Below, piece by piece: positions 1 to 64,000 of a stretch of 64,000 nt of DNA. The notes below the pieces were generated by a model. The model saw only the letters and a list, made by a program, of their open reading frames with translations. It was not told the origin of the DNA and made no database searches. Source of the DNA: Spironucleus salmonicida (lineage: Eukaryota). The stretch spans positions 124,001 to 188,000 of the forward strand of contig NC_090601.1 in assembly GCF_000497125.1 (NCBI RefSeq), written 5' to 3'. Every line of letters begins with the position of its first letter. Within the stretch, counting starts at the first letter, position 1. The position numbers and the translations under genes are program-made.

Positions 1-3000
1 CAATATTATCATAAAAAGTTAATTTATCCACATATAGCGATAACTCTGGTTTATTCTCGATAAATTTTTTAAAGACTTCGTCTTTATCATTTATCCAAAG
101 ATGTTTAAATGATGAGAAAATGTTTAACTACTAAGTAAGATGGAGCTCTAACGTAGAGAAATATTATTATAATGATAATACAAGTTTTAACATTTGTCTA
201 GAACCTCCAATGTACTAAAACATTGAATTAGACACATCAAAAGATTATAAATCTTCTAAACGAGCAACCTACTAAGCTAATCCCTCATCCAGTTAAGATA
301 GTACCTGTTATTGGTTTTCGTTGTTCCAAACTACTGGCGCAGTTTTCTTATTATTGACAGTCTCTTCATTCTCTGTGTTGTTGGAATATATTACTGTTTT
401 GGTTGTTGAAAGATTTAAAAACAAATTATCAACCATATCTGATTTTTTAACTTCATAAATTGGTTTTATTGATGTCAATATATTTTAATAATATTTACCC
501 TATGAGTTCCACTTAGGTATACGCTTTGTAGATGTTAATACTAATACAACTAACTCATTTAAAATAACTGATAATTTATCTTATGAAGGTATTAGCTATA
601 TTTCAGGATAAACCAGTTCATAATCACAGGAAATAAGACTATCATAATCAAATTCTTGTGTTAAATGATTATTTGGATAACAACAAGGATCTATTCTAGA
701 TATTCTTGCATGCAAAGATCTAAACGTTCTCTCAGTTGCCAAAAATACCGCAGCATGTACTCTATCATGCATTTTATTAATAAAATCTTTTATAGCTATC
801 TTAATAACATATGCAGCGCCTTTTTTCTTCGATATATCCTCTTCTGTTTATTCTTCTTTATAATCAGGGTCAAAATAAGTTACAATCGTTGATAATACCA
901 AATTATTAAGCATTTCTGCGTTTTAAGAATCAGACCTTACCAAATATCTTGAGACAATTTATGAAATTGCATCACAGGTACCAGCCGCAACAAAAGCAGA
1001 CCTTTTGAAAATAAACTCAGCCGACTATATTGTATGCGGCTTTGCTTTCTCTAAATATGTTTTATAATTTAAGGCATTAGAATATTTTTCTAAATAGTTA
1101 GAGAAAATTCTTTTTGCATGAGAGGTAAATTCCGCAGTTTCCACAGTATATTGTTCAGGAATAGATTTTTTTGATGGGCTATTTATATCTACAATTGTTC
1201 CTCCTCGTGTTTCATCCTATTTTGACTTAAATGGTACTCTAAGATGCAACGGTAACAAAGTAGTGCAAGCTATTTGCTTTAAAGAATCATCTATTCTAAA
1301 TTTCATAATATCATTTATAGAATGAATGGTTTCTTTAAGTATATCCACCTAATCAATTACTTATTTTATGTATTATTCTAAATTCAATGAAGTCCAGCAA
1401 ACCTAATCTAAAAGTGGTTGTATTTTTTTCTACAATTTATGCATAAGTGGCTGCATAAGATCAATAGTATCTGAATGAATTTGTTCTGGTAATGACTCTA
1501 TGTCAATTACTAATTATTATAATACATCTCTAGTACCTAGTAACTATGCTTTGTGAAAAACAATAGACAAAACATTATCAGGTATATCAACATTAATTTA
1601 ATAAAGCATATCAGTTTCTCTTATAAGCTCGCTGATCGCAACATCAAAGTTAACAAGAAGGCTCTGGTCTGGTCCTCTCACTAAAACTGTACTCTAAAGA
1701 GAATTTCTTATCTATTAAATTGATTGTGACCATTTCAACAAATTATCCTCCTCAAACTATAGCAGAGACTCCATTGTTGTATTATATATTCTACTGGCCT
1801 ATCTTCCATATTTATTATATTATAATAATGGCATATACCCAAATGGTATGTTATCTTTTGATTAATTTTACATTAGTAATACATTATCGCTGCTATGATT
1901 TCCAATACCCATTTACCATTATTCTTTTTACTCATCTGAAACTTATATAAAAATTCTTTTGAAAAAATTATATGGTCTTGTTATTCTATTAGCTACTAAT
2001 CTTCCCCATGTAATAATTCCAGCCACTTTGGTAAAACCAGAAGGCAAAGGTGCTTATAAATCACCTCTTCTAACTTTATTATAGTAATCAGCAATATGCT
2101 TTATATAAAGGATAAATTTTTACTATAAAATATCATACTTTAAAATAATCGTATTTTACAAGTTTGGTCTGTTTAATATACTTGTTAATTACGTAACTAT
2201 AGATATAAGATCGTCTAGAGATGCTGTAGGATCGTTAAATTGATCATCAACATACTATGATAAAGACTACTCTAAAGCAATAACACCTTTTTTATAATCT
2301 TAATAATCCAAATCGAACTACTGTACACGATGTTACAATGGATCATATGGCTTTTGCTTAAGCACTTGTAATAAATCTTATTACTATTTAATGATAGGGT
2401 GTAGTCCTGAAAGGGTAGATGCTTCTAAAGACGAAAAATTTTACTTTGTAATAATGATATCTGCGATTTTCTTAAGTCTAGCACAGAATAATTCATAGTT
2501 TCCAAAAATTGCCTATTCTGAAAAATTAAATTACTTTTCTGCTCCTGAAAGCAGTAGTTTTTCTTTAATATTACAATATTCATTTTAAAATGTTGATAAT
2601 AATGTCAAACATGCATCAATTTTTTGTAATAATGATTTATATGGGGCATCCACTAATTTTTCTACCAATCTTTCAGAACTTGTTCCTGCACTAAGAATAA
2701 ACTCCTTACAAGATTTTATCATCTAATTTGCTATTTTTACTAATAATATTGTCATATTTTCTCTAGATCCATAGTACTTAGCCATTGAGTGAATAATACG
2801 AATAGTCTCCATTAAATCTGGTATTGTCAGAGTCATTTTACCTGGCTCTCCAGAATAAAGAGGCAATAAAATATCTTCAATAGTTTACAAATATTTCAGG
2901 TTATCTTTTGCTTCATTACCACATTCAAGAACTCTTTACTTGACATTTTACCACCTTTTTACCACAACAGATTAAGCCTGTTATAATATTCTTACAGCTG

Positions 3001-3751
3001 AAGGGATCCAAGGAATTTGATTCATCTGTGTCGACATTCCATTAAATACAGACATCCTTGCTCTCCAATAAACCTGTTCTGTTTCAGGTCCTGAATCATC
3101 CGAATTTATTCTTAATTTTTCTGAATCAACTAAAAACTATTCAACTTAATTACAAATAGAGGCCACAGATTATTCAATTTAAGTTAATTAATCTGGAAAT
3201 TCTTATACTAATTTTTAAATGCCAGGTTAATCAGGCGGTAATTTTGAAAATAGAACATTCTCTGGAATTGATAAATCAATCTTTTCCTACAAAATTAATT
3301 AAAATTTTTATAAATTTTCTACAAATTTACGAACTTGATTTAAGAACATTTATTAATGTTATTAATTTACCATTACTCCCCAATCCGATTATCTTTCTAA
3401 TAAAGGATAATATACTCTTTGTAGCAAGAGTTAAAACTATTCAACATAATTTCCTGAAATATTACCATACATAATATCAGATTCTAAATTTGCAGGCGCT
3501 ATACTTCTGTTAGTATGCCTAATAAAATAATAAATAACACCAGGATTCGCGTTTGATGGATTATTTGAATAAGATATACGTCCATTATCAGCAAAAAATA
3601 AAGCTACTGGATTCCCTTAAGCCTAAAAAAGGGAAGATAACTTATTTAATATATTTAAATCTTATAATTGCTCAAATACTTCATCTTTATCTAGTTCAAA
3701 TCCTTCTGCAAGTCTGTTGCAAAGCCATATCACTTTAGGATCTTGAGCCAT
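1..3751 (-). CDS. Axonemal dynein heavy chain, gamma/DNAH5-8-type paralog, N-terminal tail (runs off the left edge)
   Basis: Starts ATG GCT CAA GAT CCT AAA GTG ATA TGG (MAQDPKVIW). A hand scan found no in-frame TGA from 3751 to 1 under code 6. Colinear with the tail of the complete dynein at 22214-36799 (shared [44 protein letters not shown]). Confidence 0.9.
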
Positions 3752-3995
3752 TTTAAGTTGGAAAGGAAATTTTTGAGAGAATTAGAACACGTAGTGTTGT
3801 ATTATAATTCTAAAAAGAAAAATTCTATTAGTTAATTTAGTATAACTAAATATAATAGTAGTTAGTTTAGCTTAATATTAAAAAAGTAGAAACAAATATA
3901 AGTTATTTTTAGATATAAATAATGCTTATCAGATTATATACAACTATATAATCTCCAGATTATAAACTATTAATCAAATATAATAATTAAATTAA

Positions 3996-4766
3996 TCAAA
4001 GCTTTCTCCCAACTCCACCGAAACTTTATGTGCCAAATTCATCCTTCTTAACTTCATCTTTCTTAATAATTTATACTTTCTAAGTTTATCCTTATTAATA
4101 AAAACTATTAGATGTCATGGCATTCATACTGAAAACATTCTTTTTTTCCTTATCAAATTCGTATTTTTCTAGACCTTCTGCACTTTCAAAGTCACAATTA
4201 ACATTAGTATCTATCAAACTAGCAATCATAGGTTCACATTTAATAACTTTCATCCAAAATGGCTTATTATTATGAATAAATCTAAAATTTTAGCCTTATT
4301 ATAATGCAGAAAGATTTGGTAGATTAGTTTATAACGCAAGCTTAGCATCATCAATCTCATAAAACTCACAGGTTTCCGGTTTAAGAGTTAAACTTAAACA
4401 CTTCGGTAGTTCCATAGATGCAACCACTATAGAATCTCCCTCTTTAGCTCCTATATATTCTTATATCCAAGTTGGTATACATATAGAAGCAGGGTCTAAG
4501 GCGAATTCTTATACACCTGTAAAGCATGTTATCATTTCTCGAACAGAATGAATTCTAAACTATAAAGGGCGTCCTGGAATAAAAACGTTTTTATCTGTTA
4601 ATTCTGGTAACAATTATTAAGGTAAAATAATTCTACCCCCTGCTTCAAATTACTCATACTATACAGGAGTTAACTTAGCTCGTGATATATTAGCTAATGT
4701 ATATGACTTATACCATGTTGGTTTAAATTAAGAAGTAGATGGTAAACGTACACCTTTATGAGACAT
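3996..4766 (-). CDS. UFD1: Ubiquitin fusion degradation protein 1 (Cdc48/p97 cofactor), 256 aa
   Basis: Code-6 translation contains GGRIILPQ, FTGVQEF, ICIPTWI and a C-terminal SHP-box-like FGGVGRKL before TGA. Confidence 0.85.
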
Positions 4767-7700
4767 TAAAACGAAACGGATATAATGCAATATAATATAT
4801 AAAATTATATAATAATATATTTATGGAAATGAATAAAATATTGTAACAAAACACAAATTATTTTATATCAAGTATGCTTAGAACCCCTACAGAATCATTA
4901 CATGATACTATGTAGAAATTTTATGAATATAAATTATAAATTTCAATAACTATAAGTAAAAACATGCTTATAATAATTTTATTACATATTAAATTTGTAT
5001 TTCTACATAATAATATAACTATATTTGGGTCTTAAAATGATAATTATATTAATTTTGTATAGCTTTGTTATCTCTAACTTTAAAGCTACGTATATAATAG
5101 GAAATTTTATATTTATAATCACATTGCACTATCAATATAGATGATAAGTGTTCCAAACTTACATATTTTACTTATTAGTTTATAAAATTATATTTTTAAT
5201 GAATAATTTATGTATTTGATGTTTAAAGTAATTAATTAAATCAAATATCCTATATTTATTAGAACCTAATCTAAAGTTTCACAATAAATAATAAATATAT
5301 TATAGTATGTTACTTAAAAAAATATTTTCAATATAATAATATTTGATAATTCTGTAAATGCAAAAAATAGTATCATCAAGATCTTTTTGAAAGGAAAAAT
5401 TTTATACTATAGTAATTTCTCTTATTGCAAGTATCAATAATAGTAACTATAATTTTAAATAATAAATAAATTCACGAATAATTTTATATTGATATTTTAT
5501 CTACTTTTTAATCCTATTATAAATCTCAAGATAGTAATATTATTCATATATAATTTATAATATATGCTAATACTATTAATTCAGTTTTTGTCTATTTAAG
5601 CTGTTAAAATATTTTAATATCTGCTACCAAATATTTAGACATTAAGATGAAAATGCCTGCACTTTTGTAGATTATTTAATAATTCTTACTAAATAGTTAT
5701 TATTTACAATATATAATATTATAAGTTAATAAATTTATGTAATATAAAGTAAGTATACTATAAATTCATATGATTTATAAGAAAGAAGGATTTTTTATAT
5801 TTCGTAAGATTCTATTAAATGAATACCAAAATATACACTTTTAATTCTTGTAAATACTATAAATTATGATAATAACTAATAGTAGGATTTATAGCGTTTT
5901 ATTATTTAGTGTCAGTATTAATATTTTATACATAGATAATTTTGAAGAACAAAATAGGATTATAAACTAATTTTATACAATTTGTAAAACAAATAAGTAT
6001 ATTACTATGTGTATTTGTATTTTTAATATTTATATAGCAATAAATAGCATAAGTAGTAATTGTACCAAAATAAATAGTGCTGACACAATTCAATCATTTT
6101 AATATATGGATAGTAATTCTAAATTTAAATTCTATTAAAGAAGACAATAAACAATTTTTATACAGCTCTATTTAATATCTTCATACTATTACCTACTATT
6201 TAATAGTAGATTGTATGTATCATATTATTATATTTCTTACCTTTTCAATTAATTTTAAAAATTAGATACTTGCAATTTAGAATTTAAAAATATCTTAATT
6301 ATTTCTATCTACTATTTTATAAGTAAATATATTTATATCAAATAGTGCATATTTATTTATAAATACTAGATGTTTTATGATTTTAATTTGTTTATTTTAT
6401 TACCGTATTAATAGATTCTTAATGCAATATCAATTAAAAATAAGTATTTGTAATATTTATAGTTACTTACCAAAATTTATAATAAATTATTAAATTTATT
6501 ATTAAATAAAAATATCTTTTATTATCATAATGCAAATTAAATTTGAACAGTATTTTCAAGATATTTAATTAAAATTTATAAAATCTATTAATATTTTGTA
6601 AATTATTAACAATAATCACGTAGAATTATAACTCTATAAACTGTTTTAATCACTGCATATATGTCTTTATTAGTTTATTCTTATTTCTATTTTAAATAAA
6701 AATATCGAAAAATGCTATATTTAATTTTTAATTAAAACACTAGAGTAATATGTAACAGTAGTAATATATTATTGAAATTTTTAGGCTTAACTAGTTCAAA
6801 TATTAATATTATAACCTAAAATCTTATATTTGAACGAAAAGTACAACTCAACTAACATATATGGATAATCAAAAATATAAGATCAACTATGAAAAACATA
6901 TATATTGATACATTAAGTAAATTATATAGATTAAAAAATAAAGTATACTCATTTATTAATTTCTTTAAACATTATTTTATTGTAATAATGAGACTTATTG
7001 AAAGATATAATCTACACTATTTTATGTAATCTCTATACTAATATATAAAATTCATCTTATCAAATAGATATTCTGTATTTTATAATTGTATTAAATATTA
7101 TATGTTGTTTTTAGTGTACGAATGGAGTATAATCTTGATTTTTATATTTATATTAAATAATAGTATATTAATTTAGTGGAGATAAAAAGTATTATAGTTT
7201 CTACAAACTAATTTTTTTTGCAAAAATTTATAGGTTACAAAAGCAAGAAAAGTATTTTTAATAAATATGTTTCACATATTTCCCAAGACTTTTGCTTTTT
7301 TATATTCACTGAAATTTTTATGAGAATATAATTACTGAATAGAAAATTATATAATAGAATTAATATATCATTATATTATTGTAAAGTTTATATCATAAGA
7401 TAATTAAAATAAGAAATTAAGTTGAAAACTTACCTAATCTTTGATTACAAAATTTACTCAATTGAAAAATAAAAGTACTTTTTCTAAAATTATACATATG
7501 ACTAATAGATGTAATTACCAAATAGACTTATTATATATATTATTTTAACTCAATTTGATAGTAATAAAATTAGTAATCATAAATTAAAAAATATAAAAAA
7601 TATTTTCATCTGATATAATATGAATAAATTTGACACCACTATAAAATAATAAGAGACTGGTCTCATATAATATAAAATTTATGTTTACTGGTATATTATT

Positions 7701-9263
7701 AACTTTTATCGTATTTAAATTACAGATTTATAACATGTAATAAATTTAAATAGATAAAAGAACGTTAATATGATTATTCGATAAGTTAGATATCGATTTA
7801 CTAATTTACATATAAATTTGGATAAAATATCATTTTTACATCATTCTTTGTATGAAAAATAAAAATATTATTTTAGCATATATAATTATAATAAATATTT
7901 ATTTGAAAATATTAATTCGTAAAGTAGAAAATATTCACAGCAATAAAGCAATAATATGTATATTTATCTATATTCATTATTAATTATGATTAAAGACTAT
8001 AAATTTTATTAAATAGCTTTTTTAAGAATAAATTTAGTATATATATTTATGTGGTTACGTATTAATTTTTTTAAATAAATTTGTAATAATAAAAATATGA
8101 ATCATACAGTATATTCATTATTTTATTATATTCTGAAATGATGAATTGGATATAGACCATTGTAACTCTCTAGATTCTAGAACATAATTATTCATTACTT
8201 AATGATGCTAGTATTTAAGCAAAAAATTAACATTATTTAATTTCTATTATAGTTCATAAAGTTACGGATGCATTGTTATTTATACAGTCATTAACTCTTA
8301 ATTTTTTAATTAATATTCATTTAGCTTTATTAGGGCATCTTATTATAATTATTTTCGGATTATTTCAAATTTTTGGTATTTGAGGTAAAGGTGCGTGTTA
8401 CACATAAGTAAATCTTGAAAATTTTAATCTATTATTGTAAATAACTTAATAAAAGCATCAAAACTACAACTAATATATTAATTTAGCAATGTATTAGTAA
8501 AAAATACAAGATTGTTACAAAATCGTATATATTTAATATAATGGCAATGTAATTATTAAAAAGTATTAAGACAGACAAGCTTGGTTTTTGTATCTGAAAA
8601 GAAGATAGCTAATTTATTATGTACCTACTAAAACTCAAATTAAGAATCTATTTTAATTTCTATTTAAGTATTATTATCAACACCTCTAATAAAATGATCT
8701 TAGAACATAAGAAGTGAATTATTATGAACAATAAACGAAATATATGTACTACCCTTTATTTTTTAATCAAATTTGACACAACCATTCAACAAAAATCCAA
8801 TTTCATTATCTATATTTGATACTACAAGCACATTTTAAAAAATTGTATAACCACAAGAGATTATATCTTAATTGGAATAAATAGATTCTATTTAACTTTA
8901 GTTAAACATGAATATTTATCCATCCAGAATACCAATAAATTTTTAATCATATTTAAAGGCTATATGGTTGAATGCATCTAAGGTTTCTACATAGTTAAAA
9001 TCAATTTAGGTTTGCTTTACCAATTTACAGTTTTCATCGTATTTATAATAAGTATTATTTGCATATGCATGATAATGTTAATCTTAATAATGTAAAAAAT
9101 ACTTCGATTAAAATGTTTATTATTCATTCATTAAATAGTCGTTAATAAAAACAAATAATTTATTATATTATAATGTCACTCCTCCTTCCAAAAATATACT
9201 ATTAATTGTATATTTAAACTTAATGTATTAGATTATTATGTATTTTTAATAAAAGAAAATAAA
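4767..9263. other. Extremely AT-rich region with no continuous ORF (non-coding or decayed gene)
   Basis: TGA stops occur in all six frames (all six checked by hand over ~4.8-6.5 kb, + strand sampled further on). Only fragmentary hydrophobic, low-complexity frames remain (e.g. + 4823-5650). Confidence 0.5.
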
Positions 9264-9941
9264 ATGCTAGTTAAAGAAATATTGTAAGATATTTTCTATA
9301 CAATAAAATATATCAAAAATAATGACCCCTCTATATCATTTACGATAGAATTTTTACTATATCCAATATTCTATGCTTTAATTTTGCATAGAATATCTCA
9401 TTAAATGTATATTTTAAGAATACCTTTTATTCCGAGATTATTATCTTAAATATCACGTTTCTTTACATCAATAGAAATACACCCAGGTGCTTAAATTGGA
9501 AAAGGACTCTTCATTGATCATGGGGCTGGTGTTGTTATAGGATAAACAGCAATAATCGGAGATTTTTGTTTATTATATCAAGGTGTTACATTAGGAGGAA
9601 ATGGTAAGGAAATAGGAAAAAGGCATCCTATTTTAGGTAATAATATTGTTGTTGGTGCAGGTGCAATTGTTCTGGGCAGAATAACAGTTGGAGATAATTC
9701 AAAGATAGGTGCTGGTAGTGTTATTGTGAAAGATATACCAAAGTTTTCAACAGTTGTTGGAGTTCCAGGTAAAATTATTTACAAAAATACAGGACAAGAT
9801 ATAAAATAATGCTTTCATGACAGACTGACTTAGTTGGAGTATCCAGATTTATTATAAAAATTATAAGATTAGTTGAATGAATGCTAGTTAAAAATATAGT
9901 AGTTAGAATTATTAACAGCTACAGATAATGTAATAAAATGA
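9264..9941 (+). CDS. cysE: Serine O-acetyltransferase, bacterial CysE type, 225 aa
   Basis: [66 protein letters not shown] and VVGVPGK form the CysE hexapeptide left-handed beta-helix. A short C-terminal coiled coil follows. Confidence 0.95.
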
Positions 9942-9992
9942 TTTATTATACTTTATATATAAATATTAAATAATATTATTTTCACTTCTTAA

Positions 9993-10745
9993 ATGGAACT
10001 TTTGTAAATAGAGAAAAATACAGAAGCACTATTAAAATTTATATCTTCTTATGCAGACACTAACTAAGCATTTTATGATTTATTTCTGTTCTCTTATGCT
10101 CTTTTTAATGAATAAATAAATAATGGTATTGACAACTTAGTTGTCATTTTAAAGCACGATTCATAAGTATAAGTTTAATTTTTTTCTTCGTAAAATTCCA
10201 GGTTTATCTCTTTGATAGATAGTTACAAGATTTTACTTGAGAAACATCTTCAGTTTCCTACTTAAGGTTCTGAAAAATAGTTAAATATTTTTGGTATATA
10301 GTTAGAACAAATAGTAACTTACCTTAAAATTATCATTCATTTCTCTTCATAAGCAAACATAAAAGATATACTTTTAAGGTTTATGTAAATTAATATACAT
10401 TATAATATAGTTAGCATTTAAAATTATGTGTTCTAATTAGGATCTATTATTTTTAAGTCTAAGAAAAATGCACTAAAAATGTTAGAATGCGCCAGTTTGC
10501 TACCTAAATAAGGGAAAAACAAAACAATCTATATTAGATATATTGATAAATAATCACATTTAAATGATTGTTGTTTTTACAAATAAATTATAGAGAGTTT
10601 AATTATAGGGTTAGAGGTTGGTCTTAATTGGCAGGTTGTATGTTTATGTGCTGGGCAATGCAAATTAGATGACAAAATTATGAAAATATTTAGTACAGGA
10701 GATGTTGAGAAAATATAATTATTTTTAAAATAATGCATTCAATGA
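9993..10745 (+). CDS. Hypothetical protein, 250 aa
   Basis: Open code-6 frame MELLQIEKNTEALLKF...QCIQ-TGA, preceded by TTTTCACTTCTTAA like other starts in the window. Confidence 0.65.
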
Positions 10746-10795
10746 TATTAATATTATATTATGTATACTTATATCTTTCAATAAATTTTCCTAAA

Positions 10796-13243
10796 ATGGA
10801 TAAAGTTGGTACTAATGTTATTTGTAAGTAAACCGGAAAAAAATATAAGATAAGCTTTACAAAACACGTATCTCAATATATAACAACTAATCATATTATT
10901 TAACATATAAGAATGATAGTTCCAAATATTAATAATTTTGATCTATTTTTCGATGGAGTTTTGCTTTAAAATGGTGAAAATTTACATAAAGCTATTAATA
11001 AAGATATTTAAATGATCGTATAGAATCAATCAGTATTAGATGATTCTTAGGATGATTATTAATAGCTAGACCATAATCAATAAACTCCATAGAAACTATA
11101 AATAGTGTAGAGCTAACCCAGTATCTATTAATACAATGAATAAGAAAATATATTAACTAGTTAAAAAGTAGAAAGAATTAGATCCATTAATAAGATGATT
11201 TCCAGTAAAAGTAATGACTATTAAATTCTTGAGAAAACAGAAAATTCACTTAATTAAGAAAAATTCTATCAGAATAACTAAAATAAACGCTAAGCAGTGT
11301 TAAATTCGACTTAAAATCTATAAATATAGTTGGGTGATAATAGTTTTTATGAAAATTATCATATAGATAATATTTAAGAAATCATACTTACAAAACGCTC
11401 TATCACACCACTATCGAATTAAAAAAATATTACTACACATTCTATTAAAAAACCAACAGATTAAATTGTTGAGAGAAAAGTTCTATTTTAAGATAGCGAA
11501 AGTATTAATCAGTAACAGATTTAATTGTTATAAACAGAGGTGAAATCTTTAAAACAATAGCTAGAAAATACAATCTTTTAATAAACATTTACTAGTACTG
11601 ACTAAATATACTAGATTGTAAACGAAAAAATATAGCAAGCTGCCGAGCTTTCCAAATCTAGGATTAAAAGCTCTTAATATAAAAAGACTTAAAATAGTCA
11701 GTTAGATGATTCTTTAGTTCTATCTGTTAATAATTAACCAGATGCTGAATTTCTCACTCATAATGCAAAATTAGATACGAAATAGCTTGAAATATAATTA
11801 ACTGATATTACATCACCAATTAATAAAAAATAGCAATCCATCTTATAGCATTAAGAATAAAATTCTTTTGAATAAAAAAGGATTTAAGCCGAAAATAGCA
11901 GCATAGAAATTGAAATTTTATCACTTACAGAACTTCTTGATCTAAATACATAGAAACTTGAAATTTTCTCATAAGATCTCAATAATACATAATAGCAACA
12001 TAATTAATTAATTTAAGAAATTTAAAATATCAAAAACAAAGCATTATGTTACCAAAAAATTGATAAGGATATCTTCGATTGGAGTTTTTAAGCTGCTGAA
12101 TTAAAGTAACAAATTAAAGAACTAAAAAAATATAATGATGAGTTGGTTTTAATATAAAATCAAAGAAGAAAACTTCATAATTTATTGGAAGATCTTAAAG
12201 GAAACATCAGAGTTTTTGTGCGCTTGCGACCTTTATTAAATGAAGAATTAGAAAATAATTTCTTAGCATCAAATTCTTCTAAGATCGAAGATTATATTAG
12301 TATTACTACATAACAATAAATAGCATTAAATTTACCATTTAGTCTACCCTAATTTAATTAATAGTAGCTGTTTAATTTTTATCGAGTATATAATTATTAA
12401 ACTTCATAAAAAACTGTATTTAGTGATATTAAGCCCCTACTTACTTCGGCAATCGATGGGTTTAATATTACTTTACTTTGCTATGGATCAACTGGATCAG
12501 GTAAAACTTTCACTCTTATTGGTGATACAGGCGATTCTGATATATACTGTGACGAAAATGATAAATTTTCACGTTTAGGAATCCTTCCACGATCTGTTGT
12601 TGAATTATTCTAATTATTGAATAATTAAACTCGCCAATTTAGTGTATCCACGGCGGTGGTGGAATTATATTTAGACAATTTTATTGATTTACTTGCTGTT
12701 GAATAAAAAGAATTAAAGATACGTTATTAAAATGAATAATATTTTATTTAGAATTTAGATTTTAAAGATGTCACATCTCCACACCAATTATTGCAAATAT
12801 TGAGTAATGCGTTAGAATCTAGACATGTTTCGTCTACAAAATGTAATTCAAGGTCATCACGTAGCCATGCGATTATTTATGTTCGTGTTAAAATAGCAGG
12901 AAGACTATCTACGATTATATTTGCTGATTTAGCTGGCTCTGAACGGGTTGAAAAAAGTCAAAGTGAAGGACTTAGATTCAAAGAAGCATAGTTTATTAAT
13001 TAAAGTTTAAGTGCCTTGGGGGATGTAGTAAATGCACTTAGTAATTAAAACTCTCATATTCCTTTTAGAAATAGTAAACTTACATAAGTCCTATAACCTG
13101 GACTAGGTGGAAATAGTAAAACATTATTGTTTGTTAATTTAAATCCACTATATGCAAATTTATAAGAGAGTTATAGTAGTTTAGTTTTTGGAACTAGATC
13201 TAAAGCTGTTTAAAATGTTGCGGTTAAAGGTTTATTTGAATGA
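10796..13243 (+). CDS. Kinesin-14 family C-terminal motor protein, 815 aa
   Basis: Coiled coil, then kinesin-14 neck RRKLHNLLEDLKGNIRVFVRLRP, P-loop YGSTGSGKTFT, switch I NSRSSRSH, switch II DLAGSER and HIPFRNSKLT...LGGNSKTLLFVN. In frame with track ORF 12791-12991. Confidence 0.93.
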
Positions 13244-13480
13244 ACTTTTTAAAATAGTTTAATTTTCTGATAAAGTTCTTCTTTTCCAAAACATATATAC
13301 ACATATTCACTCAGATTCAATAATACTTATACTTTATATCATTGTAGTAAAAACAGTTACATTATTATATGAAACTCGTTTCATTAAGCTAATAGTTATA
13401 TACTGATTTATTACTATAGCTAGTATATAGAAAGTCAGATATAATAAAGCTATATAACAAAAACTATGATAAAATATTAA

Positions 13481-15382
13481 TCAGTCATCATCTTCTTAAT
13501 CTTCTTACCTTCTTTCATCAAGTTCATCTTCACCTTTGTTGACTTTTAGTGATTTGATTGCACCAATGACATCACTAGCATCTTATACGTTTAATAACTA
13601 CATTATTTCTCCAGCTTCATCCGGTGAAAAAACTCCCACTTCATCGGCAGCTTATATTGCAATAGCTTAAATAGCTTCTAAAATTTTGTTAGTAGATGAA
13701 GTTTATTATAAACCTAAAATTTTTTTGATTGCCGTCACAAGGGTTCGAGATTATTCAGTAAAATTTTATACTTCAGTTAATCGTGTTATCATTCTACCAA
13801 TTGAATTAGTATTAAATAATCTACCAAAATGATTAAGTACGAATATTATTGCCTAAAATGCTTCGTAGGATTCTGTATCTGTAAGTCGAATTAGTATTTT
13901 GGGTTAATCTTAACATGCTTATCTAACACACTATTTAACATATTTCTAACGCTCTTCGCCAGATGAATAAAGTACAGTATCTGCATAGGTAATAAGATTT
14001 TGATTAATTGGGTTTGTTCCAATTTTAGCTTCTCTACACCTCGCCGAAAATTCTTCAGCGGCTAGAAATGCTGGAGATACAGAATCTCGTTAGTTTAATT
14101 GTAATTATAACTTTTCTAAAATTTCTGCATTTAATTTAATAACCTCATATATACTTTATGGATTTTTACTTATCCCTAAAAGTTACAAAATTCGACTTCG
14201 TAATCTATTCAATTCGCGGAGTTCCATTAAACTTGCTTCAACACACCCATATTATTACTCACATCGCTTTACAAACCCATCAAACAATTATGAGTATCCA
14301 TTTTTAATTTAATAATCATCATTTCCAGGAACTTAGCTCGCCAACGCTTACAATCGTTCAGCGCCTAGTGTAAATGCCTATTTTAATTATGAAAGCTAGT
14401 TTGAAGCATTTTTGGAAGCTTTAGTCGCTTCTAATAATTATTCCGGGGTTTAACATTAATGAAACTGATTTAATTTAAGCACTAAATTCTTAATCTATGC
14501 TGGCTTTAATTGATTAATTTTTTAATCAAATTATCTTTCTTCAGCTGTCTCTGGCATTAAAAAGCTACTTGGTATGATATTTTCATTATTATCATCTTTC
14601 CATTTAGACTTAAGTGACTTTAATTCATCCGAATTATCATCAGCTGGTAACGATTTTAAAATATTTCCTTTCTTTATAGTCTATTTTGCACATTCTGGTA
14701 AGTTATTATGTGAGTGTTAAACCTCAATTTTCTTTAGCATTCGTTCAAAAATATTTTGAATCGAATTTTCCGATAACTTTGGAGTTATTTTCATGTCTAA
14801 TGCTTTTTATGCTCTATTTATGAGTTACTTCCACGTTTTTTCAGTTATAACTGATTGATTAGAATCATTGGAATCAATAGAAACTTAAGAGTCATTTTAA
14901 ATACTTTGTTTTTGATATTATTTCTTTTACTACTTTGGTACAGCTATATTATTTTATGGATAATATCTAGGATCTAATATTTGCTATGGTAATAATTCTT
15001 CTGGTAACTATGATATCATTAAATTTGGAGTCACAGAATTAGAAAACTAATTATCAAGATCATTTGGTATTTAAGGTTGGTTTGGATATTATTAATGTGA
15101 GAATTAATTGTAAATTTGATTATTTTATCCTTAATATTACTAGTATTGTTATGTATTACTATATTATTAAGCGTGTACCGTATTTAACGGTGTTTATCTA
15201 TTTCGATAATTAAGATACTTGTTATTTTATACCTGTGAATATGACGCAATATCAACTTCCCTAGGCTAGTTAGTTGTCCAGTATTCTTATTATTATAAAT
15301 GATTATTAAGATCCGTATTAACAGAATTAAGAGAAGCTGTTTATGAAAACAGTAAAGAACTTTCAGATACTTAGGATGACAT
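13481..15382 (-). CDS. Hypothetical protein with a CEP70-like C-terminus, 633 aa
   Basis: Q/P-rich N-terminus. C-terminal LNHFGRLFNTNSIGRMITRLTEV...AIKKILGL resembles the CEP70 C-terminal repeat (HFQKLFDV...RMNEV). The ORF is well supported; the family call is tentative. Confidence 0.55.
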
Positions 15383-15509
15383 TTTAGAATTTGAAAAATA
15401 CTATATTAATACTATATTATATGGTTATCTCAGAATATAAATATTTTTATTAATTTTATCGTTAGTATCCTTATATATAATTAAAATATCTAGTTAAAAA
15501 TCCTCTAAA

Positions 15510-16706
15510 ATGTAGTTTACTCAAACTAATGAAGCTATGTTACGTTAATATTATAAATCTATTAAAATGTTATAAGATGTTGAAGAGTAGTTAAGAAAGG
15601 AACGTTTTGATCTTAAAACAACATAGGCAGAATCAGAAGATTCTGAAAGATTATTAAAGGCAGCTAGAGAACCAGGTTAAGATACGGCCGAGGTATTGTA
15701 GTGCTTAACACCAAACGAAATTATTGTGCGTAGCTCAAACGGTCCCAGATATCTAACCAATAAGCGCACAATGATTCCGTATGAAAAGCTAATCCCAGGA
15801 GCTAGAGTATCATTATCCCTGTAATCATAAACTATTTTAAACATATTACCTCCTGCAGTGGATCCGCAAGTATTTAAGTTTTCTGAAGCTGGTGCCAATA
15901 AAATAACTTTTTAAGATATAGGAGGACTGAATGAGGAGCTTTAACTCATAAGAGAGGCTATAGAACTTCCTTTAACAAATCCAGAGATATTTTTGAAAGT
16001 AGGTATAGAGCCTTCTAAATCTGTACTGCTTACAGGCCCTCCTGGAACTGGGAAGTCCATGATTTGTTAAGCGTTTTGCAATTCCTTAAACTGCACTTTT
16101 ATTAAGCTAGTAGGATCATAAATTGTATAAAAATATATTGGTGAATCCTCTCGCTTGATTAGAGAAATATTTTCATACGCTAGGCTCAAGGCCCCGACTA
16201 TTTTAATGATAGATGAAATTGATTCAATTTGTGGCAAAAGATCGGCTTAGGGTTCGTCTTCAGATCGTGAAATTGCTAGAACAATGCTAGCTTTGCTTAC
16301 AGAATTAGATGGATTTTCATCCAAAGAGAACGATCGTGTGAAGTGCGTATTTTGTACAAATAGGCCAAACTCTTTAGACCCTGCATTTTTGCGCCCTGGT
16401 AGAATTTCTAGAAAAATCTCAATCAAACTTCCAGATACAGTTGGTAGATACGAGATATTGAAGATTCATAGCTAGGGAATCAAATTTGATGATTCGTGTG
16501 ATTTTGGTCGTGTTGTTGCTATGACAGAAGGCTTTAATGGCGCTGATTTGAAATGTTTGATTACAGAAGCTGGATTGTGTGCTATCAGAAGAGATCAGGA
16601 AATGGTAGCGTAAGAAGATTTATTGGAAGCTGTCCGTGTTATGTAAAAGAACAAAATTTTAGAAGGAAAAACTTGGGATCAGGGAACCGACGCTATGAAT
16701 AAATGA
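15510..16706 (+). CDS. RPT4: 26S proteasome AAA-ATPase subunit Rpt4 (10B/PSMC6), 398 aa
   Basis: [10 protein letters not shown] (Rpt4 signature NGPRY), Walker [23 protein letters not shown], Walker [16 protein letters not shown] and GFNGADL...TEAG. Confidence 0.92.
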
Positions 16707-16712
16707 CGAAAT

Positions 16713-17738
16713 TCAATCACTTACTTCATCGTCTTCTAGACATTACGCTACAAAGTTACTAAACTAAGAGCCTTGTCTTCTTTATACAAACTCGGACCTT
16801 CCTTCACCAGGTTCATACGGATTCTTCTGATGTTTAATTTTATCTATTGTTTCAGAAATTTGTTACGCCCTAGATACAGGTCTAAACGGCATGGGAAGAT
16901 CAGGTTAATCAACTATATTATCAAATTATGATATTCCAAATTTTTCTATAAATGACTTATAATTTTTGACATAAAACTACATATTTAGTAATTCTCTGGC
17001 TGTAGCAAACTCAGCAAAAATATTATAAAGAAGTGTTTAAATTTTAACAGTCTATGATGTTTTCTGGGGTTTTTTAATATCATCCGAATACGGCTAAAAG
17101 AATATCTGCTTATTCTTTTAAACCTTTTCTCTCAATGAACTAATTAGAGGTTAGTTTTAAAGTTATTTTCTTCTTTCCACAAATCTTTAATACATAAGCA
17201 TAAATGAGTGAAATTCTGGGAACTATGCATCTGAGCGTATATTGTATGTAAACTAATCAGAATGAATGGATCTCAGCGCTTCATAAATTTCAGTGAGAGT
17301 CAAAGGATTCTAAAAGTTAAGAGATCGATACTTAAACGGAAACATTAAGTCTAATGCAGTTAAAGTAAATTCTAATTAATCTAAGGAAATAGATTCATTT
17401 TTTTCACAAAATATAAAATCCTCCTCCGTTAAATCATAAAAAATATTTTATTGATGGTTATCAATTTGATGAACATAGTAATCTTAATTTGGCATATATC
17501 CTACTGTTTCGTATTCATTATATTATATTGTTTTCTTGGTTGGAATTTTTTCGTTTTACTGAACAGCTTTGAGCAAATGTAATTCTTTCTCTTCTTATTC
17601 TGAATATTTATCGACACCTAATGATACGTGGTTTCTTTTTGGTTTAGACGATTCTAGTTCTTTATCAAATACAGGTTGTGATGTCTTAAAAAGATTTAAT
17701 TTTTAAAAAATGTCTATAGATATTTTTTGCTCGTCCAT
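16713..17738 (-). CDS. Enhancer of polycomb-like (Epl1/EPC, EPcA domain) protein, 341 aa
   Basis: GVDKYSEQEEKELHLLKAV...IPT (compare EPC1 GMEKEEESEHHLQRAI...IP), YDLTEEDFIF...LEFTLTALD and YQRFVERRKQLQNQPLI. Confidence 0.7.
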
Positions 17739-17794
17739 CTAAGTGAAATGCAAAATTATATATAATATTATTATATATAAACATATATAAATAA

Positions 17795-19261
17795 TCAATT
17801 TCCTGAATTTAAGAGTTAAATTAACCCATCTAATTCATCTTCTTCCATTTAGGTGAGGCTGCTTCTAATTTTTTGCTTTTGAATTAAATCTTAGTCTATT
17901 TTTTAGTGATAAATTTCATCTTCTAAAACTCTTGCAGAACTTACTTTTAGAAGAAAGCTTTCGTCAAATTATGGTGAAATAGAGCTAGAAAACTTATTTT
18001 TATTTACAATAGCTTTTTTAGCTTCTTAAAACTTTATTAATGATTAATTCATTATTTATTATCTTTCTTCTTTTTTCAATGATAGCTCTGACTCTTGAAA
18101 TCTTTAAGTTGTTTAAATTTTAGTAGTCTGGAGATCATCTGCTTTTAATTATACAGGAGTATCTGGTGATGGCAGAGACTCTTCATGACTTGATATATCT
18201 TTAAATTGATTCTTTTTCTTTTCAGACTGATACATATTAGCAAAAGCATTTGTTTGATTAAACTAGTTGAATCGTTATGTTTAGGATTACTTCTTAAAAT
18301 TCTCAATTTATTAGCTACTATCAAAGTTGTTCATAATATTAGTATCTAATTCTGTAATTCCAATAGATTCAAGTGGTTTACTGTGATTAGATTATAAAGT
18401 AGTGTTTTTCTAAATTATTATATCTAAATCTAAGTTTTAATTACGCTTTTAGTTTTTTTTAATATTTACTACATCATAATTAACAGTATTATTTAAATAT
18501 TAGGGTTAGATCATAGAATATTATACAGATTAATTAATTTATGGGATAGACGTTACATTTTCTTATTCCTATCTTAGGTATATTTGATTAGACTAAGGTG
18601 TTACTTCATCTGAAAAACTAACATATTGCAAAGAATTCATTCTGGACTCAAAATATTTTAAATCAGGAAGACATGATTTAATTTCTTAAGTTATATCCTC
18701 GGCAATAAAGTTATGTTAAGGCCTTATAGAAAAAATAGTAGGTTATGATATCTAAGATTATTGTGAATTATTTTTATGTAAAACCTCTTCTTATTTATCT
18801 TATAATAACTCTGTAGATGGTAAAATTTATTTAATTCGACTTTATATAGACTTTAAGATTATATCCTCGGGCTAAGCAGTAGAATTATATAATAAGCTAG
18901 GTGATAACTCTTTTTAAACTTTTAAATATTAATAACTACTATCATCTTCTGGTACTTATTAATTCAAACCAACTTAATTATTTTAAATATTAGTTTATCG
19001 TGTTTTTTAGGGCTAAAATTTTTACTATTATTGTTCACCCAATTATTGATTTAAGTTGTCTATTACTTTTCCCTTCTAGTTTAATTATTACAAAATTTAT
19101 TTATTTTCTTTTTTTAGTAATAATATTTCCTATTTATATTTTTGCTAGCACTTAATTAACTATGTCTTCAACAATTCATTTTCTTAAGTAGCAGCAGCAA
19201 ACTCATCTAAAATATGTTATAGTTTCTACTTATATTCTGGTTTAAGATCTTTGAAACTCAT
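17795..19261 (-). CDS. Q-rich coiled-coil protein with a possible hinderin/KIAA1328-like N-terminus, 488 aa
   Basis: Start and stop are in frame under code 6. N-terminus MSFKDLKPEYKQKLQHILDEFA resembles hinderin SLKDLCxEDKRRIANLIKELA (tentative). Confidence 0.55.
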
Positions 19262-19318
19262 AAATTCAATAAATAATAATTATTTTTTAACTATATAATA
19301 ATAAGATATTAATTTAAT

Positions 19319-19603
19319 ATGAAATTATCAAAAACAGGAAATATAAAAGCAACTTTCTCACCAACACCTTATACTTTGTCATTATAATTTTAAGATGATA
19401 AACTCTTAGTGAGATCTAAATCTTAATAAAACTTTCGTAAGAAGATTATCATTGAAAAAATGGATCTAAGATATAGTGTTGACCCACTACCGCGTATACT
19501 TCTTTAACCTTTAGGCAAAGTTATCATACCTATACCATTTGATTTTCTTGATAATGAACCACACTTATAAATATTTTAGAGCTAAAATTTACAGCAAGAG
19601 TGA
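19319..19603 (+). CDS. Small hypothetical protein, 94 aa
   Basis: Open frame MKLSKTGNIKATFSPTPY...QQE, ending in GAG TGA (AGTGA context). Divergent from the 19261 start. Confidence 0.55.
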
Positions 19604-19689
19604 GTTTATAAATAAATAAGAATAAACGAAATACGATAGTATAAAGATTTAAAGAAAACTGATATTTAATATAAATAGCAACATTAAGA

Positions 19690-20196
19690 TCACACTTTTC
19701 CACTGTCAACAATAACAATTGGCTTGACAGGCTTATCGCCACGACCAGTAGGGTTTTTCTCCATAGCTTTAAGAATGTCCATACCTTTAGTGATCTTACC
19801 AAAAACGCAATGCTTACCATTTAACCATGGGGTATCAACAAAGCACAAGAAGAATTAAGAGCCATTGGTGTTGGGGCCAGCATTAGCCATAGAAAGGCAA
19901 CCTGGGAAATGCTTAACTTTGAAGTTTTCATCAGGGAACTTTTCACCATAGATGGACTTACCACCAGTGCCGTTATGATTAGTAAAATCACCGCCCTAAG
20001 CCATGAAGTCAGGGATAACACGATGGAAAGAAGAGGCCTTATAACCAAAACCTTTCTCACCAGTACAGAGCTACTTGAAGTTTTCAGCAGTTTTGGGAAC
20101 TACTTCACCAAAAAGACCAATTTCAACACGGCCAGCAGGGGCTCCTCCAATAGTAATATCAAAGAAAACGGTGTCTGTTATTTTAGTATCAGCCAT
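19690..20196 (-). CDS. Cyclophilin-type peptidyl-prolyl cis-trans isomerase, 168 aa
   Basis: [77 protein letters not shown]. The invariant Gln residues are encoded by TAG and TAA. Confidence 0.97.
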
Positions 20197-20451
20197 TTGA
20201 GGAAGTGGTAAAATTTGATTTCAAAAATTTATATAAAAATTTATATAATATTATAAATTTTGATTTCGATATATTCAGATAGACTTATTCTTTTATATAT
20301 ACATTAAAATATCAGCGTAATGGTTATTTAACCTAATTTATTATTAACACAAAATGTAGTTATTTATTTTTATATTATAAAATAATTTATTATTAAATAT
20401 TACAATATTTAAATAGAATATATTATTATATACTTCTGACTCCTCTCTAGA

Positions 20452-20826
20452 ATGAAATCCATTAAAAAAAGCAAACGGGATGAATAAATTTTTGACTTTC
20501 AATTAAATCAGGCTAAGTAGCTTATTCAATTAAATTACAAAAATCATTAACTTATCAATAAGTTAGCTGAAAATGCGCAATTTAGCATTTAGTAAAATTA
20601 ATATATGCATCCTAACAATTTATCTTTCAATTATATAGATAAACGACCGTTATAAATTCTTCCAGCCCGTACACTTATAGATGCAGCAAAATCTTAATAT
20701 CGTAATATGACTACCAATCCAATAACAAAATATGAATCTAAAGTAGTTTGGAAAAATATCTAGGAAGCATAACCCTCATTCGATTACTAATCAAGAACTA
20801 CTGAGAAAAAAAGATGGCGAAAATGA
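20452..20826 (+). CDS. Hypothetical basic protein, 124 aa
   Basis: Open code-6 frame MKSIKKSKRDEQIFDFQL...EKKRWRK-TGA, with a pyrimidine-rich leader. Confidence 0.6.
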
Positions 20827-20831
20827 TACTA

Positions 20832-22160
20832 TCACTAGATAATAAACTAGCCAATATTAGCTATGTAGTTATCTAACCGATGATCCGCAAAATCAAGAAA
20901 TGACTATACATAATCAAAAACTCCATATTTAGTGATCTAAAATATTGTATCGTCTATAATATGATAAATATTACCAGGACAATAAAAATCAGCTTTTTAA
21001 CCGAAAAATTACTCAACATATAATGAATATTATTCTGTTTAATAACCAGGACAGGCTTTCCTAACCTATTCAACATATCCATAAAATATACAAGCTCGTG
21101 GAATACAATCTTTATTATTAATATATAGCCTAGATATTCCACTGTTAAAGTTAGTTGAGCAAAAAGATGGACATCCAAACCCTACTGATTATGTTGGCAA
21201 CATTGGATATGCAACCCTAAATAATAATTATAAAATGCATGCTACTGCAGCTCCTTATGAATGACCAGAAAAAATTGCTTCATTAATAAATGTATTTCCG
21301 ATTAAAAATTAAACTATAATACTCAAATGGGCCTAAACATACTCAGCAGATTTATAAAATCCTTAGTGTATATACACCACTTCATCGTTGACATAATAAC
21401 TGATTGGATCTATGTCTATATCAGCAATGCTATCTTAAATTAAATCCCATGTTCCCCTAATAACCACATAAAGTATTTACTTCTCGATAAACACCTAGAA
21501 TACCGGTTTATATGGTTTCCCGATTGAGTTCTTAATAACTACGTTTGCGTTGATGTCTCTTTTTTCATAAACCTCGTTGCTTAAAATACATAGTTTCAAG
21601 TCTAGTTTTAAATCATCCTGGTTGATGTGTTATGGAATTTCTGAGACCTCTGCAAAGTCAGTACTCTAAACTTTTAACAATATGTCTGGTTGGCTCTTAT
21701 TAATGGCTGTTATTCTAGACAACTAGCTCACAGCCTGTGCGAAATTATTAATAGACTCGTTCGTATTATAGTCCTCACTTGTAAGATAGCTTCGCTGAAA
21801 CTCTATTGCCTAATTGAGGAAGTGATGAGCAAGTGCTTGCTGCTACTGCGAATCTGCATAATATCCTGCGTCCTTTAGCAGCTGAATGCGCGTCTAGCCT
21901 TCGAAGGCCAAAGGGAAGAAAGATATTAACCGTGAAAGGGTCTAAATATCTGTTTGCATAAATTTTAAGAAGAAGTAAGTGTGGAAAATGATGCCACTAT
22001 CCGAATAAGTCAGGTACATCGCTTGGATGAACGATATTAATTTCTCTGGGTTAAAACCCTCAACCAGCACCTTTATACTTCTTAAATCGCTGCTTTTTTT
22101 GATGTGACGATGTATGGTTGCAAGAAAGTGAGGCTTGGGTGCCTGGCACCGAATGTTCAT
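20832..22160 (-). CDS. Class 3 lipase (Lipase_3 family) with an N-terminal extension, 442 aa
   Basis: YVVIRGT, IHQGFYKSA, nucleophile elbow FSGHSQGAAVA, VGFGCP, YINNKDCIPR (catalytic Asp) and DHRLDNY (catalytic His). Confidence 0.85.
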
Positions 22161-22213
22161 TTATAACGTATTGTGCATAAAGATAGTATAATATAGTATA
22201 TATTGAAATTCCG

Positions 22214-25200
22214 TCACTGAGTTTAACATAATAATGCAGTACCTCTCATGGCCCACTGAGCGGGCCTCTTCTCGGATCTAAGCTTAACAGCGAAGATAAA
22301 GTTCTACCCGGTACGCATTGGAGTCTTGTAAACAGGGCATTCGTACAGCATGATGCCTGATTTATCTTTTACAGGCGCGGTGACGACATCACTGGTACTT
22401 TCAGTTGCTTCTACAAGCAGAACAGGAAGAGGCGCAAACATCTACTTGGACGCTGCATCAATAATAATTTCTTTCTTAGGCTCCCACTGGGCGCCTTCGA
22501 GGAATAGTCCATGGATATAAACAGCACCAGACATTTTAGGCTTATTTGTCTGGGCTTATTTTTCATCCTTGAACTTCATGACCGACGTCTGGATCATCAC
22601 CTTGTCTAAAGACCAAGGTGCACCATTAGTAGTGTTGCTACGAGTAATTTCTTGCTTTACAGATGTAAGGAACCCGTTAGGGTTAAAGAAACCAGTCAAC
22701 CAGAAAGAAGCAGGCTACTCCTTCATTAACCAGTTAGAATACTATGTACATCTGGCCGAAACATCTGATAACCAATATCCTAGCGTTGGAGAAAGCCAGG
22801 ATATATTTAACCAGCGTGCAGGCACTCTAGCATCGAAGATAGCATCCAATGCATCTTATAAATGTTCAGTCATAATAATAGAACCCGCCATAGCTTGCTA
22901 CAAATCAATAAGTGTGCTGCGAATCATGCTCAGCACAGCTTACATTCTTTCGATTTCCTATCCCAAGAAAACAGTCAGGGCCTTAGGAGATGACGAATCT
23001 CCATTGAGGGCTTTTAAGTATTATGGAACCTAGTGCTTAAGATCATACTTAGGTGGCAGTTTGGTTAAAATATCTTTGGCTTACTTGAGAACTACATCCT
23101 CTCTAGACCCTCCTGCTTTAGCACCACCTGCATCTTTAGGCTAAATACTAAGAATGGTTCCTAAAACTGCCTAAGTTTCTGCAGCCCTGAATGTTAACTC
23201 AGCATTAGGATGCATCATGAAAGCCTATGGCTTGTCAATCATAGGCAAATTATCAACAAATTTTCTGATATCATTAATATTAGGTTAAGCTCCAAAAGTT
23301 GGCATTTTATAAATTGGAGCACAGAATGAATAGTTAGGTTCGAGGACTTATCCTGAAACCCATTCAGCAGTATAAACATTCATTAACTTTCTGTCAAAAT
23401 CGTCCGTAATACGTCCACCGTAGTGCACTTCTGCTATCATGTAACAGATAGTTTTCCATGAAATTTGTTAGTTCTTTCTTGGGTCGAGAGAATACAAATA
23501 TGACTGCAGGAACTAGATAGAGGCATTAAAGTCATGCTAACCAAACTCATACTTAATGCACCAGCCAAGAGGGCCGTACTTCTTTCGCTCAATAATGGTT
23601 GAATGCAAATACGCGATTGAATATATAAGAGGAAGCCATTGTGGCTTGTCAACGGACTCGACAAGGTCCTACGTCATTTGATTAAATGTTCTCTTTAATC
23701 CAGCACGAAGGCCTGACGGAGGGTCGTTTGTAAGCTTAATCGACTTTTACAATAAGCCAATCGGGAATTTCTCGCTTCTTTCCGTAGTGAGAATAAGTCT
23801 GAAATCTGGATGAGGGCCCTACTTGGGGTTGAGTGCAGCGAAAATACCCCCAGTTCCCTAATTAGTGCCGATAGCAGGATCCAAGTCCTTGATGTCTTTC
23901 TTATCACGACTATCGCCATCATTGTCCCCTCCAAGGGCATTAATATAGGCATATCTTTCCCTAACATCTAATACCATGTCGTCAACCTCGGCCATAAACT
24001 TGATAGCAAGATGGGAATTGTTGATCATTGCCCATCCACCGTTAGTGATGCAGTCAGCGACCAGGCGTCGTGCCGCAGGTTCTTATCCTTATCCCATGGA
24101 AATCGACTTCAATTCGATCTTTCTCTTCTTAGCAAACATTTCTAATTGGCCGGTAGGGTCAGAACCCAATGAAAGCAAGAAACAAACTGGCATGCACTGG
24201 TTCGTCTCATTGATCAAAATGTCATCATAATCCGCCACTACAGGCTCAACAAACTCTTTCCCATCTTCTTTCATGCTCGGATCCTTAGAAGCAAAGCATG
24301 ATTAAATATATGCAGACGCAGCTAACATTGTCCTATCTTCACGCAAACATCTAATTAATAATAGTTTTTAGAATTCATTAAGTCTGCCTTCGTATTCTTA
24401 TGGTAATTTCGCTATTTCAATAGCTTCTTCGTTGTAATAGTTTTTCCATTCTGACTCATTTTCAGATATCTACTGTGGTAATTGTGCAAATTGTGGTAAT
24501 GCAGATAAAGCTAATGCATTAAGCCAAGCTATCTCAGATATAAATTATGGTTTTGCTCTGACATTAGCTAAATCTAAAGCAGCTCCTCCACGAATAAATA
24601 CAAAGAATTCTTAAGATGATAATCTTTCAGCCTTCATGTCAATCTTCAAGCATAAATTTAGGGTGAATAACATTTTATCGCGTTCATATAGACCACGCAT
24701 AACATACTTGAATAGTTTAAGCGTCATGTGTGAAATGATCTGCTGAATTCTTCTTGCAGCTATATTATTAGGAGGTGCTTCTAAAATAGAAAGATCGAAT
24801 AGATCCAAGAATTACTTGAGTGATGTTTAATACATGTTATTGACTAGCGTCATCTCGGTAATAAGGAAATATATAATAGCTCCGCGTGTGGCAACTATAA
24901 CATACTCTTCACGGGCTTCGTTAATTCTCTTTTCTGTTTCAGCTGCATTCGCTAGTTTTTCCTTAACTTCTTCGGTCGTTTACTTAGTTTTGTTGAGAAC
25001 CTCAACTAAAGAGGAGTCGTCAAGTAAATTTCCAGTCGTGTTGCTTAAACGCTCTAACAAATCTCCCTCCAACTGCAAGGCGATTTTCTTATTAGAGTTA
25101 ACCTCTTCAAGCAATTAGCGTCTCTGTTCTTCTAGTTCTTTGCGTTCAATATTAACTGTTCTGGACAACAATTATGATTCTAAACCACCAAATGTTACTG

Positions 25201-28200
25201 TAAAATCGATAATAGAGGTTTTAGCATAAGTTTCAGGGCTATATTTAGGGTTAGGGAGCTTAGTTGTGATGAACAACTTGAAGTTTTCATCGATTTACTT
25301 CGTTTAATCGCCAATTTTTACCTCCTTTCTTGTTCCAGTAATAATATATTGTTTTTCTAAGATGGGGTCTAATACTGGATCGATCTCTTCCTCAACATCT
25401 TCGATGAGCAGTGGTAAACCGTTTTCAACGGCATTCTCTAAAATCATTCTAAACCTCTTGTTATTCAGAGTGGTAACCTGAATATCTTGCTTGTACATGT
25501 TCTTGATCCAGGCAGCAGCCTGATTCTGGGGATCAACCATCAACGGATACCTTGATGATGAGCTTACAATAAGACCATTCTGGGTGGAAAGATCGTCAGT
25601 GGGCAGACCCTAAAGTCTCCACTCACCTATCTATGCCTCTGTCGTCAGGAACTAAATAATTTCGTTCTCGATGTTCTTAGAATATGGGATCTTCCTCTCC
25701 ACCATATCCTTCAACCATACTTGACTTAGCAGCATGGTCCTATATTATTGGTTGAATGGCCCTGCATAGCTTTAGAATGCAGCTGCTAAAGAGCAGTCTC
25801 CGACCAGACGTATGATGGCATCGTCTAGTTCCTTCGCCTGTATTCCCCATCTCTTTCTCTCACCAGACAGCCCGTTGATTAGTGCCGAAGCAGCGTTCAA
25901 CCGCTTCTGCGTCAGATCGGCTTCGTCTTGGAGAGCTTGCTTTTCCGCATTAGCCTTATTGAATACCTCTTCGAGGACATTAAGCGATTTTTGCTTATCG
26001 TCTAGTTCACCTTACGCCTTCTTTAACTTATCCATAGCTACTTTGAAGACTGCCTCCATTTCACGCACAAATCTACGCTTAGGTTCAACTTCCAATGCTA
26101 TAAAATGATAATCACGCATTGCAATAACCCATGAAAACAAACCAGCCACGTCACCAAAAGATTTCTACGCATTCTCAAACTTGAAATCAGGTGCCTCAAT
26201 ATAAGGCAACATTAATTCGCACATTTCATCAGTAATTGAATCTTTATCAAAAGATTAAAGTCTTTTCAATATATTATTCTACATCACGACTAAAGATTAA
26301 CTCCATGATGGTAAGCAACCTCTAACAGGTTCTTTTTCAGAATCATATACTAACTTTTCCATCTTTTCATTGAAAAGCACTAAGACAGTGTCAAAGATCT
26401 TTTAAATAATATAAGGTGGTTTACCAAGCTTCTTAACATTATTAATAGCATTGGCTGTGATAGAATTTAGAGCTGACTCGGCTTTTTCTAGTAATGGCAT
26501 TGCAGCAGCAAGACCTTGCTCAGCTACTTCCTTCTAGGCATTAATTTCGTCTGCCTAGGCCATACATGCGTCAGCATCCTTTTGTACAACAGCCTTCACT
26601 TTCTCTGCTTCGTTTTTCTTGATGGTAATATCTTTCATCATTTCATCGGTCTTGGCCTGTGCTACAGCTAGTTCTTTCTCTTTCTACTCTAAGTTGATCC
26701 TCATCGTTGCTACGTCATCTCCTGCTTATTAAAGGATATCCAAGCCTTTTTTAAGACGATTGTTCTATGACGATAGGTCATTAACCTTTTTAGTGTAGAG
26801 CTGCTTAAATGAGGATAGGAACGAAAGATATGACTTGGGGGTCACGTAAGTCTGTCTTCTGAACTAATCAAAATATTGTTATGTAATAGTACTCATACTA
26901 GAGTGTATGTTCGCAATAAACTGAACTAGACTTGGGACAGTTTAGTCATTGTTAACTTTAATATCAAATCCTTCGCAAAGCTCGCTTGCTGCTACCTATT
27001 CTAGGGCTTCCCTTGACCAAGACTGGAACCAGTCAGTGGTACAACCTGAGACTAGACCTGGGAACTTTCTAGATCTGGTTCTAAACTTATCGCCTACAGG
27101 TGAGAAGCATAGGATAATGTGCAAATTGGCCTTGTTGCGGTTGATGAAGAAGTTCCAAAGGTTTTCGTTGGTATCTGGCATACGAGCGTTCCATTTCTTA
27201 AAAATAGGTCTAATATCATTAATGATACCTTCAATTTCATCCTTGGGGAACAGAGCAGGAATTTCACCTGCAGTAAGTATATTATTGATTTTTTCTAAAA
27301 ATAACTCCTACTTGATGTCGTTATCGGTAAAAATAAAAGAACATCCTCGCCCGGTTAACCCAACCTATTTATAAAGCTTTCTAAGGTCCTCTTCTAAATT
27401 GCTTATATTGTAACTCCTAGACATAACCAATTAGAATAAATCATAATCTGCAATATGAGTTGCCATTCTCGCGCAAGATTATTTCCCGGAACCACCTACA
27501 CCGACTAGCAGAGCATGTCCACCAGGAGTTCTAATAATTCTAGATATTCTAAGAATATGATTAATACAAGAGTCGAACATAACTAACTTGAGCTAGAATT
27601 TACGGTTCTTATCGTTGTGGTCCTTCATATACATATTAAGTCTATTGATCATTACTTCTTTATCATACACAGGCTCATAAATTTTTGGAACAACAATTTC
27701 CTGGTCATCTGGCACATCATCAGGGGCATCTCTCATAAAATCAGCGATATAGATATACTTATTATCTCCTCCCTATTGAACATAGTTCTGTGCTTCCTAT
27801 GACAATTACTCATTAAGCTCTTCTTGTGCAACTACGTACAGTTAGTTGCTGAACCAGTTGATATCTTGCTCTGTTGTAAATTTATCAGGAAGAACTCTGC
27901 AGCACTCATTTGCCCAAAGATGAACCAATTATTTGGAGTTGGTGATAACATCATTCTCTGTGTTTATGAATCCCTAAGTAATTTTGCTCAAGTCGCGCAG
28001 GTTGAATACATAATGGAACTTAGCAGGGGTCGGAAGCATCTTAATTTTAGTAGCCTACCAGAGCTTTCTGGTTACTGCTACCAGCTTGTTGGCCGTTGTT
28101 GCAACTTCCTCACTGAACCCTCTGTCGATAGAATAATGGCCCTTAATGATAGTGCCAAAGATTACATCAAGTTGATCTGGGGCAGGAAGATTGATGTTAA

Positions 28201-31200
28201 AAGTGCAATAGTGTGACTTGAGTCTATCTGGTATGTCATTTCTACCACCACCTGGAATTGGCATAGCGCTGATAAAGGTAAAATCTTAAAAGCTGTGGAA
28301 TTCTCCAGGCTTATCAAGCGCGTATAAGCCCCTCTCCTCAATAATCTGACGGGTAAGCTCGTTTGTTGGCTGGTCCGTCCATTCATTGATAAGAGGAATA
28401 TTAACTTCATCAATGAAAACGATGCCTTTCTTTCCGGCAACGGGGCCATAGCTAGTACCCATTCTTTTTTCAACGAAAGCTTCAATATTGCTCTGCAGGA
28501 TACCTCCGGTAGTGGCTGATGAAAAGTTGACATTTCTGATAGCAAATTTCTCTTTGTCCTACTCTCCTAGGAACCTAAATATATCTTTTGTCTTTCCTGA
28601 ACCAGCTTCACCAGTGAAAAGTATATTAAACTAAGATCTATTTAGCTTCTAAAGAAGATAGTTAATTGTTGTATTATCTACGGTCGGAATAAGAATTTCG
28701 CCAAAAGGAATTGGCTATGGAGGAGGATACGTGTATGAAGGAACAATATCAGTCCACTTTTACCATTGACCAGAGTCATTTATGAAATAGTTGTAAATCT
28801 GGTCTTGAGTATTCTCTAGCGTAGGATAGTCTATTTGCGCATTCTTAGCAGCCTGATTATCATATAAAAACTTTTATAGAATCTTTTTATCGTCTAAATC
28901 TAAGACAGCGCCAAATGACCACATGATAGCAAACAAAATTATCTTCTTGAAAGCCATAGGATTAATCTTTCCAATAATCTGCGATGCATTCTCGGCGATA
29001 CATTGCAATTGTGCTTATTGAGCATTGCAAAAACCTTCTGTAGTCATAAACTAACCTGCACTAATAGCTTCCGCTAAAACTTCACCATTATTCTATTTGT
29101 CTTCCATGTTAGCCAGCTTGCTCTCGACACCGCTTCCATCATAGATAAGGGCGGTAATAATATTTAGAAGTTATCTTATCAATTACAGTGGTGGAACATT
29201 GAACAGAGGTTTAACCTCGAGATCGGTAAATTGATATAAAGCATCCAGTAATCCAGATGAATCTAACATCTAGGTCATGATGTTGACTTACTCGCCTTGC
29301 CAGCCCTTAGTCCACGAAATGTAGAATGGTTTCCATCCATATGCTTTAAACCCAGACATATAGATCATACCAGCTCTAGAAACTGTAGCCGGAGAAGCGT
29401 TGGCCAATGAGTCAATTTCCAAAATAAGCTTCAGATTCTTAGACATTGGGATTCTATCAGAATTTGCTAGTGTTAATGTCTTGTTGTCATCCATGACTGT
29501 GTTGAGATTTTCAATCCAAACTGCATCGACAGGTCCGTTTAGAGTCAGCATGATGAAATGTTCGGCCTTGACTGCCTTTCTCCACAGAGCTGAAAAAATA
29601 CCGTCCGTCCAGTCTCCAGTTGAAGCATCTAGCCTACCGAACATTTGAGGGGCTGTGATAGCTTTGGGGTTCATTTTAACAATCTGGAACTTCTGGCCAG
29701 TTATATTTTGCTGACATTTGGCCAATGTGTGAAGGGTGCACGATTTTCCAGCTAAAGTAGGCCCAAGAAGCATGATAGAGTGGCGCACGTTATATGTTTC
29801 GTAAAATTAAATAACTGACTTAACCCAGTCTGGTTACCTTTGTATATTGAGCTGCTGTGTCACAGTAACAATCATATTTTCTAGAGTCTCGTATTTATTT
29901 TCAGGAGGTTTGATACCTGGAAACAGGTCAGTTGTCAAAGATTCGAAGAGAGGGATATCAGGGGCGACCAACTTAGATCTGTTCATGTCCCGTAAAACAC
30001 GAAGCAAGATGAATGACTCAGTTAACGTTTTATCGTGAGCATTATCTCTTCTTTATTCTCCACATGTACGCAGAACGGACAGGATGTTTCTTAAACCAAA
30101 ATCATAATGGCGCTACTAGGATAATTGCTATTCGCACAATTGATAAAGAATGTAAAACTTTTTCGCTAGCATCTTGGATTCTGAGAACCCAGCTGCTGCT
30201 AACTTAACATCCATGATAATTTGGCGATCTGGTACCATCATGGCAACGGAACGGAATAATGCCTTCAGATTTTCTAGCAATTCTTAACGACCAGCATAAC
30301 CTGGGTTCATGGTAATGAAATATGCAGCAGAGGTAAGCAATGACACCATGCAACCGTCTGTGTAAAGGAACATCTTCTTTTTCTCCTTAATAGCAGATAA
30401 TACACAGAAGATCTATTGTGCGGCCACTGACATAACATCAAGTTCAATACGATTGAATTCATCAAAATCTCCAAAACAACCGCACTAAGCAATACCTCTA
30501 TAAATTTTACCGAGACCCTTATAATCCATCTGATCAGAACAATTGAACACAACTACGAACATACCTACTGCCTTTCCCATATCCTTTACAGTTTCGGTTT
30601 TTCCAGTACCAGCTGGTCCGGCTGGGGCTCCGCCTAAGCACATACCTATGGCCTGGGCCAATGTTATATAACATCTATCAGTTAAAGGAGTAACAACTAA
30701 TCTTTCGTTAACACCTAAATATTCGTAGTTGTAAATGAAATCAATGTCAGTAATCTATAAAATACATGTATCTTATTCAGTATTCCAATAAAATCTTGTT
30801 TATTTTAACCAGTCAAATTCAGTAACTGAACGAACCTTAGCTGCTATTAAATCATTAAAAATATCACGTTGATGTACATGAATAGTGATTAATGTTTCTA
30901 CGTTAGTTCTTTGTCTAGGAACCATTTCCTATTATTTAGTAATTTCAACTAACAGATCAAATACATCATTGTTCTTCTTAACAACATTCTCTAAAGCCTT
31001 TTTATCAGATTTAATTGTTCTAAATGCTTATTCACACCACAAAGTCCAAATGATTTATAAACATAGCAAGGTAACTTAAGCAGGATACGCCTCGAAAAAT
31101 TCTTTTAGTAGATCCTTGTAATCAGGTCTACTTAAATCTTAAGCAGCCTAACGAACAATATCTTTAATAGATCGCTGCATAACAGAAATTAAAGTATTCA

Positions 31201-34200
31201 ACCAATCTTCAATTGAACCTGATGCTACAACTGGGACAGATAAAGCAACCTTTTCACCATTTTTGTCATTAAGTGCTACAATATTATTACGCTTTTAAGG
31301 ATTTTTATCGAAATCTAATTTATATACAGCATCAAATATTGATAGCAAATGCTGCTATATTGCACCTGGATCTGATTACTAACCTAAAATTTCTAATAAT
31401 ACTGGATCAGATACGAAATAAAAGCGAGGGAATAAGTTACGCTTTTGTTCTAAATACCCTGACAGCGACTTTTGGCACTCTTCTAATTACTCTATGAGAT
31501 GTGGTAAAAGTGATTTAAGCGTGTCATCCTGGGAAGTCATATAAATAACTCCAGGGTTTAGATTGGCGCCGCCCATTATCTTTATCCAAGTCTTATCGAT
31601 GTTTCCGAACCTTTTCGCCTCAGCTGGCAGCTGACGTGCGATATCTCCAGAACTGAAAACAGCCTCCAAATAAATCCAGTTCTACTAGACCTACAACCAT
31701 AAACTGAGGGTTTCGTCAAGCGTCGATAAACGCTTAACCCACTAAAATATTTCATCTTTGAACGGCTTGTTATATCTGTTTGACTGAATAGAACTTAGGA
31801 GCATTTGAGAATCTTCCAATGCACTAATTAACTCAGACGTTTCTGCAGCATTGAGAATTACCTTGCCTCTTGACTTAAATTCGTCAAATACAAAGTTCAT
31901 GGATTTCCACTGGTCCCTAATTTAATTTACCTTAATCTCGATGTCAGTCTCTTTTGTTGCAGCATTGCAAATATCTTCAATATCTTCTGAATATTTAACC
32001 GGATCAGCAGATAATACATCAGAAAGCTTGAAAGATTCAGGTTCAGATAATATTTTAAGCACTGATTCTGATTTAGTTTTTTCTGAAATCTCTTGCCAAT
32101 GTCTAGGTTTCATTGCTGGATTCGACATGGCTTAAAACGTTGGGAGAATAAGATTAAAATCATCAACTTTTTATTTTAACTCAATAAAAGCATCCCAGTC
32201 TCTCATGTCTTTTGGTAAACGCATGCATCTGTTTTAGAAATCACCCATCTTGATTTATACCTCTTCAAAATTAAGATCAGACCATAATTTATCAGCGTAT
32301 CCATCAATAGTTGTTAAAACATCTGTGTACAAACCATAAAGTTAGTTTAATAACTTAAGATCTTTTTGTATAGTAACTAAATCTGAATATTCCGTAACAG
32401 GAAGACCAAAAAGTTTCTCACCTGTGGAATATGTTAGCCACTTTCTCTCCAATTCCGAAAATTACTATTAAAATTCTCTTAATCTTAATACTGCTACTCT
32501 TGGTGGGATACCTTACACCTTAGGTCCTTTTTCAGTCCATTCAATGCCGAAATTTTCTACAATACCAACAAAGTCTTTAACTGATGTTACAAGATCCTCT
32601 TTAAAACCGCCTTATAACTCTTTTAACTAAGACTAAACCGAAACTGCAGATTATTATATGGTTTTAAGCTTATAATTTAGTTGATCTACCTGTTCTACTT
32701 CTTCTGTAGAAACTTTGATATTGTGTTAGCTCAAAATTTAATAAGTTTATTCAATTGGATAGACTTTATTATCAAAATCTGCCTCTAACTCTCTTAATTT
32801 TACTAATGCACCCATTATTTTTCTTACATCATCCAAATCATTGATATTACCATTAACTTAGTTAGAAACATCATTAATTGTATTAGTCAAAATCGACAAT
32901 TACAACTGTGCAAAGTTATTGAGTTTTGTTGCATATTGTGCTTTCCAAGTTTAAGCCTCATTAGATAACGCTTGTTTAATTTACTCAGTTCTAAGCAAAA
33001 CAAAACCTTATTCTATAAATTGGGGGATTAAATCAATATTATGCGCTAATTTTTCATAATGAACAATTTAAGTGACATAACATTCCAATGCAGGTTTATC
33101 ATCTAAGAATTTTTTGAAAGTTGCTTCCTTATCATCTTTCCATAATTTAATAAAACTGGAAAACATTGTTAATTACTTTTCAATAACATCAAACATTTAT
33201 TTAAAATAACACTACACAGACATAACCAATTTTAGCATTTACCTTGAGTTACCAATATAGTTATAAAATGTATGATCTACTCCAATAGCCTCTAGCTGAT
33301 CTAACTTTGATATTGGTTAGGATAAATCGGCTGCAGCAACCCTTGAGGTAGCAGAACCGAATTGCTTATCAGTATTTTCATTCCATACAATCGATGCTGT
33401 GTTTTTAACATCAACGGTATCTTCTTCTACTGTTGAACTAGAAATTTATGTCTTAGTCATAGTAAGGCGTTACGCAATAGTATCTACCATGTTATCTTTT
33501 GTCAACGAAGTAATAGGCTAAATACTCTACAATACTATACTATAAAAATCTCCAGATGAATTCCACTTGGGAACTCTCTTGGAAATAGATAGCGAAAGCT
33601 CTATCATCGTGTCTAATGTAACTTAAATGTCTTGCGTATTTGGAATAATTGCTATGTTAGGATAAACTAATTCAACATCACAATACAATAAACTATCAAA
33701 TGCATATTCTGATGTAACAGATTACATTGGATGATTATGTGGATTAATATTACACATTCTTGCACCTAATGAACGCATTGTACGCTCACAAGATAAAAAT
33801 ATAGCAGCATGAACTCGTTCGTGCATTTTCTGTATAAAGGTTCTGATAGCGTCGCCAATAATTTAAGAGGTTGTTCTCTTAGAATCATCTGCCTTAATAT
33901 TAACAAAATTAGGATCGAAACATTGAGTTATTGACTGCATGACAACAGTTTTTAAGGACTATGAATTGTTGTTATCATTATTAGAAAGATATCTAGATGC
34001 TATAACAGTAACAATATCACATGTAGCGGCTGCTATAAACATAGATCTTTGGTAGATAGACTCAGCAACTTGTTAAGCGTGAGGTTTGGCTTTTTCAATG
34101 TATTTCTTAAACGATATAGCATTATTATTCTTTTCTAGATAATTTGAAAATAATCTTTAAGGATGTGAGGTGAATTCCGCGTTTTATTGATTATCCTGCT

Positions 34201-36799
34201 CGGGAGTAGATTTTTTAGCGAGTTCAGGTTGATCAAAAACAGTACCGCCCTTTGTAGAATCTTAGGTAGAGCCAAATATAGGTCTTAAGTGTAAAGGTAA
34301 GCAGGTGGTTTGAGCTATAATTTTTAGTGATTCTCCTATACGTAGCTTCATAACATCATTAATAGCTTTCTAGGTAACTTTAATTAAGTTAACTTAACCT
34401 TTTACAGATTCGATATACTGGTCTAAATTCATGGATGTCCAACAAACTGACTATAAAAGTGGTTAAATTTTCTTTTGCAATTTATACATCAAAGGCTACA
34501 TTAAGTCAATAGTATCTTCTTGTAATGAGTTTTAAATTACATCAATTTCTGTAACTAGTTCAACTAATTAGTCTCTGTTAGCGAACAATTTCTCTTCATG
34601 TAAAGTTATAGCCTTCACGTTATCAGGAATGTTGGTTCGGATTTCCTCCAACATTTTTGTTTCTCTACAAAGCTCAGAAATGATTCTATCAAAATTAACA
34701 TATAGCTTTCCGGTTTACTTATTTTCAACCAAAACAGTAGATTGTAATGATAATCTAATAGGTTAAACAGCATTAGCCCATCTTTATAAATGATCATTTT
34801 CGAATTATCTCAAACTTTCAATAGTTGTTGAAAATATTCTGCTTACATTTCTTCCATGCTTGTTATACTATAATAAAGGCATATAACCCATAGGGATATT
34901 ATCTGCAACTTAATTTTAGAGCATAAATAAATTATCGCTAGAATGAGCACCAATTCCTTGTGCCCACTGTTCTTTCTGTTCATCAGTAACTGGGACATAG
35001 ATACGCTTAAAAAATGAGTACGGGCGGGTAATTCTACCTTATACTAATCTACACCATGCTACTCTCCCGGCAATAGGCGTATAGTTTGCTGGAACTGGAA
35101 CCGGAAGATCTCCACGTCTAACCTTATTGTAATAATCAGCAATATGCTTAACATAAAGTGTGAATTTTTATAATAAAATATCATATTTAGACATTACTAA
35201 CTATTACAAATTAGGTCTATTAAGAATAGTATTCAACTATTACATTATAGAAATTAAATCCTATAATTTAATTTATTAGTCACCAAATTTATCATTAATA
35301 TAAGTAGTAAGCGAATTCTCTAAATCAATGATACCTTTTTTATAATCTTCATAATCCGAATCAAATTAGGCTAATCGATGAGATAAAGGGTCATAAGGTT
35401 TAGACTTAAGAACTTAAATAAGATCCTACTACTACTTAATAATAGGTTATAATCCCAATAAAGTAGCGGATTACAAACTGCTAAAATTTTATTTAGTAAT
35501 AATAACATCTGCAATCTTTTTTAATCTTGCACAAAATAATTCAAAGTTTCCAAAAACAGCTTACTCTGAGAAATTAAACTATTTCTCAGCTCCAGAAAGT
35601 AAAAGTTTTTCTTTAATTTTAGCATACTCATCAGAATAAGTGGACAATAATGTAATTGAATCATCAATTCTATGCAAAATTCCTCGATATGATGCTTCAA
35701 AAATTCTTTCAGTGAATTTTTCACCTTCAGCACCGCCGGCTAATACATATTCACGACAAGCTTTAATCATTTAATTGGAAATCTTGATTAACAAAATTGT
35801 CATATTTTCTCGATTACCATAATACTTAGCCATAGAGTGTACAACACGAACTGTTTCCATTAAATCAGGGACTGTTAACGTCATCTTTCCTGGTTCTCCA
35901 GAATAAAGAGGTTAAAGAATATCATCAATTGTTTACAAATACTTTAAGTTATCTTTGGCTTCATTTGTAGCTTCGAGGACTCTTTGCCTAACCTTCATCC
36001 ATCTTGAAACTACATTGCTTCCAGCCTATTATAAAACACGTAAACCCGCTGGTAACCATTCAATAGAAGACATTTAAGTACCAACACCATTGAACAAGGA
36101 CATTCTAGCTCTCCAAAATATTTATTCAGATTCTGGGCCTGAGTCATCTGAGTTTAATCTAATTTTTTCTGAATCAACTAAAAATTCTTCAATTTAATTA
36201 CAAAGAGCAGCCAACGCTCTTTCAATGATTTATAATTACTCTGGTGATTCTTAGAGAAGCTTTGCTATCTAAGTTGTGTCTGTAGGAAGTTTAGCAAAAA
36301 CTTCTGATACTGGAAGTTTTAATGTTAATTTATCTTACAAAATAATAGTAAACTTTTATAAATTATCAATAAATTTTCTTACCTAAGCTAAAAACTGAAG
36401 TTATTGTGTTTTATTCTACAAAGATCCCCAATCTTCTTAATTTTCAAGAAGAGGATAATAAACTCTTTACAATAATAACTAAAGAGAAGTAATATAGTCT
36501 GCTCCAACACAGCCATACATAATATCAACTTCTAAATTTGCCACTGTAACGTTTCTATTAACTGTTCTAAGAAGATAATAAATTTTCCCAGGGAACGGTT
36601 AATTTGGATCTGACGTATACGTTATTTTCTCACCATCCATAAACAAAAGAGCTATAGATTTACCTGCTGATGTGAAAATACTGGACAACGCATTAATATA
36701 GGAACCCCCTTGTAACTATTCAGATACAATTTCGGGTTCGACATCAAAACCTTCGGCGACTCTTTTAATGAGCCATTGCATTTTTGGTTCTTATGCCAT
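22214..36799 (-). CDS. Axonemal outer-arm dynein heavy chain, gamma/DNAH5-8 type, complete, 4861 aa
   Basis: One frame from MAQEPKMQW to ALLCQTQ-TGA; all nine dynein-like fragments of the ORF track fall in this frame. AAA1 [16 protein letters not shown]2 GPTLAGKS with [30 protein letters not shown] (gamma type), AAA3 [11 protein letters not shown]4 GVGGSGKQS, then stalk, AAA5, AAA6 and C-terminal domain. Confidence 0.97.
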
Positions 36800-36830
36800 A
36801 TTTCGAAGGAAGTGAAATTTTGCGGACTTT
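36800..36830 (-). promoter_or_regulatory. Initiator-like pyrimidine element (AATTTCACTTCCTTC) just before the dynein ATG
   Basis: Similar TTTCAY/CACTTC elements lie within ~25 nt of the starts at 9993, 17738, 20196, 37857, 50805, 53063 and 62684. Confidence 0.5.
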
Positions 36831-37856
36831 ACTATAAAAACTATAAATTTTATTATAGTATAATTTATGTGATTAATAAAAAACTTAGTTAATAAATATT
36901 AATTATTATATTAAAAATATATATACGTGATTTGTTGTTTTATTAATTATTATATGATCATCTATAAACAAATTATGAAAGTATACCTATTGATATAGTG
37001 AGTATATGTTATCTATAAAGTAACACAAATTAATGATAGCACTAAAAAATCATAATTTTATCATATTTAAAGTTAAATTTAAACAAGTAAATACAAATTA
37101 TTATAATATAAATAAAAAATTTCAACTTATGTATTATCAATAGTTGCCAAAAATAATATTATCATTAAACTGCTATGACATAAAAATTATTAAATATTGA
37201 AATAGTGTAATAATTTTTTACATATGCTCTTAATAAATTATGATTAACTTATAAATATATTTCAATAATTACAAGAAACTGATGATTTAATGACTGAGTT
37301 GGATTAATATATATTAAATTATGTCATACTAAATTATTTTCATCTATATAAGCCAATTAATGTATTAATGATTCAGTAATATTATAATTTGCTGTATAAA
37401 TTTAATAATTATTTATTAAAAATTATAAACTTCCTAATTAGTTTTCAATTATTAATACCTGGATAATTTTAACTATGTTACTTTGTTTCATTCATAGGTT
37501 TATTTATAACTTAAAATACTAACTAATTTAGATAAATAAAATTTTACTAAAAGCTGATGCACAGATTTTTAATGTAATTACAACTAAAAGATATTTAATT
37601 AATAAATGAATAAACTTAATATACTTACCAAATGAATTACTAATAACGGATTATATAAGAAAAGTAACAAATTATATTAAAATAATATTTTAGTAAATAC
37701 TACATATAAATAACTTATCAAGCTATATCAAATAAATGTAATGACGGCATCTTTTAATTTACAGCTTTAGATACAATAATAATTTCGATTATTGAAAGAC
37801 CTTAATAAGATTTATTTATTATTTAATAATATTTATTATATTTTTCATTCCACAAA

Positions 37857-40800
37857 ATGTCTGATTAACTTTAATTTTATTTAAATAATGTTATGAGATA
37901 GTAAATTTTAGTACCAGAAGAAAGTTATGATACGTATAATATTTAGCTTCCATTTTCAGATATAGTAGGGTTAACATATGACGAAGTTAATAATTATTTA
38001 TCTTCAAATAATATAAAAAAAGATCCTGATGTAACTGATTTAAATGATTCTATAAGATAATTAAAACAATTTAAATAATATGAATAATTTAGTATTTGTT
38101 CAAATTTCGATTTGCCTTAAATGAGTAAACCAAATGATCCATTTAGCAGATTTAATAATGATGAAGTACTTTTATCTGCAAGTTTATCTTAAATGGAAAT
38201 TTTAGCAAATTCGCGGGTTTATTAAAAAAATTAACAGGAAAATGATGATAAGTTTTACGAAGAATGTTTGTAAAGTGCTACTAAAGCATTAAATTTCAGT
38301 AAATAAGAGAATTTATAATTGATAGAACAAGATTATTTTTGCTATAAAGAAAGTATTTCAAATAAATAAGTAAAATTAAATGAATAATTAATTAATATTG
38401 GATTAGATGCTTTAGAGACGTTAGCAATTGATAATCTTATGCCATAGCTAAATGATCCATTTTTAGAAGAACAGCTTAAGCTTATTTTTTCATAAATAAA
38501 ACATATCATCTAACCTATTTATGATTTTTAGGCAGTTAACTAACAGTCGGCATTCGCATTACTATAAAAATTAGCAATAGGTGAAACAGTTAATTTGATC
38601 CTAGAATGGTCAAGTAATACTAAAGAGTTTTAAGATTTAACATTCACTACAATTAATGGAGGAAATGTATAGTTGTCAGCAAGATATTTCGAGCCTGAGA
38701 TGTTTTAACTTAATATAATTCTCTGGTTATAACTGATTGAATAAATAGATATTTCTCAGATTTTATTATCTTCAAATGATAATTTACCACCTGATTATGC
38801 AGAATATTTTGAAGCTGAATTTGTTGAAAATGAATAAAAGTAGTTTTGCTAAAATGTAGAGTTTGATTAGCTTACTGCTTAAAATTCACTGTTTATTTTG
38901 GTACAATAGATTATTGCTTCAATATGCTGGTATTGTATTAAATAAAATTTCATAGACGAGGTTCATAATGATAAACACAGTTAAATTTTTTCTCATAATA
39001 ATTATGAAATTAATTTAAATTGTTAATAATATATAAGCTAAACAAATTTGAATTACTTATTAGAAATCTATTAAAAATAGTTTAACTATGATTATTCAAA
39101 TTTAATTGTTCCGAAACATTTTTCATGCTTGTTACCAGAGTCTGTTTTTTCACTTATTTCTAATTAAGGCACACTTTTTTAGTTTTCGAAGTTAAAGAAA
39201 ACTTATGAACCGTAATTAGAGCTAGTTTCAACATAAATTACTATTTCGAGACCAAAGGCAAAATAATAAATAAAAGATGTTTTAGATTAAGAGCATGATG
39301 TTATATGTTCTAATAACTAAGTCATTAAAATTTAAGAATATATATTTGATGATTTTAATCGTGATAGATCATATTACGACCAAATTATTAGAAATTTATA
39401 GAAAATTGCTTAGGCTGCCAAATCAAGGCTGGTAAAAAGATATAGAAGTAACAAGAATGCTAATTCTATTAATGCAGAATGTGTGAGAAGTAGAAAAATG
39501 TACAATGATATAGAACAAATTAAGAAAAGATTTATGAACGAAACAAAGTCATCTGGCGTTAAAAGAGTATTTTCAAATGTAAAAAGAGAAAAAAAAGATA
39601 AATCATAAATACAGTAGGTCAACTTATAATAGCAAGAAGCAATAAAATAAAAATTGGATGAGACTGAATAGTATATAAAAGAAATTACCGGTTAGCCATC
39701 CTCTACTGATTTAATACCAGTAGTATAAGAGAATGGATTAAATATCAAGATTTAATCAACCCCTACTTTATTTAAAGGTGTTTTAAAGGAATATTAAAAA
39801 ATTGGATTTAGCTGGCTATCTCATATGTATACATAAGGGTTATCATGTTTATTATGTGATTAAATGGGGCTAGGTAAAACGGTTTAAATTATAACATATT
39901 TTCTTCATATAGCTGAAACCTAAGGAACTTTTGGGCCATTTTTAGTTATCGCTCCTAATTCATTATTAAATAATTGGATTTAGGAATTAAAAAGATTTTC
40001 GCCTGATTTTAATGTTTGGCCGTATTGGGGTTCAATTTAATAAAGACAACAGATTAGGTAAGGATGGAGTCATTTGGTATATGTAAATTAAATATTAGAT
40101 AAATATAACGATGTTAATATAGATTTTTTACCCAGCGAAATATTTGGCTAGAAAAAATGCCCATTGCATATTATAGTGACATCATATTCTCTAGCGGTTT
40201 CTGATATTAAGCATTTGAACAAAGTTCCATGGATATCTGTTGTTTTAGATGAAGGCTAAATGATAAAATCTTCTGAAACCAAGAGATGGAGAACATTAAT
40301 GAATATCCGATCATAGTAAAAAATTATTCTTTCAGGTACACCTATTTAGAATACATTATCAGAATTATGGTCATTATTACATTTTGCGTTACCAACTGTA
40401 TTTTAGTCCAAGGATAATTTTGCAGAATGGTTTACTAAGGATATAGAATCTGCAGCTCAAAAAACTGGTCCAATTAAATTAAATTAAGAATAATTATAAA
40501 GATTATAGTAAATTTTATCGCCATTTGTTTTACGCAGAGAAAAAAAGGATGTAGCGTAATAACTAGGAGAAAAGAAAGAAAACAATATATTATGCAATCT
40601 TACTCAAAAATAAAGATAGTTATATCAAGGCATAAAATAAAAATTAAAATATTAGGATTTATTTAATTCAGGATCGGAAAATGAGTTGCTTAATGTAGTT
40701 ATGTAGTTGCGCAAGATTGTTAATCATCCATAGATTTTTGAAAGAAATCTAGTCTAGTCTCCTTATATTTTGATGATGAATTAGTAACACAGAACTGTAG

Positions 40801-42131
40801 AAATATTAGATCAAAATGATTTAGAAAGCGAAACTGAATAATCTATTGCAGACTCTGAGACCACAATTTTAACTTAGGTATCATATAAATAACCAAAAAT
40901 CAAATTTGAGACTTAATAACTTAATGATTTTGCAGAGTTAGTTTTGTCTTAACCGCATTATGACTATTAAAGAGATGTTTATATTGAAAAAGAAATTAGA
41001 AGCGATTAAAATAGATTTATTAGCTTTGAAATACCATAACTTATATTTTAAGAGTTTATTGAATATGAACATGACGTTAGATATTAAACTGAACAAGTAG
41101 CAAATAGTCATTTCAATTTTTCATGTATTTTCAAAAATATTTTCACAATTTTCGGTTTAAATTTTGATGATGTTTAATTGATGGTAACTTTAGTTGATTG
41201 TATGATAAATAATATTAATCCTTATACACGATTAGATTTAAATCTAAAATATTTAGCCAAATTGGTTCCTACATAATTTATAGAATATTGTTTAGATACA
41301 TTTATTTCATTAAAATAATAATAAGATATTTGTACCGAACATTAAGGGTAGTAAATTATAATTAAAAATCATATAGATGCGTTGTTTTAAGTTTATACGC
41401 CTAAATGCTTGGGGTTTAATCCATATTTATACACTAAGGCTCCTAATTACTGGTTCAAAAGATAGAAATATTTGTTTGATTATTGTGATAAGGATAGTTT
41501 TTATATTAAAGCATACATTAATTAATAGTCATTTAGCTAACCATTATTTTGTAGCGGAATTTCTTAATTAATAGAAGAATCAGGCAAGCTTAATGCGTTA
41601 GATTAGTTATTGAAAGATTTATATTCTAAGAACTAGGTTTGCTTAATATATTGCTAAATGACTAAGATGATGGATATTTTAGAAGATTATCTAACTTATA
41701 GAAGATATATATATGTTAGACTAGATGGTAGTTATTCAGTAGCTGAGCGTAGACAGGTTGTTGATAGATTTATGACAGACAATACAGTTTTTATTTTTTT
41801 GTTAAGTACTCGAGCAGGATCACTGGGTTTAAATTTAACTAGAGCTAATAATGTAATTTTTTATGAATAAGATTGGAACCCGACTCAAGATTTATAAGCT
41901 CAAGATAGAGTTCATCGTTTAGGTTAAACTAAAGAAGTTTAAATTTATAAATTAATAGCAAAAGGATCTATCGATGAGAAAATTTATGAAAGGGGTGAAT
42001 AAAAAATTACAGTGCAGAACCTGGTAATGCAAGGGTAGTAACGGGATGAATAAGGAAATTTAATAAATCCTGATATTCTTAAGAAAAAATCAACCAAAGA
42101 TATTTATATGGATATTTTAATGGATGAGTGA
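37857..42131 (+). CDS. INO80: INO80 chromatin-remodelling ATPase (split SNF2 helicase), ~1424 aa
   Basis: [38 protein letters not shown] (INO80-type), [25 protein letters not shown], a long insertion, then [33 protein letters not shown] and DRVHRLGQTK. A DBINO-like QKLDETEQY precedes the ATPase. The start was chosen by leader context; the frame is open further upstream. Confidence 0.88.
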
Positions 42132-42132
42132 T

Positions 42133-42780
42133 TCAAATAATCTCATGCTATATTTTTAAAGACTCTCTTAGAAGATCATTATCATCTAACAGTCCATTGC
42201 ATTCATTGGTTAGTAGCTAATTTTTTAATGTTAACTCATTATTTAAAAGCACAAGTTCACCTTATGTATTTTTGAGAAGCTGTTATTCTAAATCTGATAT
42301 TACTATTTATTACTCTTTTATTAGTTAGTCTTTATATTAAAGCATATTTTCTAATCTATCAGATTTTTTCTAATACATATCTAGTTTTTACAATTTAAGC
42401 TAGAGCTTTTAAATCTTTGTCTGTAATAATGCCATTTCGTAAAGTAATATATCTTCTTCCTCTGCGGTTTTTTGCTTTTTAGGAATTTTAGGCGGTAGTT
42501 AACTTCCACGCAATGGAGGGGAAATTATACCAAATATTGACTGCTTTGGTTTTTTAGGAGAAATTTTTGATATACGATCATTTTCTTTTGAAAATGAAGT
42601 TTATCTAAGCTACTAAGTATATTTAATCGGTGTTAACTTATTAATGTTAGGTGAAGATAATTATTATGGGGATGGAGTTGCAGAAGCAGTTTTAGATACT
42701 TAGTAGATTGTTAATGTATTATTTTAGTTAGGGTCTTCCTCATTATCAATCTTTTTTAATGGCCGACAACATGCGAACAT
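42133..42780 (-). CDS. Hypothetical coiled-coil protein with N-terminal MFACC, 215 aa
   Basis: Start and stop are in frame under code 6. P/S-rich middle and heptad-like C-terminus. Confidence 0.6.
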
Positions 42781-42876
42781 TAAAATATTTATATTACTAT
42801 ATATTTATATAATAAGGATAAATTTATTTTAAATAAAATTAATTAATATTTAATATTATAATTTTAATCACTGCAA

Positions 42877-43857
42877 ATGTGGTGTAATCGGTTTAGACCT
42901 AAATCTTTTGATGAGTTAGTAAATAATGATTCAACTCCAATATTTTCTGCATTGTCAACATCAGATAATCCTCCTCATTTATTACTTACAGGTCCTTCTG
43001 GGTCAGGTCGTCATACAAGAGCACTTTTATATTTACAGTAAATTTTTAATTTAAATTCGTTAAGTTTTGCATCATCTACATTAACTTATAAACACAATGA
43101 TTAAGACTTTGAAGTCCCAATTGTATCTTCATCTGTGCATGTAGAATTGAATCCCTCACTTTCACCTCATGATCAATCAATTGTTTCTTCTGTTATAAAA
43201 GAGGCTGCTTCTACAGCACCAGTTGTTGGAAAGTTTAAAGTAATATTCATCTAAGAAGCTGACAAACTGTCTTTTTTAGCGTAGTAAGCACTACGTAGAT
43301 TAATGGAGGAGCATTCAAAAACTTGTAAAATAATTATGTTTTGTAATTCCTAAACTGGGCTTATTCCACCTATTATTTCCAGGTGTTTTTAAATGCGCTT
43401 CAGATCTTTTAATAAAGATGAACTTAACTCTGTTTTGGTATCACTTCCAGGAAAAATAGAAGACGAGGATAAGTTAATAGAATATTCATAAGGTGACTTG
43501 AGACGATTATTATTATTGGCATAGGCTTAATCAGTTTAAAAGCAGATTACCTTGCCTAAATGGGAATAAAAAGCGGATGAAATTTTTTAAAATTATTTTA
43601 TTCAAGGTAAGCAATTAGATAATGATTTTAGAGTAGGCTTGGTTGATATTTTGAAGCTAGCCGTGCCACCAGAAGTAGTTTTAATGAAATTTTGGAAAAA
43701 AATTGATGATTTTAGTGAAAATGCAAAGTTGTGTAGTTTCAATAGTACCGTGGCTTGTGAATTTGATTGTAGATTAAGAGGAGCATAAATAGGGTTAGTG
43801 CACATAGAAGCATATTTATTGACTATGATTACTGCTGTATAATAAGCAGCAAAGTGA
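42877..43857 (+). CDS. RFC3: Replication factor C small subunit (human RFC3 / yeast Rfc5 type), 326 aa
   Basis: MWCNRFRPKSFDEL, PPHLLLTGPSGSGRHT, SSVHVELNPS, EADKLSFLAQQALRRLME, IISRC, GDLRR and VHIEAY. Confidence 0.9.
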
Positions 43858-43968
43858 GAGGTACTTCTTGTCTTATAGTTTATTAATAGTTTTTGGTTAT
43901 TGATTTATAAAAATGACCGTTAGAAATAAGTAATATTATATATAATTAATATACTATGTTTGTCTAAA

Positions 43969-44502
43969 ATGGAATATGACCACTTTTATCAACCTATGGA
44001 TCCAAATCATATGTATACCTATAATAACATTAATCATGATAAGTTTACAGCAACATTCAGCCCAAATTTTTATTCGACGTATATGGTTCATTCGTCTTCT
44101 TAATGTTTTGTTTCATTAGTTGGAACTTAAGTAAGAGGTTATATGATTGGCAAGGATGAAGGCTCACTATCTAAAGATGAATATCATGTCCATGTTTCAG
44201 CGGTTACTATTGCTCCTGCATCTAGAAAATAAAAATTAGCAGCTAATTTGATGCACTCCTTAGAATAGATTGGGAATTTGTATAAGTGCTCATTTTGTGA
44301 TCTTTTTGTTAAATAATTGAATATGGGAGCTAATTAAATGTATAAAAATTTAGGATATACTCTATTTAGAACAATAACCAGATTTTATGGGAACACAGAA
44401 GATGGATATGATATGAGGAAACCTTTACAGTCGGATACTACCAGCTAATGCATTAATAACTCAGGTTCCACTATTAAAAAGTGGATAGATTACCAATGGT
44501 GA
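43969..44502 (+). CDS. NAA20: N-terminal acetyltransferase B catalytic subunit, 177 aa
   Basis: NNINHDKFT, GYMIGKDEG, HVHVSAVTIAP, CDLFVK, MYKNLGY and EDGYDMRK, matching the NAA20/Nat3 motif order. Confidence 0.88.
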
Positions 44503-44548
44503 GGTTACTAATTATTATACATATATTTAATTAAACTATGTTTTAATT

Positions 44549-44863
44549 ATGCCGCCAAAATGTGATTTTTCTTTAAGATATAAACCACTTCTACCTATAG
44601 TAGAATTAAGTAATAAATTTATATTATAAAACTATGAATATAAAGCTCCTGAAAGACTAATGGAGTATGCGATACCTTTTGAGGAATAAAAATTAACTAC
44701 TTTATCTTTGTCGAAATTGACACCAAAATTAACACTTACACAAATTAGCGATTCATATAGTCCTATTAAAAACAGTATTAACGACGATGTTTAATTTATT
44801 TCAGGAGATAATATAGATAATATTTTTGAAGCTGATCTTTAAGCAGGACTAAATTTAATTTGA
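44549..44863 (+). CDS. Small hypothetical protein, 104 aa
   Basis: Open code-6 frame MPPKCDFSLRYKPLLP...GLNLI-TGA. Confidence 0.5.
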
Positions 44864-45332
44864 CTTGAGTGCATTGAAATCTGTAGTAACATATTTAAAA
44901 TTGTGAATTTATTTGTTGATTAAGTATCATATTTACTCTTATTTATAGCATCACCATAATCCTCATATTTCTAAACATTTATTTAAAATTAAGCTTGTCT
45001 TAATTATTAGGTAAGCTAAGGAAATTGCCAATTTATTTTATTAAATGATCAGAACATATATTAATAATTTGTGAATTATATAGCTCTGTTTATTGTTTTA
45101 ATTTCGTCAAAACTATTATTAGTGTAATAAATTTTAGAATTAATAACCAAATTAACATAACTTATAATTATTATATATATGTAAAGATAAATATATTTTA
45201 TGATCATTTGCAACAACTATAATAGTATGAATATACTAAAGATAATAATAACTAAGTTGTGGTTTATAAAATCATAACTTATATCTATATATGTATATAA
45301 TAGATGATATATTTTTAAATCTATTCCTTCAA

Positions 45333-46007
45333 ATGTGTGAAGCTATTTATATCCCACAAAAACTTTATTATCGTCGCGGTTCTATGCATACTGTTGCTGG
45401 AGAAGTCAATTTCTAAAAGGCAGCAATCCTTTCTAATAACAGAGATCTTGATATTTCCTAGTAAGTAGCTGCTGAGTTCCATTAAGGACGTTGTTATCCT
45501 ATGCTTGTTAATGACTCTGTTTCTGATGAGGCATTATAGATTATTAACAATGCTATCAAGAACTGTGATACTTTAGTTGTAGTTGGTGATTATAAATTGT
45601 AAAACTTTGTAGCATAAGCAGTTGCTGATTTACCCGAACAAAAGTAGATTGTTGTTGTTCCAGTTGATGCCAAACCTATTCATCTTATGACTGGATATTA
45701 TAAGGCAGCAGATGGTGCTATTAGACACAGCCTTAATATTATTCCTGAATACGTTATACTTGACTCTGGTCTTACTGACAGAATTTCCAAGGATGATGTT
45801 GCTTTAGTCCAAAAGGTTGTTAGCTAGGAATCAGAAACTGTTATGATTGCTTTCACCAAAGAAGCTTAGAGAATATCTAAGGAGCTTATTGCCGGTTATG
45901 GGACTATTGATATGCCAGTCTGGAAGGAGCGTGCCACTAATGTCGTTGGTATCACCATGCTTGGTTAACCATGTGGTAAACATGTCATCGCAGTACTCGG
46001 GTTGTGA
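45333..46007 (+). CDS. Truncated, divergent iron-containing alcohol dehydrogenase (AdhE ADH-domain)-like protein, 224 aa
   Basis: IPQKLYYRRGS (compare AdhE LPKSIYFRRGS), KAAILS, CDTLVVVG, IVVVPV and IIPEYVILDSGLT follow the Fe-ADH N-domain layout. The GGGS and PTT-GTGSE motifs and the His-containing C-domain are absent. Confidence 0.65.
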
Positions 46008-46134
46008 TCGTTTTAATAATATTATAAGTATTTATTAATTTTTTTTTCAATTAATTAATGAATACTGTTGGCTGTTATTGGTATCAAATAAGAAGAAATA
46101 CAATCCCCATACATAATATTAAATAGCAAAAATC

Positions 46135-49100
46135 TCAGTCAAATTCTACAATATTCTTAATTTCGAAATTAGAATTCTCCCATACATAATCGCCATAGCC
46201 TAAAGCATTGATATCAGATAGATAAGAAAGTTCACCATTAGCCCAATTTGTTACCTTATTGATATCTGGCCCTCCAGTTTCAAAACCAGCAGCTATCATT
46301 TAGTCTGGGCTAACTTTAGTCTGTTAATGAATTTTCTTATCTTAATAACAACATTTTGACCATTTAGCATTAACAAGAGTAGCATAAACATCACAAAATT
46401 CATCATGTAAATCAATGCTTTTTAATTAATTTAGAGTATGATATGCTTCGGTTTATAATTTATAATTTACTTATTCTAGAATTTTAAGGTCAGATTAAGC
46501 TTTGACAAGCTCTTCATATATTTCATCAGTTTGCTCTTTCTTAAGTAACAATTAATCTTCCAGCCTTCTTTCTTCCAGTTCTTATTTTCCTAAATGACCT
46601 AACGACAAAAATCTATGAATTTCTAAAGGTTAAACCGCAGATTCATCAGATGCTTCCCCATATGAAAGAATATTAAGCAAAGGATGTGCTTAAATGATGA
46701 TCTCTATTAATGGGGATAATTCTGTGACCTTATCAACAAGCTAGTATGAATCTTACCAAAAGTCAGCATTTTTAAGGACTTCAGATATAGCTATTTTATC
46801 ACCTTAGCACTGCCGAGATCTATGAATAACAATATCTAAAATTTTACTTCTAGTTTATCTAAAATCTATCTCTCGGTTCATTTTGCTTATGTACTCTTTC
46901 AGTATTTATTTACCTTGCAACTCTCTTGCTAACGGCGTACATTAGTCAAAAATATGCTTAAATGTCCCAACCATAGTTTACTGTATAAAATATGCGTTAA
47001 CTATTTCTGTAAAACAAACTGGAGCAGGTCTAGCCTAAGGTTGTAAAGATGGCAGTCCGCAGAATCTATCCAAACCATCTCTAAGCAGCTAACAAATAAC
47101 TGAAACTGCATATGTGCATGTTTTTGTAAATGACTATATTCGTTCTAACTCTGCACTTTGAGCCTTTGGCAAATAATATGGGCTCATATAATAAATTCCT
47201 CTCATGAAATTTTCTAACTGCATGAAGTTATTCGATGGTGGATAAAATACAAAACTAGTTTCAGCACATTTACAAGATTATATAGTATTAGTTTTCTATT
47301 AATTAAGCATTTTATCCTCTTAATTACAGGAGCTAGTCACAGGTCCAAATTAAGAGATTATTTCAACATGCCTTTGCTCTAAGGCAAATAGTGGCGATAA
47401 AAGAGAATCAATATTATTTTAGTCTAAACTAAAAAATGAATTATTAAATTTTGTCCAAAATTTAATTATTTCATCTACAGTTGATTCTTCACCACCTGCC
47501 TGTGGAGGTGGAGGTGCTTCAGTATCTAATAAAGCTGGTGTATTCGGCGGCATTTATGGAGATCCATATGGCGCAGATGCTCGTAGCATTCTTCCGAATA
47601 TATCATATATTGGCTCTTTACCTGTTTATTCTAATAGAGTATATTTTTTAAATAATGGAGCAGACATAAAATTTTCAGTTATTTTTTATAGTGATATATT
47701 TTTCTCTTCTGATATACTATTTTGACATTTGTACTTTAAAAATATATCTTGTGCCGATTAATAATTATAAAATTTTTGTACATTGATTTTAGCATCATCG
47801 GGTGATAATAACCCTGTTCTAAGCAAAAAACTTATCTAATAACCTCGTTATCTTGATAAAATTAATAGATCAGTTTTGGGAAAATCGCTAACAGACTTAA
47901 AGATTTACTAGCATTGTAACTCTTGAAAATTATATGATTAACTATTTGATAAATGATAATCGGTGAATGCCTTAGATTCTTATTTTTATGGATCATCCTT
48001 TAAATAGCAATTATTAGAATTAACCTCAAAATCTACATGTAATACGTCAAATTATTCAAAATTTAACATATCACATAATATATCCAAATTTTCAGCAGCA
48101 AACTTATAAATATTTTCATGTTATTAGTAAAAATCTTAAATATATGTAGGCTTTAATTATAATATATCAGCAATATTCTTGTTTTTGTACAAATTAAATT
48201 CAGATTTTTCTTATAATATAATTTACTTATCTTGATTAGTGGGATAATAAAGGTCTATCAATCCTTCTGGATAATTAAGGATCGATCTAAATTTTTCTAT
48301 ATATTTATTCTGGTCTAATATTGATTAAATTTTACGTCCCATTATGTTAAAGCATGAGAAGTTTTACGTCTTATATTCCCTGATTGCTTAAGCTAATTTT
48401 CTATACACTTAATTAATATCTAATAATGTCATAATATTTGATTATATGATTTACTCTTCTTACAGCTAATCAAATTTTTATTAAAGAGAAGTTGATAAAA
48501 TTTTAGTTATATCGGCTTATGAAAGCTGCGATTTAACTGAGAATAGATTACTTAATTAATTAAAATAAGCAGGTACATAATAATAACCAATCTGACTATC
48601 AAATATAAGAAACGGTGAAATATTATGCCCAAATTCATATAAGTCTAAAAATAAAGCTAACTCTTTAACATCAAATCCAAATTTTTACAAATTGTCTGCA
48701 CTTTGTTATTTGAAATCTGTTAAGTTTTTAATATTAAGCAAGTCAATAAAAATATGAGGAATGATGATATCTATATTGTCATCAAATTCAACAACTTCTC
48801 CATTTTATACCTCTAACATTGATGGTAAGTATGTTTTAGGAATATCTTAAATATCATTATTATCTTCACTTTCAGATTCTTCTTGTAACACTTTATAACC
48901 ATATTCTTATAATTTTTACAACATTTCAGTTTTATTTGATGTAATTTTAGCATCAGGTAATATATTTGAGACTGGTAACACCCCCATAAATTTTTTATTA
49001 ACTTAAACTATCCTTAATGATTAGTTATATTTAATCTCTTTATATAAGTTATTAAGACTAGAATAATTAGGAATGTCCTAGTTTTAATCAAATTTAAAAG

Positions 49101-50805
49101 ATAATTGTGGTTATTATTTAAAATTATTAAATTAATAAACATACACTGCTTTTAAATCGAAGGAAGCTTCCTCATAATCTAAAAATGGATGAGTTATCCC
49201 ATCAAAAGGTTTATCTTAATGCAAATAATGGCCTAGTATATGATCTGTAAAATTCTATACTGCTTCTGGTTTATTTTAATTATTGAGTTTAACTGCTAAT
49301 GCATTAATTGAATTTTTAGCAGTAATATTAACTTTATTTGTTTCTGAGTCTTTTGGATTAATAAAAACATATTAGATGTTATCAACAATTTAATTATAGC
49401 TTTCGATATTGTTATCAACTTAATATTACAATAATGATTATGATCCTGCCCATAGTGCGTAAGAACTGGAGATAGAGTGATGCTGAGATTTTTATATATA
49501 TGACTTTTTAGTGGCCAATGCTAATCTGGTATCAAGTGTTTATTAAATACCATTATGAAGATGAATAAGATCTTCAATGAATTATAGAGTATCAAATTTA
49601 TCATTAAGAAATGCAGTAAATAATGATCTTAAAAAATGTTTATACCCTAATTTTTAAGAAAAACTTCCAGTTAATAACATTAATAAATACTAATTATTAA
49701 CGATATAATCAAACGTGGTGTTATCTTATAACTAATTTAACTCTAATCTCATTTAACTAACTATATAGGTTATTTAATGATAAAATATATCTGGTGATGA
49801 GCCTTGAATTTATAAATTACCAGGTTGCTTATCTTTCAAAATGTTAAAAAATTCATGAAAACCTTTAAGATCTACTTATTACTAAATATTTTATGTAGTT
49901 TTAAAAGTTTCGTTTTATATAGATATACCTGCATTAATGAAATTTCCTAGAGTAAGAATACCACAATTTGCATCTTATACTATAGAATCATCACAAATAA
50001 CAGGATTTTCTTAAATTTGTTGAATTAATGATTAAACTTCATTATCATAATCTAAAAAAGATTTTGATTGCACTAGTTTATCATTTGATAGATTTACCTT
50101 TAAATAAACCGTATAAACACTTTGATCATCATCATCAAACTAATACTCTTCAAATTCATCTCCTTTAAGTACAGAAGTGAGCATATTTTCATTATTTTCA
50201 TCCTTTTCCACACCCATAACATAAATATTGGAACCTTTCATACTTGTTGGTATTTCTTTAAAAATTTCATAATGTCCATCAGACAATCTATATAATGCTG
50301 CATTAGATGTATCTAGCTTGATTTTAAATTTATCTAGTTCATCTTAGCTATAAATTTATAACAAATCAATACCAGCTTCTTATAAATATTTAATATCATA
50401 TTATCTAGCGATTGCTTTGGTTAATAATTGTTCTTCAGCTAAAATACGTAAATATGAAGGAATGTCAATCTATTTATAATTTTCATAATCTGAAGTTATA
50501 CCGACTAAAGAACAAGATCCCCTTGGCGGTGTAGACAATTGCTAAAGGGCTTCTTAAACAGTCAGATTCTATTACTTAGGACCTAGATTGTACAGTTTTG
50601 TTTATAAATGTGATGGAATCTATTATCCACTTATTAGGAACTCTGCAGCCTGACCTAATTCCAAAGGCATTTCCTAAAGATCTGACGATAATCTTGATCT
50701 TTACAGTGTGTTTCTTGCTATAATATTTCCTAACTAAAAACTTGGTGCTGTTGACGATGAGGTACGAAGCAATGCAGGAAATTCAAAAGTAAAGGTTAAT
50801 GGCAT
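46135..50805 (-). CDS. Large hypothetical protein, 1556 aa
   Basis: Start MPLTFTFEFPALL and end LRIFVEFD-TGA are in the same frame, and sampled segments are open. Contains a Pro-rich linker (APPPPQAGG). No family recognised. Confidence 0.7.
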
Positions 50806-50930
50806 TTAATTAAAAAAGAAGTGATAATACTAATATATAATATTATTAATATTATTAAATTATAAATGCCTTAATAATTAATAGAAATATATTTAATTAA
50901 ATCTATTAGTTTAAAATTTTAAAATCAAAA

Positions 50931-53000
50931 ATGAGTTAGACAGACTATAATTAATTTGATCAATCATCGAAGATATTAGATGTAAAATAAACTATTTAAC
51001 TAAATAAATAGATGATAAATAATCTTACCTCGTAGTTAAGACAGTTTGAATAACAAGTTACGTAACTTGAGAGTAGGAATTAATAATTGGTATCTTAAGA
51101 CTAACTATAATTATAAGATTTATAAAAACTATCTTAAAAGTGTTTAGATTATGAGCAAGTTTTGGGTGGTCTATATACGGAACAAAAAGATCATATCAGT
51201 TAATTACAAGCTTAATAAGATAAAATAAATATTCTGAACAATAAATTATAACAATAAGAATAGTCACAATAAGGTTCCACTTAGTAATAAGAATAAATAA
51301 AAATATAGAATAAGTAGCTATAAGATAAAGTATTAGAATAGTAAACTAAACTATTTTAAATTAACTAAGATTTATAGTTATAGAAAGAAGATAATTTTTG
51401 TATTAAATAAAGTATTGAAACATTAAAATAATAACATAGTTCACAACTATAGTAAGATAATAGTCTAAAAAATGATTTAGAAGATAAAATATTAACCCAA
51501 GTTAAAACAATTCGCCAATTTCAGGAAGTACAATAGTAACTCGATAACACTGTATTACTTAAAGAAAATACAATTGCTTAGCTCAAATAGTAGTTAATCA
51601 AAGCGAACGAAAAATAATCTTAAAGTATCTCTGAATTTGAGAAACATATATCTGATTAATAAATACTTAAAGTGTAACAGTAACAGCTTGTATCTAATCT
51701 TTCATCACACCAACAATAAAATAATTCTTTAAAAACTTAAGTGGAGTATTTAAATTAATAAAACCAACAGATTCAAACACAGTCTATGAATAATATAAAT
51801 TAGCTTAATTAGCAAATCAAGGAACTTAAATATGAGGTTTAAAACTAAAATAATAAAGAAAATGAAAAGTTTGAAGTTCTTACATAATAAAATGATGAAT
51901 TAATAGAATAAACCTAAAAATTGTAGTAGAATAACTTTGATTTAAAATAGGCTTTGACATAACTTTAAACTTAAAATTAGATTGAGAATGTAAAAATTAT
52001 TTAAAGAAATTAAGAGTTAGAATAATAAAATTAGAAACTTAAAGATGTCTAAAAAGACGTTATCTAGAGTAAAGAAAATGAATCAAAATTGAAAAAGAAT
52101 TTTTAAAATTTGTAGGCCGAGCATGATAATTTACTGAACGAAATCTACGGTATAAAAGATAACATTTAAGAAGAATACAGGATATTATAGGAAAATTAGA
52201 CTATGTTAGGGACATCAAAAATTATTAATTAGGATCTACTAGAAGTTAAAATTTCCGCCTTAGAAAATGCTAGTAACGCTCTTAAAATAGCTGTTAGTAG
52301 TTAACAAGGTGAGATTAATATGCTTAAAAATACATCTCAGATTAAGTCGATAAGTGCCTCTGAATAGTCGCCAAGAAGTTCTCATAACTCTGCTATTGGA
52401 GAGTTATAAAATTAAATTTCTGACATGCATAATTAGATATTAAATCTTAAAGCTTTAAATTCTTCATAATTTTCAGATTTACCAGGAAGTAAAAATAGTC
52501 CTCCATCGATTAAACTTTAGTCGTTTTAACCTGTTCATAATGATCGTTTGGTATTATCTTAAAGTAGCGAACATTAATTCTTAGATTAATCTGTGGTTGC
52601 ATTTCCAATATAAAAATAACTTATTTTTAATATTTTTTCGTCTTTCAGTCCAGATAATTAAAAATAACTTGCTAGATCAATAGGGCTAGAATAAGTAAAC
52701 GTATTTATATAAGCTGTTTTTAAGGAGTAAAGTTTAGATTAAATTTATGAAAACTGGGATTTATAGACGGAAATTTTAACTAAATAAAAACTTGTTAAGT
52801 TTTTTGAACAGTAGAAAATCGAAATTACAAGAAGAGATATGACAAAACTCTATGAATCTGATTTAGCTGATGATACTTATGTTACTTGGATAATGGGTTT
52901 ATTTTTCTTTGTAATAAGTTAAGGTGATATTGTTATCGATAGTGGTTGTGACATTTACTAGATATCAGGAGTAAAAGTAATGGTAATTGAAAATGAATGA
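50931..53000 (+). CDS. Long coiled-coil protein with a globular C-terminus, 689 aa
   Basis: Q/E/K/L heptad-rich frame from MSQTDYNQF to VMVIENE-TGA. Confidence 0.7.
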
Positions 53001-53062
53001 TTTCGATTTAATTTTTAATTATATTTTATATATAAATTAATTAAAATTTCAATTCCGCAAAT

Positions 53063-56000
53063 ATGTAAGTTACTTTTAGCATTAAGGATTTAACGCCTTT
53101 TCCTATGCTTACAGATCCAACAATGATATTTCCTACAATTTATTTTGAAAACTAATTATATGCAGCATCTGTTCCACATACCACATTCTCCGAAGGTACA
53201 TTTTGTTAAACTTCGGCAACTATATCTTTACAAGGAAATTCTAAAGATATTATTGAAAAGTTTTTAAAGAAGTCATTTTATGTTGTGTTAAATTCTATTT
53301 ATCCTGGGAAAAAAGCCAAAAAGCCTGCAGACGGTATTAGTTACTCGGATTTACTTTTAGCACCTTTTAGCTAGTTCAGTGAAGTTAAGATAGATCCATT
53401 GGTTGGTGAAGAATACGAAGAATATCTTACTCAAAAGTTATAGCTATAATTTAATGTTTTCACAAATTCTGTATTATTCGTTGACGTTGATTTCCGTATA
53501 TTAAATTATAAAAAATTAAACTATTAACCTTTTAATATTGCTATTGGTGGAATCTAAATACCTGGTAATTTAAAAAATGTTAAATCGTCTAATTTTAAGG
53601 GATTAGTTCCTTGTAATTATTAGGTTGAAATTGAGTTACCATGCTAACGAAAATTAGAGTTAGTAAATGGCTATTTTAGTACAGTTAAAAATGAAGTTTT
53701 AGACTCAATAGAAAATATTGATGATATTTTAACCATTGCATAAAATTAATTTAACTATATTAATTTTCCATAAGTTACTAGTTTTGTAGATAACTAGTTA
53801 GCTGATTAAAGTTTTTTGAACCTATATCAAGTTATTGGTGATGCAAAGGGCTTTGAAAAGATGAAGCAGGTTGATTATTTATAATATTAGTAAAAATTTA
53901 CAACTTTCGCCCAGTAACAAGTTAAGTAAGCCGATTTCGTAGATATATTAAATATATTAAAAGAAGCAATTAGCAGCTCATTTACGTAGGCTATCCTATT
54001 ACACAATGATCAGGTAATAAGTTCAAATACTGACCCCAAAAAGAAAATTGATCCTAAAAACTTTGTCCAACAGGTTAATTTTACTATCGAAACAATGCCT
54101 ACATTTTTATTATAGGAGTAATTTGTTAATAATTATTCAACGTACTTATTATCTGACGAAGAAGCGTAGTAACTTAGAAATAATTTAACAAAAAAAGCTA
54201 AAATTAACATTAAACCTTCTTAGTTTTGGGCAAGTTTAGATGTTATTATTGAAGACTTTGAATGCACTTGTGAAATGGATTTTAGCGAAATTTTAAGAAA
54301 ATAAATTATAAGCTAAGATATTAAACTAGAAATGACTGAGTAATAAATTGAAAAGTAAAATAAGATACCAGAAATTGATCCAAAAGACAAAAAGAAGACT
54401 TAGCCATCATAATATTATAATATTATTACTTCAAATTATGGATTGATGGGCATTTCTTTGAGTTTGAAGCACACTGAGTTAATCAGAAGTGAAAAATAAA
54501 TAATATAATCAATTTATGAGGCGATTACACCTGCAAATAAACTAATTCTCAAAAATAAGACATTTTTAACCAAGCGAATGGTACTGGATTCTTTTTTACC
54601 ACCTTCATTAGACTCTATGACACCAATTGAGCAGGTATGTTTTAGATTGCGGGAAGATATTAAAGAGGCATATGCTAGGTCTACACAAGATAGTGTTATA
54701 GATGTACTAAAGCCGTTTGTCAAGAAATATATGAATGAAATTAATTAAATTATGCCAAATACATCTATGGCAGAAAAACATGCAATTATTATGTCTAATT
54801 CACAATAAGCTGTAAAGCAACTTAATATTAATGAAAAGTCGGCAGAAGAACTTATTAATTTTGGCGAAGTATTAATTTAATCTTAAAATATTTAGGATGC
54901 ATAACGTGCATAACTACTTTTTGGATCAGCTCTTACACGTGAAAGACGTTCACGAAGTTAGCACTAACACACCGTTCTATTAGAATAAGCAGTTTTAGGT
55001 GGTCTTAAGTGTGCAATTATTTCTAAAAATACGCAGCTATTAATGAGAAGTTTAATTAGGGCATATTCACTATCATAGATATTAAATGAATCTAAGCTTT
55101 ACCTATTTGAACTTTCCATGCTTGGTGCTGCTGAGCTAGTTGCATTAGGAGAAAATCCAGAGTTTGCACTTACATTTTTACATTTTTATAAAGACATTTA
55201 TTCTTTTGAATTAGAAAATGTTTAAGAAAGTATAATGATCAAAACACTAAGTTATTGCTTATTAGAACTGCTTTAAAATAAGCTTTTCAAAGAATTGGAG
55301 CTAATTTTAACAGATTATATTAGAAAGGTAAATAAAAGCCAAGAATATTTCTCAGCAATCACCAAACATGACTCTGATGAAGTTATTATAGTTAATTTGA
55401 AATTAGCACTGTGTGAGTGGCTTATTCTCCGTGGAAGTAGTAGATTTGCAAGTATTGTATTATAAAATATGTAGAATGAATTTTAAATATAGAATTAGGT
55501 ATAATAAGTAAGCAAGTTCACATATATGTTTGATGAGAGATTTAGTTGCGATAAAGACTTGCAAGTTGATATTGAAGATGATGTTGAAATTCATATAGAT
55601 CAAAAGCGCCATTTCCATATTATCTAAACAAAATCTGCATTATTAAGTGCTAGAATATTATATATAGAAGGATATTTCAATGAAATGCGTAATGTTCTGC
55701 TTAAATAGTTATATTAATAAAAATAACCTAAAACCTCCGAAAATAACCCTCTAAAAATATTGTCATATTTATAATCAGATGAATCACTTGATGCTTCATT
55801 TTTAGATTTAATAGAACCAATACTTGATTAAGTTCCTGGTGTGTTAGCGAGTGTAGCATTGTCTTGTGTGTAAAATCATAAGGTTCCCTAATTTTTAAAA
55901 CATCCTGGAAAATTACCATAACTACTTGTATGTGCAGCTATTTAAGGGCGTTTACCATCAAAGCAATAGCTGGCAATTTCGACTCATACATCATTTAAAA

Positions 56001-57187
56001 ATTTAACGGATTCTGTAAAGAGTAATTATACACCAACTTAGAAGAAAAAGTAGTTATTCCCAGATGACATGATTATTTCGAATGACTTAGCAGTACTTTT
56101 GTCAGATTAGACATTCTCAACAATTTTATTCAATTCTAGAGTATCTTTTGACATGGCCTTATAATCTCTGTCGTTAGCTGCTTAGTCAGAGAACTATAAA
56201 GGATATTGCGGTATTTTGGACTGCAAAACTCTTTCCATCGATCTACAAAACGATTAGTCTTTCGTTTTTGCTCTTTCTAGACTTTCAATTCGCTATCTAC
56301 CTCTTCTTGACTTAGTAGCTTTCCCTCGCCCATTTTCTCCACCATCCGATGATGAAATTAACGTAGCAAAGCGGATTTTCCATTAAATTTAACCAAATCT
56401 TACTGATTTTACACCTAATTACCTGAAAAACCAACTAACTACAGATTATTTGGCAGAAATATAGATTAAAAATCCTCTAGAAATCCTTGAAATTTTGACA
56501 TCGTTAACGTCAAAATACATCAATTTGGACTACTAAAACCCGCGTTAACTGTCGACCTCAGGAATGCTATATCTGTACCAGAACGACTTCTAAACGGCTT
56601 TATCTTGCTTCTAAAGAACTCTTTAACTCGACTCAACAGAATCGACTGCCTGGCGTGGAATTTCGCTCATTCTTGCACACAATTTGACTCTGACAGAAGA
56701 CGATGAATTTAAAAACCAAATTAGAGTCAAAATATGTGAGTGCGTGAACAGATCAAGTTTGCCGGCTAGCGGTGAAATTGCCGTCGCGATCGCCCAATCG
56801 TTGCTGAATCCGCACGCCGAGAGGGCAACGTACTATGCTCTTTTGGCTTCTAAGATCCTCAAATCGATCAGTTTGGTACCCTAACTAATGCCAATTATCG
56901 CGTTCAGCGAACAGATTTACCAGATCGAATTTAGCGATTCCAGGGCCAGTGAGAGCCAGTGGTACATCAACCGGCTGCTTGCAATTGCCAATAAGAGCTG
57001 CGGGCGCCCTGAGGACGTTGCTGGTTATCTGAATAGCGCACTGAAGGGAATTGGGGGCATTAGGCCCGGTAGGAGCGTTATTGAGATAGCAGAGAGAATT
57101 CTGATCATGACGGAGACAGCGCAGGCCTGGAACGATGCCGGAAACAGCGAAAATGCGGAAAAAGTTATGGCGGAAGGCTTGATGTGA
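53063..57187 (+). CDS. C2-like/TPR protein, CFAP70 (TTC18)-like, 1374 aa
   Basis: In frame with track ORFs 56684 and 56888. N-terminal beta-rich segment with YPGKKAKKPADGISYSDLLLAP (compare CFAP70 LPKEKKQKEEK..VDLLP), DPKKK-type motifs and a C-terminal TPR-like GMLYLYQNDFQTALSCFQRTLQLD. Confidence 0.6.
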
Positions 57188-57203
57188 TCGACAATTTACT
57201 CAC

Positions 57204-57893
57204 TCACGAGATCCAGTTCGAAAACAGGATAGACAAATAGGCCACGGAAATAAGCGTTTGGGGAAATACAAAAAATCTCGACAATGCTACCCTTGGGTTG
57301 ATGTCGCCGAAGCCGACAGAGGACTAGCACACTGAGCTAAAATAAATAAAGTCAAAATACTACTAAATTGTGCGTAGGCAGCCAGTGTAGTTGACTATGC
57401 TGATTCCGTTAAAAGAATTGGGAGATCCAACTTCTATTTCGGTGTAAATTAAAGCAAAAAGCATAACTAGGGAGAAATATAGGTAACTCATAATTTTAAT
57501 TCTCGCGGTTCTATTAATAAGGCAAGAAATCTATTCCACTGTAACTAGAATTAGAACAATAACCCATATGATTGTTAGAGAAAGCAAGAAGAAGGCAATA
57601 ATTTACAGTTAATGAAATGTCATTGTGACCACTTCTAACAATGTAAATATTGAAAGAATAAATAGAGTAAAAGCTATAGATGATGCAATACAATTTGCTC
57701 TAAATATGACATTAATAGCTAATTAAATATTTTTAGACTTAAAATTAAATAGTTGGTCTTACTATTCATCATTACTTTCTAATTTAGCTTCGATAATTAT
57801 AGAAAGATCTACGATTTTCTACTCTAAGTTGGTTAATGTAGTTATAAGATTATCCCTAGTCAAAATTGTTTATTCTTTAAGTTAAATTTCCAT
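57204..57893 (-). CDS. Small potassium-channel-like protein (Ion_trans_2 pore), 229 aa
   Basis: Several hydrophobic helices, then YFSLVMLFALIYTEI..PNSF, pore helix FDFIYFSSVCQ, filter SSVGFGDINP and inner helix ALSRFFVFPQTLISVAYLSILF. Confidence 0.85.
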
Positions 57894-57939
57894 TCTTTTA
57901 TAAAACAAACTATATATTATAATATAAAACCAATATAAT

Positions 57940-58638
57940 TCAGATAATTTTTGATAATTTGTTTTTTAGTTCATCAAACTTAAAATCAAAATGACCACAA
58001 TCATATTTCTAGACACCATCAATGCTAAATTCCTTAAATTTATCTGTTTGTAAGCCTTCCGTATATTCATCTTTATTACCAGATAAAACATATAGCTTTA
58101 GCACTTTTTCTTACAATATTAAATCAAAGTTTAAAGAATCTAATTCATCGATATCATATTTTGTGATACTAATATTCTTGCCAAAAAATTCTTTTTACAG
58201 TGTCGTCCCTTTTCGGACACTATCAATTTAATCTTAGACATCAGTACCGTTGAACTAATTGACAAAAAATCTTGGAGCAACTGCCACAACAGTTGAACCA
58301 GGCAAAGCAGTTAATATTGCAAGATTTGCTCCTTTAGAATGTCCAATATAAATTATTTCTGTATATTTTTAAAATGTCTGACTAGCTAATACTTCCTTCA
58401 GTTATAAAAGTTAGGGAGCAAATCCAAACTATATTTCTCCCTCCGATCTTCCTTACCCAGTAAAATCAAATCGTAGTGTGGCATGCTGAGTAAATTAAGG
58501 AATATCTCTAAAAAATACAGAGTTACGTGTACCAGCCAATCCATGTATCATAACTACTAGCTTTTATGATTCAGAATCTTTATAACATGCATATACATGT
58601 CCTGCAGTTGTAGGAATATAAAAGTTTTCTTCTGCCAT
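57940..58638 (-). CDS. Alpha/beta hydrolase (serine esterase-like), copy A, 232 aa
   Basis: VMIHGLAG, LRFDFTGQGRSEG, IGHSKGA, SGNKDE and CGHFDF (Ser-Asp-His triad). Confidence 0.88.
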
Positions 58639-58722
58639 TTATAAAATATTGAAAATGCATTAGAATTACTTAAATAATAAAATTAATTGTGGTTTAAATA
58701 AAGTATATAATTTTATATTGAA

Positions 58723-59415
58723 TCAATTTATACCTAAAATATAGGTTAATTAATTTAAACAATCAATTTCAAAATCAAAATGTCCATAATCATAATAATA
58801 AATTTGCCCATATTATTAATATTCCTAAATATGATCATATGAAGCTATATCATCGTTTTTGCCTCCTATTACAATTAATTTCAACATTTTTAAGGACAAT
58901 AACTAATGAAGATCATAATTTTCCAATTCGATCAGATCTTATTTGCTAAATTTTATTTTTTTCCCCCCAAAAATAGGAAATAAGGTTTTACCTAAACGTA
59001 TTTCTTAAATTTACGTCTATGTCATTCCGTAAAATTAATTTAAGAAAAATCTTGGAGCTATAGCTATTACAGTTTCATATTTCTTAGCTACAAACATTGA
59101 TACAGTGGCTCCTTTTGAATGCCCAATAAATATTTTTTCGGTATACTCTTGAAATATCTTATCTGTAAGCAACTCTTCCAATTATTATACAAGATATGAA
59201 TATGAGAAATATATTTCTCCTTCTGACCTTCCTTACCCTAAAAAGTCAAATCGTACAGTTGCAAATTAAGATTAAAATGGTATCTATCTAAAAAATATCG
59301 AATTTCTAGTCCCAGCCACACCATGAACCATAATGATTAATTTTTTAATTTATGACGGTTTGAAACAAGTATAAATTTCTCCTAAGCTAGTTTATAAATA
59401 AAAAGATTACTCCAT
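58723..59415 (-). CDS. Alpha/beta hydrolase, copy B (tandem paralog), 230 aa
   Basis: IMVHGVAG, VRFDFLGQGRSEG, IGHSKGA, GGKNDD and YGHFDF. Confidence 0.88.
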
Positions 59416-59455
59416 TTATAAATTATATTATTTCACGTATAATATAGAATATTTT

Positions 59456-60433
59456 TCACTCAACTCGTACCAAATCAAAAATCAAATCATCAGCTCCCAG
59501 TTTTTATTCGTACGCTTTATCAAAGCAAATGAGCAATTACTCGTGAACTTATTTAGCTAATTTAGTTATCTATGCGGTGTCTCCATTATAGTTAACACAT
59601 CTTTCATGAATACTTTTAGAATGTTCTTTAAATATACCCCTAGTTCGATAAAAATACTATTTGGCTTTTTCAATCATAAGCGATAAATCGTTCCATACAA
59701 TATTAACAGCCCACTCTAATTACATCTCTTGAATGAACACTGTTGAATTATTTTGACCAGAAACTTACATAATTGCATACAATGCTGCATTTTTCAATCT
59801 ATCCAACTCAGGTAAATCATCAACTATTTCTTAGCTACACTAATTCATAGTAATTCCCAATCTTTTCAAAATAATCATACGCTGATCTTGAACTAGCTTC
59901 CCTACCTCACTATATTTAATTCCACTATATAATTTACACTATACAAAAGTAGCACCGTCATAATGTTTTACACGCCCATGCCATATATTTTCTTAAAGAT
60001 AAATTTTCTTGGAAAACCCACACTTTGAAAAATACTCTATGGCAGAGTTATCAGCATATGTAACTATATCAGTGTATCCATCTAAAATGAGTTAATCTTT
60101 TAAATAATTCATAATTTTAGCCCCAATTCCCATATATTTACGGGTCGATGCTACAGCACAAAAGGCAATCTCTGCAAGCTTCTCTGGCTTGAAACGGCGA
60201 TAACAAATAGCACCAAGAAGTGGATTTTCAGAATTTTCAAAGAGCATACATGTAGTATGATATGGATTAAAAACAAGCCGAGTTACGTAGTCTTTAGGCA
60301 TTCTAGGTAACTCGGAGCAAAAAAGATCCTTGGCCATTGTAAGTTTAATTAACAGTTTAGGGTTATATGGATTAGTGGAAGGATTGTCTAGGTCTAACGA
60401 GACGAATTCAAATTTAGATACTTATTATGACAT
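59456..60433 (-). CDS. GCN5: GCN5 histone acetyltransferase with a degenerate bromodomain, 325 aa
   Basis: LPRMPKDYVTRLVF, GAICYRRF, AEIAFCAV, GIGAKIMNYLK, TYADNSAIEYFSKCGF, W.GRVKHYDGAT and a C-terminal DLSLM...RCVNYN. Confidence 0.92.
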
Positions 60434-60473
60434 TTTGTGGAAAGAAAAAATAATATTATATATGTAAATTTAA

Positions 60474-61184
60474 TCAGAAAAACCAAGCACCAAATCCATC
60501 CTTTTCATCGACTTCAATGTTAGTGGAAAAATCAACCTCGATGATTCTTTTTTATTTCTTATATTCATTCAAAATATTTAGTGCGACCTCATCAGCAGTG
60601 TGAAATTTATCCCATTTAACCTTTATTACCGGAATTCGTTTGCTAATATCATCTATGAAAATTTGATATTCGTTATATAGTTCTTAAAGATATTCAATTG
60701 GAATGCTAGATTCACAATTTCTGGATCTAGACTTGATTCTTTCTACAGCTTCTTCTGGGGAAACATCTAAATAAATTAATAAGTTAGGATGCTTAAGAAA
60801 GTTACTACATTACCTAAACATCTCTAAATATGTTCCATAATCACGTTCAGTCATATTACCTTACTTCATTAATACTTTTGCAAAGATAGTATCTTCATAA
60901 ATTGATCTATCTTAAACTGCAGACTTTCCACTCCAAATTATCGTTTAATGTTAAGAAAAGCGTTTAGTAAATAAGTAAATTTACATAGCAAACCCATATT
61001 TTTTCATATCTGTATAGAAATCTTCTAAATAAACGTTTTCTTCAACAGGTTCATAATAAACTGGTACATTTAAATGTTTTCCTAATGCTGTGGCTAGTGT
61101 AGACTTTCCAGCACCAATAAGGCCACAAATAGATACAAATAAATTCTAAGTAGGTATGTGATCATAGTTTGCTGGCTATGTCAT
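60474..61184 (-). CDS. Deoxynucleoside kinase (dAK/dGK family), 236 aa
   Basis: SICGLIGAGKSTLA, YEPVEENVYLEDFY, MQIYLLNKRF, QDRSIYED, PNLLIYLDVSPE and RIKSRSRNCE. Confidence 0.92.
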
Positions 61185-61348
61185 GGTTTTAGAGAAGGGA
61201 AAAATAAAATAATTTCAAACATAATATAATATTTATTAAGTCTAAAGTTAACCCGGGAAAATTATAATTACATAAATATATAACATATAATTAAATTATT
61301 TTATAAAATATATTAATTTGAAAATAGTTGAATTTTTAAATAAATATA

Positions 61349-62626
61349 TCACTAAAGAAATTTTGCATCTAAAATACTAGTATAGATTTAAGTTTCAAAT
61401 TAAATACTATCATAATTAATTTAATTATTATTACTTAGATTAGTATGATATTTACTGACTATTTCAGGTTTTTATACCTACTATATTTTTACTGATAGTT
61501 AATACTAGGTTTCTAACCTGTCACTTTATATTATATGAAGTTTTAATGCATCTACATTAAGCTTTTCTGCTTCAATAATTTAAAGATTGTTTCCAATATG
61601 TATAAAATTATGCTTCAAATCTATTCTTAATTATTAGCAGCTATCTTAAATTATTTTACTATTTCTAAAGACATTAAAAAGACTGTCTTACTCTCCTATT
61701 ATATCACCAAATTTATCTAATAAGATCTAGTCCTGCGTACAATCTGATAGCATCTGAATATTATTGTCAATAGGATTATAAACACGTTAATATTAAAATA
61801 CAACTAAGGCTTCTAAAATTCTTTATTAATATTAACTCATGTTTACAATACCTTCTGGAAAATCCCGATTTTTACCTTTTTTTAATATCTCACTGCCAGC
61901 AAGTGCAGTTTAACCTTATAAAATAGCCTATTACGCTTTTTTCAATCCAACACCTTTTAAACTCCCAAGATAATCACATCCACTAAGGATAGAACAGTTT
62001 TTCAGTTATTACACTTCAGTAAATAACGTATTTTCACAATTTAATACCAATTTTCCAGAATTTAATCCAAAGTTATAATTAAAAAGTACCTAATCTACTC
62101 CATATAAGTAAATATCAGAGTCTAGAGTAATAATTACATCTGCAAGGTTTGTTCTATTCAAAAATGCAAGTTAAGCATCTGCTTCAAATGGAGATAGAAA
62201 ACAGTAAAACTACTCATTTTGAAATTTTGAAATTAGAAATTCAGCAACATCTTTTACCTATTCAAAAGTAAAACTAATTGATTTTTATAATAATTTTGTT
62301 TGATGTGAACCAGATGATGATATTGCTTCTTTTAAGGATCTATCCCTATTAATTTTTCTTGCTTCATTTGTAGGACGTTTAGCTGGTAAATAACCTCCAT
62401 CAAAAACTAATATTGTATATTTAGAGTATTTTACAAATTGTAGTAAATACTTGTAAGTTTAATTTGCTATCTCAATAACAGATTTATGAATTAAAAGCTA
62501 TTAAGAAAAATTTTAAGCAGCTTTATGTAATAAACAATGACCATCTATACCAATAGATTTATTTTAAAGAGATTTTAGTGATGTCTGCTATCCAGTCATG
62601 TTTTCATTTAGCCCAGTAATCCCCAT
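61349..62626 (-). CDS. EXO1: Exonuclease 1 (XPG/FEN1 family), 425 aa
   Basis: MGITGL, IGIDGHCLLHKA, VFDGGYLPAK, SPFEADAQLAF, ITLDSD and ILSGCDYLGSLKGVGLKKA. Confidence 0.88.
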
Positions 62627-62683
62627 TTTTAATATTTTATACATATTATATAGTTTTAAATATAAAATTTTCTTTTCACTCAT
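62627..62683. promoter_or_regulatory. 57-bp putative bidirectional promoter between EXO1 and the beta dynein
   Basis: Divergent ATGs are separated by 57 bp, containing TATA-like runs and TTTTCACTCAT before the dynein ATG. Confidence 0.5.
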
Positions 62684-64000
62684 ATGGATAGCGAGGATGG
62701 AAGAATATTATTTTTGAAATAAAGAGTTATTTAAACTCTCAAACCTAGGGAAGAAAAATGGAATAAATTAATAGACTAATTGGATGTATATGAAACATTG
62801 TTATAATATTTTGAGTCAACAGAAGTAAATTAAATATTTATTTATTTGGATAAATAGGATAATTTACATCTAGAAAGGGAAGCTCCATCAGAGTTTAAAA
62901 AATATGCACTAGCATTTGCAAAATTTTCAGATTAAGAAAAAATTTAAATAAATAATATTAAGATGATATTTTAATAGTATACTTTAGCTTCAAAAGAAAC
63001 AATTGGTAAGTTATAATTATTATATGGACCTTTGTTTTAGTAGTTTACAGATGATTTACCTGAAAGTGTTAGGCTTACCACACATTCTACATTATCAAAG
63101 CTTTATTTATAATTGTCTAGACCAGAATAAGGGGTTGCTCCGGTATTACCAGAATTACCAGATGAAATATATAATAAAATTAGTAATAAGTACAGCAAAG
63201 TTCCTTCATTGTTTTAGACTAATATTGGTCCTGAAAGAACAGTGGAAACATAATAGTGTTTGAGAGAAGCCGAATAATACTTATTAACCTGGAATAAAAT
63301 AATACTCTAAGAAATTAATTACAATTTACTTATTCAATATCCACACGAGGAGTTATTATTTTGGTCCAGTAAGTTATCCAACTTATAAGATTTAGAGATA
63401 TAATTTGAACATATTAAAGTATTATCTCTTAAACGATTCTTAACTAATTAAAAATCACCTTTGTTAGAAGTTATAGGCAAAACATTGGATACTATGAAAA
63501 ATAAAATTACTGAATGTGATAATAATTTATTATTTCTTAAGCCCTTAGAAGAGATTTTTGCTTTACTTGAGGATATATCGCAACTATCCAAAGTTACTAA
63601 CACATTCTTTAAAGCCTGCTCAATAATTACTGAGAATTCGTTATACTATAATAATCAAGAGCGTATAAAGATGTTCTTTAGAAGTTTTATTAACTAATTA
63701 ATTAAAACTATTTAATAATTTTTAGAGTTTGATAATATTTTAAAGGCAGATCCAATAGATTCATTACCTTTGGTTAATAAAGCAATTTTACTGTGCAAAT
63801 AAATTATATAAATTTATGACATTCATTACCTATCCTCTTGGCCATTTGCAAAAGAATTATTTTAAAATTTGAACTAATTTTATAACAGATTGAATGATAT
63901 CAAAACTATGTTATAAATCTGGATAAATCTGATGAAGTTAGAAAAATTAGAAGTTGGAGGATAAAACGGAGAATTAATATTTCATTAAGTTACCTAAATT
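62684..64000 (+). CDS. Axonemal dynein heavy chain, beta/DNAH9-11-17 type, N-terminal tail (runs off the right edge)
   Basis: MDSEDGRILFLKQRVIQTLKPREEKWNKLI, EELLFW, NLLFLKPL, YYNNQERI and LEKLEVGG match the beta-type DHC_N1 pattern. In frame with track ORF 63461. Confidence 0.8.

Follow-up and report, generated by a model that had tools for sequence, protein, structure and literature searches.

The Spironucleus salmonicida gene at positions 45333–46007 of the window, the 64,000-nucleotide stretch of contig NC_090601.1 analysed here, is by its sequence the ortholog of the Giardia trophozoite antigen GTA-2 (GL50803_15427). The family is known, conserved and expressed. That its members are truncated, dead iron-type alcohol dehydrogenases (Fe-ADHs) with a filament interface of AdhE type is well supported and seems not to have been reported, GTA-2 having so far been an immunoreactive, abundant protein of unknown process. 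In our preferred reading, to which we give a probability of about 0.4, GTA-2 is a fornicate pseudoenzyme that arose when the ADH domain of AdhE was duplicated and truncated, and it would dock on the free ADH end of the AdhE dimer or spirosome.

Membership of the GTA-2 family

A first homolog search found three proteins among 260 candidates, one of them the GTA-2-like protein of Hexamita inflata (52% identity). Searched with a profile, 1.84 billion representatives yielded 20 matches at E ≤0.001, including the cluster that holds Giardia muris GTA-2 (TNJ28485.1) and a Dysnectes brevis protein. Used as a query, G. muris GTA-2 matches only the 45333–46007 gene in the genome (E 3.7e-16). This best-match relation comes with full-length similarity to named GTA-2 proteins, and the length agrees as well, the 224 aa of the Spironucleus protein standing beside a family norm of about 225 aa with no extra domain. 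Ten distinct full-length members, from Giardia and Hexamita to Dysnectes, measure 222–256 aa and share 18–68% pairwise identity. In trees they form one clade with Dysnectes branching first, as expected under vertical descent in fornicates. The Giardia and Hexamita proteins thus have the same family, length and predicted fold as the present one.

Because the family already bears the name GTA-2 or GTA-2-like, the undescribed system announced by the original prediction did not materialise. GTA-2 was described among six new Giardia proteins that react with serum (Palm et al. 2003, via PMC9440637, PMC8579046), and recognition by host antibodies is reported for Giardia only. The G. intestinalis protein is given as 225 or 236 aa in two papers, and its published epitopes match the G. 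muris sequence in register. GTA-2 also changes upon Giardia virus infection (PMC12548405). In a 2019 table, one Spironucleus GTA-2-like gene shares an orthogroup with GL50803_15427, has an empty InterPro field and lacks an oxygen response (log2 change -0.03); since the gene is single-copy, this row presumably describes the present gene.

Existing data foreshadow the Fe-ADH link. A 2018 proteome-wide modelling table pairs GL50803_15427 with 1,3-propanediol dehydrogenase 4FR2 (TM 0.77, class LowerConf; PMC6312909), and one family member bears a precomputed PF00465 tag. In the published literature searched (mainly open-access), no paper describes GTA-2 as a pseudoenzyme, as derived from AdhE or as regulating spirosomes, and a review of eukaryotic Fe-ADHs has zero occurrences of 'GTA'. 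The search also covered PMC5125639, PMC6397501 and PMC5739509.

Predicted fold

As a single sequence, the 224-aa protein matches no Pfam family at E 1 and has no meaningful NCBIfam or PDB sequence match. In the family alignment, 10 of 15 rows match PF00465 at E ≤0.1 (best 7.7e-7), and an AlphaFold2 model built on these 15 rows reaches a pLDDT of 91.6 and a pTM of 0.88. Foldseek ranks the ADH domain of E. coli AdhE first for this model (E 5e-11), so the Fe-ADH likeness first read from the letters reappears in both profile and structure. VIA places residues 1–220 on AdhE 450–723 (Z 20.1, rmsd 2.5, 217 residues aligned) and the model on FucO 2–263 with Z 21.9, above or level with AdhE. The models therefore make the Fe-ADH fold certain and do not discriminate between subfamilies. 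Stand-alone iron-type ADHs (FucO, PduQ, methanol dehydrogenase and glycerol dehydrogenase) have the same fold at Z 16–22, and the AdhE ADH domain (PF00465 + PF25137; PDB 6SCG, 6AHC) shares it over residues 450–723. The model of G. muris GTA-2 (pLDDT 89.2), which again finds AdhE at ranks 1–4, is not independent of the first because the alignments share rows.

The model holds the whole Rossmann-like domain followed by four helices of the helical domain, the predicted layout of the Fe-ADH/DHQS-like superfamily with its second domain partial. The resemblance to the N-domain of the AdhE alcohol dehydrogenase stands, but the protein extends past that domain into these four helices. Identity to AdhE is 13–17%, and the 224-aa protein does not reach the curated Pfam cut-off for PF00465 plus PF25137 that marks Fe-ADH enzymes.

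Filament interface

In AdhE, F670 inserts into a pocket formed by I460, F462 and I712 of the next ADH domain; when F670 is mutated, spirosomes break up and the forward reaction drops (PMC6778083). The GTA-2-like protein retains all of these elements. Its N-terminal strand (residues 7–16, positions 45351–45380, plus strand) carries L11 and Y13 at the pocket positions I460 and F462, and R14 at R463, which takes part in an inter-subdomain salt bridge. F174 (45852–45854, plus strand) corresponds to F670, which acts as the knob where two ADH domains meet in the filament. This register comes from hhalign profile alignment rather than superposition; in its favour, both families have Thr at +1, a small residue at +8 and Leu at +11. 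The helix PVWKER...GI (45915–45953, plus strand) supplies E199 at E701, the salt-bridge partner of R463, and I207 at pocket position I712, together with the invariant, family-specific W197. Pocket positions L11, Y13 and I207 are hydrophobic.

In a comparison whose 12 AdhE and 28 stand-alone rows include ten loci picked by the family profile (L046-L055), position 670 is aromatic in 12/12 AdhE, 2/28 stand-alone Fe-ADHs and 9/10 distinct full-length GTA-2 proteins, the tenth, from Dysnectes, having its Phe one column later. Position 463 is R, K, E or Q in 12/12 AdhE, Gly in 25/28 stand-alone enzymes and R or K in 10/10 GTA-2 proteins, all ten of which also have Glu at E701. GTA-2 shares with the AdhE ADH domain the N-terminal strand, the knob, the pocket and the R463-E701 bridge. 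Stand-alone iron-type ADHs dimerise via the same interface (bioRxiv 2019.12.19.882415) and, unlike GTA-2, mostly have Gly at 463 and an aliphatic residue at 670. The one AdhE of S. salmonicida carries the same knob and a matching pocket.

Proposed role and partner

Spirosome growth alternates an ALDH-mediated dimer with the ADH-ADH contact (PMC6778083, bioRxiv 2019.12.19.882415), and AdhE loops 561-589 and 758-772 form the ALDH-ADH contact (bioRxiv 2019.12.19.882415). The GTA-2-like protein has no N-terminal ALDH domain; loop 561-589 is deleted and loop 758-772 falls past its C-terminal end. A protein with the ADH-ADH face and without these parts has the anatomy of a terminator, one expected to bind a free end and not extend it. 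In the proposed mechanism, GTA-2 uses its inherited face to attach to an AdhE dimer or spirosome at the free ADH end and, having neither ALDH domain nor ALDH-contact loops, could not carry the filament on, which would terminate or shorten the spirosome. GTA-2 in excess would drive this shortening down to AdhE2:GTA-2(2) units. Filament state alters the direction of the AdhE reaction (PMC6778083) and in E. coli the reverse rate varies with spirosome length (PMC12173503), so a predicted cap would tune ethanol formation, termination setting the share of acetyl-CoA that goes to ethanol.

The presence of a single AdhE with the same knob in Spironucleus, and of an AdhE in Giardia, favours AdhE as the partner, as do the codon style common to the two genes and their joint rise in vivo in Giardia. 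Dead paralogs are known to regulate an active parent by hetero-oligomerisation, as Pdx1.2 does with Pdx1 and cFLIP with caspase-8. The logic proposed for GTA-2 is the same, with catalytic residues lost and the oligomer interface kept, and the literature searched holds no protein subunit that regulates AdhE spirosomes in this manner.

Conservation of knob and pocket does not name the partner, because a homodimer needs the same knob and pocket and is served by them equally well. GTA-2 may quite possibly be an AdhE-derived pseudoenzyme that only homodimerises through the inherited interface and acts as an abundant scaffold or binding protein, independent of AdhE and tied to high cell density and encystation. 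This role and capping stand at about even odds. Invariant residues foreign to AdhE (E24, P115, S145, W197 and P213) suggest that the family has a surface or core of its own, and a dead, abundant AdhE-binding paralog would be expected to interfere with AdhE unless selected. Against a homodimer alone, AdhE-type interface residues persist at 13–17% identity, where a co-evolving homodimer could have drifted.

Expression data bear on both possibilities. With the genome's own AdhE as reference, the codon score of the GTA-2-like gene is 0.042, higher than in any of the 13 window genes tested (-0.08 to -0.31), with a z of 5.6 that was reached by 0 of 5000 synonymous resamplings; the gene and AdhE have the same codon style. 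The highly-expressed style proposed at the outset is right for AAG and GTT/GTC, but ATC (0.25) and GCT (0.48) are only mildly favoured. Contigs of four presumed-RNA runs lie on the ORF, and GTA-2 transcripts are abundant in Giardia, in line with an expressed gene. They reach 2170–2714 TPM there against 495–586 for AdhE, a 4.4–4.6-fold excess, and rank 56–105 (PMC4670223). In a second dataset GTA-2 and AdhE stand at 6017 and 1692 FPKM in vivo and at 1198 and 866 FPKM in vitro, a 1.4–3.6-fold excess, with in vivo rises of 5.0-fold for GTA-2 and 2.0-fold for AdhE (PMC5450421). During encystation GTA-2 goes from 3211 FPKM to a peak of 10010 at 7 h and stands at 249 in cysts, and GFP fusions appear in the trophozoite cytoplasm and nuclei and at the cyst wall (PMC5450421).

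The high transcript rank, the encystation profile and the GFP pattern all suit an abundant homodimer. The excess over AdhE is too much for two caps per long filament, and to this extent the spirosome capping offered in the original prediction is weakened, even as the kept knob and pocket and the lost ALDH-contact loops favour it. The same excess is equally compatible with saturation to capped dimers and with a homodimer that does something else. Nuclei and cyst wall are places not expected of an AdhE subunit and count against a cap. No signal peptide is predicted for the Spironucleus GTA-2-like gene (2019 table), so the cyst-wall GFP may be peripheral cytoplasm, which tells against the homodimer. 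In the Giardia secretome supplements searched AdhE turned up and GTA-2 did not, which is counted as evidence for neither role. Docking on AdhE remains our preferred role. Its most specific form, a dedicated AdhE end-cap or partner invented in fornicates that would set spirosome length, perhaps by keeping AdhE in a capped AdhE2:GTA-2(2) unit, and with it the ethanol-versus-acetate balance in crowding and encystation, is rather doubtful.

Loss of catalytic features

E. coli AdhE contacts NAD through D487, G546, S547, T597 and L638 and holds iron with D653, H657, H723 and H737 (PMC7470043); the equivalents in GTA-2 were mapped by profile alignment. Two replacements seen in the original prediction hold up in this alignment. 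GDYK (residues 85–88, positions 45585–45596, plus strand) takes the place of NAD-binding GGGS (544-547), and PVDAKP (residues 110–115, positions 45660–45677, plus strand) that of PTTSGTGSE, with the TGSE loop deleted and new conservation at D112 and P115. Gly occupies the G546 position in 40/40 sampled intact Fe-ADHs and never in the family (0/15 rows). At S547 the family has K, H, N, S, T or R, the D487 position is variable, and K619 is lost.

The iron site fares no better. A shortened helix (45789–45830, plus strand) marks the D653/H657 site, where the register is uncertain (157/161 or 162/166) and no Asp or His is kept in either. The last helix (45975–45998, plus strand) takes the place of the H723 helix and has no conserved His; H737 lies beyond the end. 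The protein was first thought to stop before the iron-binding His residues, which is clearly so only for H737, since the D653/H657 positions are inside and substituted and the last helix is the H723 helix. No His or Cys column is common to the ten distinct full-length members. The GGGS and TxxGTGSE motifs and the four ligands Asp653, His657, His723 and His737 are thus all missing. Sampled stand-alone iron-type ADHs differ, with the G546 position kept in 28/28, metal ligands in nearly all and a length of 343-400 aa. Compared with AdhE, the GTA-2-like protein is without the ALDH domain, both contact loops, GGGS, the TGSE loop, the four ligands and the last ~140 residues.

From the loss of NAD-contact residues, TGSE loop and iron ligands we infer catalytic death, which is well supported on this ground. 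A maintained pseudoenzyme of Fe-ADH fold, as originally suggested, finds support in the conserved family, the confident model and the lost cofactor and iron residues.

Alternatively, the Rossmann-like domain might bind a nucleotide or metabolite as a sensor, or D112, K114, D144 and S145 might form a new active site. G85, D144 (equivalent to D635) and the L638-equivalent position are kept, R14-E199 holds the cleft between the subdomains, and D112 occurs in 9/10 members. Such a function is unlikely, however, with the G546 and S547 contacts replaced in every member, D487 variable, K619 and the TGSE loop gone and no family-wide His or Cys column; an Asp at the T598 position would moreover be expected to repel phosphates.

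Ancestry

GTA-2 probably descends from AdhE and not from a stand-alone Fe-ADH. An AdhE parent is favoured by the profile scores and the diagnostic residues; the trees do not resolve the matter. Against PDB sequences, AdhE makes up the top 6/10 matches of the family profile (best E 2.4e-4). On 201 bacterial genomes of one phylum, 8/10 matches fall in AdhE-sized ORFs (828-915 aa), compared with only 4/95 PF00465 matches in ORFs that long in 31 of those genomes. With L046-L055 left out because the family profile had picked them, and with AdhE and stand-alone labels given by ORF layout, six AdhE score 17.4-25.5 bits and 26 stand-alone enzymes at most 17.2 (median 1.2), in rows that are not phylogenetically independent. 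Profile-profile comparison gives E 1.5e-10 with AdhE versus 2e-7 with stand-alone enzymes. The AdhE-specific signal sits mainly in residues 2-27; it is weak without them, and residues 147-224 alone give none. The N-terminal strand is closer to E. coli AdhE than to the organism's own AdhE.

In a FastTree of 49 rows the family grouped with L052 and L053, both long and remote. Later trees leave these two out and use 47 rows, 212 columns and LG+G4, with three constrained trees obtained by fast search alone. The family branch is ~2.2 long. GTA-2 is sister to its own AdhE in the best tree, by a margin of <0.1 log-likelihood unit. AU p values are 0.59 for a position with AdhE, 0.51 for sister to own AdhE, 0.56 for the free tree, 0.26 for P0012+P0013, 0.41 for P0011 and 0.038 for P0010, so that the test keeps 5/6 placements, AdhE and two stand-alone alike.

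These two stand-alone groupings would allow descent from a stand-alone Fe-ADH (PduQ-like or of the lineage of the genome's own P0012/P0013), with GTA-2 regulating such dimeric enzymes instead of AdhE. P0013 scores 17.2 bits, an Atlas structure search puts PduQ-like and stand-alone clusters level with AdhE, and the best full-length match of the 3-sequence profile is a divergent clostridial Fe-ADH of 381 aa, which the family profile itself had picked up and which outscores AdhE (35 vs 22.6 bits). We consider such a parent quite improbable, given the AdhE-type residues at 463 and 670, the enrichment of AdhE among family-profile matches in PDB and the 201 genomes, and the profile-profile values.

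An AdhE parent also bears on the probable bacterial ancestry claimed for the protein. Diplomonad adhE is a lateral acquisition predating the Giardia-Spironucleus split (PMC1484493), and published entries for retortamonad genes take Giardia AdhE as their reference (PMC7985675), so the bacterial ancestry of GTA-2 is probably indirect, via resident adhE. No short bacterial relative of GTA-2 appeared in the profile search of 1.84 billion representatives or in the 201 bacterial genomes. The ESM Atlas has bacterial Fe-ADH clusters of 237-246 aa without the C-terminal Pfam domain, which may be fragments or true short forms, and a 275-aa hypothetical cluster was also matched.

The S. salmonicida genome encodes one AdhE of 882 aa and four stand-alone Fe-ADHs of different subfamilies with 343-403 aa (loci L002-L006 on C1, C8, C2, C5 and C2). 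One of the stand-alone enzymes is strongly oxygen-induced (log2 change 3.1; 2019 table). A long AAT/AAC-type triplet run, poly-Asn in one frame, lies downstream of adhE.

Gene model and genomic context

The window reads under NCBI table 6, which gives the 224-aa ORF at 45333–46007 (plus strand), a shortened Fe-ADH fold equivalent to AdhE 450-723; under table 11 there are zero ORFs of 80 aa within 40000-52000. The gene is single-copy in the genome. An in-frame ATG also occurs at 45291; the orthologs nevertheless align from 45333. Contigs of four sequencing runs (one study, presumed RNA) match the ORF with zero mismatches and zero gaps. In two of the four runs the contig stops at 46019 in an A-run followed by adapter letters, so the transcript would end 12 bases past the stop codon, with a 3' UTR at 46008–46019. 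These contigs, and orthologs of like length, agree with the intact ORF described at the outset. Positions 45015-45215 are without contig cover and depth over the ORF is far above that of the neighbours; neither is counted as evidence, because the runs had been selected by this gene. A plasmid tblastn search gave one match (E 0.9), judged chance.

The protein, called 'half-size' at the outset, has 53% of the length of the ADH domain of its own AdhE (224/420) and 56-65% of that of the four stand-alone enzymes (343-403 aa). No missing C-terminal half to be recovered by assembly correction was found, since all 5 genomic matches of the C-terminal Fe-ADH profile PF25137 fall within the 5 full-length Fe-ADH genes. 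A pseudogene, assembly break or split gene, for which short length alone speaks, is refuted by these matches, by relatives of 222-256 aa and 18-53% identity that terminate at the same place, by gap-free contigs of which two end in poly(A), and by the opposite-strand gene that ends 128 bases past the stop codon.

The gene lies between a 104-aa ORF (44549-44863, plus strand), which has no Pfam family and is covered by short contigs from two runs, and the 3' end of a convergent 1556-aa ORF (46135-50805, minus strand) with no Pfam match above cut-off. An RFC3-like clamp-loader subunit (42877-43857, plus strand) and a GNAT acetyltransferase (43969-44502, plus strand) are ordinary housekeeping neighbours, so the genomic context is uninformative on function. 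Farther off are an ORF of 4915 codons (22214-36961, minus strand) that by its size we take to be a dynein heavy chain, a presumed SNF2-type helicase (37224-42131, plus strand) judged from its motifs, and a cyclophilin gene near 20028 (minus strand).

Implications

Recognising GTA-2 as a dead Fe-ADH fold that retains the dimer face gives the first concrete handle on its function. Should the protein only homodimerise, a family found throughout fornicates would still be soundly re-annotated, a result of modest interest. The Discussion of an AdhE cryo-EM paper left open whether spirosome formation is actively regulated (PMC6778083). With a natural protein reduced to the polymerisation interface, spirosome regulation would become testable using two purified proteins. 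If the end-cap reading is true, GTA-2 would have no precedent as a protein regulator of spirosome assembly in the literature searched, and a long-known Giardia antigen would gain a metabolic function.
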